The notes under the pieces: generated by a model | Databases searched by the model: none | Seen by the model: the letters and a program-made list of their open reading frames with translations, nothing else | Told to the model about the DNA's origin: nothing | Shown here: positions 1 to 55,574 of the stretch, piece after piece | Numbering within the stretch: the stretch's first letter is position 1 | How the letters are laid out: the number at the start of each line of letters is the position of its first letter | Position numbers and translations under genes: made by a program | Assembly: GCA_902385225.1 (NCBI GenBank) | Contig: CABMEU010000016.1 | Span: 1 to 55,574, forward strand | Length of the DNA stretch: 55,574 nucleotides | Direction of reading: 5' to 3' | Source of the DNA: an uncultured archaeon | GTDB lineage: Archaea; Iainarchaeota; Iainarchaeia; Iainarchaeales; JAAZKV01

Positions 1-278
1 ATTCGAAGTCCGCCGGTTAGTTTTGCTATGATTATGTTATAGATTACTGCTGCGATTATTCCGCTTATTGCTCCGCCGATTACTCCAGCAATTATTGCTG
101 CGATTAATCCTACTACTCCTAGTGCGCCGCCTGCCATTGCTACGCCTGGAATTGCAGATGCTATTCCGCCGGCAACAAGTATCATTAGACCTACGATTAT
201 TCCGTATATTAGTCCGGATACTGCCCCAACTTTCAAAGCTGACATATAGTCAACTGCTACTATTGATTGCATTGCCAT
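1..278 (-). CDS. Small Gly-rich membrane protein (DUF3566-like), 3' end runs off window
   Basis: Not in ORF track. Hand translation from ATG at 278: MAMQSIVAVDYMSALKVGAVSGLIYGIIVGLMILVAGG...IIAAVIYNIIIAKLTGGLR; GGGAG RBS upstream; YN..AK.TGG ending typical of DUF3566-like proteins. Confidence 0.65.
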   Translation of the reverse strand, partial: MAMQSIVAVDYMSALKVGAVSGLIYGIIVGLMILVAGGIASAIPGVAMAGGALGVVGLIAAIIAGVIGGAISGIIAAVIYNIIIAKLTGGLR

Positions 279-334
279 GATATCATCTCCCTTGCCAAAT
301 TTTGGCATGATGCTGTTATACTAAAAAAAAACCA

Positions 335-628
335 TTATTTAATGCTTTCTTTTAGCGCTTTAACGAGCTTTTCAGCCGCTTTCTTTGCTTTTTCTTCTTC
401 CCGCTCTCCGCGCACAAGTAGTTTTCCCGAAGGGAAGAGGGAAATTGTAACATTATTCATGCGCGCCATTAGGAGTACTTTTGAGCTCATTTCAATTGTT
501 GCAACCGTTGAAATTTCTCTTTCAGCAGTACCTAACTCCACGTGGAGTTCTTTTTTTGGTAAAAACTCGTATGCCATTTTGTTTCGGCAGGGTTTTCCTG
601 TATAATCGCTTAATTCCACATCTCTCAC
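335..628 (-). CDS. Hypothetical protein, TBP-like fold resembling the C-terminal domain of long MoeB/ThiF proteins
   Basis: C..A.E..P and ISLFPSGKLLVRG...EEKAKK pattern; 11 bp downstream of thiI. Confidence 0.55.
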   Translation of the reverse strand: MRDVELSDYTGKPCRNKMAYEFLPKKELHVELGTAEREISTVATIEMSSKVLLMARMNNVTISLFPSGKLLVRGEREEEKAKKAAEKLVKALKESIK

Positions 629-639
629 CAGTTAATTCT

Positions 640-1326
640 TTACTTGCACGCCCCAATTATTTGCTTTGGCATTTCAATTTCTTTATCAGTGCTCTCAATC
701 CGCAGTTTTCCCGCAGCTTTCTCAACAAGCCCGCTCATATTGCAGTGCGCTTCCTGTTTCTCAACATCCGCAAGAGTGCTTTTTGTTTTTGCGTTTCCGC
801 TCGCGAGCGCGTCGCACATCTCTGGTCCCTTTGATGCCTCAAAGTAGCCGTACTCTCGGCTCTTGTTAATGATTTCCTGCTTGTTCATGAATAAAACAGG
901 CCGCAGGATTTCAATTTTTGTTGCCTGATTAATATTATTTAAGTTGCTTAGTGTTTGCGAGCTCACTTGCCCCAAGCTCTCCCCTGTAATTAAAAATTTT
1001 GCCCCGCGCTGCTGGGCAATTTTCTCTGCGGTGCGCATCATAAAGCGCTTCATTAAAACAAAATAATATTCGCGGTATGAGTTCTTCGCGATTTCATTAA
1101 GCATTTCTCCCGCCTCAACCACAATCATCTCGCGAAGCCCGAGCATTTTGCAAAGTAAGAGCGATTTTAGTTCCGCGGAGTCATCAGTGAAGGGTTCCTG
1201 CGAGAAATGAACTGCAGTAAGTTCGTAGCCTTTTTCAAGCGCAAGCTTTCCGGATACAGGCGAATCAATTCCGCCTGAGATTAGAAGCAATGCTTTCGGA
1301 TTTTGGGTTTGCGCAGGGGTTTTCAT
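640..1326 (-). CDS. thiI: tRNA 4-thiouridine synthase ThiI, catalytic PP-loop domain only
   Basis: SGGIDSPV PP-loop, TGESLGQVSSQTL.NL and RP motifs; 228 aa with no THUMP domain. Confidence 0.85.
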   Translation of the reverse strand: MKTPAQTQNPKALLLISGGIDSPVSGKLALEKGYELTAVHFSQEPFTDDSAELKSLLLCKMLGLREMIVVEAGEMLNEIAKNSYREYYFVLMKRFMMRTAEKIAQQRGAKFLITGESLGQVSSQTLSNLNNINQATKIEILRPVLFMNKQEIINKSREYGYFEASKGPEMCDALASGNAKTKSTLADVEKQEAHCNMSGLVEKAAGKLRIESTDKEIEMPKQIIGACK

Positions 1327-1410
1327 AATTAAGTATTACTTGGAAAAGTTAATTAATTATGGGTTGAGAGTATTCCTTTGAATGTGCTTCTTTATTGCGG
1401 GCTCTTGAGT

Positions 1411-2004
1411 TTATACAAGGGGTATGAATAGGAGTTTTCCTTCTTTCACTCCCGCAAATATTAGTTTCTCAGCTCTTCGGTTTGTCAACTGCAGGATTTG
1501 GCTGCTGTAAATTGTTATTATTTCATGCGTACCTTCGGGGGTTTTGCCTAACCTCTTTGCGGCGAGATTAATTACGCTGTTTACTTTTGCACTGCTTTTG
1601 CTTGCTAGTACCTCCGCCAGTGTTGGGAATTTACTTACCTGCATGAATAGCACATGTTCTCCTGCCGCATAAAGCATTGGTGCCTGAAAAGTGTATTTTG
1701 CTTCCTTGCTAGCCGCATTATATTCTGCGACTGCCTGTTTTACTTGGGATATTACTTCCGCGGCGCTTTCATTTCTTGCGAGTTTTATCGCCACTTGTCT
1801 CCTGTGCGGGTTAATGTGCTGAACACTGAGTTTTCTTATTCCTCTCCCTTCTTCAACCGCAGTCCCTTTCGCCAAGTCTCCTTTGCGGCGGATTAGTCTT
1901 GGGAGTCTTTCAATTGCTTTTTGTGCCTCAGGTTTACCCATCGCTCCAAACTGGCCTCTTATGTGTGCAACTACCTTATTAGTTAGCATTCCTCGCGGCA
2001 TCAA
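1411..2004 (-). CDS. Basic hypothetical protein, possible degenerate kinase-like fragment
   Basis: 197 aa K/R-rich ORF; APMLY...VLFMQVSKFPTLAEVL resembles a kinase hinge region. Confidence 0.55.
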   Translation of the reverse strand: MMPRGMLTNKVVAHIRGQFGAMGKPEAQKAIERLPRLIRRKGDLAKGTAVEEGRGIRKLSVQHINPHRRQVAIKLARNESAAEVISQVKQAVAEYNAASKEAKYTFQAPMLYAAGEHVLFMQVSKFPTLAEVLASKSSAKVNSVINLAAKRLGKTPEGTHEIITIYSSQILQLTNRRAEKLIFAGVKEGKLLFIPLV

Positions 2005-2091
2005 ATATTATTGTTTTAGGAAGTATTTATTGGTTGGTTTGGGGGATTAAAAAAACTAGAAAAAGAATCAGAAAAGGATAAGCAACTTTGC

Positions 2092-2493
2092 TTACCTTTT
2101 TCTTACAATTTTAACTGCGTTGCCGTATTTCTGGTACTCAATCGCGTCCCCGCTCTTTAATGCAGGTATTCCGCTTTCAGCGTCAGGCTTTGGCGCGTCA
2201 AATGTTTCGTAGGAATTAACATCCATTATCTGGATTACTTCTCCAACTATAGCAACAACTGTCGCGTCGGCTTTTGGAACGATTGGGATTTCTACTTCCC
2301 CGTCTGTTCCCTTCAGTAATCCTCTCTTTTGTCCTGTGAAAATATTAAATGCGGTTACTCTTACTTTTGCCGCTCCGTGTTTTCCCGGCTTTGATTTTTC
2401 AACTGATTTTACCTGGCATACTTCCCCGTCAATGAGTACTAAGTGCCCTGGTTTTAGCGATCCTGCCTGCTCAAACTTCTTTTCGTCAACCAT
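2092..2493 (-). CDS. eif5a: Translation factor aIF-5A
   Basis: SKPGKHGAAK hypusine loop; GGGTGA RBS before ATG at 2493. Confidence 0.95.
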   Translation of the reverse strand: MVDEKKFEQAGSLKPGHLVLIDGEVCQVKSVEKSKPGKHGAAKVRVTAFNIFTGQKRGLLKGTDGEVEIPIVPKADATVVAIVGEVIQIMDVNSYETFDAPKPDAESGIPALKSGDAIEYQKYGNAVKIVRKR

Positions 2494-2633
2494 TTTGTTC
2501 ACCCTTCAAGTATAACTGTTAAACAAGTTAGCAAAGTTGGGTTTAAAAATCATGGGGTGGGGGTGGCTTTGTAGATTAATGCTTTTGGCGTTGGGTCTGT
2601 AGATTAATATACTATTAATTTCTATGTTTAATC

Positions 2634-2810
2634 TTAGCTTCTAAGTAGTTTAAATATTATGCCAACAAAGGCTACAATATCAACTAATGAGAGAATTATC
2701 TTAGTTGTCAAATTAAGGTTTGAACCAGTTACTATTGCCGCACCAATAACTGAATCAATTAATGCTACAATTATGCCCTTAACTAATTTAATAAAATCAG
2801 TCATAACCAT
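2634..2810 (-). CDS. Small two-TM membrane protein at end of defence-like operon
   Basis: MVMTDFIKLVKGIIVALIDSVIGAAIV...; two hydrophobic segments; starts 13 bp after the ATPase stop. Confidence 0.5.
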   Translation of the reverse strand: MVMTDFIKLVKGIIVALIDSVIGAAIVTGSNLNLTTKIILSLVDIVAFVGIIFKLLRS

Positions 2811-2823
2811 ATTTTCCCTAATA

Positions 2824-4947
2824 TCATTTTTCTCCCTTTTTAGGCAGAACTTCAGGAGTCCCAAGTTTAGCTTCAAACAAAGGAGTCTTTTTTAATGTCC
2901 TTCTTACCCCAAGGAAATCTGCGAATTTTGACTTAGTTTTACGCATTAAGTCATGCCAGCTTTGCTTGTCCAGTCGTCCATCTGCTTGGAGTTTTTTGAA
3001 TGCTTTTGAGTTTGAAGATGAGAGTTTCAAATCATCAGCAACAAGAATTATTTGATATTCCTCAGGAAAGTCTCTCAAAAATGTTTTGTGTTTTTCGAAG
3101 AATTCAGAAAAAACATCATCATACGCGTTTAGGCGATCCCAATCTTCATCCGCGAAGGTATGGCGTGGCGGTTTTATTTCCACTATTTTTATTGAACTGT
3201 CAGCATTAATTAAAACAAAGTCGGGTCGTCTATTTGCATATTCTCCAATGGTGCTGGTTGATATTTCCATTTTCTTCTCTTTTTTGTACCAACCCTCAAA
3301 CGCCTCGCGGAATGTTTCTAACTGTTGATTTGCAGTTAATACTTCCCAACTTGCATCTATAATCCATGGAGCCCGTTCCAATATCTTTTGCAAGAATGGT
3401 TCATCTGTGTCATCTGAGTTTATTGCACCTTCAAAAGTATCTAATACACGCAACTTTTCTTCGACAACCTGCCCATATGATGCAAGTTCAGCTATATGTG
3501 CTGTTCTAAATACATTAAACAATTCTGCGGCATCAATTTTTCCATTTTTAGCTAATTCTTCGATTTTTTTAAAGGTATCAACCAGAAGTTTATGGGGTGC
3601 AACTGACATAATTATTTCAGAAAGATCCTTAACATATTCTTCATCAGCCAAGTCGTCTTCAGATGCAAAACTCCCTATTTTTTCTCCAAGTTCTTTAACT
3701 GCATCTTGAAGCTCTGGATCAGCATATCTTTTTTTTGATTCAGCCACTAAATCTGATGCTTTCAGGAATTCCTCTTTTACTTTTAACCTTCGTGGCATTC
3801 TCCCCTTTTTTGCAACTTCTTTTATTATATTTTGACCCCAAGTAGTAAATGCACGTCCTAACTCAGAACTCCAAAGTATGTCTTGCCGATCAGTTTGTAT
3901 TAAATCTTCTTTATCATCCAGCCAATCTGCATATAATTCACCAACTAAATATGAACGTGCTACAAATTCTCCAGTAAATCCTGCTGGCAGTCCAAAGTCT
4001 CGAGTAATAGCCGCAAGTTTACCACGCGCATAAATTCTTATGCCTGCAAATTCAGGATTGTTATATTTTTCTTTTGCAAGACCTACCCACCCAGTAACTG
4101 GCAAACGATCTTTAATTTCGCCCTCTTTGTGATCTTCCATTGAATCAAATTCAACAATAACAGGTCTTTCATTAACAACTATTTTTGTCCCTGCCATAAC
4201 GGGTATGTCTTGACAAGAAACTACAAAAGAATCTTCTGGTTCTTCTTTTGTGTCCTCAACTTTTATTTCAAAATCTTTGGCGCACAGCCCAAATCGCGAG
4301 CTTAATTGACGCGCAAATGTTTCTCTATCGGGCACAATCTTCGGCAAGAAATTCCTAAGCCTAATTATTGTTCCAGGCAGAGAATCCCATTTTTTATTGT
4401 CACTTAATGGATTTGGATGGTATTCATCATTTCGCTCAGATGTTTTTCCAACGATTGAATCGTAGTCAAGTTCAAAGTGACACACTTCATAACCTTTTGA
4501 CTTTTTGTTTCCACCAGCAGAGCGTACTTCAATAGTTTTACAAACTCCAAATGGCGCAAGTTTTCCTATCCCTTTTCTTCCTGTGACAAGTCTTTTTTTA
4601 GTTCTTGACTTTTCACCCAAATTCTTTATTTCTCTTCTGTCAAGCCCAACTCTTAAATAAAATTCATTTGCCTCCTCAGGTGTCATTCCATGCCCATCAT
4701 CAATAACCTCTATGTCAAACCCTCTTTGTTCAACTTGCCCATTTCTTTTTTTTGTTGCAAGCGCTTTTCCAAATGGAACCTTTACAATAATGTGCTCTGC
4801 ATCAGCATCATAAGAATTAGATATTAATTCAGCAACAACAGCCGATATTTTATCATAAAGCTTTAAACCCAGTTTATCTACTATTTTTCGCTCGATGTGC
4901 ATAGTATATTCGTCGCTTATTGGAATTTTTTTATTAGCTTCTGTCAT
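2824..4947 (-). CDS. GHKL (MORC/MutL-like) ATPase fused to C-terminal PD-(D/E)xK nuclease
   Basis: ELISNSYDADA, DDGHGM, GRKGIGK, GTII GHKL boxes; RPDFV...IVEIK nuclease motif; start MTEANKK at 4947. Confidence 0.85.
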   Translation of the reverse strand: MTEANKKIPISDEYTMHIERKIVDKLGLKLYDKISAVVAELISNSYDADAEHIIVKVPFGKALATKKRNGQVEQRGFDIEVIDDGHGMTPEEANEFYLRVGLDRREIKNLGEKSRTKKRLVTGRKGIGKLAPFGVCKTIEVRSAGGNKKSKGYEVCHFELDYDSIVGKTSERNDEYHPNPLSDNKKWDSLPGTIIRLRNFLPKIVPDRETFARQLSSRFGLCAKDFEIKVEDTKEEPEDSFVVSCQDIPVMAGTKIVVNERPVIVEFDSMEDHKEGEIKDRLPVTGWVGLAKEKYNNPEFAGIRIYARGKLAAITRDFGLPAGFTGEFVARSYLVGELYADWLDDKEDLIQTDRQDILWSSELGRAFTTWGQNIIKEVAKKGRMPRRLKVKEEFLKASDLVAESKKRYADPELQDAVKELGEKIGSFASEDDLADEEYVKDLSEIIMSVAPHKLLVDTFKKIEELAKNGKIDAAELFNVFRTAHIAELASYGQVVEEKLRVLDTFEGAINSDDTDEPFLQKILERAPWIIDASWEVLTANQQLETFREAFEGWYKKEKKMEISTSTIGEYANRRPDFVLINADSSIKIVEIKPPRHTFADEDWDRLNAYDDVFSEFFEKHKTFLRDFPEEYQIILVADDLKLSSSNSKAFKKLQADGRLDKQSWHDLMRKTKSKFADFLGVRRTLKKTPLFEAKLGTPEVLPKKGEK

Positions 4948-4970
4948 AGAAGGATACTTAAATAAAAAGC

Positions 4971-6068
4971 TTAAAATACTGACGAATATGCTTGAATGCA
5001 AGCTTTTGCAACAAGTTTTGCAAATTTGGGGGGCAATGCATTTCCAACCATGGTGCAAGCAGGTTCCATGAATTCAGTATTGATTTTGTACGATTTAGGA
5101 AAGGTTTGAATCAAAGCTGCTTCTCTTACAGAAATAGTTCGTAACTCTTCAGGGTGCCCAAATCGCCCCTTTGAAAGTGTTGTACATCCTCCAGTCATAG
5201 TGGGGGGGGTTTCATCCCAAGCAAGCCGTCCATAAACATTTTGAAATCCTTTGTTTCCTTTCATATGACAAACTGGACGAAGTTTGGTTGGTATCGCAGT
5301 TCTATTCGCTCCTTCGCTTAATGCTTTGAGTCTTTTTATGTTTGCGGGACTCATGTCACGCACTACATTCCATTTAAGTTTTTTTGCCCCCCCATTTTTA
5401 ACTGCTTCGGAGAGAGTCACAACTTTTTTCGAATTGCAATTCTTTAAAGCATCTTTAAGTGTTGCCCACTTTTTTAATTTAAGTTTTGAATTGCCCTTTC
5501 TTGAATGTGTTTGTTTAGGCAATTCTACTTTAAACCCCTTTCCTGCAAGGAGCACTAAACGCTTTCGTGACTGTGGAATCCCATAATCAGCAAGCTGCAA
5601 AACAGCTTTGTTTATTACATACCCCATTTTTTCTAAACGCAAAGTAAATTCATCAAAAATGATGTGTCCTTTTGCTGCAAGCCCAGGAACATTTTCAAGC
5701 ATTACCATTGTTGGATCAATCTCCTCTATGAGGCGTATCATCTCCAACGCCAATGTATTTCGAGGATCTTCTTTTTTATATTTTTCAGTCAACTTGCAAA
5801 AACCCTGACACGGGGGGCACCCTGCAATTAAATCAATCTTTTGTATACCTATCTTTTCAAAAATCTTTTCGGCTGTTAATTTTCTGATGTCCTCGACAAA
5901 AAGTTCAACTTCAGAATTATTAGCGCGATATGTTTCTGCAGAAGGATTATCAACTTCAACTGCAGCTAAAACCTTAAATCCTGCTTTTTTTAATCCAAAA
6001 GTCAGACCCCCCATTCCAGAAAATAAATCTATTGCCGTAAGTTCTCTATTTTGCATTTTATTCACCAT
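4971..6068 (-). CDS. dcm: DNA (cytosine-5)-methyltransferase
   Basis: DLFSGMGG, GCPPCQGF, ENV, QSRKRL, REAALIQTFP and GNALPP motifs. Confidence 0.95.
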   Translation of the reverse strand: MVNKMQNRELTAIDLFSGMGGLTFGLKKAGFKVLAAVEVDNPSAETYRANNSEVELFVEDIRKLTAEKIFEKIGIQKIDLIAGCPPCQGFCKLTEKYKKEDPRNTLALEMIRLIEEIDPTMVMLENVPGLAAKGHIIFDEFTLRLEKMGYVINKAVLQLADYGIPQSRKRLVLLAGKGFKVELPKQTHSRKGNSKLKLKKWATLKDALKNCNSKKVVTLSEAVKNGGAKKLKWNVVRDMSPANIKRLKALSEGANRTAIPTKLRPVCHMKGNKGFQNVYGRLAWDETPPTMTGGCTTLSKGRFGHPEELRTISVREAALIQTFPKSYKINTEFMEPACTMVGNALPPKFAKLVAKACIQAYSSVF

Positions 6069-6083
6069 TATTAATAAAACTTT

Positions 6084-6251
6084 TTACAATACACTTTTTA
6101 TTTTCTTTACCTGATTTTCTTCTTTTTCAAGAAGGTCAAGAACTGCAATATCAACAAATTGTCGAGCGCTTCGGTATCTTATTTTCTCTTTCTTAATGAC
6201 ACTCCTAACTCTTGTTAACAATTCTTCATTGATTTTTACTGTCTCAGCCAT
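6084..6251 (-). CDS. Ribbon-helix-helix transcriptional regulator (55 aa)
   Basis: Not in ORF track. Hand translation MAETVKINEELLTRVRSVIKKEKIRYRSARQFVDIAVLDLLEKEENQVKKIKSVL; beta-alpha-alpha RHH pattern; ends 15 bp before the dcm start. Confidence 0.75.
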   Translation of the reverse strand: MAETVKINEELLTRVRSVIKKEKIRYRSARQFVDIAVLDLLEKEENQVKKIKSVL

Positions 6252-6260
6252 TTAACCACG

Positions 6261-6295
6261 GTTACCAATAGTAACTTATAGTTACTATTAGTGAC
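6261..6295. promoter_or_regulatory. Putative operator: four GTNAC sites at 10-bp spacing including a 10-bp-arm inverted repeat
   Basis: GTTAC 6261, GTAAC 6271, GTTAC 6281, GTGAC 6291; AATAGTAACT-tat-AGTTACTATT at 6267-6289. Confidence 0.6.
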
Positions 6296-6497
6296 TTAAA
6301 GAATATAAAACTATTGTTAGAATAAAAGACAAAAATACCTTTCGTTTTATTTTTTTATTTGTTCGTCTATTTTTTTTTGTACAAACTTGGATAGGCTGAG
6401 TGTGGTTTGTTCGATGTATTCTGCTTGGTCTGCGCGGATGGTTGTTGTTTTTGGCACGTATTCTGGGGGTTTTTTTATTATTAAACACCAAATTTTT

Positions 6498-7421
6498 CTA
6501 CCATTCCAGCTTTTTCCCGTCAATTAGCACTGTTGGTTTCATTAGGATTAGGTCGTTGTGCACTGGGCTTTTGTTTTGTCCGCCAAATCCGGTGTTGTTT
6601 CCAAATGCGATGTGAATTGTTCCGTAAATTTTCTCATCGTGGAGTATATTTCCAATCGGGCTTTTGTGTGCCTTGTTCGTTCCTATCCCAAATTCAGCAA
6701 TCACAAATCCGTTTTCAACTGATTGGAGCGAAACATATGGTTTTGCGGCTTCATTCCATTCCGAGATTTTTCCGTTCTCAATTTTTATCCACGCTTTGTC
6801 GCTTGGTTTAATTAAATCCTTAAAATAGTCAATGAAGATTTCTCCTTCCGCGGTTTCCTCAATTGGGGCGCAGAAGATTTCGCCGTAGGGATAATTTCTT
6901 ACATACCCTTTTGTTTTAGGTGCAAGTCCAATGAGCGGTCTTTTCTTTATTGAAAAAGAAATATTTGTTCCGTGCGGGGTGGTAATTTCCACTTTGCTTT
7001 TTCCTTTCAGCTGGGAAATAATTTTTCGTCCAATCTTTTCAATCTCTTTTGAGTTTGCCTCATTAATTTTCAAAAATATCTCTTCAGTTATTGCGGGGAG
7101 GCTTATTACTCTCGCTCCCTTCTCCACAGCTCGTTTAGTCTCAGGCGCCCATGTAATACTTTTTTTTGTTGGAGCGATAATGATTTTTGCTTTCATCATT
7201 TCCTCAAACGCTTCAGGGATTGGCGCGCTGTTGCTTCTTTCTTCATTAACCATTACCTCTTTGAAAACAACTCCTCTTTTTGCAAGAGTTTCCTTAATCG
7301 CCAAGTAAACAGGATTCGGCTCGTAATCATTAATCAGGAGAACTTTTGAGGTTTTTCTTATTCCAAGTTCGCTAAAAAGCATTTTCTCTGCTGTGAGAAT
7401 TAATTTGTTATCCATGCTCAT
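6498..7421 (-). CDS. Aminopeptidase (peptidase M29/aminopeptidase T-like)
   Basis: NYPYGEIF, IAEFGIGTN, DEKIYGTIHIAFG and H.D motifs. Confidence 0.85.
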   Translation of the reverse strand: MSMDNKLILTAEKMLFSELGIRKTSKVLLINDYEPNPVYLAIKETLAKRGVVFKEVMVNEERSNSAPIPEAFEEMMKAKIIIAPTKKSITWAPETKRAVEKGARVISLPAITEEIFLKINEANSKEIEKIGRKIISQLKGKSKVEITTPHGTNISFSIKKRPLIGLAPKTKGYVRNYPYGEIFCAPIEETAEGEIFIDYFKDLIKPSDKAWIKIENGKISEWNEAAKPYVSLQSVENGFVIAEFGIGTNKAHKSPIGNILHDEKIYGTIHIAFGNNTGFGGQNKSPVHNDLILMKPTVLIDGKKLEW

Positions 7422-7456
7422 CAGTTGCAAAAATTATTTAATCTTTTCCACAATAT

Positions 7457-7903
7457 TTAGGGCTCAATATAAAACGCCTGTCTTTTGTATGCTTCAAGTA
7501 CTTTTGCGCTTGGAGGGAAGATATTTTGCGGGATTGCGTTAAGCGGGAACCACATCCATTCGGTTATTTCATCAGGCTCCATTATGTGCACTTCTCCTTT
7601 GTACTCCTTCGCCAAGAATCCAATTGTCACAAAGTGCGCGAATTCGTTCATATCGTTTTGCACGCATAGTACGCGCATTTTTTTTAATATTAGTCCAGTT
7701 TCTTCCTCAAGTTCTCGCGCGGCCCCTTCCTCAAAGCTTTCCCCATATTCAAGTTTTCCGCCGGGCATTGTCCAGGTCCCTTCTCCGTGAAGTTCAGAAT
7801 CAGCTTTTTTCGCGTCCTCATTTCGTTTCCCAAGGAGCACCTTTCCCCCGCGGACAACCATTATTCCAAATCCCACTCCAACGCGTTTCTTTTCTTCTGC
7901 CAT
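7457..7903 (-). CDS. NUDIX hydrolase (NUDT15/MutT-like)
   Basis: PGGKLEYGESFEEGAARELEEETG Nudix box. Confidence 0.9.
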   Translation of the reverse strand: MAEEKKRVGVGFGIMVVRGGKVLLGKRNEDAKKADSELHGEGTWTMPGGKLEYGESFEEGAARELEEETGLILKKMRVLCVQNDMNEFAHFVTIGFLAKEYKGEVHIMEPDEITEWMWFPLNAIPQNIFPPSAKVLEAYKRQAFYIEP

Positions 7904-7938
7904 AAAATTCACTTAGAAAAATAATTTTCAATCAAAAT

Positions 7939-8661
7939 TTAAACCAACCCTTTGAGGTATTTTTTTCTTTTAGCCTCGGGAAATTTCTCGATGGCATATC
8001 TCAGCATCGTGCGCGGCATTTGTTTGTAATGTTTTTTTAGGAAATCTTCAAGCACGCCTAGGTCCCGCTTCCCTATTTCGCGCAGCATCCACCCGACCGC
8101 TTTGTGCATTAAATCGTGTCCGTCTTTTTGCAGCAGCTCCGCGACCATAAGCGGTTCAGAGAATTCTTTTCTGTAAATGAAATGATAACACGAAACCATT
8201 GCGATTCGCTTGTCCCAAAGAAGTTCTGAAGTTGCAAGTTTTTTGAGTAATTTTCTTTCCTTTGGGTGGGAAAATAAATATGCTCCGGCAATTTCGTGGG
8301 AGGATAGGTCAACCAAATCCCAATTGTTAATGTATTTTGTATTCGCCAAATAGAAATCAAATATTTCTTTTTGTTCTTCTGGCGTAATTTCCTTGGATTC
8401 AAATTTTTGAATTAAAATAAGTAACGCGCATAATCTTTCTTCATGTATTTTTGAGTGCAATAGTTCCTCTGCTTCTTTAAGTGTAACCTCTCTTCCAAAT
8501 TTCTTCGCAATTCCTCGGGTAACCGGGACTTTTATCCCGTAAAAAATATCTCCCTCCGCGTACTCCCCTTTTCCTGTTTTAAAAAAGCGCTGAAGGTTTT
8601 GTGCCTGTTTTGGGTCAGCGAGGAGTTTGAGTTCGTTTTGGATTTTTGTAAGCGTGCTCAT
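7939..8661 (-). CDS. alkD: DNA alkylation repair protein AlkD family
   Basis: FFKTGKGEY, NNWDLVD, KAVGWMLRE and RYAIE motifs. Confidence 0.88.
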   Translation of the reverse strand: MSTLTKIQNELKLLADPKQAQNLQRFFKTGKGEYAEGDIFYGIKVPVTRGIAKKFGREVTLKEAEELLHSKIHEERLCALLILIQKFESKEITPEEQKEIFDFYLANTKYINNWDLVDLSSHEIAGAYLFSHPKERKLLKKLATSELLWDKRIAMVSCYHFIYRKEFSEPLMVAELLQKDGHDLMHKAVGWMLREIGKRDLGVLEDFLKKHYKQMPRTMLRYAIEKFPEAKRKKYLKGLV

Positions 8662-8740
8662 GCGCATTTATGGGGGTTGCAAAAGTATTTTATTCACTTA
8701 TTTGCTTATTATCTCAAGTAGTTTTGGTTTTGGTGGTTAT

Positions 8741-9190
8741 TTGAATTTCCCAGTGGGCACGGTTGTTTCTAAGGGCGAAACCCCGTATGATTTTGTCTCA
8801 AAAGCGCAGGAGCTTGCCGAGAAGTCCTTTAATGGGTATATTGTTCAGGCCGTTTGCGGGCATTTAGTGGAGGAAGGAGTTATTTTCTTTCGGGAAGGCG
8901 AAATGATTGGGTGTGTTGTTGAGTGCCTTGCTGCTGACAAGACCCTTAAGGGCAACGAAGCCAGGGAATATTTCTTTAATGAGGTTAAAGGAATGGGTTT
9001 TTACCACTGTATTGAGCTAACAAGGAGCCAAGTAGACCTCGTAATGGCGTTTGACGAAAAGATTTTAGGGGATAAAATAAATTTAAAAGAGCTTGCAAAG
9101 CTTATTCCGAGTGCCTTTACGCCTAAGTTCGAGAGGACTAGTGCGCAAAAAAGTGCGCTGGAAGTGTATGGCCTCGGTGACCTAAAATAG
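8741..9190 (+). CDS. DUF2226 family protein
   Basis: FNGYI...EEGVIFF.EG pattern; likely TTG start at 8741 after GGTGGT RBS; upstream of roadblock-minD. Confidence 0.65.
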   Translation: MNFPVGTVVSKGETPYDFVSKAQELAEKSFNGYIVQAVCGHLVEEGVIFFREGEMIGCVVECLAADKTLKGNEAREYFFNEVKGMGFYHCIELTRSQVDLVMAFDEKILGDKINLKELAKLIPSAFTPKFERTSAQKSALEVYGLGDLK

Positions 9191-9264
9191 GGTGAGATTT
9201 TAGGAGTAATTGAGAAATAAAGTAAGAATTAGTTTAGGTGGAACGTTTAGGGTTTGTTTTTTTA

Positions 9265-9334
9265 TATCAAAGGACAAGGAAAAGGAATTTTTGTCCTTTG
9301 ATAGCTATCAAAAGACATCAAATGTCTTTTGATA
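9265..9334. repeat. Four alternating-orientation copies of TATCAAARGACA(A/T)
   Basis: TATCAAAGGACAA 9265-9277, TTGTCCTTTGATA 9291-9303, TATCAAAAGACAT 9306-9318, ATGTCTTTTGATA 9322-9334. Confidence 0.85.
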
Positions 9335-9356
9335 TTAGTTCAAAAAGGTTTTTTCT

Positions 9357-9833
9357 ATGTTTAAGAGAATGTTGCGCAGCTTTGCAGGTAAAGTACTTGC
9401 TGATGATACTTCTCAGCCGCTTTCGCAGATAGATTTCTTAAGGGATTTTCTTTCAAGGCACAAATATGTGTTCACTACCGACTTTGAGGAAAATTTAATG
9501 GTGCTAAAGAGAAAGCATTTAGTTGATTCTTTTTTGGTTACAAATCTTGACGGGAGTATTGTTGTTTCAACAGAGGGAGACGGGCACACTGAAGGAATAA
9601 TGGGCACCGCGATGCTCTCGTATATTAAAAGCGAGATGCCTGACTCGGAATCAGTTTTAATTAAGAGGCAGGGTCACTGGTTCATGCTTTTCCCATTAAA
9701 CAAAAAGGTTTTCATAGTGAAAGCCGGCAGCGAATTATCAAATATTGAACTTAAAGCGCTTGCATTTGAGCTTGACGGGTTAATGCAGGTAAATAAACAG
9801 TCAGAAAAAAAAAGAGTTAATCAGGTGGCATAG
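9357..9833 (+). CDS. Roadblock/profilin-like fold protein
   Basis: SFLVTNLDGSIVVST followed by a helix and beta-meander; located between DUF2226 and minD. Confidence 0.55.
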   Translation: MFKRMLRSFAGKVLADDTSQPLSQIDFLRDFLSRHKYVFTTDFEENLMVLKRKHLVDSFLVTNLDGSIVVSTEGDGHTEGIMGTAMLSYIKSEMPDSESVLIKRQGHWFMLFPLNKKVFIVKAGSELSNIELKALAFELDGLMQVNKQSEKKRVNQVA

Positions 9834-9859
9834 AATTAGTTAAGGTAAATGGGCGTGAA

Positions 9860-10648
9860 ATGATGGCTAGGGTTATTGCAGTGGCTTCCGGAAAAGGCGG
9901 AACGGGAAAAACAACTATTACGGCTAACTTAGGAATCGCGCTTGCAAGATTAAAGCAAAAAGTTCTCTTAATTGACGCGGATGTTGCGATGGCGAATCTT
10001 TCGCTAATACTTGGGATGCAGTCCTCTCCAATTACTCTTCACGATGTGCTCCTTGGGGAAGCGCAGGTTCATGATGCGATTTATGACGGACCTGAAGGGG
10101 TAAGATTTATTCCGTCAGGACTTAGTCTTGATAATTATAAGCGCGTTGACAGCGAAAGACTTGCGGGAGTTGTGTCGCAGTTAAATGACGAGTATGATTT
10201 TATTTTGCTTGATGTTGCCGCAGGAATTGAAAAAAATGTTCTAAGCGCTCTTAGCGCTTCGCAGGAAACATTAATGGTTACAATGCCGACTTCTCCAGCG
10301 ATTGCTGATGCACTAAAAACAAAAATTGTTGCGCAGAGGCTTGGCTCAAAGGTTATTGGGGTAGTAATTAATTTTGTTATGAGCGAGAAGGGAGAGATAA
10401 GTAAAAATGATATTGCTAATATGCTTGAGCTTCCGGTTTATGGGAATGTTCCGTATGACCCTGAGGTTAGAAAAAGTTTTATGCAGGAAAAAGTTGCTCC
10501 TGTTATAGTTCGAAAGCCGGACTGTCCCGCCTCCGAAGAAATTACACGTATTGCATCAAGAATTACTGGATTAAAGTCCGAGCCAGTTAAGGCAAAGAAG
10601 TCGGGTTTTTTTGAGCAATTACTTTCTTTATTCAAAAAGAAAAAATGA
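9860..10648 (+). CDS. minD: Archaeal MinD family ATPase
   Basis: SGKGGTGKTT deviant Walker A, DADVAMANL, C-terminal amphipathic GFFEQLLSLF. Confidence 0.93.
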   Translation: MMARVIAVASGKGGTGKTTITANLGIALARLKQKVLLIDADVAMANLSLILGMQSSPITLHDVLLGEAQVHDAIYDGPEGVRFIPSGLSLDNYKRVDSERLAGVVSQLNDEYDFILLDVAAGIEKNVLSALSASQETLMVTMPTSPAIADALKTKIVAQRLGSKVIGVVINFVMSEKGEISKNDIANMLELPVYGNVPYDPEVRKSFMQEKVAPVIVRKPDCPASEEITRIASRITGLKSEPVKAKKSGFFEQLLSLFKKKK

Positions 10649-10657
10649 GGTGTTTTT

Positions 10658-10876
10658 ATGAATAATAGACCATTCGACCTATTGAATGATGCAATAGACA
10701 AAGAAGTATTAGTTGTGCTAAAAGGCAACAACCAAGTTAGGGGAACATTAAAGGCATTTGATGTGCACATGAATTTGCACCTTGAAAACGCTTCGCAGCT
10801 CGTTGACGGCGAAATGAAAACAAAGTACGGAAAAGTAATGGTTCGCGGTGACAGCGTAGTAATGATTTCTCCGTAA
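10658..10876 (+). CDS. Sm-like (Lsm) RNA-binding protein
   Basis: RPFDLL, GTLKAFDVHMNL (Sm1), VRGDSV (Sm2). Confidence 0.95.
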   Translation: MNNRPFDLLNDAIDKEVLVVLKGNNQVRGTLKAFDVHMNLHLENASQLVDGEMKTKYGKVMVRGDSVVMISP

Positions 10877-10900
10877 ATCTAATTTTATTTAACAAATCAC

Positions 10901-10934
10901 GGACTTCAATTTGAAGTCCTTTTTCTTTTTTTTT
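10901..10934 (+). terminator. Hairpin plus T-tract terminator
   Basis: GGACTTCAA-T-TTGAAGTCC followed by a long T run after lsm. Confidence 0.7.
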
Positions 10935-11064
10935 AATTGTCTTTAATCTGCCCCGCTTAGCTTTATTCTGCAGTTATGCTTAATTTGCCCTAAAAAAGGT
11001 GTTCTATCACAGCAACCTTTTTATTTAGGAAAACCCTTTTTATTCTCGCTTAGCTTGTGGTTTA

Positions 11065-12591
11065 ATGGATAATAAGGAAACGGTTATTGACTCTATTCAA
11101 AAGCTTCTCGCGCTTGGAGTTTCGGACAGCGAAATCGCCGAGAATTTATTTGATGTCGGCATAGAGAAGCCGGACGCTTTTGCGCTAATCCGGCAGGCGA
11201 AGGATTTGAGGGATAAACCAAAACAGGAGTCCTCGCAAGTTGCACCCCAAAATAGTTCTTTTTTACAAAAACCAGAAGGGCCGCAAAAAGTTGTTGCCGC
11301 GCAGGAACTTCCAATGGATGAGGAAATAGCAAATCAAATACCTCTGCCAAAGAAAAGCCCCGACGAATCAAGAAGCTCGCCTCAAAAAGCGCTTGATGAG
11401 CTTGAGGAGAGCATGGCTGAGGATGTCTCGGCTGAAGGCGAGGAGGAGAATGCGGAAGAGCTTGAGGAAAAGATTGATGAAAATATGAGGGGTGCTTCTT
11501 TAGGGCAGGCGTCCGCTCAGCCAAAGCAAGCGCAAAAACAAAATCCTTTGTCCAGAACAGAATCAGAGCCTGCAACTATTAATATTCCCGACAAGAGTTT
11601 TTCAAGTCCTTTCCCAAGGAGCGAGGCGACAAAAACAAAATCATTTGCTTCTCAGAAAATAAAACCATTCGCGGGAGTACCAAAAGTTGATTTGGGGAAT
11701 GTTGAGAACGAGATGATGGTTGATGATTTGTGGAAAAAAGGCATCGTTGTTGCGGTTAATGCGAAACTATCTGATATGAAAAAATTAAAAGATGATATTG
11801 ATAATGAACTTGCGCAGAAAGTTGATGAATCAATCCGAAAAGAGCTATACCAATTCAAAACTTTGATGGATTCACAGAAGGATTTGATGATTTCAAGCAA
11901 TAAGCAGGCGCTTGAGGAGAAGCAGAAAGAAATTGTTTTTATTATTGATTCAAAAATTGCGGAATTGAAGCAGTACAATAAGCAAATCTCCGATAATCTT
12001 GCGACAATTGACACTGCAAAACAACAGCAACAGCTCGCGCTCTCGCAGATAAATTCAGCGCTTGAGGATGCGAAACGCACAAAGACACAGATGATTGTGG
12101 AGATGAATTCGGAAATGATTAAGACAAAATCACAGGCGCAGGCGTTCATTGATTCAGCGAGCACTCATTTGAATCAGATGGATGAAAGAATAAACAAAAC
12201 ACTTGAACTTGAGAAAAATATTGCTGACGGAATGCTTGCGCAGGCGGAGCAAAAAATTGAAACTCTTACAATTCAGAGGGCTGATGAACTTATTTCAAGC
12301 CTCCAGCTTGAGCTAAACAAACTCAAAACCGAAACGAGCAACATTTCTCCAGAAATGCTTGAGCAGAAGATTAGAACGCTTGATGAGTTTAAATCACAGT
12401 TCCTCTCAAGCATGCAGGCCAGCCTTGCGCAAATCAATTCTGCCATTGATGAACTCAACAAGAAAAACACGCTCGCGGAGAGAACGCTTGAGGAGAAAAC
12501 ACTCGCAATTGACGCAAAACTTGAGGAGCTCACAAAGTTCGAGAAGAAATTAACTGACAGGTTAAGCAAGTCGGTTGAGAAGAAGAAATGA
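11065..12591 (+). CDS. Hypothetical long coiled-coil protein with disordered acidic linker
   Basis: 508 aa; small N-terminal helical domain, E/P/S-rich linker, heptad-rich C-terminal part. Confidence 0.75.
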   Translation: MDNKETVIDSIQKLLALGVSDSEIAENLFDVGIEKPDAFALIRQAKDLRDKPKQESSQVAPQNSSFLQKPEGPQKVVAAQELPMDEEIANQIPLPKKSPDESRSSPQKALDELEESMAEDVSAEGEEENAEELEEKIDENMRGASLGQASAQPKQAQKQNPLSRTESEPATINIPDKSFSSPFPRSEATKTKSFASQKIKPFAGVPKVDLGNVENEMMVDDLWKKGIVVAVNAKLSDMKKLKDDIDNELAQKVDESIRKELYQFKTLMDSQKDLMISSNKQALEEKQKEIVFIIDSKIAELKQYNKQISDNLATIDTAKQQQQLALSQINSALEDAKRTKTQMIVEMNSEMIKTKSQAQAFIDSASTHLNQMDERINKTLELEKNIADGMLAQAEQKIETLTIQRADELISSLQLELNKLKTETSNISPEMLEQKIRTLDEFKSQFLSSMQASLAQINSAIDELNKKNTLAERTLEEKTLAIDAKLEELTKFEKKLTDRLSKSVEKKK

Positions 12592-13134
12592 TTATTTTAA
12601 GCGTTCTTCCTCAAGCTTCAAAAATATCTTTCTTAGCTCACTATTCTTAATTTGGCTTCTGGCAGTCGCCCAGAAGTCTTCAAAGTCTGTATTTGGATAA
12701 CCTTCTTTTTCATACTCAAGCGCCTGAACAACCACTTCAAGTTTATCTATCTCCCAGACAGCTCTTGCTTCTTCGGATTTTTTGTCCTCATATTCTTCCC
12801 AGAGTTCTAAATATTCTGAGTTTTTGAATATTTTTTGGGCAGCCTTTTTCTCCAATTTCTGCTTTTCTTCCTTTGTTGTGTTGAATAATGGTCCCTTGCC
12901 CTCAACAACCAAATCACCAGTTTCTGCTTCTACAAGGTCGTGGAGCAGGGCGAGTTTTATCATTTTGTTCTCATCAAGCCCTAATTTTTTCGCAAGAAGA
13001 AAAGCCATTAATGAAGTTCGGTAAGAGTGGTCAGCAACGCTCTCCGGGTTTTTTATTTTTATATATGTCCAGCCTGTGCGTTTTGTTTTTTTTAATTTTC
13101 CAGCCGCTTCAAAGATTCTCTCAAGATTGCTCAT
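12592..13134 (-). CDS. HD-domain hydrolase (YfbR/HDDC2-like 5'-deoxynucleotidase)
   Basis: RTGW, ESVADHS, HDLVEA..GD, DKLE; ATGA overlap with the upstream gene. Confidence 0.9.
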   Translation of the reverse strand: MSNLERIFEAAGKLKKTKRTGWTYIKIKNPESVADHSYRTSLMAFLLAKKLGLDENKMIKLALLHDLVEAETGDLVVEGKGPLFNTTKEEKQKLEKKAAQKIFKNSEYLELWEEYEDKKSEEARAVWEIDKLEVVVQALEYEKEGYPNTDFEDFWATARSQIKNSELRKIFLKLEEERLK

Positions 13135-14210
13135 ATATGTTCGCCTTTTGTAGTCGCACAAGTAAGTTTTTTGTTATATTTACTGCTTACTATCGCGCTT
13201 TTGCCTTTTCCTTTCTGCTTCTTCGCCTCTTCCTTAATTTTCTCAATCATTTCGCACGCCTTGCAGAATCCTTTTTCTGTTGGCTCGCCGCATTGTCTGC
13301 ACTCGACAAGTTTTTGGGCGAGGAGCGGTTTTTCTTTTTCATGCGGGCGAATTAGCGGCTTAATGTTTTCGTAAAAGCGAAGGATGGAGAATTCCGTTCC
13401 GGGAAATCTGTTTTCAAAGTGATTAAGCATTTCTCGGTACTCGTTTCTTTTCGCGGTCCAGGAGTAGGGGCAGCACTCCTCGGAATAATGTTTTATTTCG
13501 CGAAAGGCGCAATATGCAATAATTTCTTTTTCAGGGGTTTCGTATAATGGTTTTATTCTTTTAACAAATCCCGAGTGCTCAATTACTCCTGCGCTCGCGC
13601 TCATTCTTTTCATTCTCTCAAAATCATTATTGAATACATTCATCACAAAGCTCTGCACCTCATCATCCATGTTGTGTCCGGTTGCGAGTTTATTTGCTCC
13701 GAGGGTTTTCGCGTATTTGTTCATAATATTTCTTCGCAGGGTTCCGCAGAACGCGCAGGTTCCTCCGAGCTTTGGATTATTCAAAATCAAGGGCATTAAT
13801 TTGTCATTTGTTATTCCAAACTCTTTTTTGAATTGAATTATTTTGTAATTAACTCCGAGTTTTTTGCAATTCTCAACCGCACACTTAATTGCCTTCTCGC
13901 GGTAGCCCTTTACTCCTTCATCAATTATGAGTGCTTCAATTTTGTTCAGGCGTGAATAGAATTTGCAAAGCAAATAAAGGAGAACAGTGGAATCCTTTCC
14001 TCCGCTCAGCGCCACAAGTATTTTTTCTTTTGCCCTAAATAAATTATATTTGCGAATTGTTTTTTTGAATCGATTCTCAAAGAACTGCACAAAATGTTTT
14101 TCGCAGAAGTAGTGCGGTCCGTAAGCTAAAGTAATCACCGATTTTTGCGGGCACTTATCGCACTTTCTTTGGGCGGTTTCATCCTTCGTAGTTATTTTTT
14201 TTGCCTTCAT
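13131..14210 (-). CDS. ncsA: tRNA 2-thiolation protein NcsA/TtuA (TIGR00269 family)
   Basis: N- and C-terminal Zn fingers, SGGKDS PP-loop, CAFCG, TGHNMDDE, CPY. Confidence 0.9.
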   Translation of the reverse strand: MKAKKITTKDETAQRKCDKCPQKSVITLAYGPHYFCEKHFVQFFENRFKKTIRKYNLFRAKEKILVALSGGKDSTVLLYLLCKFYSRLNKIEALIIDEGVKGYREKAIKCAVENCKKLGVNYKIIQFKKEFGITNDKLMPLILNNPKLGGTCAFCGTLRRNIMNKYAKTLGANKLATGHNMDDEVQSFVMNVFNNDFERMKRMSASAGVIEHSGFVKRIKPLYETPEKEIIAYCAFREIKHYSEECCPYSWTAKRNEYREMLNHFENRFPGTEFSILRFYENIKPLIRPHEKEKPLLAQKLVECRQCGEPTEKGFCKACEMIEKIKEEAKKQKGKGKSAIVSSKYNKKLTCATTKGEHI

Positions 14211-14255
14211 AAAAACGTTTATATAAGGCAAAGCTTAAATTTACTTAGTGATTTG

Positions 14256-14522
14256 ATGCCAAGAGTTGTTGTAAAACCGGTTTTAAGAAAAAAGCCCTCA
14301 TGGGGTGCTAGTTTGTTTACTCAGGCGGCATCAGGGGTGTTTAGAGGACCTGCCGCTCGTGCACTTTTAGAAAGGGAAGCAGCTGGAAAGAACCACCGAT
14401 TTGCTACTTCGCAACGCAAAGCGCCAAATTCCCAGCATAGCGCTCAGGGAAGAATTAAACCTGGAAAAATGGTTCATGCGCAGGGTTTGCCGAAGTGGAC
14501 TCCGCATTCTAAAGATAAATAA
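14256..14522 (+). CDS. Small basic hypothetical protein
   Basis: MPRVVVKPVLRKKPSW...; fills the gap between ncsA and rpl15e. Confidence 0.45.
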   Translation: MPRVVVKPVLRKKPSWGASLFTQAASGVFRGPAARALLEREAAGKNHRFATSQRKAPNSQHSAQGRIKPGKMVHAQGLPKWTPHSKDK

Positions 14523-14597
14523 CATATTTTTTCCCGCTTCGTCAGTAGCTTTATAAATGCTTTTTTTGAGTAATTTTGTCATACTGGTGAGTTATAG

Positions 14598-15194
14598 ATG
14601 GGAGCAAATAAGTACATTAGAGCAGCTTTTCAAAAAGAATGGAAAGGAACTGCTGACAGTAATTACGATTATGCGTCGATAATGCGACAGCGCGGGCTTG
14701 AGTACAGAAATTCTGGGGATGCTGTTGTTAAGATTGAGCACCCGACTAATTTGCCTTCAGCGAGAAGCGTTGGATATAAGGCTAAGCAGGGTATTTTTGT
14801 TGCGAGAGTTAGGGTAAGAAAAGGAACCGGAACTCATCACAGACCAAAGAACAAGAGAAGACCAAAGAGACAGGGACAGGCAAAACTCTCAAGAAAAATC
14901 AGCACTCAAGCTATGGCTGAGCAGAAAGCTTCTAAGAAATTTGAGAACGCTGAAGCACTCGGGTCATATAAGATTGCTGAAGACGGTAAGTGGCATTATT
15001 TTGAAGTAGTGTTGGCTGATAGAACTGCCTCAACTATTGTTAATGATAAGAACCTCAAGTGGCTCCAGTTCCACAAAGGAAGAGCGGAGAGAGGAAAGAC
15101 TTTCATTGGAAGAGTAAATAAGGAAAACAACAAGAAGAACATGCGAAAGCACAGAGCAAAAATAGCTCTTGACCATAAGTATACGCATAATTAA
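14598..15194 (+). CDS. rpl15e: 50S ribosomal protein L15e
   Basis: PTNLPSARSVGYKAKQG, RVRVRKG, EDGKWHYFEVV. Confidence 0.95.
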   Translation: MGANKYIRAAFQKEWKGTADSNYDYASIMRQRGLEYRNSGDAVVKIEHPTNLPSARSVGYKAKQGIFVARVRVRKGTGTHHRPKNKRRPKRQGQAKLSRKISTQAMAEQKASKKFENAEALGSYKIAEDGKWHYFEVVLADRTASTIVNDKNLKWLQFHKGRAERGKTFIGRVNKENNKKNMRKHRAKIALDHKYTHN

Positions 15195-15263
15195 ATTTAG
15201 ATTTGGCTAACATGCAAGTGCAAAGCAGGCAGTTAAGTTATCCAAAATTATAAAGGTTATATT

Positions 15264-15833
15264 ATGGATGTTGTGTATACACAACCGCTCAAAGAGCTGT
15301 TGCAGGTAAGTACTTACTTTAAAGAAACTCTAATTGTACTCGTTGCAAGTGAAAAAGACGAGAAAGTCGCAAAAACTAATGATTTAATTCCGTGCTACTT
15401 GGTTACGGAGAATACTTCTCAATCTGATTTGCAAAAACTCTCTGGAAAGAAAAGAGCGGTTGTCGGCGGAAGCATTTTGGCTAATGAGTTCGCTGTGAAA
15501 ATCAAGGCGGATTATTTACTCCAGCCAAGCAACACAAAACAATTCTTTGATTTGGGCTTAGCGAAGAAGCTTTCTGATAACGGAACAACCGTTGTATTAA
15601 TGTTTGAAGAACTTTTGAAAGCGAATTCCTTTGAGAGGCACCAGTACTGGAAAAATTATATTGAGGTTGTAAGATACTGCAAGTTAAAGAAAACAAAATT
15701 TATTGTTGCGAGCGGAACAAAGGACCCGCTGCTTCTTCGCCCAAGAAAAACTAGAGAAGCGCTTGCAGTGCTCTTAGGACTCCCGCAGGAAATTGCGAGA
15801 GCATACATTGAAGAGGAAGTGAAAAGCAAATGA
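15264..15833 (+). CDS. rnp3: RNase P protein Rpp30 (divergent)
   Basis: C-terminal VASGTKDPLLLRP...LLGL; conserved position between rpl15e and pop5. Confidence 0.75.
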   Translation: MDVVYTQPLKELLQVSTYFKETLIVLVASEKDEKVAKTNDLIPCYLVTENTSQSDLQKLSGKKRAVVGGSILANEFAVKIKADYLLQPSNTKQFFDLGLAKKLSDNGTTVVLMFEELLKANSFERHQYWKNYIEVVRYCKLKKTKFIVASGTKDPLLLRPRKTREALAVLLGLPQEIARAYIEEEVKSK

Positions 15834-16189
15834 GCACCATGAAAATTGCTAAACAAAAGAAAACAATCACTCCTCTCTCAAAGCGCGAGCGTAAGCGCTA
15901 CATTTTATTTGAAGTGCTTAATGCTGAGGTAACTGAGAAAGATTTTTACTTTGGCTTCTGGATTGATCTCCTTTCTTTCTTTGGCTCTAAAGGGCTAGCG
16001 GAAATTAATCCAAAAGTTGTTCTCTTCAAGGGAAATAAAGCGATAGTGAAATGCGCGAGAGGAAAAGAAAACGAATTAATCGCGGGAACAGCGTTCATTG
16101 AGAAGATTAGAAATAAGAAAATCATTCTCGTTCCTGTTCTAACTTCCGGAACGGTTAAAACGCTCAAGGAATACGCGAAGATTGAGTAA
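15830..16189 (+). CDS. rnp2: RNase P protein Pop5/Rpp14
   Basis: RERKRYILFEV, FFGSKG, SGTVK. Confidence 0.9.
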   Translation: MSTMKIAKQKKTITPLSKRERKRYILFEVLNAEVTEKDFYFGFWIDLLSFFGSKGLAEINPKVVLFKGNKAIVKCARGKENELIAGTAFIEKIRNKKIILVPVLTSGTVKTLKEYAKIE

Positions 16190-16202
16190 GCGCTGGATAG
16201 TT

Positions 16203-17006
16203 TTATTTTCCAGCTTCTTTTAATGCTGCTTCTCTCCATCGCTCCCGTCTTCTTGGTGCATTCTCCGCATAATATCCGCGCGGTTTTTCAGCAAAACTAT
16301 TATAGAGCCACTCCGCTAGTGGTCTGCTTGGGGTGTGTTTCATATATTGTTTTATAAAGAATTGGAATTCTTCTCTCCCCATGCAGTGGTAAATGTCAAC
16401 AAAAGTGTTTTGTATGTTGAGGCCTCCAAGCGTTGTGTCTTTTGCTTTTCTTTTTGAGAGTTCTCCCACGTCAAGAATTATTCTCTCGTATGTATCTCCT
16501 TTTTTATAAAAATGCCAAAAATCAACGACCCATGCCGCATAGTGGAGCTTGTGAATTTTTGCGAGGTCGCTTGAGAGTTCATCAATAAGTTTTTTGTCGG
16601 TTGAAAGTTTTAATTGTTTAAGGAAAGTGGGTTTTGGGAGTCCTCCTTCATACATCCAGGCTGAGTCGTGTGTTGGTATAAGTTTTCCGTATCTTCGCTC
16701 AAGGTTTGGAACAAAAACATGCAGCCGCGTCTTACTTGATTTTCTTAAATCCACTTTGGAGAATTCAACTACTGGCAGACCATTTTTTCTCAAATCAGCC
16801 CACGTTTTTTGTTGGCGTATGATGCTCAGTTCTGGGAGAATATAATGTGTGTCCCTTCTGGTGAATTTTACGGCAAGCAGCCTTCTGCGCCCAGTTTTCT
16901 CTCTGACTTGGGCTTTATGAGCCTCATAGAATCTTCCTTCTCCAAGTTTAGTGTCTATTTTCACCTCTGCATTGTGCAGAAGGAGAGGGTTTTTTCGTTT
17001 TGCCAT
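16203..17006 (-). CDS. Basic protein with degenerate protein-kinase-like fold
   Basis: LGEGRF Gly loop, LLAVKF, DLAKIH, RIILDVG; canonical HxD absent. Confidence 0.6.
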   Translation of the reverse strand: MAKRKNPLLLHNAEVKIDTKLGEGRFYEAHKAQVREKTGRRRLLAVKFTRRDTHYILPELSIIRQQKTWADLRKNGLPVVEFSKVDLRKSSKTRLHVFVPNLERRYGKLIPTHDSAWMYEGGLPKPTFLKQLKLSTDKKLIDELSSDLAKIHKLHYAAWVVDFWHFYKKGDTYERIILDVGELSKRKAKDTTLGGLNIQNTFVDIYHCMGREEFQFFIKQYMKHTPSRPLAEWLYNSFAEKPRGYYAENAPRRRERWREAALKEAGK

Positions 17007-17250
17007 AAAATAAGTAAGGCAGCGTTATATAATAAGTTTAAGGCGGGTTCATTTGAGCTATTTTGCTCGTTCAAAAAACCTTTTTAAACATTTTTATTGG
17101 GTATTATGTTGTATTGGAAGAAGAAAGCAGCGCCAAAATTGGGGCGTTTTTTAGCGATTTCTTTTTAAGGTTTAAGTTAAGGAAGATAATAGTTTTTGGC
17201 GCAGGTGGCGCTGATTTAGAGTTTTAGAGTTAAAAGGTATTGGTGATTTT

Positions 17251-17970
17251 ATGTATCCTGTTCAGCAATCAAAGGTTCCCGCGTATGATAAGGCGGCTAC
17301 AATGTTTTCTCCTGATGGGAGACTCTACCAGGTAGAGTATGCTTCAAAAATAGTGGAGCAGGGAAGTACTGGTGTTGGAGTAGTTTATGCTGACGGAATC
17401 GTCTTGGCAGCTGATAAAAGTATTTCAAGCAAAATGATTATCCCTGAATCAATTGAGAAAATATTTAAGATTGACAATAATATCGGTGTTGTTTCTGCTG
17501 GTCTCGTTGGAGATGCAAGACGCTTAGTTGGCATCGCACGAAGACAGGCGCAGGACAATAAAATGGTTTTCTCTGAAAATATTCAGGTAGAAACTATGGC
17601 GAAGGAAATCGCTGAAACAAAGCAGGCATTTACTCAATACGGCGGACTAAGACCATTTGGTGTTGCATTTATTATCGGCGGATTTGACGAGAAGGGTCCA
17701 AAACTATTTGAGACTGAGCCAAGTGGAGCGCTTGCTGAATACAAGGCCGTTGCTGTCGGAAGAAATAAAGACAAAGCGATGGAAGTATTCGAAAAAGAAT
17801 TCAAGGAAGGTATTTCGCTTAGCGACGCAGTTGTAATGGCATACAAGTCAATTGAGAAGAGCATGCCTGAGAAAGAAAAAATCAGCGCCTCAAGAGTAGA
17901 GTTTGTGGTTATTGATAAAGAAGGATTTAGGCACTTAAGCGACAGAGAATTTAAGGCAGCATTCAAGTAA
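17251..17970 (+). CDS. psmA: Proteasome subunit alpha
   Basis: YDKAATMFSPDGRLYQVEYA, RPFGV. Confidence 0.97.
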   Translation: MYPVQQSKVPAYDKAATMFSPDGRLYQVEYASKIVEQGSTGVGVVYADGIVLAADKSISSKMIIPESIEKIFKIDNNIGVVSAGLVGDARRLVGIARRQAQDNKMVFSENIQVETMAKEIAETKQAFTQYGGLRPFGVAFIIGGFDEKGPKLFETEPSGALAEYKAVAVGRNKDKAMEVFEKEFKEGISLSDAVVMAYKSIEKSMPEKEKISASRVEFVVIDKEGFRHLSDREFKAAFK

Positions 17971-18069
17971 TGATAAATATTACATTAATCAACTCACAGT
18001 CCTGGGAAGGTCAAAAGAAAAAACCGGGGCATTTAGTTTACAGTTAGAAAGGATAAAGAAGGAAATAAT

Positions 18070-18771
18070 ATGGTTAGAGTAGAGGATGCTGTTGTTGCTC
18101 GTCTTGAGAAATTTGGTCACAAATTTGAGATACTGGTTGACCCAATCCTTGCAATGGAAGTAAAGCACGGAAAGGATGTTCCGCTTGAGAACTTAATGGC
18201 AATTGAACGGGTTTTCAAAGACCCAAAAATCGGGGACGAGCAGAGCCCTGAGACATTAAAGAAAAGTTTTCAAACCACTGACCTCAAAGAAATTGTTAAT
18301 AAAATTATTAGAGACGGGGAAGTGCAATTAACTACTGACCAGAGAAGAGCGATGACAGAAAAGAAGCGCCTTGAAATAATTCAATTTATTTCACGTAACG
18401 CGATTAATCCGCAGACAAAGACTCCTCATCCTCCTCAGAGAATTGAGAATATTATGGAGCAGGAAAAAATTCATGTTGATCCATTCAAAAGCGCTGAAGA
18501 GCAAATACCTGATATTGTGAAAGTAATGCGAAGAATTGTTCCAATGTCAATGGAAAAAATTGATTTTGCTATTAAGGTTCCTGCGCAGTACGCGGGGAGA
18601 TGCTCAAGCATCATACACAAATATGAAATGAAAAAAGAAGAGTGGCTTAATGACGGTTCGCTTGCGGCAGAGTTCTTGCTTCCAGCAGGCTCAAAGCAGG
18701 ATTTGATGAATGAATTAAACGCGGTAACACACGGGGAAATAATTGTTAAGATAATTGGGACAGCGCAATGA
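18070..18771 (+). CDS. Ribosome assembly factor SBDS/Sdo1
   Basis: KFEILVDP, GEVQLTTDQRR, NPQTKTPHPPQRI. Confidence 0.95.
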   Translation: MVRVEDAVVARLEKFGHKFEILVDPILAMEVKHGKDVPLENLMAIERVFKDPKIGDEQSPETLKKSFQTTDLKEIVNKIIRDGEVQLTTDQRRAMTEKKRLEIIQFISRNAINPQTKTPHPPQRIENIMEQEKIHVDPFKSAEEQIPDIVKVMRRIVPMSMEKIDFAIKVPAQYAGRCSSIIHKYEMKKEEWLNDGSLAAEFLLPAGSKQDLMNELNAVTHGEIIVKIIGTAQ

Positions 18772-19145
18772 AGTTAGAATATGGTGATTTTTTGATTGTG
18801 AGGAAGGAAGAGACAGTGAAATTTCAAAATAGCACTAAGTGTGTAGCTTATGAATATCCTACGCATGATGCTGATGTGAATATTGCAATAGTGAAAATAT
18901 CTGGGCGTTATCCTGAGATTGGACAGGTTATGAATGAAAAAGTAAAAGAGATTGTTTATGTTGAGAAAGGTTCTGGAAGAGTTGTTATTGAGGGGCAGGA
19001 GCACAAACTCAAAGCGGGAGATGTTGTATTACTTCTGCCGAAGAAAAAATATTATTGGGACGGGAAATTAACGATTGTTTCGGCATGCGCTCCGGCGTGG
19101 TACTCAGAACAGCATAAAACAATTAATTTTAATGAAGGTGAATAA
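18768..19145 (+). CDS. Cupin domain protein
   Basis: GRYP, EIVYVEKGSG, LKAGDVV; ATGA overlap with SBDS. Confidence 0.8.
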   Translation: MKLEYGDFLIVRKEETVKFQNSTKCVAYEYPTHDADVNIAIVKISGRYPEIGQVMNEKVKEIVYVEKGSGRVVIEGQEHKLKAGDVVLLLPKKKYYWDGKLTIVSACAPAWYSEQHKTINFNEGE

Positions 19146-19877
19146 ATGAAGAGAATTGTAATACCTGGTGAGATGGTATCTGACCAGAGAAAAAGACTAG
19201 GGGGCAATGTATTTGTCTCTGACGGAAAAATATATTCCAAAGTACTTGGAATAAGCGATGAGTCCGATGAGAAAGCATCGGTAATTCCTCTTGAGGGAAA
19301 GTATTTCCCGCAGGCGGAAGATGTGGTAATAGGAGTAGTGTCAAGGGTAGTGTTCGCCGGTTACGGCATAAACATTAATTCTTTCACTGAGTCTTTTATT
19401 CCGCGCTCAGCAATGAGAGAAGACCTAAGAGTTGGTGACCTCGTTTCATCAAAAATATCGTATGTGAACGAGTTAAGAGAAGCTGAACTTGGTTTTCCAA
19501 GAAGAATGTTCGGGGGAGACGTAATAGAAGTTACTCCTGTTAGAACACCAAGGCTCATAGGAAAGAACGGCTCAATGCTTGAGCTATTAAAGCAGGGCAC
19601 TGGATGCGATATAGTGGTAGGAAAGAATGGAAGAGTTTGGGCGAGAAACGGAAATCTTGACTTGCTAAGAAAAGTTGTCATGTTCATAAATGACAATTCA
19701 TACAAAAGCAATTTGACGAACTCAGTAGAGGCTTTCTTCAAAGCGGAAGGAATCCAAATCAATATTGCTCCAAAAGGGGAGAAAACAAATAATGCAGCTG
19801 AAGAGAGCGAAGTGCTTGACGCAAATGCAGAAGAAAGCGAAGTACTCGGGGGAGCCGAGTCAGAAGAATTAAACTAA
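19146..19877 (+). CDS. rrp4: Exosome RNA-binding subunit Rrp4
   Basis: VIPGE, S1 domain, KH motif RLIGKNGSM, VGKNGRVW. Confidence 0.93.
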   Translation: MKRIVIPGEMVSDQRKRLGGNVFVSDGKIYSKVLGISDESDEKASVIPLEGKYFPQAEDVVIGVVSRVVFAGYGININSFTESFIPRSAMREDLRVGDLVSSKISYVNELREAELGFPRRMFGGDVIEVTPVRTPRLIGKNGSMLELLKQGTGCDIVVGKNGRVWARNGNLDLLRKVVMFINDNSYKSNLTNSVEAFFKAEGIQINIAPKGEKTNNAAEESEVLDANAEESEVLGGAESEELN

Positions 19878-19892
19878 TTGAAGGTGAATGAA

Positions 19893-20771
19893 ATGACTGA
19901 AGAAAAAATACCGGATTACAAAAAAGACAAGAAAAGAGTAGACGGAAGAAAAATGGATGAGCTAAGACCAATCAGCATCAAAGTTGGGGTATTGCCTAAC
20001 GCTGACGGCTCTGCTTATTTAGAGTGGGGGCAGAACAAAGTTTATGCCGCTGTTTACGGACCAAGAGAGGCGCTGCCTAAGCACACACAAAATCCTTACA
20101 AGGCTGTTGTGAAAGTGACTTACAGAATGGCGACTTTCTCCGTTCCAGAAAGAAAACAGCCAAGACCAAACAGAAGAGATATGGAAATATCAAAAGTTCT
20201 CGGAGAAGCGCTTACAAAAGTGATTTTCACTGAACAATTTCCTAACACTGAAATAGGTGTGTATGTTGAAGTAATTGACTCAAATGCAGGCTCAAGAGTT
20301 GCTTGCTTGACAGCAGCTTCATGCGCTCTTGCTAACGCTGGAATCCCAATGAAGGATTTAGTTGCGGCTACTGGAATAGGAAAAGCATTTGGCGAACTAA
20401 TCGTTGATTTGAATAAGGACGAGGAAGACGCGCCTGACGCAGTTGATATTCCGTTTGGAATAATGCCTAACTCAGGAGAAATAGTTCTTCTGCAGATGGA
20501 CGGACTACTCACAAAAGAAGAGTGGGCTAAACTCGTCCCCTTGGGGATGAAAGCATGCGCTGATGTGTATGCGGTTCAGAAGAAAGCTTTGCAGGAAAAG
20601 TTCTCACTATCAGAGGTTTCAGAAAAAAATGTTGAAGCTGTTGTGGAAGCTAAGCCAAAGCAGGACCACTCAAAGCCAGGCTTTGAGGGTGTCGTGAAAC
20701 AATCTGTTTCACAACAAAAAGAAACCAAAACAGAAAAGAAAGAAGTTAAAGCAAAGAAGGTGAGAAAATGA
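19893..20771 (+). CDS. rrp41: Exosome exonuclease Rrp41
   Basis: RVDGRKMDELRP, ADGSAYLEWG, VYGPRE, DLNKDEED; GAAGGTGA RBS. Confidence 0.95.
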   Translation: MTEEKIPDYKKDKKRVDGRKMDELRPISIKVGVLPNADGSAYLEWGQNKVYAAVYGPREALPKHTQNPYKAVVKVTYRMATFSVPERKQPRPNRRDMEISKVLGEALTKVIFTEQFPNTEIGVYVEVIDSNAGSRVACLTAASCALANAGIPMKDLVAATGIGKAFGELIVDLNKDEEDAPDAVDIPFGIMPNSGEIVLLQMDGLLTKEEWAKLVPLGMKACADVYAVQKKALQEKFSLSEVSEKNVEAVVEAKPKQDHSKPGFEGVVKQSVSQQKETKTEKKEVKAKKVRK

Positions 20772-21568
20772 GACAGACTGTTCTTGAAAACGACGTGTCA
20801 AAAATAACTGAACTCGCTAAGCAGGGAAAAAGACTTGATGGAAGAGCGCTTGATGAAATGCGTGATTTCACTCTTGAACTTGGATTATGCGAGAACGCTG
20901 AAGGTTCGGCAAGAATTAGACTCGGGCAGACTGAAGTCTTAGCAGGAATAAAAATGGGTGTGGATAAACCATATCCTGATTCACCTGACGAGGGCGCAAT
21001 CTCCGTGGGCGCGGAATTAATTCCACTGGCTCATTCAGAGTACGAAGCAGGACCTCCATCATTTGATGAAATAGAGGTAGCAAGAGTAGTAGATAGAGGA
21101 ATTAGGGAAAGCAAGGCAATTGATTTCGCATCGCTCTGCATTAAAGAGGGTGAAGCGGTTTGGGTTGCTTTCATGGATTTCTATGCGATAAACGCTGACG
21201 GCAATTTGTTTGACGCTGGCTCAATCGCAGGACTTGCATCTTTCTTGAGCGCAAAAGTTCCTAAACTTAATGACAAGAATAAAATCATTAAGCACGAATA
21301 CAGCGGAAAGCTTGAGATGAAGAGAATGCCTCTACTAACAACATTCGTAAAAGTCGGCGGAAAAATAATGGTTGACCCAACGTATGTTGAAGAAAAGGCT
21401 GCAGAAGCAAGATTCTCAGTATCAACTACTGAAGACGGCTACATGGCCGCAATGCAGAAAGGAATGGGCGGGTCATTCAATGTAGAAGAGATAAACTACA
21501 TGATAGACAAGGCATTCACAATAGGTGCAGAAACAAGAAAGAAACTTGTTAAGCAAATGAAGCAGTAA
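20768..21568 (+). CDS. rrp42: Exosome subunit Rrp42
   Basis: RLDGR, AEGSARIRLG, ARVVDRGIRES, DGNLFD. Confidence 0.95.
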   Translation: MRQTVLENDVSKITELAKQGKRLDGRALDEMRDFTLELGLCENAEGSARIRLGQTEVLAGIKMGVDKPYPDSPDEGAISVGAELIPLAHSEYEAGPPSFDEIEVARVVDRGIRESKAIDFASLCIKEGEAVWVAFMDFYAINADGNLFDAGSIAGLASFLSAKVPKLNDKNKIIKHEYSGKLEMKRMPLLTTFVKVGGKIMVDPTYVEEKAAEARFSVSTTEDGYMAAMQKGMGGSFNVEEINYMIDKAFTIGAETRKKLVKQMKQ

Positions 21569-21577
21569 AAGTTTTAG

Positions 21578-21620
21578 AAATGAAGGGGCTAAAAGGCCTC
21601 TTCATTTTTCTGTTTTTTTT
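21578..21620 (+). terminator. Hairpin plus T-tract terminator
   Basis: AAATGAAGGGGC-taaaag-GCCTCTTCATTT then T runs. Confidence 0.65.
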
Positions 21621-21644
21621 ATATTTTTATCTCAAAACTTAATT

Positions 21645-22712
21645 TTATCTGTGCGGTTTTTGTGCGTTGAATCTTCTCTGTATGTAGCTTCCAAACAATC
21701 TTTGTTTCTTTGGAGAATTTGGTTTGGTGGTTTTAAGGAATCCTTTGCCTAATATTTCTTTGCCGTCAAAACTCTGTGCGCCAATCCAATTCTTTATCAT
21801 TTCCCGCTTGTATGGTAGGGCGTGATTTACCATGTCTGTCAAAGCTTCCCTTCTCCAGCTTCCAATGGATAATAGCGGGGAGTGAAGCGCCCTAACCCCC
21901 GTATAGATATAGACTTTTCCATCATTTGCAATGGTTAATCTTTGCGGCAAAGTCCATCCGTGCGGCATTAAGTTTGCAGAAAATCTTATTCTTCTTGATG
22001 ATTCCAGGGTTCCTTTTCCTTGCATTAAAGAATTAATAAATTCTGTCATTTGCGGTTCAAAGTTTTGGGCGTGGTATTGCTCTAAACGATTTGCATACCC
22101 TGAGTTATCATCTTTTACTTGTAGTTTTAATTTTCCTGGAATGGCTCGTTTGATACTCTTTGGCCACATATGTGTTCTTTCATAAGGGCTCTTTGTTACA
22201 GCAATTATTGTAAGAGTGGTTTTTGTTCTGCGCGCGGCTTCTGATAATGCCAATATTTTCTCTTTGACTTGTTTTCCAAATCTTAAGTGTTCTCTGTCAA
22301 TTGACATATTTATTTTTGGAAAACCCATTCGCGCAAGCATTCGCTCTGCCGCAACCGAGTTTGTTGGAAAGGTTGAGAGATTAGTCGTTATTTCCACCCT
22401 GTCTCGCCCGAGAAGTCCAACAGCATAACTCATCATGCGTTCAGTTTCTTTGTTTAGAAATGGTTCGCCGCCCCCAACACAAATTTTGGGTTTTTGCCCG
22501 AGGTTTTTTGATGCTTCATCAATTTGATTAATCACTCGTTTAAATTCTTCAAAAGTCATGTCGGGTCCGCGCATTTCATCCCGCGCAAAGCAGAAGTCGC
22601 AGGCAAAATTACAGCGAGAAGTTATGCGGATATTGATTGTGCCAAGCGGGGGCACCTCTTCGCCAAATTTAGTTGTTTTATGGTGTATGAGGCGCTTTTT
22701 TTTCTTTGACAT
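21645..22712 (-). CDS. Radical SAM domain protein, basic
   Basis: CNFACDFC (CxxxCxxC), GGGEPF, ITTN, MSID. Confidence 0.85.
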   Translation of the reverse strand: MSKKKKRLIHHKTTKFGEEVPPLGTINIRITSRCNFACDFCFARDEMRGPDMTFEEFKRVINQIDEASKNLGQKPKICVGGGEPFLNKETERMMSYAVGLLGRDRVEITTNLSTFPTNSVAAERMLARMGFPKINMSIDREHLRFGKQVKEKILALSEAARRTKTTLTIIAVTKSPYERTHMWPKSIKRAIPGKLKLQVKDDNSGYANRLEQYHAQNFEPQMTEFINSLMQGKGTLESSRRIRFSANLMPHGWTLPQRLTIANDGKVYIYTGVRALHSPLLSIGSWRREALTDMVNHALPYKREMIKNWIGAQSFDGKEILGKGFLKTTKPNSPKKQRLFGSYIQRRFNAQKPHR

Positions 22713-22870
22713 AAAAATATACTTCAGAGGGAATAGTTAAGCTTTTGCTAATTGGGGGATCATTTTCACCGGCGCGCCGCCTCCAAAAGAGTTTTAATCA
22801 AAAAGCGCGGGCATTCATTTGAGTTCCATGCATTTTGCGAAAGGTTTGCAAAAAAGCGCCGAATTGCAAT

Positions 22871-22887
22871 TGATTCAAAATGAATCA
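22871..22887. promoter_or_regulatory. Palindrome upstream of the TA operon, putative antitoxin operator
   Basis: TGATTCA-aaa-TGAATCA next to the TTTTTAAA TATA-like box. Confidence 0.4.
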
Positions 22888-22929
22888 TTTTTAAAGCATT
22901 CGCTTAATACCTGTTATAGTGGTGTTGTG

Positions 22930-23178
22930 ATGAATGTTAATTTGCGCGGTGCGACTAAACAAGTGCTTGATATTATGATTGAGAAGGGCTTTGCCGCCAC
23001 CCAATCGGAAGCGATTCGTTTAGCCGTTTTTTGGTTTGGCCAAAATAAGCTCGAAGAAAATGAGTTGGCTGCAAAAAAAATGGCCAAAATTCACGCCCAA
23101 ATAAAATCAGGCAAGCACAAAGTAGTTTCCGCAAAAAAAGCCGCTAAAATGTATCCGGAGCTCAAAAAGCTTTCGTGA
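22930..23178 (+). CDS. RHH/CopG-type antitoxin
   Basis: MNVNL...LDIMIEKGFAATQSEAIRLA; directly upstream of RelE. Confidence 0.75.
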   Translation: MNVNLRGATKQVLDIMIEKGFAATQSEAIRLAVFWFGQNKLEENELAAKKMAKIHAQIKSGKHKVVSAKKAAKMYPELKKLS

Positions 23179-23182
23179 TACA

Positions 23183-23437
23183 ATGTATTTGATTGAATAT
23201 TCTTCTAAGTGGTTTAAGTTTTGGGATAATATTCCTAGAGAGGAAAGGGAAAGAATCTCAAAGAAACTTCTTGAGTTAAAAGAAAAAAAGAGTTTTAGGC
23301 ATTTAAAGCTCGGTTCACCATATTTTGTTCTTGAGGTTGGGCAGTATAGGGTGTGTTTCATTGAGGAAGAAAGCAAAAGAATACTGCTTTTTGTCGGGAA
23401 TCACAAAGAGTATGAAAAGTGGATTGGACTAAAATAA
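23183..23437 (+). CDS. relE: RelE/ParE family toxin
   Basis: 84 aa; ERISKKLLEL, HLK.G.PYFVLEVGQYRV, FVGNHKEYE. Confidence 0.85.
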   Translation: MYLIEYSSKWFKFWDNIPREERERISKKLLELKEKKSFRHLKLGSPYFVLEVGQYRVCFIEEESKRILLFVGNHKEYEKWIGLK

Positions 23438-23474
23438 AGTTAATTTCTATTCTTGCAGCGCTTATTAAATTCAT

Positions 23475-23810
23475 TTAGTCTCTACTAAAATTCCCTTCTT
23501 TTAATTGTTGTTCAATAAACGCTCTTAGCCTTGTTTTTGCATCTTGTTGCATGTGTCGTCCTGTTTCGCTTGCCATTAATGGCAAAGAAGGATGGGCAAC
23601 ATTCCTAAACAATTCAGTGGGTACTTGGACATAAACAGTTTTGCCTTCATGTTGCGTTGGGACAAGTGTGTGATTTTCTTTTAATCTTAAAGACGCTTTC
23701 GCGGTTGGTTGTTGAGCCATCGACTGTCTGTGATGAAGTTGCCTAAGCTCCTCATTTAAACCTGCATATTTTCCTGGAAAAGATCTTTTTCCAAATAGTT
23801 TATTCTTCAT
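23475..23810 (-). CDS. Basic hypothetical protein
   Basis: 111 aa ATG-started ORF filling the gap; no recognisable motif. Confidence 0.5.
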   Translation of the reverse strand: MKNKLFGKRSFPGKYAGLNEELRQLHHRQSMAQQPTAKASLRLKENHTLVPTQHEGKTVYVQVPTELFRNVAHPSLPLMASETGRHMQQDAKTRLRAFIEQQLKEGNFSRD

Positions 23811-23840
23811 AATTAAATTGTGACTTCGGAATTAATAAAT

Positions 23841-24350
23841 TTATTCTTCAAAGTGCTTCTCAAATTCCTTTATCGCCGCAATAAAAGTGGGCGCAAATCT
23901 CTCGGGAGTTTTTGCAATCATTCTCATTACTTCTTCAATTGTGAATTCTTTTGAGTACTGAATCTCTTTTGTATCAAAAATAAATTCTTTAAGTGAAATT
24001 GGTTTTTTTGTAGTGAATATTGTGAAGAGGGATTTGTATTCAGGTGAATCATAGGCGAATGAAGCGACTTCTTTTAGCTCATAAGTCCTTCCAATTTCTT
24101 CATTCATCTCTCTCATCGCGGCTTCAAGCGGGGTTTCGCCGGAAATTGCTTTTCCGCCGACAGCACAGCACCAGGTTCCAGGGTAGGGTTCCTTGTCCTT
24201 TGCCCGCAGGCTGAGCACTATTTTGTTGCCTTGTGCAATTGGAATCACAAGGGACGCATTATGTAAAAACATTTTGCTCTTTAGCCGGCTTTTTGGGTGG
24301 GTCGCGATGATTTTTCCTTCCAAATTTACCTCATCAACCATTTCTTCCAT
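23841..24350 (-). CDS. NUDIX hydrolase (IDI/YfcD-like)
   Basis: VDEVN...H, RAKDK..YPGTW, GETPLEAAMREMNEEIG; real start 24350, the longer ORF overlaps rpl37ae. Confidence 0.85.
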   Translation of the reverse strand: MEEMVDEVNLEGKIIATHPKSRLKSKMFLHNASLVIPIAQGNKIVLSLRAKDKEPYPGTWCCAVGGKAISGETPLEAAMREMNEEIGRTYELKEVASFAYDSPEYKSLFTIFTTKKPISLKEFIFDTKEIQYSKEFTIEEVMRMIAKTPERFAPTFIAAIKEFEKHFEE

Positions 24351-24468
24351 AAGTGCAATAATGCCTGGTTTATTATAAAATAGAAGCGTATTTAGGGCAT
24401 TTTTTTGTTTTGCCTTTTGAACATTTAAAAACCTTTCTTTAGGGTTATCTTGTATTCGGTGAGCATTA

Positions 24469-24939
24469 ATGGGAAATACGGTTAAGGTTGGAAGCACTGG
24501 CAGGTACAGCGCAAGATACGGTGTTGGAGTAAAGAAGAGAGTACTCGCTGTTGAGAATAGGGCTAAAGTTCCTGTTGCTTGTCCTTTTTGCGGGTTCTCA
24601 AGAACTAAGAGAGAAGCTGCTGGATTATTTAATTGCAGAAAATGCGATGCTAAGTTTACTGGCGGAGCATATGAGTCACAAACACTTATTGGTAAAACTA
24701 TTAACAAAATGGTTTCACAGAAGCAGTTCCTTGCCGGGGCTGAAGTATTGGCTAAGGCAAAGGAAAGCACTTTCTCTGACATTGAAAGAGAAGTTGAAAA
24801 AGCTTTGACTACCGGAACAGAAGCTGTTCCTGCTGATGAAGCTCCTAAGAAAAAAGGAAAGAAAGCAAAGAAAGCCGCTGAAAAAACTGATGTTGTAGAA
24901 GCTGAAGCTGCTGAAGATGATTCTGCTGAGGCAAATTAA
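24469..24939 (+). CDS. rpl37ae: 50S ribosomal protein L37Ae (eL43) with C-terminal extension
   Basis: GRYSARYG, CPFC...CRKC, FTGGAY. Confidence 0.93.
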   Translation: MGNTVKVGSTGRYSARYGVGVKKRVLAVENRAKVPVACPFCGFSRTKREAAGLFNCRKCDAKFTGGAYESQTLIGKTINKMVSQKQFLAGAEVLAKAKESTFSDIEREVEKALTTGTEAVPADEAPKKKGKKAKKAAEKTDVVEAEAAEDDSAEAN

Positions 24940-24950
24940 GGGTGGTATGA

Positions 24951-25085
24951 ATGGCATATAAATGCGCAAAGTGCGGTACTGAAGTTACTAATGTTTCTGA
25001 AGGATTAGTTAGATGCCCTTCATGCGGTCATAGAATATTATACAAGACAAGAGAACCTATCTCAAAAACAATTAAGGCAGAATAA
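24951..25085 (+). CDS. rpoP: DNA-directed RNA polymerase subunit P (Rpo12)
   Basis: Not in ORF track. Hand translation MAYKCAKCGTEVTNVSEGLVRCPSCGHRILYKTREPISKTIKAE; GGTGGT RBS. Confidence 0.93.
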   Translation: MAYKCAKCGTEVTNVSEGLVRCPSCGHRILYKTREPISKTIKAE

Positions 25086-25096
25086 CTATTTTTTTT

Positions 25097-25330
25097 ATGT
25101 TTTTGCTTGAAGTTTGGCTTTGCTTTGATTCAAAGGACTTAGCAAAGAGATTTTTTGGTTCAATTAAGCCTGAATTAACCGAGGAGTTCTCGCGGAGCAG
25201 GACAACTATTGCCCAAAAAGACAATGAGCTGAAAGTTCGTGTCAGCGCTTCAGACAAAACAGCTTTAAGGGCTTCGCTTAATGCTCTATTAAAGCCGTTG
25301 GTTTTATTTAATGAGTTGGAGGAATTGTGA
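25097..25330 (+). CDS. pcc1: KEOPS complex subunit Pcc1
   Basis: SIKPE, RSRT, ASDKTALRASLN; superoperon position. Confidence 0.85.
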   Translation: MFLLEVWLCFDSKDLAKRFFGSIKPELTEEFSRSRTTIAQKDNELKVRVSASDKTALRASLNALLKPLVLFNELEEL

Positions 25331-25704
25331 TGGATCAGGAAGAACAGAGAGTATTAGTGCTGGATTTTGAGAGAAACAGGCAGCTATTAATGAATGTTTC
25401 TGCGCAGAAACAGCAAATCGCGTACCAGCTGGAAATGATTAATTCCTCGCTTGAAGAGATGGGGAAATCAAAAGAGAAAATGGTTTACAAAGTTGTTGGA
25501 AATGTTTTGTTCCCAAAGGACGCTAAAGAAATGGAGAAAGAGCTTAAAGAAAAGAAAGAGAGCTCCGAGCTTCGAGCAAAAACTATTGATAAGCAGGAAG
25601 AAACTTTGATAAAGAAACTTAATTCAATAAGAGCGAAAATTGAGGGCACTCAGAAGGAAGAAGAGCAAGAGAAATCTGAGAAGTCTGAAAAGAAAAAGAA
25701 GTGA
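25330..25704 (+). CDS. pfdB: Prefoldin beta subunit
   Basis: Coiled coil with VYKVVGNVLF hairpin. Confidence 0.9.
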   Translation: MDQEEQRVLVLDFERNRQLLMNVSAQKQQIAYQLEMINSSLEEMGKSKEKMVYKVVGNVLFPKDAKEMEKELKEKKESSELRAKTIDKQEETLIKKLNSIRAKIEGTQKEEEQEKSEKSEKKKK

Positions 25705-25819
25705 ATAGCTTCTTTTTCTAAATTCTTTTTTTATAGTAAATCGCCAGCCAAGCGCCAAGACTTACTTCCTTAATCCAAAAACTAAAACTATAATAACAAC
25801 TTAACTTCTAATCTACTGC

Positions 25820-26806
25820 ATGTCTCTCACAGCAGCGCAGTTAGTTAAGAAGCTAAAGAGGAAGAGTGTGCTTTTGCTTTGTCATGAGAATGCTGACCTT
25901 GATTCTTTTTGCTCTGCCGCGATGATGCAGAGATTTTTGAAAAAGAAAATGATTAATGCTTTCATCGGAATTCCTTCGCATATTAATGAGCACGCCCAAA
26001 GTCTGGCTCTTCGTGAAAAGATTTCGTTTTACATTAACCCAAATCTTCCTGTGTTTAATGTTGTGATTTTGTTTGATTTTAATCATTTGGAGCAGATGGG
26101 GAGACTTGGGAAGTCATTTGAAGCGTTAATGAAGTGTAATTGCTTTGAGGTAATGGCTTTTGATCACCATGTTCCTGAGAAAGGAAGTATTGTCCATGAA
26201 AAGAATGCAATAATAAGTGACAAATGCGTTTCAACCACTCAACTCGTTCGCAATTTCCTGGACATATTTGAAGATAGCGAGATAGATTTTTTGAATTGCC
26301 TTGGTATTATGGAAGACACGGGGCATTTTCTTGTGGGTAATTCAGAGAGTTTTGAGTCCTTCTCAAGTTCATTAAAAAATTCAGGCCGCTCTTTTGCCGA
26401 AGTGCTTGCTTTCACAAAACACAATTTGAAAGAAGATGAAAGAATTGCTTTTCTTAAAGCCGCTCAGCGCGCCCAAATACTAAAACTTGGCAGTGCGATT
26501 GTCGCAGTAAGCGAGTTATCCTTTTACCAGGGTCCCGCCGCCTCAAAGCTCCTTGATTTTGGCGCGCATATTGCAGTTGTCGCGGGGCAGGAAAAGAATG
26601 AGTTAACCATTCTTTCGGCAAGAGCAGATTCAGAGTTCAAAGAGAATAACAAATTCAATTTAATGAAGCACTTATTCGTTCCGCTTCAAGAAAAGCTCGG
26701 CGGCGCTGTCGGCGGTCACTCGGGGGCTGCGCAGTGGAAAGGAAAAGCGGGTGTTGGCGAAGTGAAACGAGTTGCGATTGAGATTTTGAAGAGAAGATTT
26801 AATTAG
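25820..26806 (+). CDS. DHH/DHHA1 phosphoesterase
   Basis: CHENADLDS, DHH, EDTG.F, GGHSGAA. Confidence 0.9.
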   Translation: MSLTAAQLVKKLKRKSVLLLCHENADLDSFCSAAMMQRFLKKKMINAFIGIPSHINEHAQSLALREKISFYINPNLPVFNVVILFDFNHLEQMGRLGKSFEALMKCNCFEVMAFDHHVPEKGSIVHEKNAIISDKCVSTTQLVRNFLDIFEDSEIDFLNCLGIMEDTGHFLVGNSESFESFSSSLKNSGRSFAEVLAFTKHNLKEDERIAFLKAAQRAQILKLGSAIVAVSELSFYQGPAASKLLDFGAHIAVVAGQEKNELTILSARADSEFKENNKFNLMKHLFVPLQEKLGGAVGGHSGAAQWKGKAGVGEVKRVAIEILKRRFN

Positions 26807-27900
26807 CGTCTTACTCTTTTTTTCATTCTTTCAATAACTTTGTTAGTTACAATACTAATTCCTTTTCGCATGTTTCTAACTTTTCTTGCGGTTTCAGGGG
26901 ATACTTTTGCCCTGTAAGTAACTAATCTCTTTTGCGCTGTTTCAATATCATAAATGCGTTGCTGCCTCCAGCTGAAATCCTTTCCGCGATACGCCGACTC
27001 AACCACAAAATCTATCTTTGCAGGTTTGAATGTTTTTAATAGGGCAATAACCGCTTTTTGAGTTCTTCCAGCGTATACTTTGTCATCAATAACCATTACT
27101 TTACTTCCTGGAAGCATTTGTGTAAGCCTTTTGTGGTCAGAAGATAATTGCCGCTGAATTTCTTTAAGATCAATTTGCTCCGTTGACCTTTCAGGAATCG
27201 CTGCGGTTGGATCCACAAAGAAAACAGGAATTGATTTTCCATATACGTCGCGCATAACACGTTTTATTGGCGTGCCGATATATCTCGCTGCCCTATCCAA
27301 AACAATAATTACTTCAATCCCTTCAGCGTGCGCTTTCTCAGCCATTGTCCTAAGCGCCTTTGAGAATTCCCTTTGCTCAAATTTCCCAAAAACCCTCTTT
27401 TTTGATTCGAGGGTTGCTTTTAGCTCGCTTGACTTTTGCAGAATCGCTTTTTCTGTTTTCATGCCTAGTCTAGCAAATCTCTCCTTTATCTCTGTTTTTA
27501 ATTGCGGACCAAAATTTCTCCTAAATTCTTCCTTGAAGGTTTTTGCATACCCTCCATATACTTCTCTGTGAAATAAGAATGGCACCATGAAACCTACTGC
27601 GCTTAATCCTCGTCTTAGCATTGTGTTATCTTGTTTTGTCATTTCAACTAGTTCATTTACTGGGTACATTTGGTGAATAACTTCTGGATCCATTCTAAGT
27701 CTGAAGTCTTCCCTTACTTTTAAAAGTAATTTATTCTCTTCGTCTTTTGGTGCAATAATATAAATAGTATTTCCTGAGGGGCTAGTCACCCAAGGCATTG
27801 GGCAGGAAGGTATTTCTGCGATAACTGAAACTGGGACTTTGTATTTTGCTTCAATTAGCTTTGCGTTTTGGATTGAATGCCTAACACTTTCTGATTCCAT
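26803..27900 (-). CDS. Basic hypothetical protein with C-terminal phosphoribosyltransferase-like domain
   Basis: VLDRAAR and VMVIDDKVYAGRT (PRPP-binding loop). Confidence 0.65.
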   Translation of the reverse strand: MESESVRHSIQNAKLIEAKYKVPVSVIAEIPSCPMPWVTSPSGNTIYIIAPKDEENKLLLKVREDFRLRMDPEVIHQMYPVNELVEMTKQDNTMLRRGLSAVGFMVPFLFHREVYGGYAKTFKEEFRRNFGPQLKTEIKERFARLGMKTEKAILQKSSELKATLESKKRVFGKFEQREFSKALRTMAEKAHAEGIEVIIVLDRAARYIGTPIKRVMRDVYGKSIPVFFVDPTAAIPERSTEQIDLKEIQRQLSSDHKRLTQMLPGSKVMVIDDKVYAGRTQKAVIALLKTFKPAKIDFVVESAYRGKDFSWRQQRIYDIETAQKRLVTYRAKVSPETARKVRNMRKGISIVTNKVIERMKKRVRR

Positions 27901-27921
27901 AAGAATTAGTTTGCTTGATTT

Positions 27922-28329
27922 TTACTTCAAATAAACAACATTATTCCCTTTCTTTATTTTTCCCCTGTCCGCGTATTTTATCAGGTAGTGTACGGTGGAT
28001 TTCGGGATATTAGTAATTCTCTCAATTTCGCGCACAGTTTGGAAATCCTTTCTTAGTTCAATTATCTGGAGCATTTTGTCCATCGGGATATCAATTGCTC
28101 TTCCTCTTCTTTTCTCAAGCGAGAGCGAGATTCCTTTTTCCTTTAACTTTTTCTGAGTTTTCCCAGGAAGCCGTTTAAAACACGAAGAAGAAAGCGTGAT
28201 TGTCTTAATTGGGCATCTTGCGATTAGCGCAAGTAATTTATCCCGCTTAATGGGTCTTACAAGGTGTATTTCAGCAGTGTCCTTTGGTATGCTTTCAACG
28301 TTAGTGTCTTCAGTTATTGAATATTTCAT
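27922..28329 (-). CDS. DUF1699-like protein with C-terminal HTH
   Basis: EIHLVRP...CP.KTITL.SS...GI.L...RGR; VREIERITNIPKSTVHY helix-turn-helix. Confidence 0.7.
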   Translation of the reverse strand: MKYSITEDTNVESIPKDTAEIHLVRPIKRDKLLALIARCPIKTITLSSSCFKRLPGKTQKKLKEKGISLSLEKRRGRAIDIPMDKMLQIIELRKDFQTVREIERITNIPKSTVHYLIKYADRGKIKKGNNVVYLK

Positions 28330-28354
28330 TCTACCAAATCCCCATTTTACTGCA

Positions 28355-29389
28355 TTACTTCTTTCTAAACAATTTTTTTCTTATCTTTGGAAATTTTGTC
28401 CTAATTTTTCGCAGTTTTACCCTCTTAGTTATTCTTTTTATTGTTTTTATTCTTTTGCCTAAGCTGATTTTCCGTCCGATTTTGGTCTTAAGTCCCTTTT
28501 TGCTTCCCCTCGCGATGCTTTTTTTGGTCAAATAACCAATTCCTCCGAGTATTTCTTTTCTCCCAATTATATCTACCGGGTTTTTAGAGTAAATGTTTGG
28601 TCCTGCCCAGAGAGTTTCTTTATTCTTCAGCATTGAAATAAATTCTTTTTCATTCTTTGGCATTTGTTTAAATTCAATCACTCCGCTCCCAATTGCTTTT
28701 GGGTAGTGCGCGTCGCTTCCTGCGGTAATGAATGAGGCGTTTTTTGAGAAAATTATTGGCTTCTGAATTCTTCCGACCGCGTTCTTTGCGATTTTATCCA
28801 TTTTTGTTTTTGCTTTTACCCCTCCCCTGTCGATATGCAGTGCTTTGCTTAACTTATTTTTCTCAAAGAATGACATTATGGAGTATGCTCTTTTCAGCGC
28901 TTTTCCGCCGAAAACTAGGTAGCTTGCGCTTCCAAGCATTCCATTATAATACTCAGTTCCCAGCTTGTATCTTTTTATCAGCGCTTTTGCTTTCTTCTCC
29001 CCAATTACTTCGCACACCGAATCGTGCTTGTATCCGTATGGGTGGGCAAAGCTCGCGGTGAGTTTTAGTTCCTTAACTTTTTTGAGTGCCTTCTCTACAG
29101 GAATATCTTTCTTCAAGAACTCTTCAACATCATAAATGCTTTCATTTTCTCCATAAACAAGCAAATCCCCTGCGCTTGTGCGTACCTCAATTCCGGGTAT
29201 GAGAAGAATTCCTTTGGGCTTTGCTGCTTTTAATCGTAAATATGCATCAAGCGGGTCATACTGGGGGTGTTCGGTGATTGCCACAACGCGGAGTTTTCTT
29301 TTTCTTGCCCCCTCCCACCAATCCCTTGGCTCAATTTTCTTCTCATTTAAGTGCGTATGCAAATCAGCAAGTATGTTCTTTTTGCCCAT
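28355..29389 (-). CDS. PHP domain metal-dependent phosphoesterase
   Basis: DLHTH, ITEH, GIEV, AHPY, GSDAH. Confidence 0.88.
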   Translation of the reverse strand: MGKKNILADLHTHLNEKKIEPRDWWEGARKRKLRVVAITEHPQYDPLDAYLRLKAAKPKGILLIPGIEVRTSAGDLLVYGENESIYDVEEFLKKDIPVEKALKKVKELKLTASFAHPYGYKHDSVCEVIGEKKAKALIKRYKLGTEYYNGMLGSASYLVFGGKALKRAYSIMSFFEKNKLSKALHIDRGGVKAKTKMDKIAKNAVGRIQKPIIFSKNASFITAGSDAHYPKAIGSGVIEFKQMPKNEKEFISMLKNKETLWAGPNIYSKNPVDIIGRKEILGGIGYLTKKSIARGSKKGLKTKIGRKISLGKRIKTIKRITKRVKLRKIRTKFPKIRKKLFRKK

Positions 29390-29498
29390 GTGTAACTTGG
29401 GGCTTAACTACTTTAAAACCCTTTTCAGATTGCGTTAGTTTTAGTCCAATAAGCCGTTTTATTAATTTTTTGCAGGGTGTTTTACTTAGGTGATTTGT

Positions 29499-30773
29499 TT
29501 GATAGACCCAAAGGTTATTCGAGAGAACTATGCGCTAGTAAAGAAGAATTTGGAGATGCGCAGGGACTCGTCAATTATTAAGAAACTTGATAACTGGGTC
29601 AGTCAGGACAAGGAGTGGCGCATCTTAAAGCAGGAAGTGGATGATTTGCGCGCTAAAAGAAATACTATTACTGAAGAGATTAAGGTTGCAAAAGCCAAGG
29701 GCAAAGACATGAAGCCTCTGCTTGAGAAAGCAAAATCTCTTCCTAATGAAATAAAAAAGAAGGAAGTGCGATTAAAGGAACTTGAGCTTGAGAACAGACC
29801 TCTTTTGATGAGCATTCCAAATATGCTTCTTGATGATGTTCCTTATGGAAAGGATGGAACAGAGAATGTGGTTGTAAGAAAGGGCGGAGAAATTTCGAAG
29901 AAAGATTTTGAAGTTGTGCATCATGGCCAAGTTGCATCAAAGCTTGGGGTTGCTGACTTTGAGCGCGCGGTAAAGATTTCCGGAGAAGGATTTTACTCTC
30001 TAAAAGGGGATCTTGCGCTTCTAAATTTGGCGCTTGTGAATTTCGCGGTTGATTTGCTGGGAAAAAAAGGATTTAGGCTTGTAATTCCTCCGGCAATGAT
30101 GACCAAAAAAGCATATGAAGGGGTTACTGACCTTAGTGATTTTGAAAGCGTAATGTACAAAATCGAGGGTGAGGATCACTACATGATTGCTACTGCAGAG
30201 CATCCGCTTACCGCAATGCACATGGACGAGACTTTTGAAGAAAAAGATCTTCCGCTGCTTTATGTCGGCTATTCAACTAATTTTAGAAAGGAATCCGGAA
30301 GGCATGGGCTTGAAGAGAGAGGGCTTTTTAGACTTCATCAGTTTGATAAAGTGGAGCAGATTGTTTTCTGTAAAACTGAGGACAGCTCTAAGTGGCACGA
30401 GGAGCTCGTAAAGAACGCAGAGGAATTTGTTAAAGCAATGGAATTACCATACAGGGTAATTAAGATTTGCACTGGGGACATAGGGACAGTTGCCGCAAAG
30501 AAGTATGATATTGAGTGCTGGTCTCCAAGAGAGCAGAGTTATTTTGAAACTCACTCTTTGAGTAATTGCACATCCTATCAGGCTTCCCGCTTGAATATTA
30601 AATATAGAAAAGGCAGCGAGAAGGAATTTGTTCATACCCTTAACGCTACTGAGGTTGCGATTCCAAGAATGCTGCGCGCAATTATTGAGAATCACCAGAC
30701 CAAACAGGGCACAATAAAGATTCCAAAGGCGCTTGTGCCTTATATGAATGGTAAAACAGAGATTAAAGCATAA
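29499..30773 (+). CDS. serS: Seryl-tRNA synthetase
   Basis: N-terminal coiled coil, ATAEHP, FRKE..GLFRLHQFDKVEQ, HTLN; TTG start after AGGTGA (GTG at 29490 is an alternative). Confidence 0.96.
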   Translation: MIDPKVIRENYALVKKNLEMRRDSSIIKKLDNWVSQDKEWRILKQEVDDLRAKRNTITEEIKVAKAKGKDMKPLLEKAKSLPNEIKKKEVRLKELELENRPLLMSIPNMLLDDVPYGKDGTENVVVRKGGEISKKDFEVVHHGQVASKLGVADFERAVKISGEGFYSLKGDLALLNLALVNFAVDLLGKKGFRLVIPPAMMTKKAYEGVTDLSDFESVMYKIEGEDHYMIATAEHPLTAMHMDETFEEKDLPLLYVGYSTNFRKESGRHGLEERGLFRLHQFDKVEQIVFCKTEDSSKWHEELVKNAEEFVKAMELPYRVIKICTGDIGTVAAKKYDIECWSPREQSYFETHSLSNCTSYQASRLNIKYRKGSEKEFVHTLNATEVAIPRMLRAIIENHQTKQGTIKIPKALVPYMNGKTEIKA

Positions 30774-30824
30774 TTTGCTTTAATCTTTTTTATTTTTCTA
30801 ATTTTTATTTCTCCGCGGTTCAAT

Positions 30825-31388
30825 TTATTCGTGGCTTAATTGCTGCTGCACGCTCGCATTAGTAAAGTCAAACTCTATTTTTGGTTTGATGATGAATTTG
30901 CATCTCTCATTGCTCAATGCTCCGCACTCAACTTCAACGCAGTCAATTTCTTCCTTAAATATTGCGGAAAATAGACCGGCGAGTGTTCCGCGCATTATTG
31001 TGTCTGCGGGAAGTGTGGTTTTTCCTTTTAATGCCTGCGCGAAAGGCGAATTATCAATGACAATTATTGCTCTTTTTGCTTCTGTTTGCATATCAATTAC
31101 CTGTATTGCTCCCCACCCGGAGAAAGCAAAGAATTCTTCTATTAGTTTTGTCTCTTTTTCCTTTTCCATTCCAAGGTTGATGTTGAACTGCGGAAGCAGT
31201 CCCTGCATGGTGCTTTTTTTCACTGCCAAATAAAGTTTTTTTTGAAACTCAGCATCCTGTACTGATGAGATTCCTGTCAGGGTTTCAATTGGGGAAATGA
31301 GGAATGGGATATTTGTGAGGTAAAAATTACTGTGAGTAAATTTTAGTGTTCCGGTGAAAATGAACTTATCATAAAAGTTGTTCAGCAC
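30825..31388 (-). CDS. V4R (4-vinyl reductase) domain protein
   Basis: SGWG, NSPFA, RGTLAG, EVECGAL.NERCKF. Confidence 0.85.
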   Translation of the reverse strand: MLNNFYDKFIFTGTLKFTHSNFYLTNIPFLISPIETLTGISSVQDAEFQKKLYLAVKKSTMQGLLPQFNINLGMEKEKETKLIEEFFAFSGWGAIQVIDMQTEAKRAIIVIDNSPFAQALKGKTTLPADTIMRGTLAGLFSAIFKEEIDCVEVECGALSNERCKFIIKPKIEFDFTNASVQQQLSHE

Positions 31389-31802
31389 TTAGCTCACCCC
31401 TTTTATTGTTGCAGTTTCTTCGCGTCCCAATGCCCCGTTTTCTTTTTCCTGCGCTTTTTCTCTTTCATAGTGGTCATTTATTGCGGTTAAGTGCTCGGGC
31501 TCGTGGTGTTTTAGTATTGCGTGTATGGTTCGGTATTTTTCAACCATTAGTGGCCAGACAATTGTCCCATTTCCTGCTTTTTTTGATACAAGGAGCTTCT
31601 TTTCAACAAGTTTTCTTACATAGTATGAGTATTTTGTGCTTGCGCGTTTCTTTTTTTCTCTATCAGATACATCTTCATTAAATTGCTCTGCTATCTCAAG
31701 GGGCGTGCTTGGCCAAGTATCAAGCACGAAGAGGTAAATCTTCTTCTCAATCTCTCCCAAATGAAGTAATTCTGGCAATGCAGGTTTTGAAGCCTTTTTC
31801 AT
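31389..31802 (-). CDS. Winged-helix transcriptional regulator
   Basis: IYLFVLDTWPSTPLEIA...YYVRKLVEKKLL; abuts the V4R gene. Confidence 0.7.
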   Translation of the reverse strand: MKKASKPALPELLHLGEIEKKIYLFVLDTWPSTPLEIAEQFNEDVSDREKKKRASTKYSYYVRKLVEKKLLVSKKAGNGTIVWPLMVEKYRTIHAILKHHEPEHLTAINDHYEREKAQEKENGALGREETATIKGVS

Positions 31803-31909
31803 GCCATTAGTGTGTGATTTAGAGTATTTAAAATAAATTGTTCTGGCTTGCCAGAGTTAGTTGTATTTAGAAACACCTATCAGTTGGGTAAGATTAAGAT
31901 TATGGACAA

Positions 31910-32368
31910 TTAAATGTTCCTTTCCGCCCAAACGAATACTTTTGTTTCCTTAAATCCCTTCTCTTTCCAGAATTTGCGTGTGCTTTTGTGGTGGATTTCT
32001 TCAAGTATTTGCACGTAATGTACTTTTCTCTTTTTTAGTTCCTTATAGAGTGCGCAAGTTAAGTGCGTTCCTATTCCGTGCTTTCTATATTCCTCTTTTA
32101 CCGCTAAATTATCAAGCATCGCCCACCCTGGTCTGCTCCAGTCAATTATTTTCGCGTAAACAAACCCGACAATGCGCCCGTTTGCCTCAGCAACAAAGAA
32201 AACATTGTCTTTTTTTGGCGCGGCAAATTCCTTTAGCTCCGCTTTTTGGTGGAATTTGTATTTTCCAGAGAAACCAAGTTCTTTCATTTCTACTCCTATT
32301 TTGTAAACCGCATTAACGTCTGAGAGTTTTGCTTTTCTTATTTTTATTTTCAATTTCTTCTCAGTCAT
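31910..32368 (-). CDS. GNAT N-acetyltransferase
   Basis: LAVKEEYRKHGIG, FWKEKGF. Confidence 0.9.
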   Translation of the reverse strand: MTEKKLKIKIRKAKLSDVNAVYKIGVEMKELGFSGKYKFHQKAELKEFAAPKKDNVFFVAEANGRIVGFVYAKIIDWSRPGWAMLDNLAVKEEYRKHGIGTHLTCALYKELKKRKVHYVQILEEIHHKSTRKFWKEKGFKETKVFVWAERNI

Positions 32369-32387
32369 TTTAATCACATGCGCTAGT

Positions 32388-32900
32388 TTACTCTAAAACT
32401 TTCCAGTATAAATCCCTATCTGTGTATTTTCCCCTGTCAAAGTAGTAGTCCTTCACAGTTCCCAAAAGAACAAATCCGTTTTTCTCAAGAACCTTTCTGC
32501 TCGCTTCATTGTTTGGGTCCGCGGTTGCCTCAAGAGTGTGCAGTTTCAAATTATTCTTCGCATACTTCACTCCGAGAGCGCAGATTTTTGTTCCTAGTCC
32601 CTTTCCCCATTCTTCATTCATAATTCCATATCCTATAGAAGCCCTTTTGTCCTTTGAATTTATTTTGTAAATATCAAGCACACCGATTTTTTTCTTTCCA
32701 AGTAAAACAATAAAGAAAAATCCTTTTCCTTTTTTTGCATCGCGTTCGGATTCCCTTATTTTTATTTTTGCTTCCTCAACGCTTTTGTGCAGTAATCTCT
32801 CAAGGTAGTGCTTTTGATATTCCTTATTCAGCATCATTTTGCAAATGAATTCTGCATCCTCTTCAGCAGCAGTTTGAAGGGAAAGTTTCTTCTCAGCCAT
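32388..32900 (-). CDS. GNAT acetyltransferase, RimJ/RimL family
   Basis: IGYGI...WGKGLG, NEASRKVLEKNGF. Confidence 0.9.
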   Translation of the reverse strand: MAEKKLSLQTAAEEDAEFICKMMLNKEYQKHYLERLLHKSVEEAKIKIRESERDAKKGKGFFFIVLLGKKKIGVLDIYKINSKDKRASIGYGIMNEEWGKGLGTKICALGVKYAKNNLKLHTLEATADPNNEASRKVLEKNGFVLLGTVKDYYFDRGKYTDRDLYWKVLE

Positions 32901-32954
32901 ATTAGAATTAGTGTTAAAATGGTTTTTTATTTCCAAGCAGTCAGAAAAATCGAC

Positions 32955-33614
32955 TCATTTCAGCACAATTACTTCATTTTCTTCAATATGCGGTGGGTTT
33001 ATTGGAGCTGGCGGCCTGAGGGGCTTTTCTCTTGAGCTTGGAATTGGAACCGCAACTCCTGCGCAAGTTAAGGTGATTTTCTCAAGCGCGGAATATAGTC
33101 CGTCTTGTGTGAGAGGGGTTCTTATCGGCTGAACTTCTTCAATAGAATAGAATTCCTCAAGCCTTACAGCGTATGCTGAATAAGTGTGCCTCTTCTCAAG
33201 TAACCTTCTTTGTACAAGGCACCAGTTCTTCTTCACAAATTGCGCAAGTTTTGCTGTTTCAAAAACTTCCGTTTCCCACTTTGAATTAATTATCATTGTC
33301 CACTCGGAATTATTCATTAATTCTCTGTTTTGTATTCGCACTTTAATTGTATTTTCCCCTAATGCCCCAAAAGAAAATTTTTGGTCAATTGTTGTGCCGT
33401 TATATAAATAATCCACTCCAAAGTGGGGATCCTCAATTGGTTTCATTTCTTTTGGGCGCATCCTTGTAAGCATCGCTCGTATAACATTCTGCTCCGCGCA
33501 CGCCGGTTCAATGCGCTGGAATTTTTTTCTAAAAGAAGCTTTTCGGCATTTTTTTGCGCGGGAAATATCAAGTAAGAGTTCAGGCAAAAAGGCATTTCTT
33601 GTTGCTTCGAACAT
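32955..33614 (-). CDS. Hypothetical protein, possible PD-(D/E)xK nuclease fold
   Basis: E...FGVDY...TIDQK arrangement. Confidence 0.5.
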   Translation of the reverse strand: MFEATRNAFLPELLLDISRAKKCRKASFRKKFQRIEPACAEQNVIRAMLTRMRPKEMKPIEDPHFGVDYLYNGTTIDQKFSFGALGENTIKVRIQNRELMNNSEWTMIINSKWETEVFETAKLAQFVKKNWCLVQRRLLEKRHTYSAYAVRLEEFYSIEEVQPIRTPLTQDGLYSALEKITLTCAGVAVPIPSSREKPLRPPAPINPPHIEENEVIVLK

Positions 33615-33638
33615 TGCCCTATTATTGTCCTTACTTAT

Positions 33639-33881
33639 TTATATTGTTTTCCTTCGCCGAAGAGCCTCTTCAGTTCTTTTGTCTCTTGCTATTCTGCGCG
33701 CACTAATTTCACTGAGCATGTATTGTGGCAAATGCAAATGAAGCTTATTTGCAGGGGGATTATTTGTTCCGTTTCCGCCGTGTTTTATTCCAGAACGCAC
33801 AAGCATATTTGTTACCGCGCCAGAAGGGAGTTGTCTCATGAAGCTTGGAAGGGGAGGAGCATTTTTCTTTTTTGCAGGCAT
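33639..33881 (-). CDS. Small basic hypothetical protein
   Basis: MPAKKKNAPP...RRRKTI; directly downstream of trpS. Confidence 0.45.
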   Translation of the reverse strand: MPAKKKNAPPLPSFMRQLPSGAVTNMLVRSGIKHGGNGTNNPPANKLHLHLPQYMLSEISARRIARDKRTEEALRRRKTI

Positions 33882-33886
33882 GCTGT

Positions 33887-35005
33887 TCACTCCACGAACT
33901 TTATTTTCCCGATATTCTTTTTCGCTTTCTCAAAGTTTTTATTAAATTCCTCGTAGAACTGCTTTGCGTAGGTAAAAGCGTATTTTGCTTTGCATTCTCC
34001 GCACAAGTTTTTGCCGGTTACGCATTCCTCATACATTTTTGCGAGCACCTTGTCATCTTTTATGAAGTGGTCTTTGCAGTACTCATAAACCATGCATTTT
34101 TCAATTTCTCCGCCTTTTGCGTGCTGTTCTTCTCTTGTTGCTCTTCCGCCTGTGAGCGCTTTGTTTATTTTTTTCTCAACAATTTTCAAATCCTTCTCAG
34201 GTATCTCAAGTTTTATGAGTTCTGAATCGCTTTTGCTCATTTTAAATGAACCATTTAGGGCGGGAGTGTATTTGTTATAAACCGCTGAAGGCAAAAAGAA
34301 TCCGTACTCAGTCTTTAATCTGCGTGAAACATCCCTCACCATTCTAATATGCGGCGCCTGGTCAATTCCAACCGGTATTACTCCAGGCATTCGTTCAGAA
34401 AGCTGCGGGAATAATATGTCCCCCATTTGCGTGAACGCCGCCATTACTTTTGCCGGGTGCACTGAGCCATAAATTGCACGGAATTCATTTTCAGTAATCT
34501 TCTGTGAGCATATTGCCGCGAGGTTTGAGACTTTCTTGTTCTCGCTTTGCAGATAAAAATTTGTTTTGTTAATATCAAGTCCAAGCGCAATGTATGCGGG
34601 TATGTGGAACTCAAGCGCTCTTTTCTTTCCTTCCTCAAGTGACACTCCGCGTGTTGCCTGTGATTCTACATCCGCAATCAGAACGTAGGTTTTTGCGCCG
34701 TGCTCCTGGAAATACCTCACGTTTTGTATTACCGTTTCCGTTCCTAGGTGTATCTTTTCGCTTGACGGCATGATTCCTGTGAGGCAGTAAAAGGGTTTTT
34801 TGCTTTTTATCGCGTTAGCGATTTGTTCCCCGTCCTGCATTCCAAAATTCACTCCTCTTCTCATTTGGAGGTTTGGTTCAGGAAAGATATTGTTGTCAAA
34901 GCTCTGCATCCCAAATTCTTTTATGAGCCTAGCATAGTCATGCACAAGCGCATTTCCCCAAGGGTCAATAATCACTTTTTGTTCTTCAGTCATGTTCTCA
35001 CTCAT
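33887..35005 (-). CDS. trpS: Tryptophanyl-tRNA synthetase
   Basis: TGIMPS..HLG, VGIDQAPH, KMSKS, ALTGG, CGECK; start could be 35035. Confidence 0.95.
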   Translation of the reverse strand: MSENMTEEQKVIIDPWGNALVHDYARLIKEFGMQSFDNNIFPEPNLQMRRGVNFGMQDGEQIANAIKSKKPFYCLTGIMPSSEKIHLGTETVIQNVRYFQEHGAKTYVLIADVESQATRGVSLEEGKKRALEFHIPAYIALGLDINKTNFYLQSENKKVSNLAAICSQKITENEFRAIYGSVHPAKVMAAFTQMGDILFPQLSERMPGVIPVGIDQAPHIRMVRDVSRRLKTEYGFFLPSAVYNKYTPALNGSFKMSKSDSELIKLEIPEKDLKIVEKKINKALTGGRATREEQHAKGGEIEKCMVYEYCKDHFIKDDKVLAKMYEECVTGKNLCGECKAKYAFTYAKQFYEEFNKNFEKAKKNIGKIKFVE

Positions 35006-35073
35006 TTGCAGTTCTTTCTCTTTCACATAAACCAACTCCTTTTCTCTTTTTAATTGTTCTTGGAAGGGGTGGC

Positions 35074-36357
35074 TTATACAAGCCCCAGCCCCTTTTCGTA
35101 TGAACTTAAGTCAAGCAATCCGTGTCCTGAGAGATTGAAGACTATTGTTTTGTTTTTGTATCTCTTTGCCGCCTCAATTGCGGATTTTATCGCGTGGCTT
35201 GATTCGGGCGCGGGTATTATTGATTCTGTTTTTGCGAATAATTGCGCCGCTTCGAAGCACTCCGCCTGCGAGTATGATTCCGCTTTCACTAGCCCATGAT
35301 TAGCGAGTAGTGATATTATTGGTGCCATTCCGTGGTATCTCAAACCCCCCGCATATATTGGTTCTGGAACAAAATCCGCCCCCAAGGTATGCATCTTGAG
35401 TTTTGGTGTTTGTTTTCCTGTGTCGCCATAGTCGTGCCTATATTCTCCTTTTGTTATGCTTGGCACTTCTTTTGGCTCTACTCCAATTAACTCAATTTCT
35501 TTTCCAGCGAGTTTGTCAGCAACAAATGGAAGCGCGATTCCTCCGAAGTTGCTTCCTCCTCCAACGCACCCGATTATTACATCTGCACTCTCTCCGGCTT
35601 TCTCAAGCTGTTTTTTCACTTCCTGCCCGATTACGGTTTGGTGCAACAGCACATGGTTTAGTACGCTTCCAAGACTATACACGGTGTCCTCGCGTTCTTT
35701 TGCAACCTCAATTGCTTCGGCTATCGCCATTCCAAGACTCCCGCTTGTATTTGGAAATTTCTTTTGCATTTCTCTCCCGATTTTTGTTTCATTGCTCGGA
35801 CTTGGAGAGATTTTTGCTCCGTACATTTTCATAACCACTTTTCGCAAAGGTTTTTGCTCGTACGAACACTTCACCATGTATACTTTGAGGTTTAATCCAA
35901 AGTGATTGCATGCGAGTGCGAGAGCGCTCCCCCACTGCCCCGCGCCCGTTTCGGTTACAACATTTTTGTATCCCTCTTTTGCAATGTAATATGCTTGGGC
36001 AAAAGCGGTGTTTTGTTTGTGGCTTCCAACGGTGTTTGTATCCTCGCGCTTAAAATAAATTTTGCACGAGGTTCCGATTGCTTTCTCTAGTTTTCTTGCG
36101 CGCTGAAGCGGAGTGGGTCTTCCGTTTAGTGCATAAAGTTCTCTTACCTCTTCAGGTATTGGAATATATTTTTCCGTGCTCATTTCCTGTCCCAATATTG
36201 CTTTTGGGAATATTTGCGGCAAGACTTCCAAGTTCTCCTGCGGCGCTTCTAGTTGGAATGGAAGGTCCGCGAGCACGTTATAGAAGTGCGTTGGTATTTC
36301 GCTCTTCGATAGCATTATCACATCTTTCCCGTAATCCTTTCCTTTTTCTTCTTTCAT
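35074..36357 (-). CDS. trpB2: Tryptophan synthase beta chain TrpB2
   Basis: GSHK PLP lysine, TETGAGQWG, GSVLNHV, GGGSNF, GGLRYHG, APESSHA, NLSGHG. Confidence 0.95.
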   Translation of the reverse strand: MKEEKGKDYGKDVIMLSKSEIPTHFYNVLADLPFQLEAPQENLEVLPQIFPKAILGQEMSTEKYIPIPEEVRELYALNGRPTPLQRARKLEKAIGTSCKIYFKREDTNTVGSHKQNTAFAQAYYIAKEGYKNVVTETGAGQWGSALALACNHFGLNLKVYMVKCSYEQKPLRKVVMKMYGAKISPSPSNETKIGREMQKKFPNTSGSLGMAIAEAIEVAKEREDTVYSLGSVLNHVLLHQTVIGQEVKKQLEKAGESADVIIGCVGGGSNFGGIALPFVADKLAGKEIELIGVEPKEVPSITKGEYRHDYGDTGKQTPKLKMHTLGADFVPEPIYAGGLRYHGMAPIISLLANHGLVKAESYSQAECFEAAQLFAKTESIIPAPESSHAIKSAIEAAKRYKNKTIVFNLSGHGLLDLSSYEKGLGLV

Positions 36358-36393
36358 TTCATCAACTCCATTGCACAAGTTATGTGCTAATCA

Positions 36394-36464
36394 TGGGGGT
36401 ACAGGGAATCGAACCCTGATTTAAAGGTCTGGAGCCTTTTGTATTACCACTATACTATACCCCC
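36394..36464 (-). tRNA. trnW: tRNA-Trp(CCA), intronless
   Basis: Cloverleaf: GGGGGTA/TACCCCC acceptor, GTAT/ATAC D stem, AAAGG-CTCCAGA-CCTTT anticodon arm, CAGGG-TTCGATT-CCCTG T arm, A73. Confidence 0.95.
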
Positions 36465-36481
36465 GTTAATTTTGGAGTTAG

Positions 36482-36640
36482 TTAGTAGCGCCACCAGACA
36501 AAGAAGTTGTTTTCTGAATTAGAATTTGAGAAGTAACTTAAGAAAAGAATTAATTGGTGAGCAAGGATTGTCCGGAAGTTAAATGAGGTGAGCCTACAAT
36601 CAGTATATTCATCGACTCCAGACAATCCTTTCCATAACAC
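36482..36640 (-). CDS. Putative trp leader peptide ending FFVWWRY (52 aa, GTG start)
   Basis: Hand translation VLWKGLSGVDEYTDCRLTSFNFRTILAHQLILFLSYFSNSNSENNFFVWWRY*; tandem TGG TGG ends about 26 nt before tRNA-Trp. Confidence 0.45.
   Translation of the reverse strand: MLWKGLSGVDEYTDCRLTSFNFRTILAHQLILFLSYFSNSNSENNFFVWWRY
36563..36630 (-). promoter_or_regulatory. Leader RNA stem-loop upstream of tRNA-Trp/trpB2/trpS
   Basis: 14-bp arms AAGGATTGTCTGGA / TCCGGACAATCCTT (one G-U) enclosing GATGA-atata-CTGA. Confidence 0.6.
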
Positions 36641-36655
36641 ATAAGCGGCTTGCGT

Positions 36656-36672
36656 CCTTTATAAAGGCTTTT
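36656..36672 (-). promoter_or_regulatory. TATA box/BRE for the trp leader transcript
   Basis: AAAAAGCCTTTATAAAGG on the minus strand; TTTATAAA at 36658-36665. Confidence 0.6.
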
Positions 36673-36727
36673 TGGGTTTAGGTGTGACAATTTGTACATG
36701 TTGTGGCTAATCAACAGGCGGGTTCTA

Positions 36728-37630
36728 TTAGTTTGAGTAGAAATCAAGTGGGTTTAGCCCGTGTCTTCCGGCAAAAGTATTTATTTCAAGGAATAATTCG
36801 TCTCTTTCTTTGTCAAGCTTATTATAAAATTCCCTTCCAAGAACTTCTTTTGAATCAAAAATCGCTTTGTTTCTCTCAAGTAATTCATTCCATGCGCTTT
36901 TTGCAAGCGAGGCAGGATTCATAAGCTGTGCCTCAAGCCAGAAATATGTTGCCGTAATTGCAATTCCTGCATTTATGAATGCGTCCCCAACCTTCTGTTT
37001 CTCGTTTGCTTTGTTGGCCATTTTGTTTATGTGCATTCCAGCGTCATGTACCTCTTTTAGCAGTGCAAGCGCTTTTTTCTCGCCATTTTCCCCCAGCGCA
37101 TTTACAAGTTTAATAAAAAGTATTTCTCTTGGAGGATAAATCGTAATATTTGTTCTTGGAATCTTCATGTTGGTTGAATTAAGTATGCTTGTTAGCGCGC
37201 TCATTGCTTTTGGCGGAAGATTCTTTTTTCTAATCTCTTTTAAGATTCCTCTCGTTGCGGCGCGTTTTGCTATTTCGACCGCTTGAGTTTTTGAATTCTT
37301 TCTCAGTATTCCAACGTCAATCGAGTTAAGGATTTGATTTGAAGCCTCTCTCTGTGCTGAACTGGTTATTGACTCCTCAAGTTCTTTTCGACTAGCAGTA
37401 GTCATTTTTGAAGTAATTTCCTTTAATTGTCCAATCTGGCTCATTGCTCTCTTTTGCCAGACCTCATCAGCGACCACAGGCTTGTTTTGCAAAAGTCTGT
37501 TTGTTATTCTCCGCATTAGCTCTGGAGTAACGGAATTTTTTCCATACAAAACAGTTTTTGAGCCGGGGTCTCGCTTTGCTCTGCCCTTAACAAGTTGTTT
37601 AAAATCCGGTTTCTTTTGCATAAGCATCAT
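36728..37630 (-). CDS. Basic helical hypothetical protein
   Basis: About 300 aa K/R-rich ORF; no recognisable motif. Confidence 0.6.
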   Translation of the reverse strand: MMLMQKKPDFKQLVKGRAKRDPGSKTVLYGKNSVTPELMRRITNRLLQNKPVVADEVWQKRAMSQIGQLKEITSKMTTASRKELEESITSSAQREASNQILNSIDVGILRKNSKTQAVEIAKRAATRGILKEIRKKNLPPKAMSALTSILNSTNMKIPRTNITIYPPREILFIKLVNALGENGEKKALALLKEVHDAGMHINKMANKANEKQKVGDAFINAGIAITATYFWLEAQLMNPASLAKSAWNELLERNKAIFDSKEVLGREFYNKLDKERDELFLEINTFAGRHGLNPLDFYSN

Positions 37631-37722
37631 TTCCAATAAACAATTCGTTGTTTCAACTGTTTAAATAATTTCCTCTCCCTAAAAACCAAGCTTTTTTAAC
37701 TATCCGCAAGCTGAATTGTTTT

Positions 37723-40059
37723 ATGAAGCAAGCCAAAGAGAAAAGCGCAAAAATTGAGGCAAAACCTGTTGCTGAGAAAGAACCAAAGGATAAGGTTCAC
37801 TGGGCTGATGAGATTGCAATGCAAGTGGTTAAGGCAAAACCAAATCAGGATTCTTTTACTGTTGCCTCAGGAATTACTCCTTCAGGGGTTGTGCATATCG
37901 GGAATTTTAGGGAAATAATTACTGTTGATTTAGTTGCTAAGGCATTACGAAAACTCGGGAAAAAAGTTAGGTTCATTTACTCCTGGGATGATTATGATGT
38001 TTTTAGAAAAGTTCCAGTGAATATGCCAAAGCAGGAAATGCTCACAAAGCACTTGCGCTATCCAATAGTTGATGTGCCTGACCCGTTTGGAAAAGAAAAG
38101 AGTTATGCTCGGCACTTTGAAGTAGAAGTTGAGAGGCGCCTCCCGGATGTTGGAATTAATGTTGAGTTCATTTACCAGGCTGACAGATACAAAAAATCTT
38201 TTTACGCTGAAGAAATAAAGTTCGCGATGATTAATAGAAAACGAATCGCAAAAATACTTGATTTGTATAGAGAAGAGCCTCTTGAAGAGAATTGGTATCC
38301 TTCCTCAATCTTTTGCGAGAAGTGCCGCTCAGATGAAACAGAAATTACTGGTTATGATGAGAAATATTTGGTTTCATATAAATGCGTTTGCGGGCATACA
38401 GATACTTTTGATATTAGAAAAAAAGGAATAATTAAACTCGTTTGGCGCGTTGATTGGCCGATGAGGTGGAATTTTGAGAAAGTTGATTTTGAGCCGAGTG
38501 GAAAAGACCATTCAAGCGAAGGCGGAAGCAATACAACAGCGGCACTAATAGTAAAAGAACTTTGGGGAAGAGAGGCGCCGATTCACTTGATGTATGAATT
38601 CATTGCGATTAAGGGGCAGGGCGGAAAAATGTCCTCCTCAAAAGGAAATACAGTTGATTTAAATGAAATGCTTGAAGTATATTCTCCAGAACTATTGAGA
38701 TACACTTTTGCCTCAAAGAAACCATCAAAATCCTTTGAAATTAGCTTTGAAGGGATGGATGTGATTAGAGCATATTCAGAATTCCAAAAAGTTGAGCGAA
38801 TGTACTTTGGAAAAGAACCAATTGACAAAGAAGATGTTGAGCTAAACAATAGAGTTTACGAACTTAGCTGTGTTAATATTCCAAAACAAATGCCCGAGCA
38901 AATTGATTTTAGGCACATGGTGACAGTTGCGCAAACATACCAATTTGATAAGAAGAAAATCGCGGAATTCTTTAACTCAAAAGACAAGAAGTACTGCGAC
39001 TTGATGGTTGATAGAGCAAAGGCGTGGATAACTGATTATGCGGAAGAGAGTTTCAAGTTCTCTGTTAATGAAGAAGCCAGCGATGAAGCAAAAACTTTGC
39101 TCTCTGAGAATCAGAAAAAAGCGATAAAACTTGTTTCTTCCCAGCTTGTTGGAAAGAAAGAGGATGAACTAATTGAATTGTTTGGTAAAGTTACGAAAGA
39201 AACCTCTCTTGACCAAAAAACTTTCTTTACCGCGTTTTACAGGGCGCTTATCAACAAAGACTTTGGACCAAAACTTACTCACTTCATGCTAGTAATTGGT
39301 TTGCCAAAAGTGAAAAAGATACTTGATTCGGTTGAGAAACCAGTTTCAAAGAAAGCTGTGTCAAATTCAAAAGAACTTGACTTGAATGGATTAAACTTTG
39401 AGATAAATAGTGAAATAACTTCAAAGTATCCTCAGTTTCGCTCAGGAATAGTTGTTCTTAATGGAGTGAATAACGTAAAAGAGAATAAGGAAATCACTGC
39501 ACTCCTCCGCTCTGCAGAAAATGATTTACGCGCAAGATTTGCGGGAGTAGAGCCAATTACAATTCCTCAACTAAAAGCATGGAGGGATGCTTATGCATTG
39601 TTCAACGGCGACCCTGCGAAGAACAAGCCCTCTGTGGATGCACTCGTTCGAAGAGTATTGAATAATAATTCGCTTCCAAACATTAATGCGCTAGTTGATT
39701 TGTATAATTATATCTCAATCAAACATCTTTTGCCTGCAGGCGGGGATGATTTGGATAAAGTTGAGGGAAAAGTAAGGCTTTGCATCGCTGATGGCACTGA
39801 AGACTTTTTTATGATTGGCGGAAAAATGAAGGAGCACCCAAACAGGGGCGAAGTAATTTACCGTGATGATAAAGATGTTCTTTGCAGGCGCTGGAACTGG
39901 AGAGAAGCGGACAAAACCAAGTTCACCGAAAGCACAAAGAATGCTGTTGTGTATATTGAAAGCATGCTAAAAGAAGATGATTTGGATGGCGCGCTAAAAG
40001 AATTCTGCACGCTTGCTGAGAAATATCTTAAAGCAAAAGCTGAATATCGCCTTTTGTAG
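37723..40059 (+). CDS. lysS: Class I lysyl-tRNA synthetase fused to C-terminal B3/4 domain
   Basis: HWAD, SGITPSGVVHIGN, WRVDWPMRW, KMSSSKG; from about 39391 WRDAY...PSVDALVRR, INALVDLYN.IS, GGDDLD, GEVIYRDD, CRRWNWRE. Confidence 0.95.
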   Translation: MKQAKEKSAKIEAKPVAEKEPKDKVHWADEIAMQVVKAKPNQDSFTVASGITPSGVVHIGNFREIITVDLVAKALRKLGKKVRFIYSWDDYDVFRKVPVNMPKQEMLTKHLRYPIVDVPDPFGKEKSYARHFEVEVERRLPDVGINVEFIYQADRYKKSFYAEEIKFAMINRKRIAKILDLYREEPLEENWYPSSIFCEKCRSDETEITGYDEKYLVSYKCVCGHTDTFDIRKKGIIKLVWRVDWPMRWNFEKVDFEPSGKDHSSEGGSNTTAALIVKELWGREAPIHLMYEFIAIKGQGGKMSSSKGNTVDLNEMLEVYSPELLRYTFASKKPSKSFEISFEGMDVIRAYSEFQKVERMYFGKEPIDKEDVELNNRVYELSCVNIPKQMPEQIDFRHMVTVAQTYQFDKKKIAEFFNSKDKKYCDLMVDRAKAWITDYAEESFKFSVNEEASDEAKTLLSENQKKAIKLVSSQLVGKKEDELIELFGKVTKETSLDQKTFFTAFYRALINKDFGPKLTHFMLVIGLPKVKKILDSVEKPVSKKAVSNSKELDLNGLNFEINSEITSKYPQFRSGIVVLNGVNNVKENKEITALLRSAENDLRARFAGVEPITIPQLKAWRDAYALFNGDPAKNKPSVDALVRRVLNNNSLPNINALVDLYNYISIKHLLPAGGDDLDKVEGKVRLCIADGTEDFFMIGGKMKEHPNRGEVIYRDDKDVLCRRWNWREADKTKFTESTKNAVVYIESMLKEDDLDGALKEFCTLAEKYLKAKAEYRLL

Positions 40060-40119
40060 TAACTTTTTCACGTAAGGCAAATTTATATACCTCTTAAATG
40101 TTCTATATTGCAGATTCGC

Positions 40120-40872
40120 ATGGCTATTGAGGAAGTTCTAAGAACAAAGACGGGTATACAGGGTTTGGATAAGGCGCTAAATGGCGGTTTTCCGCAAGGA
40201 AATATTGTTCTTGTTTCAGGCGGAGCAGGAACAGGAAAATCAACTTTTTGCTTACAATTCTTAGTTAATGGAGCTACTTTGTTTGGGGAAAAAGGACTCT
40301 ATGTCTCAACTGAACAGAATAGGGCAGAATTAGCCAAGCAAGCCGCTGGGTTTGACTGGAAATTAGCTGACCTTGAGCAAAGAGGACTAATAAAAGTTGT
40401 TTATTTTGATATTACTGGTCCTGATGGATTCTCTGACCAGCTAAACAAGCTAATAACAGAATTCAAGCCAAAGAGACTCATAATAGATTCACTAACAACA
40501 CTCACTGATTCATTAATCGTTTCAGGCATGGGCGAAGACAAAGCATTCTCCTTAGTTCAAATAGCTGAAACAGTTAACCCCATACCAAGAACAGAACAAA
40601 TCATCACCAAGAATATTTTGTACAGCTTGTTTAGAGAAATAAAGAAATCCGGAATAACCACACTCCTCACAACCGAACTACCCGAAGACCAAAGAACCCT
40701 AAGCGCAGACGGAGTAAGCGAATTCATTGCGGACGGGGTACTGTTACTTAATGCGGTTCCAGTTGGGGATACTTTGAATAGATCAATTCTTGTAAGAAAA
40801 ATGAGATACACAAAGATTGATGCCGGAATGAAATCTTATGATATAATTGAGTCTGGAATTTCTATTGAGTAG
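40120..40872 (+). CDS. KaiC/RAD55-like RecA-superfamily ATPase (single domain)
   Basis: TGIQGLD, GGAGTGKS, STEQ, IIDS, EFIADGV, KMRYT. Confidence 0.92.
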   Translation: MAIEEVLRTKTGIQGLDKALNGGFPQGNIVLVSGGAGTGKSTFCLQFLVNGATLFGEKGLYVSTEQNRAELAKQAAGFDWKLADLEQRGLIKVVYFDITGPDGFSDQLNKLITEFKPKRLIIDSLTTLTDSLIVSGMGEDKAFSLVQIAETVNPIPRTEQIITKNILYSLFREIKKSGITTLLTTELPEDQRTLSADGVSEFIADGVLLLNAVPVGDTLNRSILVRKMRYTKIDAGMKSYDIIESGISIE

Positions 40873-40878
40873 GTTTAA

Positions 40879-42015
40879 ATGGCATCAGTAAAAGATACAG
40901 TAACTTCTGTATTCATAAAAAATTTTATTATTCCAAAGGCGCAAGTTCTTGACCAGCCTGGCTTTATTATATTTAAGATGGGCGGGAAATCAAAGGTTTA
41001 TTCAAGACAGATTATATTTCCAGAAAGTTTTTTGGTTGATCTTGAAACACAACTTGTTGAGAAATATGGTGATTCAGGTAGAGAAGCACTATATTTAGCT
41101 GGAAAAAAATTTGGTTACTTGTTTGCCAGTATGGGTAATTTTTTCTCAGCAAAGAACTTTCAAGATAATAAAAAGTTAGTTGAGTATGTTGGGCTCTTAA
41201 ACAATTTTATTGAAGGAACATATGCAAAAAAGATGACTTTTGAAGCCGATTTGAATATCCCGAAGGTGGATTTCTTCTTAGACAATTTTATTAGTTGTAA
41301 TAAATCTGGACTCGGGTATTTTCTTCCAACTGGTGCGGCAGCTGGACTTTTATGTTATCTTCTTGAACGTGATGATATTGAAGGAGTTCAAACTGATTGT
41401 CAAGGTAATGGTAGCTCAGTTTGCAAAGTTGTTTATTCAATTCCAAGTTATTTCAGCGAGAAGAACATAAAGTTTATTCAAAAGAATCCATTTGAAAAGG
41501 TTTTAGTTGGGGCAGAGTATGCAAATTGGAATAAAACACAGCCAACCAAATATTCACAAGATAGCTTTCAAAAGCTCTTAAATTCAAAGTTCTTCTCTTA
41601 TAGCCAAGGAATAATCGAGAAAGACTCAAAAAGGTATTTTATATTTGAAGCAAGCGGGCCATACATTATTGAGAATGAATTGAGTGGAATTAAAGGCTTC
41701 ACAGAAATTTTGTTGAATGCCAGTGTAAAAGAAGGGGAGAACTTATTCTTTATTGGGGCAAAGAATATTAAAGGACTTTCAGACTTATTAACAGCTTTTG
41801 GTTGGGGGGATGTTTTTATATTAAAAAAGGCGGATAAATACTTAGTAAATATTGATTATTATCCATGGACTTTGCTTTATGAAAGATCAGATTTTATTAT
41901 AATCCAAGGAATTTTACAAGGCGCATTATCAAAAATAGATAACAGACCAGTATCTTTTTCTTCTAAAAAAAAGAACTTTAATAGTGGTGGGTTGTCAGTA
42001 TCATTTTTTGAATGA
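40879..42015 (+). CDS. Tandem V4R-like domain protein
   Basis: LYLAGKKFG...GAAAGLL...QTDCQGNGSSVCKVV; second repeat with FGWG...ILQGALS. Confidence 0.75.
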   Translation: MASVKDTVTSVFIKNFIIPKAQVLDQPGFIIFKMGGKSKVYSRQIIFPESFLVDLETQLVEKYGDSGREALYLAGKKFGYLFASMGNFFSAKNFQDNKKLVEYVGLLNNFIEGTYAKKMTFEADLNIPKVDFFLDNFISCNKSGLGYFLPTGAAAGLLCYLLERDDIEGVQTDCQGNGSSVCKVVYSIPSYFSEKNIKFIQKNPFEKVLVGAEYANWNKTQPTKYSQDSFQKLLNSKFFSYSQGIIEKDSKRYFIFEASGPYIIENELSGIKGFTEILLNASVKEGENLFFIGAKNIKGLSDLLTAFGWGDVFILKKADKYLVNIDYYPWTLLYERSDFIIIQGILQGALSKIDNRPVSFSSKKKNFNSGGLSVSFFE

Positions 42016-43920
42016 AGTGTCTTTCTTTGAGATTGTTATTAATCCATCAAAGGAAGTTTTTACATTCCCAAATACTGATTCTAATTCACTTAAATACTTG
42101 TCAAGGAATGGAAATTCTTGTTGGGATGGGACATTGTGCATAACCCACATTGGGGTACGAACTTGTTTTGCCTTGTGTGTCAGTTGATAAATAACACAAA
42201 AGCCACCATCTTCAAGAGCGGCATAAATCCTTTTATAAAACAAGGTTCTCTTTTTTACTGGTATGTGATTAATAACAAATGATAAAAAGATTATTTTATA
42301 TTTCTCATTTAGTGGTTTATCTAATATATTGTGTGTAAATAATTTTGCTCTTTTTAAATTCTCAAGCTTTAATGTATTTCCCTCTTTTTGTAATCTAATA
42401 TCTATCTTGTCTTTTGCTATCCTAATGGATTTTGAGCTTGGGTCAGTTCCAGATAAATTAACTTGAATTGGCATCTCATCTAAAATATTCATCAAGGATG
42501 TTCCAGTCCCACAACCTAAATCAAGTATTTTATCATTTTTATTTATTAGCTTTGTAAAAGATTTAATTGCGAGCTTCCTAAATGAGTATGGTGCTTCTGA
42601 CATTAACTTATCCCAAAGGATGGCACTTTGCTCTTCATCAAAACTCGAATTAAAAGATGTTTTCCCGGTTAATAGGGTATTTTTGGCTTTTGGAACCATT
42701 GAGAACGTCCATTTATGTGATGCCGGATAATGTTTCTTCATATAATTAAGCTCAGCTTCAGCTAATGTGTGTGGTATTTTTATTAAATAATACTTCTCTT
42801 CTCTATGCGCTAATACTTTCTCCCCAGTAAGCAAATCTAATAAATACTCTAATAGGTTCAAATTCTTAATTTTTAATCTTGAGGACAACTCATTAAGATC
42901 GGTACCTTTTTCTAAATAAGGTCTGCCGCCAATGGAATCTAATGTTTCCCAGGCAAACCAATTATATCCTTTTTTTGCAATTGTTAATGCTTTTACATCC
43001 ATTCGAAATCTTTTGTTGAATCCAAGATTAATAATTAGGTTTAATATGTCGTGGATTTTATTGGATTTAATTGCAGATTTAGTATTACTCTTCTCTGTTA
43101 TGTCTCGTGGGGTATATTCATAAGTGTTATTTAAAAGGACAACAAAAAAACCAGCGTTCGTGAGTAAGGTGTTATTTATTAAAAAAACGCTTATAATGTT
43201 CAAAACGAAAAATCCAGTGGCTTGAACATAGATTTTATGTAAAAGGTAATCATTTTTCATGGTGAATAATAGCACAACAACTATAAAAATTGGGATTAAA
43301 ATATCGAATCTAATTATTAGTATTGGGGCGATGGCTAAAAACATAATAACTATTTTTGTAAAATCTACTCCTACTCTTTTTGGCAGTGTGTATTTGTCTT
43401 TTTCTATATCTCTCAAATCCCCCAAAAGATTTCTGGAACAGGTAATAAGGAATATTGAAAGCAAAATTATCCAATAAGTTTCAAAAATTTTCAGGATGGG
43501 TAAATAGAAACTTAATATAGTAACTAAAATTAATACTTCTAAGAAGCCCCTAAAGATAAAACTTATTGGGGCTAGCAGCCAATTCTTGTTTTTCAGAGAA
43601 TAACATACAAAAGTTATTAATGCAATGAACAAAAATATTAGTGCTTCTGTGTGTATTAGTCCAATGCAAAATACAAGTATAATTCCGAGTGTGATGGGGA
43701 TTATTTTGTTTGTGTGTTCTCGATGATCCGTACTCGAATGCATAACTTCTTTTCCAAGGATTATTGTTGTCCAAAACAGGATTCCAATAGCCACGTCACG
43801 AAGAATATTTACATCAAACTCAGTTAAGAAAAGTATTGTTGGGATTAGTGATATTAAAATGATGTTAATAACGGTGTACAAGCGAATTAGTAGAAAATAC
43901 TTCTTTAGTGCTGAAAGCAT
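42001..43920 (-). CDS. UbiA-family prenyltransferase fused to class I SAM methyltransferase
   Basis: N-terminal multi-TM domain with LLIRLY and RNLLGDLRDIEKDKYTLP; C-terminal ILDLGCGTG, SFVINHI. Confidence 0.8.
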   Translation of the reverse strand: MLSALKKYFLLIRLYTVINIILISLIPTILFLTEFDVNILRDVAIGILFWTTIILGKEVMHSSTDHREHTNKIIPITLGIILVFCIGLIHTEALIFLFIALITFVCYSLKNKNWLLAPISFIFRGFLEVLILVTILSFYLPILKIFETYWIILLSIFLITCSRNLLGDLRDIEKDKYTLPKRVGVDFTKIVIMFLAIAPILIIRFDILIPIFIVVVLLFTMKNDYLLHKIYVQATGFFVLNIISVFLINNTLLTNAGFFVVLLNNTYEYTPRDITEKSNTKSAIKSNKIHDILNLIINLGFNKRFRMDVKALTIAKKGYNWFAWETLDSIGGRPYLEKGTDLNELSSRLKIKNLNLLEYLLDLLTGEKVLAHREEKYYLIKIPHTLAEAELNYMKKHYPASHKWTFSMVPKAKNTLLTGKTSFNSSFDEEQSAILWDKLMSEAPYSFRKLAIKSFTKLINKNDKILDLGCGTGTSLMNILDEMPIQVNLSGTDPSSKSIRIAKDKIDIRLQKEGNTLKLENLKRAKLFTHNILDKPLNEKYKIIFLSFVINHIPVKKRTLFYKRIYAALEDGGFCVIYQLTHKAKQVRTPMWVMHNVPSQQEFPFLDKYLSELESVFGNVKTSFDGLITISKKDTSFKK

Positions 43921-43957
43921 TAAGATTAAATAGCTGTTAGGGTATAAAAGTTTTTAG

Positions 43958-45037
43958 ATGGGTCAAATTACGATTGTTGGTGCGAGTTTATCGGGTCTTT
44001 CTGCAGCATCTTGGCTCTCAAATAATGGGTTTAGGGTTAAAGTTTTTGAACGAGGTTCAGGGATTGGTCATTTTCGTGGGCAAGATTTTCAGGTTATTCG
44101 AAATTATGGTGCTGATAAAGGCTTCTGTGATTCATTAAAAGATTACAAAATTGATATAAAACATAAACAACCAATAAATAAAATAATTAAATATGCCCCA
44201 TCTGGACGAACAATGGAAGTTGTTGCAAATGGGAACCCATTATTCTTTGTGATTAAACGCGGGAAATCACCGCTTTCGCTAGATTCACAAATTTTTAATT
44301 CAATTAACAAGAACAATCTTGATCTTGAGTTAAATAAAACGGTTAATGTTTTGTCTGGGGATATAGTTGCCACGGGACCAGTTTTGAGGAATGTTTTTGG
44401 GGTAGGGTATGTTTTTGAAGGGGTTGATGTAAATCCAGAGGAGATTCATCTCTTCATGGACAATAAATATGCGCCTAATGGTTATATTTATGTAGCCCCT
44501 TTTGGAAAGGATACGCTTTGTATTGCAGCCGTATCATTTGATGCTACTTTTGAATTGAAAATGTTGTTAGACCGATTTCTAGAAAAAAACGAAGTTGTTC
44601 AAGAATTAATAACTAACTATTCAAAAAAAGAAACTTTTAGCGGATATGGTTATTGTAATTATCCTGAAACAGCCGAGATTGATGGGAAATTATTTGTTGG
44701 TGCTGCGGCAGGGTTTGTTGAAGCGGCCAGAGGGTTTGGTGTTAAATATGCTATCTTATCAGGGCTGCTTGCTGCAGAGTCAATTCTAACTGGTAAAAGT
44801 TATGATTCTTTATGGAAAGGATCATTTGGCAATGAGCTAAAAGATAGTTTGTATCGCCATTTTTTGCTTTCTGAACTTACTGACTCTCAATATGAGCGTT
44901 TATTGTCTGAAGAAAAAGTTTCGGTCAAAGAATACAAAAAAATTCCTTCTGGGTTAGCTGATCTTTATAAATCAATTCGATTTTCGCAGGAGCTTAAAAA
45001 CTGGCAAAACCAATATTCCTTACACAAATTGTTTTAA
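43958..45037 (+). CDS. NAD(P)/FAD-dependent oxidoreductase (geranylgeranyl reductase-like)
   Basis: IVGASLSGLSAA, VFER, ATG, APNGYIY, VGAAAGFVEAARGFGVKYAILSG. Confidence 0.82.
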   Translation: MGQITIVGASLSGLSAASWLSNNGFRVKVFERGSGIGHFRGQDFQVIRNYGADKGFCDSLKDYKIDIKHKQPINKIIKYAPSGRTMEVVANGNPLFFVIKRGKSPLSLDSQIFNSINKNNLDLELNKTVNVLSGDIVATGPVLRNVFGVGYVFEGVDVNPEEIHLFMDNKYAPNGYIYVAPFGKDTLCIAAVSFDATFELKMLLDRFLEKNEVVQELITNYSKKETFSGYGYCNYPETAEIDGKLFVGAAAGFVEAARGFGVKYAILSGLLAAESILTGKSYDSLWKGSFGNELKDSLYRHFLLSELTDSQYERLLSEEKVSVKEYKKIPSGLADLYKSIRFSQELKNWQNQYSLHKLF

Positions 45038-45079
45038 GGAATAAATTGTTTTTTTAACCATTTGTCTGCTTATCTTAAC

Positions 45080-45898
45080 ATGGTTTTAGGGCTTGTTATT
45101 CCAAATAACACAAATTCTTCCTCAAAGGATTTGGTAATAAATGTTTTGTCTGATGAGTGGCCTCTTAGTGCCAAAGAGATATTCGACCGGGTAAAAAGGC
45201 GTTCAACTGTTGTATTGTCGTATCAAGCAATACACAAAGTCATAAAATCTCTCGAAGCTAATAAAATATTGGTCAAAGATGGTCCTAAATATTTGATTAA
45301 CATTGATTGGGCTGATAATATTTATGGGTTTGCTCAATCACTAAAGACTAATCTTTTGTCTAGAAAGCAAGTATTTCCTTTGACGAAGGAATTGATTTTT
45401 TCTTCTGTTTATGAAGTTGATCAGTTTTTGGTGGGTTTGGGTAAATCATTAAACGCAGGACCTTCAGACAATTTTGCTTTACATTGGCATCATTTGTGGA
45501 TACCACTGTTTTTCTCTAAGGATACATACAAAGAGATGAAGAATTTGATAATTGGGGCAAATTATTATTGTGTTTCTCCATCAGACACACCTATTGATAG
45601 ATGGTGCCTTGCTTTTTGGAAAAAACTGGGGGTTAATGAGAAGATTGGGGTTAAGTGGACTTATGGTATTGATATGTTAATTTTTAAGGATATAATTGTT
45701 CAGGTGTTTTATCCTCCGGAAATAAAAATGGAGATTGACAAAGTATATGCTTCTACTAATGATCCTTCAAAACTCAATATTGAGGAGTTCTTCAAGACTG
45801 TTTTTGAGAAAAAAACTAGAATTCCAGTGTTAATAACGCACAATGAAGCGGTTGCAAAAGAACTCTTTGAGCAAACGAAGTCCCTGTTCGGCAAATAA
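45080..45898 (+). CDS. Winged-helix regulator with C-terminal putative sensor domain
   Basis: LSDEWPLSAKEIF...SYQAIHKVIKSLEANKILVK...YLINIDW. Confidence 0.75.
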   Translation: MVLGLVIPNNTNSSSKDLVINVLSDEWPLSAKEIFDRVKRRSTVVLSYQAIHKVIKSLEANKILVKDGPKYLINIDWADNIYGFAQSLKTNLLSRKQVFPLTKELIFSSVYEVDQFLVGLGKSLNAGPSDNFALHWHHLWIPLFFSKDTYKEMKNLIIGANYYCVSPSDTPIDRWCLAFWKKLGVNEKIGVKWTYGIDMLIFKDIIVQVFYPPEIKMEIDKVYASTNDPSKLNIEEFFKTVFEKKTRIPVLITHNEAVAKELFEQTKSLFGK

Positions 45899-45950
45899 TC
45901 TCTTTTGGAATGAATGTGCTGGATTGTGTTTCCATCTATTATTCACAAAA

Positions 45951-46637
45951 TCAATCTTTTAACTCAATTTTTATTGTTGTGAGTTTTGTTGTTGGTTTTC
46001 CGATGTTTAGTTGGATAATCATTTTGTTTAAGACTGCCATTTTGTCGTTAAGTTGTTTGCTTTCATAAAACCGATTTATTAAGGAATAAAGTTTTGGATC
46101 TAATTTAGCTATTTTTTTCACAAAATAATTCTCTTTAACTGGCAGGATTTTTTTTGAAAGGAAAAAAACGAACAGAATTTCTTTAAGTAGACAGTTCATT
46201 AAGAACAGTTTTTGTGTTTCATCTTCTCTTTCCTGTTCAATGTCTTGCAGCCTGTCGCCTATTTTGTATGCCCACCACTCAGCATCAAATTCTTCAAGCT
46301 TTTTATTAACAATTTCTTTTGCGGTTGGAATAAATTCGCTTAAGGAGTTATTCTTATCCAGAATTATTTTAGTATTCATAAACCACCCTGCCATATTGAA
46401 ATCTTTCTCGGTTTTTAGAATGTTCAGGGCATATTCTGATGGAAAGTAAAATAGTTCATGTTCTATTCCATTAATAACTTTTGATTCTCTTTTCCACCAG
46501 TTTTCATTAATTAATACAAAAACGTCTATGTCGTTGTGTTTTCCTTCAGGGTTGCGTGCATAAGAGCCAAAAATAAAAGCTCCTTCTGCATATTCTTTGT
46601 TTTTTAAGTATGTCAAAAGCCCTTTTTCTGAATTCAT
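45951..46637 (-). CDS. Nucleotidyltransferase domain protein with helical C-terminal domain
   Basis: FGSYAR...NDIDVFV...HELF. Confidence 0.85.
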   Translation of the reverse strand: MNSEKGLLTYLKNKEYAEGAFIFGSYARNPEGKHNDIDVFVLINENWWKRESKVINGIEHELFYFPSEYALNILKTEKDFNMAGWFMNTKIILDKNNSLSEFIPTAKEIVNKKLEEFDAEWWAYKIGDRLQDIEQEREDETQKLFLMNCLLKEILFVFFLSKKILPVKENYFVKKIAKLDPKLYSLINRFYESKQLNDKMAVLNKMIIQLNIGKPTTKLTTIKIELKD

Positions 46638-46741
46638 TTCAAGACCCTGCTTTGAGCTAATTGAGCCTAATCTCGTTATATTATTATCTTGAGGTTATCT
46701 GTTGAGATTAGTTCATAAATTTTTCGTAGTGTTATTTGGTC

Positions 46742-47212
46742 ATGAAATTGTCTGTTCTTTGTTATGTAACTAAAAATGGGAAGACATTGATGTTGCACCG
46801 TGTGAAGAAAGAAAGCGATTTAACTAATGGGCATTATGGTAAATGGAATGGCTTGGGCGGAAAAATTGAGCATAATGAGTCTCCTGAAGAGGCTGTAAAA
46901 AGAGAAGTTTTTGAGGAATCAGGGCTTACAATAAAGAAGCCTGTATTAAAAGGCATAATTACTTGCCCCGAAACAAGTACGGATGAAGAGTGGATAATTT
47001 TCATTTTTATTGCAAAGAAGTTTAAGGGTAACCTAATTGAATGCAATGAGGGTGATTTAGAGTGGGTTAAAACTTCTGAAATAAAAAAGCTGAATCTGTG
47101 GCAAGCTGACTATTTGCTTTTGCCACTGCTAAACAAAAAAGGAATATTCACAGCAAAAATTACTTATGATAATGGAAAAGTAATTCATTCAATTATAAAC
47201 AAATACAAGTAA
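46742..47212 (+). CDS. 8-oxo-dGTP diphosphatase-like NUDIX hydrolase
   Basis: GKWNGLGGKIEHNESPEEAVKREVFEESG, CNEGDLEW. Confidence 0.9.
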   Translation: MKLSVLCYVTKNGKTLMLHRVKKESDLTNGHYGKWNGLGGKIEHNESPEEAVKREVFEESGLTIKKPVLKGIITCPETSTDEEWIIFIFIAKKFKGNLIECNEGDLEWVKTSEIKKLNLWQADYLLLPLLNKKGIFTAKITYDNGKVIHSIINKYK

Positions 47213-47338
47213 CTACGCAGGCGCAAATTCATGTAGTGCTAAAGGTGTATACAAAACAAGAAAAGACAATCTCTTAGTCGCGTTTCGCAAAGCGGGCGGA
47301 GCAATAATTTTTATTAACAAAAAATATGGCTTTTGTGG

Positions 47339-48145
47339 TCAAACTTTTATTTCCATGCCGTCGTATGCAAAATCAAAGTTACTGTCGGCATATTTATTCT
47401 TCATCTTTCTTAAATAGTTTATGCCCCAATTCTGGAGTTCGAGTTCTTCGATGTGTGTGAGAATTGTTCTCTTTGGGTTTAGCTCTTTTATTCGGTTCAT
47501 TAAGCTGGGAAAAGATATTTCACTTTTCACTGTTTTGTATGAAAATAGGCCGCATTCATTAATTAGCAAATCCAAGTTTAGAATCTTTTGAGCGAAGCGT
47601 ATTGTATCACAGGGTGCATAGAGAACTCGCTTTTTCCCTTCTTTGAAAAGGAATGAGAAAGTGTTCGAGTTTTTGCCAGTATAACCTATTGCAATAATCT
47701 TTAATTTTCCTATTTTTACCATTTGATTATGCTCAATAAAATGAATCTTTGCTACTTTAATCACATTGGCATAATAATTTAGAACATTCATTTTATTTTC
47801 TAAATCTTTAAAAACTCTTTTTGAGAGGTAAACGTTAATTCTGCGCACAGCTTTATTCGTTCGAAAATCAAAGCATGATTCTAATACAAGTCTTAATCCA
47901 AAAGTGTGATCTGGGTGCCAGTGAGTTATAAATAAGTTCTCAACTTTTTTTATATTTCTTCTATTCAATGAATCAGCAATGTCTTCCCCGCAATCAATTA
48001 CTCCATTAATGTCTTTTATGAATAAAGAGCTGCTATTTCGTTTGTATGGCTCGCCTAGTTTTCTTGCTTTTTTGCAAACGTTGCACTGACAATAAGGTCT
48101 TGGAGTTGCTGTTGCACCCCCAGAACCAAGTATGACAAATTCCAT
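47339..48145 (-). CDS. MBL-fold metallo-hydrolase (PhnP-like)
   Basis: LGSGG, CQCNVC, THWHPDH, CD, LTH. Confidence 0.88.
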   Translation of the reverse strand: MEFVILGSGGATATPRPYCQCNVCKKARKLGEPYKRNSSSLFIKDINGVIDCGEDIADSLNRRNIKKVENLFITHWHPDHTFGLRLVLESCFDFRTNKAVRRINVYLSKRVFKDLENKMNVLNYYANVIKVAKIHFIEHNQMVKIGKLKIIAIGYTGKNSNTFSFLFKEGKKRVLYAPCDTIRFAQKILNLDLLINECGLFSYKTVKSEISFPSLMNRIKELNPKRTILTHIEELELQNWGINYLRKMKNKYADSNFDFAYDGMEIKV

Positions 48146-48180
48146 ACTATGCTAACCCAATTAAAATTTATAAAGACCAC

Positions 48181-48651
48181 TCACAATGTTTTCTTAAGTT
48201 CTTTTTTGAATTCTTTGAATCCAAGGCTTTCATAAAAAGCTAATGCGTTTTTATTACCCGATAACATGCTTAAGCAAATGTGTTTTATTTTTTTAGATTT
48301 AAATAATTTAATGGCCTCATTCATCAAGCTTTTTCCAACAGAGCGTTTTCTATATTTTTTAACAACAAATAAATCACTCACATAACCAATTTTTTTCACA
48401 GTATATATCTTCGGTCTATTCTTTATTTGGCAGTAAATGAATCCAGCGACTTTTTCATTTATCTCGGCAAGCAAAAGAAAACTATTAGATTTGCTATTAA
48501 TGCACTTTTTTGTGTATTTTCTAATTCCCGGGATACTTTCTCTGTCAAGGGTTTTGAACGCTGGGGCAATACTTTTTTCGTTTTTTATCAGATCAAGAAA
48601 TAAGTTTGTTAATACATTCAAATCTTTAATTTTAGCAGGCCTAATGTTCAT
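48181..48651 (-). CDS. GNAT N-acetyltransferase
   Basis: LFVVKKYRKRSVG, NALAFYESLGF. Confidence 0.9.
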   Translation of the reverse strand: MNIRPAKIKDLNVLTNLFLDLIKNEKSIAPAFKTLDRESIPGIRKYTKKCINSKSNSFLLLAEINEKVAGFIYCQIKNRPKIYTVKKIGYVSDLFVVKKYRKRSVGKSLMNEAIKLFKSKKIKHICLSMLSGNKNALAFYESLGFKEFKKELKKTL

Positions 48652-48792
48652 AATTAATATATGTAATTAAAATATATAAATGAACTTATTTCAAAGACTT
48701 TGGCTTCCGGTCACGCATAATTTGTTTGGGGTTTAAGCAAGTTTTTATTTTTAATATTTTTTTTATTTATTCAAGCAGTTAGTTCTACCTTC

Positions 48793-49269
48793 CTACAAGT
48801 ATCCCAAACTTTTTGCTTTATTTATTGCATTCTTGGTTTCTTTGAATGTTAATCTTTTTTCAATTGAGTTGAGCGGTAGGAAGGTTAGTTTGGATATCTC
48901 TTGTGTTTTTGGTTTTAACTTTGTTGGGTCTCCAAGGTATTCTGCTAAAAAGAGTGTTGTTATTTGCCCAGAATATTTACTGTTCTTTGTTTTTGGAAAA
49001 TCAAATGATATTTTTATTGGGAGTTCTGTCTTTATGCAAATTTCTTGTGTGCCAAGTTCTTCGCTTAATTCCCTTAATATTGCTTGAACTGGGGTCTCGT
49101 TTACTTTTATGCCCCCCTTTGGGATATCCCATTCATTTACTGGTTTCGCCCCGCCCAAATCCTCTGTTAAAACCTTATTAATTACGCAAATTTCATTCGG
49201 TTTTGATTTACAGGTGATAATTGCCCCTACTGCTTGCCTTATTGGCAAATCAATTATTTCTTTGTCCAT
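48793..49269 (-). CDS. NUDIX hydrolase (RppH/Ap4A-like)
   Basis: WDIPKGGIKVNETPVQAILRELSEELG, YSGQ. Confidence 0.85.
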   Translation of the reverse strand: MDKEIIDLPIRQAVGAIITCKSKPNEICVINKVLTEDLGGAKPVNEWDIPKGGIKVNETPVQAILRELSEELGTQEICIKTELPIKISFDFPKTKNSKYSGQITTLFLAEYLGDPTKLKPKTQEISKLTFLPLNSIEKRLTFKETKNAINKAKSLGYL

Positions 49270-49300
49270 CTTTCGTCCTCCAAAGAATTGTCCGTTTGAA

Positions 49301-49570
49301 TTATTTAACCCTTATCTTCTCCATCAACTCTTCCTTTTCTGTTGTTTTGACTAGCCACCCTTTTGTGGTTATTGTCCCTGTGGCTTCGAGTTCTTTTATT
49401 ATTTTGTCAAGTTTTTTCTCATTGTAGTTTGCAAAGCAGAGGAGTTCTTCTTTTGTGTAGTGTTTGTTTTCGTGCAGGAGTAGGAGGAGGATTTGCTCGT
49501 GTAATTGGGAGTAGTTTGGGTGTTCTTCAGCCTTTTTTAGGTATGCGTTTTCAAGTACGGTTAGCACCAT
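49301..49570 (-). CDS. Small winged-helix protein
   Basis: ILLLL...YTKEEL...LDKIIKELEATGTI; TAATG overlap with the upstream ORF. Confidence 0.55.
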   Translation of the reverse strand: MVLTVLENAYLKKAEEHPNYSQLHEQILLLLLHENKHYTKEELLCFANYNEKKLDKIIKELEATGTITTKGWLVKTTEKEELMEKIRVK

Positions 49571-49737
49571 TAGGGGTCACTTGTGATGATTGTTTCTGGT
49601 TCGGTTGGGAATTTCTTGAAGTAGAGTTGTTTTGTTTTGGAAGCGTGTTTTACTAATAAAAAATACTTGTCTGCCATTTCTGAAACGATTTTTGGTATCT
49701 CTTTATTGCTAGTATAATCAAGTATTCGCTCTTCCAT
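49570..49737 (-). CDS. Small hypothetical protein (55 aa)
   Basis: Not in ORF track. MEERILDYTSNKEIPKIVSEMADKYFLLVKHASKTKQLYFKKFPTEPETIITSDP*; its TAA overlaps the next ATG. Confidence 0.45.
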   Translation of the reverse strand: MEERILDYTSNKEIPKIVSEMADKYFLLVKHASKTKQLYFKKFPTEPETIITSDP

Positions 49738-49807
49738 GCACTAATTGCTGTTTGGGTGATTAATATGGCTGAAGTAGAAAAAGAATCAACTAATTGGTTG
49801 ATTTAAC

Positions 49808-50272
49808 TCAGAGTTTCTTTCTCATCGGCTGTACAGTTAGTCCGTGGAATTTTCTTTTTCCAGTGGTTCTTTTGAAGCCGATTCCTTGGTAGAATGTTGT
49901 GGCGTATAGTGAGGCGCGGGCTTTCACGAATTTTGATTTTTGTCTTTTTGCCTCGCCCTCAAACCTTTGCATTAATCTTTTTCCAATTCCTGCGCCGTGG
50001 TGTTTTCCAAGTAAGAAAAGATTTGTAATTTTATTTGGTCGTCCTCTCGCAAGTCCAATTACTTTTCCGTTCTCCACAGCGACAAAGAAGATGGGGGTTG
50101 TTCTGAATCTCTCAAGTAATACTTCTTGAGGGAGTTTTGGGGAGTATTGTTCAATATAGTTTTGTGCTGCGGCTTTTGTGCCTTCATTTTTGTTAAATTG
50201 GCTGAATGTCTCAACTATTACTCTCGCGCATGCTTTTGCGTCACTTGGACGGAATTTTCTGATTGTTACCAT
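49808..50272 (-). CDS. GNAT N-acetyltransferase
   Basis: LFLLGKHHGAGIG, ASLYATTFYQGIGF. Confidence 0.88.
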   Translation of the reverse strand: MVTIRKFRPSDAKACARVIVETFSQFNKNEGTKAAAQNYIEQYSPKLPQEVLLERFRTTPIFFVAVENGKVIGLARGRPNKITNLFLLGKHHGAGIGKRLMQRFEGEAKRQKSKFVKARASLYATTFYQGIGFKRTTGKRKFHGLTVQPMRKKL

Positions 50273-50381
50273 AAATATTATTTGTTTTTGGTGTTATTAA
50301 TTCCAGCGGGTTTTGTGATGCCCAAGTCTTTTTTAAACCCTTTTTCTCTTGTCTTTCTTATCCAAGTCGGGGTTTATCTGT

Positions 50382-52034
50382 ATGGCAAAAAAGAGGGTTC
50401 TTGTTACTAGTGCGCTTCCGTACGTGAATAATGTTCCGCACCTTGGGAATCTTGTTGGTTCGGTGCTTGGCGCTGATGCGTTTGCTAGGTTTAAACGATT
50501 AGAAGGGAATGAGGTTTTGTTTGTTCTTGGCACTGATGAGCATGGTACAACAGCTGAAGCAAAAGCAATTGAAGAGGGTTTAACTCCTCGCCAATTAGTT
50601 GATAAATATTTTAAGATTCACAAAGAAATTTATGAGTGGTTTGGGGCTAGCGCTGACTGCATGGGCAGGAGTTCCTCAAAAGAGAATGCGGAAATTACTA
50701 AACACATTTTCCTAAAGCTCCACGAGAATGGTTTTTTGGTTGAGCGAACAATTACACAATTGTATTCAGAGAAAGCGAAGAAGTTTTTGAGTGATAGGTT
50801 TGTTGAAGGGGAGTGTCCGATTTGTCATGCGAAGGGCGCGAGGGGTGATCAGTGTGATGCTTGCGGTAATTTGCTTGACCCGATGGACCTCATTAATCCG
50901 ATTAGTAAACTTGATGGTTCAAAGCCAGTGCCAAAGCAAACCAAGCACTTGTTTATTGATTTGCCAAAAATTGAGCCTGAGTTAAAGAAATGGATTGATA
51001 CTAAGAGAAAAACTTGGACTCCATTAGCACTAAATATTACTGACCAGTGGCTCAAATCAGGGTTAAGAGAGAGATGCATTACGCGCGACCTTGAGTGGGG
51101 TATTCCTGTTCCCTTAAAGGGCTGGGAGAATAAAGTTATTTACAGCTGGTTTGATGCGCCAATCGCTTACATTGGAATTACCTCGGAGAAACTTGGTAAA
51201 AAATGGGAAGACTGGTGGAGAGCAGAAGATATTACTTTGTATCAGTTCATGGGAAAAGATAATGTTCCGTTCCACTCAATTTTGTTCCCTTCATTCTTAA
51301 TCGGCACAAGGGAAAAGTGGCACCTCGTTGATTATCTTGACTCAACTGCGTACCTAAATTATGAATCGCAGAAGTTCTCAAAGAGCAAAGGAGTTGGAGT
51401 ATTTGGGGATGATGCTATTAAGTCAGGTATCGCAAGTGACGTGTGGAGATATTATTTGTTTAGGGTTCGCCCGCAGGAATCCGATTCGGATTTTGAGTGG
51501 AAGGATTTTGAAGCGAAGGTTAACACCGAACTTGTTGGGAATTTTGGAAATTTTGTTAATAGAATTGTTGCGCTTAATGAGAAATTCTTTGATGGGGTAA
51601 AACAAAAATCCGGCAAAGGAAATCTATTGGATTCCGCAAAGCCCCTTGTTGAGGAATACAAAACCCTTGTAAACAAAATTCATTTGAGGGAAGCGCTTCT
51701 AAAAGCAAATGAAGTGAGCTCTCTTGGGAACAAATATTTGCAGGAGCACGAGCCGTGGATTAAAGTGAAAACAGATAAGGTCGCGGCAGGAGAGATAATT
51801 GCGGAGTGTCTTGATTTGGCGAAGGTCTTGGCTGTTCTTTATTATCCATTTACTCCAACAGCTTCAGGAAAAGTGTTTGAAATGCTCAATGAGAAAGATA
51901 TTTTGAAAGTTGGTTTCGCGAAGTGCTTTGACGGGGTAAAAGAGAAAACAAAGATTAAGTCACTCGGGATTTTGTTCGCAAAGCTTGATGATAAAGCGGT
52001 TGTTGAGCTAAAGAAGAAGTTCTCAAACCAATAA
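50382..52034 (+). CDS. metG: Methionyl-tRNA synthetase (no C-terminal OB domain)
   Basis: ALPYVNNVPHLGN, GTDEHG, CPIC/CDAC knuckle, KFSKS. Confidence 0.96.
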   Translation: MAKKRVLVTSALPYVNNVPHLGNLVGSVLGADAFARFKRLEGNEVLFVLGTDEHGTTAEAKAIEEGLTPRQLVDKYFKIHKEIYEWFGASADCMGRSSSKENAEITKHIFLKLHENGFLVERTITQLYSEKAKKFLSDRFVEGECPICHAKGARGDQCDACGNLLDPMDLINPISKLDGSKPVPKQTKHLFIDLPKIEPELKKWIDTKRKTWTPLALNITDQWLKSGLRERCITRDLEWGIPVPLKGWENKVIYSWFDAPIAYIGITSEKLGKKWEDWWRAEDITLYQFMGKDNVPFHSILFPSFLIGTREKWHLVDYLDSTAYLNYESQKFSKSKGVGVFGDDAIKSGIASDVWRYYLFRVRPQESDSDFEWKDFEAKVNTELVGNFGNFVNRIVALNEKFFDGVKQKSGKGNLLDSAKPLVEEYKTLVNKIHLREALLKANEVSSLGNKYLQEHEPWIKVKTDKVAAGEIIAECLDLAKVLAVLYYPFTPTASGKVFEMLNEKDILKVGFAKCFDGVKEKTKIKSLGILFAKLDDKAVVELKKKFSNQ

Positions 52035-52248
52035 TTCTTAGTTTTTTGAATGGGTTTGATGGTTTCACTTACCCATATATATGGTTTCAGCACCAATCTT
52101 GTGGACTTGGGGTTGTTTTGGGCTAGCCAAATAATTTGGTTTTGTTTTTAAACATTTTCAAGCGGTTTGATACAGGACAAGAAGGTAATGTAATTCAAAA
52201 AAGAGTGATGAGCGTAAGAAAGTATAACGGTTTGCCTAAGTGAGTGTA

Positions 52249-52725
52249 ATGATTTGTTTTATCGCGTGGATTGTTTTTGCGGTGCTCGGGATTTTCTCCG
52301 CGCGTTATCGTGCCTATTTCTTTGAGGCGACGGATTGTTTGTTTAGAAAAATGACTTTACGTAAATGCACTACTTCTTTTGACCAGAAGATGAAGATGAA
52401 GGTTTCAACAAAACTCGCTGCTCTAAATAAATCCCTTGGTTCTTTTGTTTTCAAGCACTTTGACATTATCTCTTGGACATTCACAATAATAATGATTATT
52501 TCGCTCGCTTGGTCCGCTTATGCCACGGTTGATGGGATTTACAATTGGGTGGCTTTTGGTAATTGTTATGGTCCCGACAGCACACAATTGTGTGTTCTAA
52601 ATACTTTGACTGGAAAAACCCAGCCCACTACAACTACAGCGGTGAATTATCTGACTGACAATAATTTGCAGTGTGATTCAAACTTGCTCACAAATAGCAT
52701 TAATGCGGTTTCGGGCAACGGGTAG
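52249..52725 (+). CDS. Cys-containing membrane protein upstream of a thioredoxin-like gene
   Basis: MICFIAW...DCLFRKMTLRKC; two TM segments; GNCYGP...C. Confidence 0.65.
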   Translation: MICFIAWIVFAVLGIFSARYRAYFFEATDCLFRKMTLRKCTTSFDQKMKMKVSTKLAALNKSLGSFVFKHFDIISWTFTIIMIISLAWSAYATVDGIYNWVAFGNCYGPDSTQLCVLNTLTGKTQPTTTTAVNYLTDNNLQCDSNLLTNSINAVSGNG

Positions 52726-52776
52726 TTTTTTAAGTAGAATTTAGTTGTTTTTTTCAACTTGGATGGAGGGTTGGTA

Positions 52777-53874
52777 ATGAGTAATGAACACGAACACAAA
52801 GATCATGAGCACCATGATCATGAACATAAGGAACACCACTCCGCGCATGAGCACAGCGGGGGTCACTCAAAACAAGAAAAGATTCTTGGGTTTGATTTGA
52901 AGGTAGTAGTGCTTGTTTTCGCGCTAGTTATAATAGCGGCGCTTGCAGGAACATGGTTTGGCGCAATGAGCGCGCAGGCTTCGGCAGTTAGTGCCGCACC
53001 GCAGGTTTCGGCAGCGGACACTGCTTTATTGAAAGCAAATGTTGAGAGTTACATTAACAAAAACTTTTTAGAGCCGCAAGGGCTTTCAGCAAAGATACTT
53101 GATGCTAATGACCTTGGCAATGGGTTGTATGCGTTAAGCTTTGAGGTTTATCAGAATGGAACAAAAGCTGATGCGGGTGTAATTTACGCAAACAAAAGTA
53201 ACTTAATCATAGGCCAGGTATTTGACCTAAACAAGCCGATAGCAAAACCTGCGACGACTACTCCTGCCCAAACAGCACCAGTAAAGTCAGATAAGCCGCA
53301 AGTTGATTTGTATGTAATGAGTTTTTGCCCTTACGGCAATCAGGCTGAAGACACAATGATTTCGGCATATAGTTTGTTAAAAGACAAGATTGATTTCAAT
53401 GTTCATTTCATTGTGAGCGTTTCAGGAACTACTGTGCAGTCACTGCACGGAGCTAACGAAGTGCTGCAGGACGAGCGGGAAGCTTGTGTTTTGAAGAACT
53501 ACGGAAACGGCAAATGGTTCCAGGTAGCTACGTATGTTAATGATAACTGCGGTAGCGCAACAGGAGCATCATGCTGGGCAGATGCTTTGACAAAAGCAGG
53601 CGGAATTGACGCAAACAAAATCGATTCATGCGTTGCTACTGAGGGAGTTGCTTTAATGAGCGCAAATGAACTCGCTTCAAACGCTGCTGGCGCAAACGGT
53701 TCGCCTACACTCGTAATTAATGGTGTTAAATCGAACGCTGTTTACCAGTATGGTAATTCAGAAGCATACAAGACAGCGATTTGCGATGCATTCAACACCG
53801 CTCCAACTGAGTGTGCGACTAAATTGAGTGCTGCAACAACCGCTCCTGCGGGAAGCTGTAATCCTTCGCCTTAA
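52777..53874 (+). CDS. Membrane-anchored thioredoxin/DsbA-like protein with His-rich N-terminus
   Basis: HEHKDHEHHDHEH, one TM, VMSFCPYG, SLHGANE, GSPTLVING. Confidence 0.8.
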   Translation: MSNEHEHKDHEHHDHEHKEHHSAHEHSGGHSKQEKILGFDLKVVVLVFALVIIAALAGTWFGAMSAQASAVSAAPQVSAADTALLKANVESYINKNFLEPQGLSAKILDANDLGNGLYALSFEVYQNGTKADAGVIYANKSNLIIGQVFDLNKPIAKPATTTPAQTAPVKSDKPQVDLYVMSFCPYGNQAEDTMISAYSLLKDKIDFNVHFIVSVSGTTVQSLHGANEVLQDEREACVLKNYGNGKWFQVATYVNDNCGSATGASCWADALTKAGGIDANKIDSCVATEGVALMSANELASNAAGANGSPTLVINGVKSNAVYQYGNSEAYKTAICDAFNTAPTECATKLSAATTAPAGSCNPSP

Positions 53875-53881
53875 TTAAATT

Positions 53882-53926
53882 GGATTGTCTGGATTTGTCC
53901 GGGCAATCCCTTTTTCTTTTTTTCTT
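53882..53926 (+). terminator. Hairpin plus T-tract terminator
   Basis: GGATTGTCTGGA-tttg-TCCGGGCAATCC followed by T runs. Confidence 0.7.
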
Positions 53927-53959
53927 TATTACTTTTTATCATAATTTTGGCGGTTTTAA

Positions 53960-54562
53960 ATGAACTTTTTTGTGCGTCACAAATGGTTTCTAGTTCTCCT
54001 TGCGTTAGTAAACTTTGCTGCGGGAATTTACTCGTTTAGCTTTTATGCACCCCAACTTGAGATAAACAGCCCGCTTTTGTGGTTTTTCATAGCTGATTGC
54101 CCGATTTACGCGATTATTTTTGGATTAACTGTGCTTTTGATTGCGAAGGAGCGTCCTAGTCCTCTTCTTTCATTCATTTCGCTTGTTGGGAGTATTAAGT
54201 ACGGCCTTTGGACGATTTTTGTGCTTGGAATAAGCAATACCGCTTCGCTTTATCCCCTCATTATCCTTGCGCACTTACTTTTGCTAGTGGAAACAATAGT
54301 TCTCTTCAGAGTCTTCTCCTTTAAGGTAAAGCATGTGTTAATAGCGCTCGTGTGGTTTGTGATTAATGATTACCTTGATTATACAGTCGGGCTTCACCCT
54401 TATGTTCCTGACGGATTCCTCTCGCAGGCAGGCACCTTTGCCATAATTTGCTCGCTAATATTGCCCTTTGTTTTGTCAATAGTCTTCTCTGCAAGAAATG
54501 GGGTCTCGCATTCAACCGCAAGTGCTCCAAAAGCAGAGAGAAAAAAGAAGTGGGCGCATTAA
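53960..54562 (+). CDS. DUF1405 family membrane protein
   Basis: FYAPQL...FIADCP, KYGLWT, NDYLDY.VGLHP. Confidence 0.8.
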   Translation: MNFFVRHKWFLVLLALVNFAAGIYSFSFYAPQLEINSPLLWFFIADCPIYAIIFGLTVLLIAKERPSPLLSFISLVGSIKYGLWTIFVLGISNTASLYPLIILAHLLLLVETIVLFRVFSFKVKHVLIALVWFVINDYLDYTVGLHPYVPDGFLSQAGTFAIICSLILPFVLSIVFSARNGVSHSTASAPKAERKKKWAH

Positions 54563-54705
54563 CTTGCACAAATTATGGGTTTGTGAGTTTTTGAAATGCT
54601 TTTTTTTGTCCTACAAAAGGCATTTAAATCAGTTCATTTATTTATAGATAGTATTGGACGAATAAGTATTCTTTTTGTCTAACTTGCCTAAAAAATTTGA
54701 TGATT

Positions 54706-55574
54706 ATGGATAAAAAATATTCAATTACGGGTCACGGTGCGTGCAAGGAAGTTGGAAGAAGCGCTTTTGTTGTTGATTTTGGCGAAAAATTCCTGATGGA
54801 TTATGGAATTAAGCTTAATATTGACGCGATAGAATACCCTACTGAAATCACTGAGCCGGTTAAAGCGGCGATTATTTCCCACGCCCACCTTGACCACTCG
54901 GGGCTGCTTCCTTATTTTTATAAAAAATCTGAGTGCTTGAGTTTCATGACACAATCAACTCTTGAGCTTGCTGATTTACTTTGGAGGGATTCAATAAAAA
55001 TCGCGGAGTTTGAGGGAATGGCGCCAAAATATGATAAGGGCGAGATTGAGCAGACGCATAGATACAATTTTGTTGTTCCTTATGATAAAAAACTCAGCTT
55101 GACTCACGATGTTTCACTTGAGTTCTTTGACGCTGGGCACATCCTCGGCTCGGCTCTTACAAAACTCACTCACGAAGAAAATACTTTTTTGTACACTGGG
55201 GATTACAAAGTAAACGAAACCCAGCTTCACGTGGGCGCAAATCTTGATGTTGGTAAAGTTGATTATGTGATGACTGAAGCGACTTATGGTGATAGAGAGC
55301 AGGCGGATAGAAAACTTGAAGAGAAAGCGTTCTGCGAGTCAGTTCAAAGCACTGTTGAGCGCGGAGGGTGGGCGATAGTACCAGTTCTTGCTATCGGCAG
55401 AAGCCAGGAAATAGTTGATATTTTATCAAAGTATAATCTTGATGCCCCGATTTATCTTGACGGAATGGGAAAGAAAGTTTCTGAGATTTATATGCAGCAT
55501 GCGGATTTGATTAAGGATTCTCACGGACTAAAAAAAGCCTTAAATGGAGTTAATTGGGTTGAAGGAAAACAGGG
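54706..55574 (+). CDS. MBL/beta-CASP ribonuclease (aCPSF2-like), partial, runs off window
   Basis: Not in ORF track. GACKEVGRS, SHAHLDHSG, DAGHILGSA, YTGD, EATYG, IGRSQE. Confidence 0.9.
   Translation, partial: MDKKYSITGHGACKEVGRSAFVVDFGEKFLMDYGIKLNIDAIEYPTEITEPVKAAIISHAHLDHSGLLPYFYKKSECLSFMTQSTLELADLLWRDSIKIAEFEGMAPKYDKGEIEQTHRYNFVVPYDKKLSLTHDVSLEFFDAGHILGSALTKLTHEENTFLYTGDYKVNETQLHVGANLDVGKVDYVMTEATYGDREQADRKLEEKAFCESVQSTVERGGWAIVPVLAIGRSQEIVDILSKYNLDAPIYLDGMGKKVSEIYMQHADLIKDSHGLKKALNGVNWVEGKQ

Follow-up and report, generated by a model that had tools for sequence, protein, structure and literature searches.

A predicted ribosome-read leader with a conserved Trp codon ahead of the tRNA-Trp, trpB2 and trpS genes of an Iainarchaeota archaeon

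The region upstream of the second tRNA-Trp gene, trpB2 and trpS of an Iainarchaeota archaeon is best read as a regulatory leader that is translated and belongs to an operon for Trp supply. By sequence comparison, the mini-ORF MERIVWSR (ORF1) is the best-conserved part and the core of this leader, and it overlaps a longer frame (ORF2) that would be entered by a +1 change of frame. Comparative evidence makes it highly probable that the leader is read by ribosomes and is specific for the Trp codon, and slightly favours a link between ORF1 and ORF2 by a +1 frameshift at UGG; the leader and the frameshift reading taken together are, on balance, probable. The predicted ORFs and the hairpin are not chance features, as they recur in 25 further leaders of relatives. 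These 25 leaders and that of the window (the whole 55,574-nucleotide stretch of DNA analyzed) formed the comparison set, which belongs to one family (Ca. Forterrea-like, Iainarchaeota) and in which every genome is a metagenome bin and the genomes are mutually related. The leader was found, once per genome, in 22 of 38 family genomes, including the window's own. In a wider sample of the order it was present in 13 of 151 genomes, namely the window's own and 12 of 16 family genomes, and in 0 of 134 genomes of the order's other families. The genes behind all 26 leaders are trpS, trpB1, trpB2, tRNA-Trp or a racemase-like gene.

Downstream genes, promoter and mini-ORF

The tRNA-Trp, trpB2 and trpS genes that the original prediction had placed downstream of the leader and in the same direction kept their identities in profile searches, in which TrpB2 reached 643 bits against NF009057 (cut-off 366) and also exceeded the cut-off of TIGR01415, and TrpRS reached 217 bits against TIGR00233 (cut-off 176.75). 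The 87%-complete genome of the window organism yielded no trpA that exceeded the cut-off. The other tRNA-Trp of this genome is located at G000:C7:1243-1323, and the window tRNA-Trp lacks a separate TATA box within some 40 nt. The Class I LysRS gene of the window was considered as another leader-bearing gene and discarded, since there was no leader there. On re-reading of the minus strand, the predicted TATA box, mini-ORF and 52-codon frame were all found in place (Table 1).

Table 1. Leader and operon features and their positions in the window
Feature	Position	Strand	Remarks
Imperfect palindrome TGTACAAATTGTCACAC	36682..36698	(-)	upstream of BRE/TATA; candidate transcription-factor site
TATA box TTTATAAA	36658..36665	(-)	first T 30 nt before A of ORF1 ATG
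ORF1, mini-ORF MERIVWSR-stop	36609..36635	(-)	predicted leaderless; sensing UGG at 36620-36618
Conserved hairpin	36563..36630	(-)	5' arm 36630-36615, 3' arm 36579-36563, 16-17 bp
ORF2, +1 frame entered at U-GGA	36482..36619	(-)	52-codon frame minus its GTG
Motif UAGGCUCACC	36587..36596	(-)	hairpin loop, nearly invariant
Second GCUCACC	36562-36556	(-)	in addition to that of the loop motif
tRNA-Trp (CCA)	36394..36464	(-)	second tRNA-Trp copy in genome
trpB2, stand-alone TrpB-like PLP enzyme	35074..36357	(-)	Shine-Dalgarno sequence GGAGUUGAU
trpS (TrpRS)	~33887..35026	(-)	probable GUG start at 35026

In archaea, TATA boxes are centered near -26/-27 relative to the transcription start. In 22 of 23 leaders the ATG of ORF1 is found 24 nt past the start of the model hit, which is located immediately 3' of the TATA hexamer, and in the remaining one 27 nt past it; this spacing is compatible with a transcription start at the ATG. 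Because the distance between the TATA box and the ATG is fixed, the ORF1 mRNA is predicted to be leaderless. Also, the position of the palindrome is kept among related leaders, and the same kind of site together with a TATA box occurs upstream of a thrS leader, of a racemase-like gene and of a small RNA of the same genome. Archaeal activators such as Tar are described as binding upstream of BRE/TATA (PMC6737238), and the palindrome, as a candidate site, suggests an additional protein layer of control.

ORF1 reads ATG GAA AGG ATT GTC TGG AGT CGA TGA, and an in-frame ATG..(GUC or UCC) UGG AG(U/C)..stop is present in 26/26 leaders. The length from ATG to UGG differs among leaders by whole codons, UGA, UAG and UAA are in use as stops, and the stop is reached 2-5 codons past the invariant UGG, of which each ORF1 has one. 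The invariant columns of the 11-leader alignment A2 are the ATG and GTCTGGAG. By predicted translation, a short leader ORF with a codon for the regulatory amino acid thus precedes the regulated genes in all 26 cases. The mini-ORF with its Trp codon had been named in second place, behind a 52-codon frame with tandem Trp codons near its end; the idea of a translated leader read at a Trp codon is supported, and conservation of the tandem codons of the 52-codon frame is not. UGG UGG occurs in four of the 26 leaders (that of the window and three others). The likeness to E. coli TrpL in the WWR triplet is superficial. The GTG start of the 52-codon frame is common only to the window and the closest relative and precedes the predicted transcription start by 5 nt.

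Hairpin and loop motif

The UGG of ORF1 is located inside the 5' arm of the conserved hairpin, and the loop contains the ORF1 stop and the motif. In the window the hairpin is part of the minimum-energy fold (-35.9 kcal/mol; z = -2.3; 5/200 shuffles fold as well), and the same holds for the minimum-energy folds of 23/23 leaders. Across 22 leaders, 14 hairpin pairs were 90.3% paired vs 28-50% with slid partners, both sides had changed at five pairs, and the covariation score was reached by 0/500 shuffles. Stem covariation in relatives, which had been proposed as a check, was therefore found, and the predicted succession of a stem and a U-rich tract was confirmed with a stem of 16-17 bp and a U tract about 15 nt 3' of it (about 15-25 nt in the leaders, by eye). 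The leaders are A+T-rich, with a G+C of the model hits of 0.21-0.42. No terminator-like site (hairpin plus U-run) was present within 36300-36800, and with the 5' arm masked the 3' arm paired with the second Trp box (2:3 pairing) in 5/23 folds, partly so in the window's fold, in line with the earlier statement that a classical terminator/antiterminator pair is missing. A bacterial-type terminator was dropped, and an alternative 2:3 structure is disfavored by these counts. The duplex partner of the sensing codon is no ribosome-binding site, and no such site was seen sequestered.

The UAG of the loop motif is an in-frame stop of the ORF1 frame by inspection of the leader sequences. The motif resembles the 3' end of 16S rRNA, GGAUCACCUCCU, and is shared by two further conserved RNAs from the genome, one of them non-coding for protein, for which Rfam holds no family and which were ruled out as SRP RNA or RNase P RNA. 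The presence of the motif in these RNAs would fit an element that acts as RNA alone, with hairpin and motif binding tRNA-Trp in a T-box-like manner or a protein such as TrpRS and with the ORFs being incidental. The same view draws on the nucleotide-level conservation of GUCUGGAGUC and UAGGCUCACC, on the complementarity of GUCUGGAG to the tRNA-Trp anticodon loop CUCCAGAC and on the resemblance of the hairpin 3' arm to the tRNA-Trp anticodon arm. However, this last likeness follows trivially from pairing with the codon, and in the G020 thrS leader, the sole one checked by eye, the 3' arm complements ACU instead. Apart from the tRNA, no T-box or other Rfam match was obtained in 36300-36800 at E up to 10, nor was a T-box found at gathering score in the whole window, where only the tRNA matched Rfam. 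An RNA element would also give no reason for the fixed-distance ATG, for whole-codon changes in ORF1 length or for a +1 frame that stays free of stops across spacers that cannot be aligned, and we regard this explanation as very unlikely. A tRNA-mimic operator for TrpRS was rejected for the same triviality of the anticodon-arm likeness. The 10-nt complementarity to the anticodon loop had also prompted the idea of a C/D-box guide RNA for C34 of tRNA-Trp, which was abandoned as the C/D boxes vary among relatives.

ORF2, codon exchange and the proposed frame change

As originally described, a 52-codon frame with a GTG start extends from 36640 to 36482, ends with TGG TGG CGC TAC TAA and is +1 relative to the mini-ORF. 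In the mRNA, ORF2 therefore ends with UGG UGG CGC UAC UAA, the UGG UGG being located at 36496-36491 and the stop at 36484-36482. In the fixed 109-nt span past the UGG, frames 0, +1 and +2 are stop-free in 0/23, 23/23 and 3/23 leaders, and in the non-conserved spacer of 52-63 nt in 2/23, 23/23 and 5/23, respectively; for the openness of the +1 frame in the spacer, the product of the per-lineage shuffle probabilities is 10^-7.5. The alignment of relatives that had been suggested as a test thus bore out the open frame over the fixed span and went against conserved tandem Trp codons (4/26). At its terminus, ORF2 has either a Trp box and a stop or reaches the trpS start codon, and a Trp box lies within its last 10 codons in 16/26 leaders.

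The conserved open frame of 31-138 codons, with its LSGV and RLT, might be taken to encode a small protein that functions in the Trp regulon, with ORF1 as a by-product. Yet the length and the peptide sequence of ORF2 vary among leaders, substitutions are distributed evenly over the codon positions with no preference for the third, its conserved residues fall on elements kept at the RNA level, Pfam has no matching family and a conserved start codon is missing, so that we consider a protein function of ORF2 extremely improbable.

The +1 relation of the two frames is probably the mechanism itself. Transcription would begin at or beside the ORF1 AUG, yielding a predicted leaderless mRNA on which a ribosome would translate ORF1 and reach its sole UGG. 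With ample Trp-tRNA, the UGG would be decoded and the ribosome would stop 2-5 codons on in the hairpin loop and depart, whereupon the hairpin would re-form and about 125 nt of leader would stay untranslated. When Trp-tRNA is scarce, the +1 codon would be taken at an empty A site (GUC U GGA) and translation would continue in ORF2, which would be kept open merely for translation, its peptide not being conserved in sequence. In relatives in which ORF2 reaches the trpS start codon, translational coupling would result, and in other relatives a second UGG would shift the ribosome straight into the enzyme ORF. In the window, ORF2 ends with UGG UGG..UAA 17 nt before the tRNA, and the output would therefore be on RNA. 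Our favored guess is that a ribosome trailing the polymerase protects the U-rich leader from early termination or decay; such relief of termination or polarity, as the output in the window, is tentative and may well be wrong. An encoded aCPSF1/FttA orthologue adds to the plausibility of the overall reading. We infer this route of the signal to the tRNA operon.

Trp shortage is reported to give frameshifting at Trp codons in human cells (PMC13751296). By inspection, P-site re-pairing is poor for GUC U, GCC U and GUU U, with GUC to UCU being impossible, unlike the situation at classic slippery sites, and no conserved frameshift stimulator was identified among the leaders. A starved ribosome that had shifted would stall anew at the UGG UGG of the window, which speaks against a frameshift, and a shift at this UGG UGG leads only to another stop.

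The sensing codon is exchanged in thrS leaders of the same family. Nine of them have ACU where the Trp leaders have UGG (for example UUU GUC ACU AGU C and GAU UUA GCC ACU), and in 9/9 an open +1 frame of 29-42 codons ends at -14 to +17 nt from the thrS start. A frame-0 ORF that stops soon after the sensing codon, combined with an open +1 frame, is hence present in 26/26 Trp leaders and 9/9 single-codon thrS leaders. A further nine thrS leaders contain Thr codons in runs, and among the eight of these analyzed the +1 frame is open in only three. Altogether, ACU or Thr runs stand ahead of thrS in 18 of 29 upstream regions read, inspection by eye having revealed no leader in the other 11, and UGG stands ahead of Trp genes in 26/26 leaders.

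Seven relatives have a uORF that is led by a Shine-Dalgarno sequence and ends ..L(A/V) W.. stop, and behind it a main ORF in the +1 frame, which encodes TrpB2 (G018, G010, G012, G011), TrpB1 (G013) or a racemase-like protein (G016, G046). These main ORFs are open in the +1 frame exactly at the equivalent UGG, and in G010, G011, G012, G013 and G016 the main frame opens directly behind the UAG of the site. A variant site precedes trpB1 in G021, with CCC CGG replacing UGG. A usable start codon is missing in TrpB1 of G013 and in the racemase-like ORFs of G016, G046 and G047; in the latter three the Asp_Glu_race profile begins at residue 13-14 and the first ATG, GTG or TTG comes only at codon 27-35. 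In G047, ORF1, ORF2 and the racemase-like gene form a chain in which the enzyme has no start codon. The exact site pattern was matched eight times in the 38 family genomes, five times with the uORF/+1-ORF arrangement and always then in Trp-leader operons; the three remaining matches were inside ordinary ORFs and were rejected as cassettes elsewhere. The putative frameshift cassettes come from relatives only, and trpB2 of the window's genome is a single unbroken frame.

Startless enzyme ORFs that open exactly at UGG, and +1 frames that bridge to the next start codon in 9/9 single-codon thrS leaders, are left unexplained if ribosomes merely stall in the leader. In such a scheme, which has counterparts in the leader-peptide attenuators of bacteria and the leaderless sORFs of mycobacteria, pausing of a ribosome on the UGG of ORF1 or the UGG UGG of ORF2 would mask the hairpin 5' arm and thereby alter RNA folding, termination or decay, and ORF2 would start by itself at a conserved UUG. 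Beyond the UUG two codons before GGA, ORF2 of the window has no AUG, GUG or UUG; this codon is UUG in 20/23 leaders, AUG in one, CUG in one and missing in one, and judged from sequence it could initiate ORF2 independently. That the sensing codon sits within the 5' arm of a hairpin that covaries, in Trp and thrS leaders alike, would suit stalling, as would the poly-Thr thrS leaders, which resemble classic stall-type leaders and mostly lack the open +1 frame, and the ability of the 3' arm to pair, in the window and in four relatives, with the second Trp box. However, that pairing is confined to 5/23 folds and a terminator hairpin was not found. Moreover, stalling at UGG would hide the UUG under the ribosome and lead to less translation of ORF2 and of coupled trpS in starvation, which is the wrong sign. 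Stalling without a frameshift is therefore rather unlikely in our view.

If the +1 frameshift at UGG is accepted, the leaders could represent a family-wide modular switch that replaces T-boxes and terminator attenuators, with a leaderless mini-ORF that carries one exchangeable hungry codon (UGG for Trp, ACU for thrS) and, upon shortage of the matching aminoacyl-tRNA, a +1 shift into an ORF that serves as a bridge. Another hungry codon would, in some of the genomes, shift the ribosome into the enzyme, making a two-step frameshift cascade. We judge the chances of this generalization to be a little under even.

The racemase-like gene of the window's genome has two frame breaks at AGG codons, and the closest relative keeps only a truncated remnant of it; it was set aside as frameshift evidence, decay being as likely as programmed shifting. 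A genome-wide scan for pairs of a leaderless ORF and a +1 ORF gave 207 hits and was discarded as too noisy.

Relation to known regulatory systems

For archaeal Trp regulation, one study names only TrpY and Tar, with little else known, and gives the Tar site as TGGACA-N8-TGTCCA (PMC6737238). The palindrome resembles the Tar site thus described in being upstream of BRE/TATA and differs in half-sites and spacing, and the leader, unlike TrpY and Tar, would act after transcription initiation. The top matches of full-text literature searches held no case of leader-peptide control in archaea. A 2021 review mentions one proven archaeal frameshift only, a -1 shift in fucA1 (PMC8211752), and according to a 2016 recoding review there is no known hungry-codon frameshifting that yields starvation-specific products (PMC5009743). 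Trp sensing by a translated leader with a probable frame shift is without a described archaeal precedent. The family-wide modular switch would, if true, be the first control by a leader peptide and the first cellular +1 programmed frameshift to be shown in Archaea, and the first natural starvation-sensing sense-codon frameshift that switches on genes of amino-acid supply. The locus and its relatives offer concrete, easily mutated sequences for these questions, with the natural UGG-to-ACU swap as an ideal control, and would also reveal how DPANN archaea with reduced genomes adjust the supply of tRNA, synthetase and salvage enzyme.

In the bacterial trp attenuator, the position of the ribosome on the Trp codons of the leader peptide TrpL is the signal that controls trpEDCBA. 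The leader of the window is similar in having a short ORF with Trp codons before Trp genes, the ribosome position being the presumed signal. Unlike trpL, it belongs to an archaeon, has a predicted leaderless mRNA and conserves just one Trp codon (tandem codons in 4/26), two frames overlap, a terminator hairpin with a U-run was not found, an antiterminator alternative is seen in just 5/23 folds, and a tRNA, a tRNA synthetase and trpB2 are downstream instead of trpEDCBA. T-boxes, which are known from bacteria, carry a specifier codon that names the amino acid ahead of aminoacyl-tRNA synthetase or amino-acid genes and is swapped between genes. The leaders share this biological role and the match of the codon to the amino acid of the downstream gene, but their codon lies inside an ORF, would be read by the ribosome and not by a naked tRNA, and is accompanied by no covariance-model match.

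The +1 frameshifts of prfB (RF2) and antizyme are autoregulatory (for antizyme, PMC8211752). The leaders resemble prfB and antizyme in that a short frame-0 ORF ends just past a slow codon, with the product in the +1 frame, and in that the shift frequency would report and then correct a shortage of the codon-reading factor. In contrast to these genes, the slow codon here is a sense one, decoded by an aminoacyl-tRNA and exchangeable (UGG or ACU), the P-site codon is unable to re-pair in the +1 frame, and the +1 product in the window is a non-conserved bridging peptide and not an enzyme. Mycobacterial leaderless polycysteine sORF attenuators contain, according to a preprint, codon runs at which stalling unmasks a sequestered ribosome-binding site (bioRxiv 10.1101/834739). 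Judged against that account, a (predicted) leaderless sensory ORF, amino-acid-specific pausing and RNA structure involving the sORF would be common to both, whereas the leaders studied here have one codon and an overlapping +1 ORF, with no sequestered binding site seen. Within the same family, the poly-Thr thrS leaders appear to be the closer match to these mycobacterial attenuators.

The leader of the tRNA-Trp operon and its host

The original prediction had described, on the minus strand of the window, a TATA box, a mini-ORF (MERIVWSR, here ORF1), a 52-codon frame lying +1 to it and ending in UGG UGG CGC UAC UAA, a stem, and downstream of this leader tRNA-Trp, a TrpB-like gene (trpB2) and the TrpRS gene (trpS). 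All of these features were found again, with a stem of 16-17 bp and a fold of -35.9 kcal/mol (z = -2.3). Two points of its trpL-like reading fared less well: the tandem UGG UGG at the frame's end occurs in only 4 of 26 leaders, and the frame's GTG start at 36640 would fall 5' of the predicted transcript, given the predicted leaderless ORF1 described below.

Features of the leader operon and of related or neighbouring loci (window coordinates unless a contig of the window's genome, G000, is named)
Feature	Position	Strand	Remark
TATA box	36665-36658	minus	TTTATAAA
Mini-ORF (ORF1)	36635-36609	minus	ATG GAA AGG ATT GTC TGG AGT CGA TGA
52-codon GTG frame	36640-36482	minus	ORF2 is this frame without its GTG, proposed entry at U-GGA
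Stem	36630-36615 with 36579-36563	minus	
tRNA-Trp	36464-36394	minus	
trpB2	36357-35074	minus	
trpS	end at 33887	minus	
Class I LysRS gene	37723-40059	plus	fused to C-terminal B3/4 domain (PF03483); looks leaderless
Partial aCPSF1-family match	54694-55518	plus	window edge; TIGR03675, 207 bits, below cut-off
thrS leader (L142)	C42:19857-20026		outside the window
Structured small RNA (L103)	C42:5852-6060		about 170 nt
Racemase-like gene with two breaks (L143)	C10:8476-9280		
uORF upstream of FEN1-like gene (L096)	C29:89128-89208		also in G021
16S rRNA 3' end	C29:131555		GGAUCACCUCCU

The assembly of the window's genome comprises 1.05 Mb (87% complete, 40.6% G+C) and its 16S rRNA is archaeal. The window's TrpRS is 91% identical to that of a Candidatus Forterrea sp., a genus placed in the Iainarchaeota, within DPANN. 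A further tRNA-Trp copy lies on another contig. In this 87%-complete genome no trpA was found above the cut-off, and trpB2 therefore probably serves indole salvage. The genome also encodes an orthologue of aCPSF1/FttA, complete on contig C41; this factor has a role in termination and polarity. No leader peptide was seen at the class I LysRS gene.

A short ORF and its single Trp codon in a hairpin arm

Most tRNA-Trp genes lack the long leader, which is common to only 2 of 12 tRNA-Trp loci of relatives; pieces of it matched other loci. A first covariance model, built from 11 leaders and searched against 38 family genomes, detected the element in 22 of them, the window's own counted; with that genome left out, it was present in 18 of 21 genomes of the same genus and 3 of 12 of another, while the remaining three genera gave 0 of 4. 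With a second model, run on a sample of 151 genomes from the order, hits came from 13, confined to this family (the window's genome and 12 of 16 family genomes), with 0 of 134 elsewhere. In total 26 leaders were read, preceding trpS (10), tRNA-Trp and trpS (2), trpB1 (3), tRNA-Trp and trpB1 (2), trpB2 (1), a tRNA or tRNA-like sequence and trpB2 (5, the window's operon additionally containing trpS) or an Asp/Glu-racemase-family gene (3). Judged from gene order in the genomes compared, all of them metagenome bins from one family, the association of the leader with Trp-supply genes is exclusive. In three relatives, G012 and G010 (L063, L064) and G011 (L059), the tRNA of the Trp operon is degenerate, with an anticodon loop of UUUUUUA or of 6 nt, and retains its acceptor and T arms; it may act as a processing signal only.

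A palindrome of the TGTACAAATTGTCACAC type lies upstream of BRE/TATA in the leaders. An ATG follows 24 nt past the start of the model hit in 22 of 23 leaders and 27 nt past it in the remaining one; in the window, its A is 30 nt downstream of the T that opens the TATA box. If TATA boxes are centred near -26/-27 relative to the start site, the ATG falls where transcription is expected to begin, and ORF1 is thus predicted to be leaderless. From this invariant ATG, ORF1 extends over 7-16 codons. The sequence (GUC or UCC) UGG AG(U/C) is retained in its frame in all 26 leaders, the spacing of ATG and UGG varying in whole-codon steps, and ORF1 stops (at UGA, UAG or UAA) 2-5 codons past UGG. A hairpin holds this UGG in its 5' arm; the hairpin's pairs are formed at 90.3%, compared to 28-50% when the partners are slid; both sides have changed in 5 of 14 pairs, and the covariation score was reached by 0 of 500 shuffles. 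The comparison shows a mini-ORF close to the promoter whose only Trp codon falls within a hairpin. In the loop is the motif UA(G/A)GCUCACC, which is similar to the 16S rRNA 3' end.

The same kind of upstream palindrome precedes the L103 small RNA, which contains GGGUAGGCUCACCAGGCUUUAA and occurs as one copy each in at least 8 relatives. It matched no Rfam family, and its identification as SRP RNA or RNase P RNA was rejected.

The overlapping +1 frame and the codon swap in thrS leaders

Over a fixed 109 nt past UGG, the +1 frame is free of stops in 23 of 23 leaders, compared to 0 and 3 of 23 for the other two frames. In the non-alignable 52-63-nt spacer after the hairpin, 2, 23 and 5 of 23 leaders are stop-free in frames 0, +1 and +2, respectively. 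Per-lineage shuffle probabilities, multiplied over 14 lineages, amount to 10^-7.5 for the spacer and 10^-13 for the whole span, products that overstate independence since the lineages are related. In the three leaders outside this count, the +1 ORFs measure 39, 31 and 70 codons. These patterns show an overlapping frame that is selectively kept open, and they contradict an element acting solely as RNA, which we regard as very improbable. Substitutions in ORF2 between close relatives are spread evenly across the three codon positions (e.g., 12, 8, 8) and ORF2 matched no Pfam family; by this measure it is openness that matters and not the peptide. That ORF2 encodes a functional protein is hardly conceivable, given its lack of sequence conservation. 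UGG is among the final 10 codons of ORF2 before its stop in 16 of 26 leaders; in the remaining ones the frame reaches the next start codon, as in the AUGA overlap with the trpS start in G004, G001 (second copy), G006 and G017, except in G016, where UGG lies 24 codons before the stop.

A second, paralogous leader with the same palindrome and TATA box lies ahead of ThrRS in the window's genome (L142). Its predicted leaderless ORF, MDFVTIL (ATG GAT TTT GTC ACT ATA CTC TGA), has ACU in place of UGG; past ACU, the +1 frame stays open for 29 codons, up to a stop 1 nt before the ThrRS AUG. Among 29 thrS upstream regions read family-wide, 18 have single-ACU or poly-Thr leaders and 11 show no leader visible by eye. 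A single ACU stands in the UGG contexts of Trp leaders in 9 of the 29 (e.g., UUU GUC ACU AGU C, GAG UCA GCC ACU, GAU UUA GCC ACU), and in all 9 the +1 frame is open for 29-42 codons, ending -14 to +17 nt from the thrS start. Another 9 have Thr-codon runs (e.g., ..TTTTTTTQ before the stop); the +1 frame is open in only 3 of the 8 complete ones. No other evidence speaks as strongly for the window's UGG being read as a codon as this match between sensing codon and downstream gene.

A proposed frame change at UGG and a putative relay

In seven relatives a Shine-Dalgarno-led uORF of the form ..(R)RDL(A/V) W .. stop lies between leader and gene, and the main ORF, trpB2 (G018, G010, G012, G011), trpB1 (G013) or racemase-like (G016, G046), is in the +1 frame. 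Loci in which a uORF or ORF2 is followed by such a +1 ORF, its frame opening exactly at UGG, are L051, L059, L060, L063, L064, L065/L114, L054, L133 and L134. In G010, G011, G012, G013 and G016 the +1 frame begins right after a UAG at the site (e.g., GAU UUA GYY UGG C), and in G021 (trpB1) the site is a variant, with CCC CGG where others have UGG. The exact site pattern occurs 8 times in 38 family genomes; 5 occurrences show the uORF/+1 arrangement, all in Trp-leader operons, and 3 lie inside ordinary ORFs. The racemase-like ORFs of G016, G046 and G047 match the Pfam profile from residue 13-14, the first ATG/GTG/TTG being at codon 27-35, and TrpB1 of G013 has no start codon ahead of its conserved N-terminal YFGEFGG. 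In G047 (L134) ORF2 takes the role of the uORF, the racemase-like ORF being +1 to it at ..UUA GCC UGG A.., so that a chain from ORF1 over ORF2 leads to an enzyme lacking a start codon. As far as coding sequences can tell, these cases show that some relatives can make the enzyme only via a +1 shift at UGG. The cassettes are present in relatives and not in the window, where the equivalent N-terminal extension is fused to trpB2 in frame, as it is in G015. Neither a stimulator of the +1 shift nor a re-pairing rule for it was found.

We propose that low Trp-tRNA would leave an empty A site at UGG and that the ribosome would then take GGA in the +1 frame, translation of ORF2 relaying the signal. Stalling without frameshift, with ORF2 initiating at UUG, would be an alternative, which we consider unlikely as it leaves both the start-less enzyme ORFs and the direction of regulation unexplained. 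Under the frameshift proposal, the relay in trpS and thrS leaders would be translational coupling. In the window the tRNA begins 17 nt past the ORF2 stop, so the effect would have to be on the RNA, and we favour that a ribosome trailing the polymerase would suppress premature termination or decay. UGG UGG in the window may lengthen ribosome occupancy, or it may be a vestige of a second shift site like that of G047.

No archaeal leader-peptide attenuator was among the top results of a literature search, which is no proof of absence. PMC6737238 names TrpY and Tar as the known archaeal Trp regulators, and PMC8211752 gives one proven archaeal frameshift, a -1 shift, with +1 shifts only suggested, for a virus and Mg chelatase. 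Hungry-codon frameshifting leading to starvation-specific products has no known example according to PMC5009743. Leaderless poly-Cys sORF attenuators of mycobacteria are described in 10.1101/834739, and frameshifting at Trp codons induced by Trp limitation in cancer cells is reported in PMC13751296.

The racemase-like gene L143, behind the same palindrome, has two breaks at AGG (CCC AGG C and GUC AGG AGU C), and a +1 shift at both would give a protein colinear with those of relatives; its counterpart in the closest relative is a truncated remnant only, so that L143 may be a decaying gene. For AGR codons, only tRNA-Arg(UCU) was detected by ARAGORN in this incomplete genome. The Shine-Dalgarno-led uORF at L096 reads MQANRTSNKLLIRSLRELCFWRLE, and the UAG within a UAGGCUCACC motif serves as its stop. 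The FEN1-like gene follows about 260 nt further downstream, and the +1 frame of this uORF is not open. Long Shine-Dalgarno sequences of the GGAG(N)UGAU type stand at gene starts across the loci of the leader operons.

Follow-up and report, generated by a model that had tools for sequence, protein, structure and literature searches.

V4R domains are considered binders of hydrophobic ligands that signal either in cis or in trans (PMC2253512). In the phenol-responsive activators DmpR, MopR and PoxR, a hydrophobic-ligand domain with the V4R fold is coupled to a P-loop ATPase, which in these proteins is an AAA+ sigma-54 activator. A role as hubs of signal transduction has been proposed for archaeal KaiC-like ATPases (Makarova, Galperin and Koonin 2017, mBio, as cited in PMC5847659). 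A third point of reference are the enzymes of core ether-lipid synthesis, namely GGGP synthase/PcrB, DGGGP synthase/UbiA and geranylgeranyl reductase (GGR).

Features of all these systems meet in a locus from an uncultured archaeon, contained in a stretch of 55,574 nucleotides that we analyzed as a whole (the window). As in DmpR, MopR and PoxR, a V4R-fold protein would bind a hydrophobic ligand and act together with a P-loop ATPase, a ligand and a coupling that we infer here. The putative sensor, however, stands as a protein of its own and contains a second V4R domain, the ATPase is of the RecA type (KaiC), neither of the two carries a DNA-binding domain, and the ligand of this archaeal system is presumably made by neighboring genes and not external. 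Like the proposed hubs, the single-domain KaiC gene has as neighbors genes for a putative sensor of small molecules and for a wHTH-type protein. The cassette enzymes of the window and of its sister loci fall into the same three superfamilies as those of core ether-lipid synthesis, but none of them reaches an equivalog cut-off, and the genomes retain canonical copies elsewhere. We lean, by a small measure, toward reading the locus as an accessory cassette for isoprenoid tailoring (40879 to ~49300) placed behind a vertically inherited KaiC-like ATPase, and toward the view that the cassette genes and KaiC probably produce an accessory isoprenoid compound and monitor it. Our literature search found no paper linking KaiC and V4R to prenyltransferases.

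Gene arrangement and base composition

The ORF coordinates (Table 1) bear out the compact arrangement of five genes reported in the first-pass annotation: a gap of 6 bp separates the KaiC-like from the V4R-like gene, the convergent 3' ends of the V4R-like and fusion genes overlap by 15 bp, and the divergent fusion and flavoprotein genes are 37 bp apart. A spacing of 24 bp follows between the flavoprotein and wHTH-like genes. The likely start of the KaiC-like gene is the ATG at 40120, with a TTTATATA box ~35 bp upstream; an ATG at 45080 is an alternative start of the wHTH-like gene.

Table 1. Features of the KaiC-V4R locus and of the adjoining AT-rich segment.
Feature	Position	Strand	Basis
KaiC-like ATPase gene	40108-40872	+	ORF list
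V4R-like gene	40879-42015	+	ORF list
UbiA-like/methyltransferase fusion gene	42001-43920	-	ORF list
UbiA-like polytopic membrane domain, N-terminal, ~aa 1-285	43066..43920	-	relatives' PF01040 matches, hhalign, hydrophobicity
Helical/winged-helix-like extension and class I SAM methyltransferase, ~aa 286-639	42001..43065	-	Pfam (methyltransferase)
GGR-like flavoprotein gene	43958-45037	+	ORF list
wHTH-like gene	45062-45898	+	ORF list
Pol-beta-type nucleotidyltransferase	45951-46637	-	Pfam
Nudix	46736-47212	+	Pfam
Metallo-beta-lactamase-fold protein	47339-48145	-	Pfam
GNAT	48181-48651	-	Pfam
Nudix	48793-49269	-	Pfam
Conserved 89-aa gene, right border of the exchangeable segment	49301..49570	-	homologues in L068, L070

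The overall GC content of the window is 0.389. Measured in 1-kb windows, it amounts to 0.379-0.45 between 34 and 41 kb, 0.306-0.354 between 41 and 49 kb, and 0.386-0.428 between 49 and 55 kb. Gene by gene, the values are 0.389 for LysRS, 0.396 for KaiC, 0.324 for V4R, 0.311 for the fusion gene, 0.355 for the flavoprotein gene, 0.344 for the wHTH-like gene and 0.295-0.352 for the next five genes. The AT-rich block noted earlier is thus real from V4R on; since the fall in GC begins at the KaiC/V4R boundary, the flank-like KaiC gene lies outside of it. The block reaches ~49.3 kb, past the end of the wHTH-like gene at 45898, and the unit first delimited (40120..45898) was drawn too small for an exchangeable cassette that extends from 40.9 to 49.3 kb.

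The KaiC-like ATPase and the tandem V4R protein

Judged by its sequence, the product of the first gene is a single-domain KaiC-like RecA-superfamily ATPase. It matches PF06745 with 188 bits (E 2.2e-55), and the Walker A residues G38, G41, G43 and K44, E69 and the Walker B residue D127 are invariant in an alignment of 22 homologues. An identity as circadian KaiC was rejected (98.5 bits to TIGR02655 vs a cut-off of 546).

The 378-aa V4R protein yielded an AlphaFold2 model of high quality (pLDDT 94.6, pTM 0.93), whose fold comes closest to the ligand-sensing domains of PoxR, MopR and DmpR (Z 12.7-14.2 for the N-terminal half). In this model, residues 13-204 align with PoxR (5fru; Z 14.2, 175 aligned residues, 3.3 Å) and residues 234-378 with MJ1460 (2osd; Z 10.5). 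The protein is therefore modeled as two V4R/Bet3 domains, a sensor-like N-terminal half and a second V4R domain in the C-terminal half, and the tandem V4R label given to it beforehand agrees with its fold. Against the V4R Pfam model the protein itself remains below threshold (E 0.051), and PF02830 is matched by 22 of 65 family members (best E 3.2e-7). Invariant across six syntenic proteins are the motifs G75xxxG79 and G152xxxG156, and C140, E168 and C182 are conserved in 57, 56 and 57 of the 65 family members, respectively. These Cys/Glu/Cys positions of the N-terminal half, kept in most relatives, resemble the metal site of PoxR/MopR/DmpR-type sensors.

The V4R protein might handle lipids instead of sensing them, as a polyprenyl carrier or chaperone for which ATP hydrolysis by KaiC drives loading, extraction or hand-over and no signal is produced. 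Such a role draws on the likeness to eukaryotic and Asgard Bet3/TRAPPC3 (alpha/beta fold, paired GxxxG helices, Z 9-11; PMC2253512), some members of which hold an acyl chain; one matching entry contains covalently bound palmitate. The co-transcribed KaiC-V4R pair also neighbors prenyltransferases, either soluble (PcrB) or in the membrane (UbiA), whose lipid substrates dissolve poorly, and the co-variation of V4R with enzyme type (see below) would fit a substrate-specific carrier. We nevertheless regard this role as unlikely: the closest structures are sensor domains that belong to transcription activators, the Cys/Glu/Cys positions are like the metal site of those sensors, and neither V4R nor KaiC showed a membrane anchor. 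Archaeal KaiC-family proteins are, moreover, discussed as signaling ATPases in PMC5847659. Bet3/TRAPPC3 are subunits of vesicle-tethering complexes, whereas the window locus contains no pointer to vesicle traffic.

Enzymes encoded by the cassette

The 639-aa fusion protein consists of a divergent UbiA-like membrane domain and a small-molecule-type SAM methyltransferase. PF01040 matches the protein itself below the Pfam threshold (E 0.018) and 7 of 10 family members (best 4.1e-13), hydrophobic windows occur across residues 7-263, and over the YS...DxxDxxxD...TxP region hhalign pairs the domain with a locus-linked canonical UbiA (79% probability, E 1.6e-5). As read from the alignment, the second Asp motif is retained (G167-D168-x-R170-D171-xxx-D175), and the first reads H61xxxD65xxx[K/H] instead of NxxxDxxxD; with this non-canonical motif the domain could be catalytically altered or inactive. 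Both the altered motif and the methyltransferase fusion set it apart from DGGGP synthase. In line with the earlier expectation that it is something other than an ordinary DGGGP synthase, it had no match to NCBIfam prenyltransferase models at E<=1, and the genome contains three other UbiA genes above the cut-off.

The methyltransferase half is matched by PF08242 (45.6 bits, residues 466-574), and together with PF13649 and PF13847 the Pfam matches cover residues 457-583. An Atlas model of residues ~290-639 resembles small-molecule methyltransferases of the Methyltransf_2 plus Dimerisation type (TM by row 0.58-0.80), which we treat as a lead only.

The flavoprotein appears, by sequence comparison, to be a stripped-down, divergent member of the GGR superfamily. 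It scores 59 bits against TIGR02032 (E 5.7e-16; cut-off 158.8) and 24.4 bits against the Pfam model GGR_cat (cut-off 27), and its residues 148-275 match PDB 3oz2 (E 9.2e-7). Unlike geranylgeranyl reductases, it lacks several GGR motifs: the alignment shows GASLSG for GxGxxG, G-A-A-A-G for G(D/E)AAG, no Cys at the PRxKxCGG position, YIYVAP for YxWxxP, and a deletion of ~30 residues. Three expected residues are missing (the acidic one in the GD motif, the conserved Cys, and Trp in YxWxxP), and the protein could be catalytically altered or inactive. Orthologues were found only in G018 (47% identity) and G027 (60%), making three loci with the window, and in all three the flavoprotein accompanies a fused UbiA-like/methyltransferase. 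The domain labels assigned at the outset hold at the superfamily level; those of KaiC and the methyltransferase are clear, V4R, UbiA and GGR_cat are sub-threshold and backed by relatives and fold, and wHTH is weakly backed.

Elsewhere, the genome contains a canonical GGGPS, three UbiA genes above the Pfam cut-off, two GGR genes, HMG-CoA reductase and a polyprenyl synthase. With regard to isoprenoid lipids, the organism is consequently not biosynthetically reduced, contrary to what had been supposed, and the enzymes of the cassette come as additional paralogues. A canonical GGGPS is likewise retained by five relatives whose cassettes are PcrB-type.

Under the interpretation that we prefer, the UbiA-like membrane domain would attach or rearrange a polyprenyl group, the fused methyltransferase would then methylate the product, and the flavoprotein might reduce it. 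The cassette-specific tandem V4R protein would bind the hydrophobic product or an intermediate and relay its occupancy to KaiC, a generic P-loop engine encoded 6 bp upstream in the same transcript, and the wHTH-like protein would probably act on the short divergent promoter region to control transcription.

A different product is conceivable, a prenylated, C-methylated aromatic with a partly saturated side chain, made in the manner of MenA, UbiE/MenG and MenJ and not a glycerol-based lipid. UbiE is the best NCBIfam match of the methyltransferase (E 1.2e-7), the GGR-like neighbors in sister loci reach the MenJ model (E 1e-10 to 1e-14), and in a variant cassette a thiamine-diphosphate enzyme adjoins the UbiA-like gene. 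All UbiE and MenJ matches are, however, far below the family cut-offs, and the commonest sister cassette contains a PcrB/GGGPS-like enzyme, a family that acts on glycerol phosphate; an aromatic product thus seems improbable to us.

Recurrence and exchange of the cassette

Co-occurrence of the homologues in other genomes had been set beforehand as a test of whether the genes form a recurring functional unit, and it was found. In 20 of 25 related genome loci, which do not represent independent samples, KaiC immediately precedes the tandem-V4R gene on the same strand, and in 19 a prenyltransferase lies within two genes of it; no prenyl enzyme was seen near V4R in four (L059, L064, L065, L072). 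The prenyltransferase position is occupied by either of two unrelated folds, a PcrB/GGGPS-like enzyme (NF003198, E 1e-38 to 1e-42), usually with a HAD hydrolase and often with a GGR-like gene, or a UbiA-type enzyme (PF01040, E 1e-21 to 1e-34). GGR-family flavoproteins are frequent in the sister loci (TIGR02032, 140-155 bits). The presence of PcrB-type or canonical UbiA prenyltransferases and of these flavoproteins in the same position strengthens the isoprenoid theme that was proposed originally.

KaiC, V4R, the UbiA-like protein and the methyltransferase, fused or split, mostly with a wHTH gene, occur together in five genomes in differing order and strands. Since the UbiA-like gene and the methyltransferase, as a gene for ~340 aa, are adjacent but separate in G025, G030 and eight metagenome contigs, there is Rosetta-stone support for a functional unit. 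The pair adjoins the V4R gene in six of the eight metagenome loci, a set in which L093 resembles G030 again. In L094, the UbiA-like gene directly follows KaiC, and a V4R gene is absent; a FIST protein takes the sensor position beside KaiC in L095 and L096, and the same FIST-TPP-UbiA-like set is present in L098, whose contig ends before a KaiC.

The KaiC phylogeny tracks taxonomy (seven same-genus rows form one clade, SH-aLRT 95), and KaiC is the conserved, vertically inherited anchor of the locus. The V4R phylogeny tracks the enzyme cargo: PcrB-type V4R proteins from seven GTDB families form one clade (SH-aLRT 100), two cargo changes, the minimum, are needed on the V4R tree vs five on the KaiC tree, and constraining the seven same-genus V4R sequences to one group lowers the likelihood by 206 lnL units (p-AU 2e-74). 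The window corresponds to the same-genus loci L068 and L070 in KaiC (72-75% identity) and in the right flank (62-73%), between which L068 and L070 possess V4R(34%)-PcrB-GGR-HAD. Because both flanks are common and the cassette differs, the AT-rich segment from 40.9 to 49.3 kb is an exchanged cassette behind a conserved KaiC, an arrangement described here from our own comparisons. Counterparts of the genes at 45951..49269 were not found in L068 and L070, where homology returns at 49.3 kb with the 89-aa gene; its 62-66% identical products adjoin the PcrB-type cassette, and MetRS (50349-52034 in the window) comes after it in all three.

Exchange of this kind bears on the original proposal of a quorum-like or host-signaling circuit, in which the product would diffuse as a signal, with V4R and the wHTH-like protein as its receptors. 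Synthesis and putative sensing genes do share one exchangeable cassette, and its variation between species of one genus would fit a specificity-determining signal. Yet our Pfam scan of the island genes revealed no exporter, secretion or receptor-kinase gene, the sensors are cytoplasmic, and polyprenylated products are membrane-bound and not diffusible. The proposal is accordingly unsupported, and we consider it quite improbable.

A defense or toxin-antitoxin island, with a KaiC-V4R-enzyme neighborhood unrelated to isoprenoids, might likewise be variable, AT-rich and exchangeable. The Pol-beta nucleotidyltransferase and the two Nudix genes, a HEPN-nucleotidyltransferase pair at the same place in G027, and domain-level PADLOC matches of the methyltransferase domain to mad2 (3e-13) and of Nudix to the candidate PDC-S07 (3e-16) speak for it. 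PADLOC gave no match for V4R, the flavoprotein or the wHTH-like protein, however, known system architectures were unmatched, and the partners that recur belong to three prenyl-related enzyme families, findings that together leave this explanation with very little probability.

The wHTH-like protein

The 278-aa wHTH-like product combines a winged-helix-like N-terminus with a conserved ~190-aa C-terminal domain, and we consider it a putative ligand-responsive regulator. It matched no Pfam or NCBIfam model; its profile found only Fur and AdcR in the PDB (E about 0.1, profile positions 3-68). As a lead only, its Atlas model resembles TrmB-type archaeal regulators (winged helix plus effector-binding domain), aligning with PF01978 and PF11495 clusters (TM 0.50-0.55); it differs from them in having no such sequence match and in the conserved motifs of its own in the C-terminal domain. 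Its 31 homologues are mostly unnamed or "hypothetical", four of them with an archaeal/DPANN-lineage organism label, and relatives lie at most four genes from the V4R gene in 11 of the 25 loci.

Organization and base composition of the gene cluster

The five genes for the KaiC-like ATPase, the tandem-V4R protein, the UbiA-like/methyltransferase fusion, the flavoprotein and the winged helix-turn-helix (wHTH)-like protein are arranged as reported in the first-pass annotation; the ORF coordinates give the same 6-bp gap, 15-bp convergent overlap and 37-bp divergent gap. The AT-richer block described there is real, with different borders: it starts at the V4R gene (GC content 0.324), excludes the KaiC gene (GC content 0.396), and extends through five further genes with GC contents of 0.295-0.352 to about 49.3 kb (whole window, 0.389). 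A TTTATATA box is located about 35 bp upstream of the in-frame ATG of the KaiC gene. In the divergent spacer, a TATAAAA sequence is placed only about 8 bp ahead of the flavoprotein ATG; since this leaves scant room for two archaeal promoters, the true position of one or both start codons or transcript starts may not be that of the ORF calls. Scanning of the 36-52 kb region for Rfam families and tRNA genes revealed neither a riboswitch nor any other RNA within the module or the AT-rich block, the only match being a tRNA-Trp gene. A survey of sequencing runs listed no RNA run, and the eight DNA runs in it contained just 0.05-0.10 of the sampled words.

Features of the window and of the loci compared with it
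Sequence	Feature	Position	Strand	Remark
Window	tRNA-Trp	36394-36464		
Window	Class I lysyl-tRNA synthetase, 778 aa	37723-40059	+	
Window	KaiC-like	40108-40872	+	ORF call; in-frame ATG 40120
Window	V4R-like, 378 aa	40879-42015	+	ORF call
Window	Fusion protein, 639 aa	42001-43920	-	ORF call
Window	Divergent spacer, 37 bp	43921-43957		
Window	Flavoprotein, 359 aa	43958-45037	+	ORF call
Window	wHTH-like, 278 aa	45062-45898	+	ORF call
Window	Rest of AT-rich segment: Pol-beta-type nucleotidyltransferase, Nudix, MBL-fold protein, GNAT, second Nudix	45951-49269		
Window	89-aa gene of the right flank	49301-49570		
L017	DUF7718/winged-helix pair	5999-6702		
L018	DUF7718/winged-helix pair	4474-5159		
L068	DUF7718/winged-helix pair	10063-10771		
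L095	DUF7718/winged-helix pair	13030-13812		
L019	DUF7718 gene only	13411-13737		
L071	Extra V4R/KaiC genes	64-1177; 7216-7755		
L058	Extra V4R/KaiC gene	6499-7101		
L100	Extra V4R/KaiC gene	6324-6803		
L091	Extra V4R/KaiC gene	7697-8929		
L095	FIST/TPP variant	8848-12183		
L096	FIST/TPP variant	9734-13165		
L098	FIST/TPP variant	2534-5858		
L099	FIST/TPP variant, UbiA-like and TPP genes only	1230-2891		
L054	Transposase gene	8972-9958		
L091	Transposase gene	9360-10376		

Properties of the encoded proteins

The profile match of the first gene product to KaiC (PF06745; 188 bits, cut-off 26.6), together with residues that are invariant in an alignment of 22 homologues (G38/G41/G43/K44, E69, and D127), assigns it unambiguously to the KaiC family of RecA-superfamily ATPases, with one predicted domain and intact Walker motifs. 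The KaiC protein of the circadian clock consists of two tandem KaiC domains of about 500 aa in total. Membership in this group (TIGR02655/PRK09302) was rejected for the 254-aa, one-domain protein, which scored 98.5 bits against 546 and 134.7 against 408, respectively.

The V4R-like protein (P0001) scored below the gathering threshold of PF02830 (14.1 bits, cut-off 31, E 0.051), a model that is matched by 22 of 65 sampled members of its family (E ≤ 1e-3 for membership among 1.84 billion representatives, 318 representative clusters; E ≤ 0.01 for the PF02830 match, best 3.2e-7). A PDB sequence search with P0001 and P0004 gave no meaningful match. From the family alignment, AlphaFold2 produced a model with a pLDDT of 94.6, in which residues 13-204 resemble the phenol-sensor domain of PoxR (Z 14.2, 175 residues, 3.3 Å), with MopR and DmpR close behind, and residues 234-378 resemble the V4R protein MJ1460 (Z 10.5, 135 aa, 5.7 Å); Bet3/TRAPPC3 proteins follow among the structural matches with Z values of 9-11. 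In the predicted structure, P0001 thus has the V4R/Bet3 fold in both halves, and the earlier label "tandem V4R" is correct since each half matches solved structures of this fold. Paired GxxxG helices are typical of this alpha/beta fold, and two GxxxG motifs, G75xxxG79 and G152xxxG156, are invariant in an alignment of six syntenic V4R proteins. Of 65 relatives, 57 retain C140, 56 retain E168, and 57 retain C182; by analogy with MopR/PoxR, these residues presumably form a metal site.

The N-terminal 285 or so residues of the fusion protein (P0002) are hydrophobic throughout, with hydrophobic windows spanning residues 7-263. The protein scored below the gathering threshold of the UbiA model PF01040 (14.7 bits, cut-off 34.2, E 0.018), to which seven of ten relatives are matched (E ≤ 0.1, best 4.1e-13), and hhalign related its UbiA-like domain to the canonical UbiA proteins of sister loci with 79% probability. 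The first Asp-rich motif of UbiA proteins is NxxxDxxxD, and it is also present in the canonical UbiA neighbours. In the UbiA-like domain, it reads H61-xxx-D65-xxx-[K/H]69, a register taken from manual reading of the alignment, in which E58 and R67 are invariant. The second Asp-rich motif is present (G167, D168, R170, D171, and T178 invariant, D175 nearly so) and aligns with DxxDxxGD...TxP of canonical UbiA. Judged from its sequence, P0002 accordingly combines a second DxxxD motif and a following TxP with the hydrophobic profile of a polytopic membrane protein, as expected of a UbiA member. The fusion, with its altered diphosphate-binding motif, is a candidate for new prenyl chemistry. The first-pass annotation had left room for an ordinary DGGGP synthase; this identity was rejected, as no NCBIfam prenyltransferase model, equivalogs included, matched P0002 at E ≤ 1 and three other UbiA genes, scoring 85-142 bits, are located elsewhere in the genome. 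Residues 457-583 clearly read as a class I SAM-dependent methyltransferase (PF08242, 45.6 bits, cut-off 30; PF13649, 40 bits, cut-off 27) with a conserved glycine-rich SAM loop, LDLGCGTG. As a lead only, the last 350 or so residues are similar, in their Atlas model, to small-molecule O-methyltransferases that also have a dimerisation domain.

Membership of the flavoprotein in the geranylgeranyl reductase (GGR) family TIGR02032 was rejected, since its score of 59.1 bits lies below the cut-off of 158.8, the match is confined to residues 155-276, and motifs are missing. Relative to the reference motifs of the genome's own GGRs (GxGxxG, Cys, YxWxFP, and G(D/E)AAG), it possesses GASLSG, no Cys, YIYVAP, and GAAAG; the acid of the GD motif, the conserved Cys, and the Trp are therefore lacking. 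The match to PDB entry 3oz2 (E 9.2e-7) supports superfamily kinship, and the protein is a shortened, motif-poor relative of geranylgeranyl reductase.

For the 278-aa wHTH-like protein, we found no Pfam or NCBIfam match and 31 homologues, most of them without a name or labelled "hypothetical" and four labelled as archaeal or of a DPANN lineage. Profile comparison with the PDB pointed weakly to Fur and AdcR (E about 0.1), and its structural neighbours in the Atlas were likewise weak (TM 0.50-0.55). These weak leads hint at a winged helix joined to a TrmB-like effector domain.

Recurrence of the KaiC-V4R-prenyltransferase association

Fused UbiA-like/methyltransferase proteins are rare: five other clusters at 90% identity were recovered among 8000 candidates scored, and among 61 related genomes full-length matches were found only in G018 (57% identity) and G027 (47%), while the two halves are adjacent separate genes in G025 and G030. 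Co-occurrence of the module genes in other genomes, on which the first-pass annotation had staked its proposal, is borne out, with KaiC and V4R genes beside the UbiA-like/methyltransferase genes in these four genomes and in G054. The wHTH-like gene is present at four of the five loci, and gene order and strands vary among them. A search of genome contigs based on the alignment of syntenic V4R proteins returned the same five genomes and no others. Scanning of metagenomes added 26 loci with a UbiA-like domain (one of which, L093, is apparently G030 recovered a second time). The UbiA-like and methyltransferase genes lie side by side, always as separate genes, in eight of these; six of the eight carry a V4R gene, one contig is too short to show whether it does, and one has KaiC directly upstream without V4R.

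Of the 215 genomes of the phylum, 29 encode a member of the tandem-V4R family. Twenty-five genome loci, not counting that of the window, were compared. KaiC is located directly upstream of V4R on the same strand in 20 of them; among the remaining five, two are truncated at the end of the contig, UbiA takes the upstream place in two, and one is without KaiC. A prenyltransferase gene lies within two genes of V4R at 19 of the 25 loci, a GGR-like flavoprotein gene within four genes at 10, and a paralogue of the wHTH-like gene within four genes at 11. The prenyltransferases are of three kinds: PcrB/GGGPS-like, canonical-looking UbiA, and UbiA-like with methyltransferase. The first kind is accompanied by a HAD-IB hydrolase at eight of ten Pfam-marked PcrB loci, the remaining two being truncated by contig ends, and by a GGR-family flavoprotein at four, plus L067, which is PcrB-like by BLAST only; canonical-looking UbiA is combined with a GGR-family flavoprotein at four loci. 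Cassette enzymes of all kinds score below equivalog cut-offs. None of these prenyltransferases was found at L059, L064, L065, and L072, whose V4R proteins form a separate clade.

Several loci carry additional genes. Short single-domain V4R proteins of about 160-200 aa and a 410-aa protein with a zinc ribbon and V4R are encoded around some of them, and extra KaiC paralogues bring the number of KaiC genes to three in L071 and two in L060; these suggest larger KaiC-V4R networks. On the metagenome contigs L095, L096, and L098, a FIST protein, a thiamine-diphosphate (TPP) enzyme, a UbiA-like gene, and a protein of about 125 aa occur together, joined by a GGR-like gene in L095 and L098; KaiC adjoins the FIST protein in L095 and L096, with wHTH-like genes nearby. 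FIST seems to replace the tandem V4R in this type of cassette. In L054 and L091, the module has a transposase gene (DDE_Tnp_1; IS110 family) at a distance of a few genes; such genes could be vehicles for cassette movement.

Replacement of the cassette behind a vertically inherited KaiC gene

At L068 and L070, two loci of the same genus as the window, KaiC is 72-75% identical to that of the window, and the right flank (the 89-aa gene, MetRS, and the next gene) is 62-73% identical. Between these flanks, both carry a V4R gene (34% identity), followed by PcrB-like, GGR-like, and HAD genes. The V4R tree groups by cargo, the type of enzyme encoded beside V4R, which changes state only twice: a single clade (SH-aLRT 100) unites all 11 PcrB-type rows, which represent seven GTDB families, and the V4R protein of the window groups with those of G018 and G027. 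The KaiC tree groups by taxonomy, with all seven same-genus rows together (SH-aLRT 95) and five changes of cargo. Constraining the same-genus V4R proteins to one clade was rejected (p-AU 2e-74) in an AU test that was run after inspection of the tree, on a group that is defined by taxonomy. Given the shared flanks with different interiors and the different grouping of the two trees, we conclude that the AT-rich stretch (position 40879 to about 49300) was exchanged as a cassette behind a KaiC gene that was itself inherited vertically.

The source genome (1.05 Mb, 87% complete) encodes elsewhere a canonical GGGPS (142 bits), three UbiA and two GGR proteins above cut-off, a polyprenyl synthase, and HMG-CoA reductase. 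The organism had been viewed as biosynthetically reduced; for isoprenoid lipids this does not hold, and from the gene complement the cassette enzymes are to be read as extra paralogues, accessory rather than housekeeping. A canonical GGGPS is also retained by five relatives with PcrB-type cassettes. We rejected a housekeeping lipid operon for the window because of the canonical copies elsewhere in its genome. A DPANN-type archaeon with a small genome carries predicted accessory isoprenoid chemistry that differs between species of one genus through cassette replacement, which bears on how such cells build or modify their membranes.

Possible function of the KaiC-V4R cassette

To the best of our knowledge, V4R proteins and archaeal KaiC-like ATPases are widespread and almost uncharacterised. 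The locus offers them a concrete context, a family of tandem-V4R proteins that accompanies KaiC and is linked to prenyl-transfer enzymes. The V4R domains of DmpR-type activators gate an ATPase. V4R domains are regarded as binders of hydrophobic ligands that signal either in cis or in trans (PMC2253512). In the reading that we favour, by a modest balance of probability when taken as a whole, the compound made by the cassette enzymes would be an accessory one, prenylated, methylated, and possibly reduced; this compound or an intermediate would be bound by the tandem-V4R protein specific to the cassette, which would modulate the generic KaiC engine; and the wHTH-like protein would act as a transcriptional regulator. 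The co-variation of V4R with the cargo behind a fixed KaiC points to the former as specificity carrier and the latter as common engine. The main rival, in which V4R and KaiC serve as a carrier or chaperone, strikes us as unlikely. A quorum-like or host-signalling role of the product, as advanced in the first-pass annotation, is very improbable and has no feature that supports it. The product may be either glycerol-based or quinone-like.

The resemblance to Bet3 proteins can also be framed more speculatively. Instead of a classical sensor, KaiC and tandem V4R would then be a device that handles lipids at the expense of ATP, with a prokaryotic Bet3-ancestor fold, servicing a hypervariable "lipid-tailoring island"; species of one DPANN genus would swap V4R, prenyltransferase, tailoring enzyme, and regulator as whole cassettes behind a fixed KaiC and so diversify the lipids of their membrane or surface, which would serve to attach to hosts or to evade viruses. 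We consider this combination of claims distinctly unlikely; if true, the island would be to archaeal lipids what O-antigen loci are to bacteria.

Returning to the favoured sensing of an accessory product, its ingredients have known counterparts, namely signalling modules centred on KaiC and accessory clusters of isoprenoid genes. What stands out is the conserved pairing of KaiC with tandem V4R, the exchange of sensor and enzymes together as entire cassettes while KaiC stays in place, and the UbiA-like/methyltransferase fusion with its altered first motif. The KaiC-V4R-prenyltransferase association was not described in the literature searched; V4R may already be recorded among the neighbours of KaiC in the survey of archaeal KaiC neighbourhoods by Makarova et al. 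(2017).

Neighbouring genes

The AT-rich block might be an anti-phage defence island, a weak alternative. PADLOC returned generic domain matches only (mad2 to the methyltransferase domain, mad8 to the P-loop), its candidate PDC models matched only the Nudix and nucleotidyltransferase proteins, and the V4R protein, flavoprotein, and wHTH-like protein were without a match. A known defence system was rejected, as the components of no single system were matched. Genes of the segment behind the wHTH-like gene may operate on the cassette product, e.g., a Nudix hydrolase acting on a prenyl diphosphate. The cassettes of G030, G015, and G005 also have Nudix genes beside them, and at the place in G027 corresponding to this segment we found a HEPN and nucleotidyltransferase pair.

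Just upstream of KaiC, past an Asp/Asn-type tRNA synthetase gene, four loci carry a DUF7718 gene paired with an HVO_A0114/ArsR-like winged-helix gene. In the window, the place held elsewhere by this pair is occupied by the class I lysyl-tRNA synthetase gene. Near its C-terminus (residues 619-745), the product of the latter contains a B3/4 domain (PF03483, E 9.4e-25), which is known from the phenylalanyl-tRNA synthetase beta subunit. The long form of the enzyme is also found in G017 (777 aa, 66% identity); the homologue of G030 comprises 533 aa.
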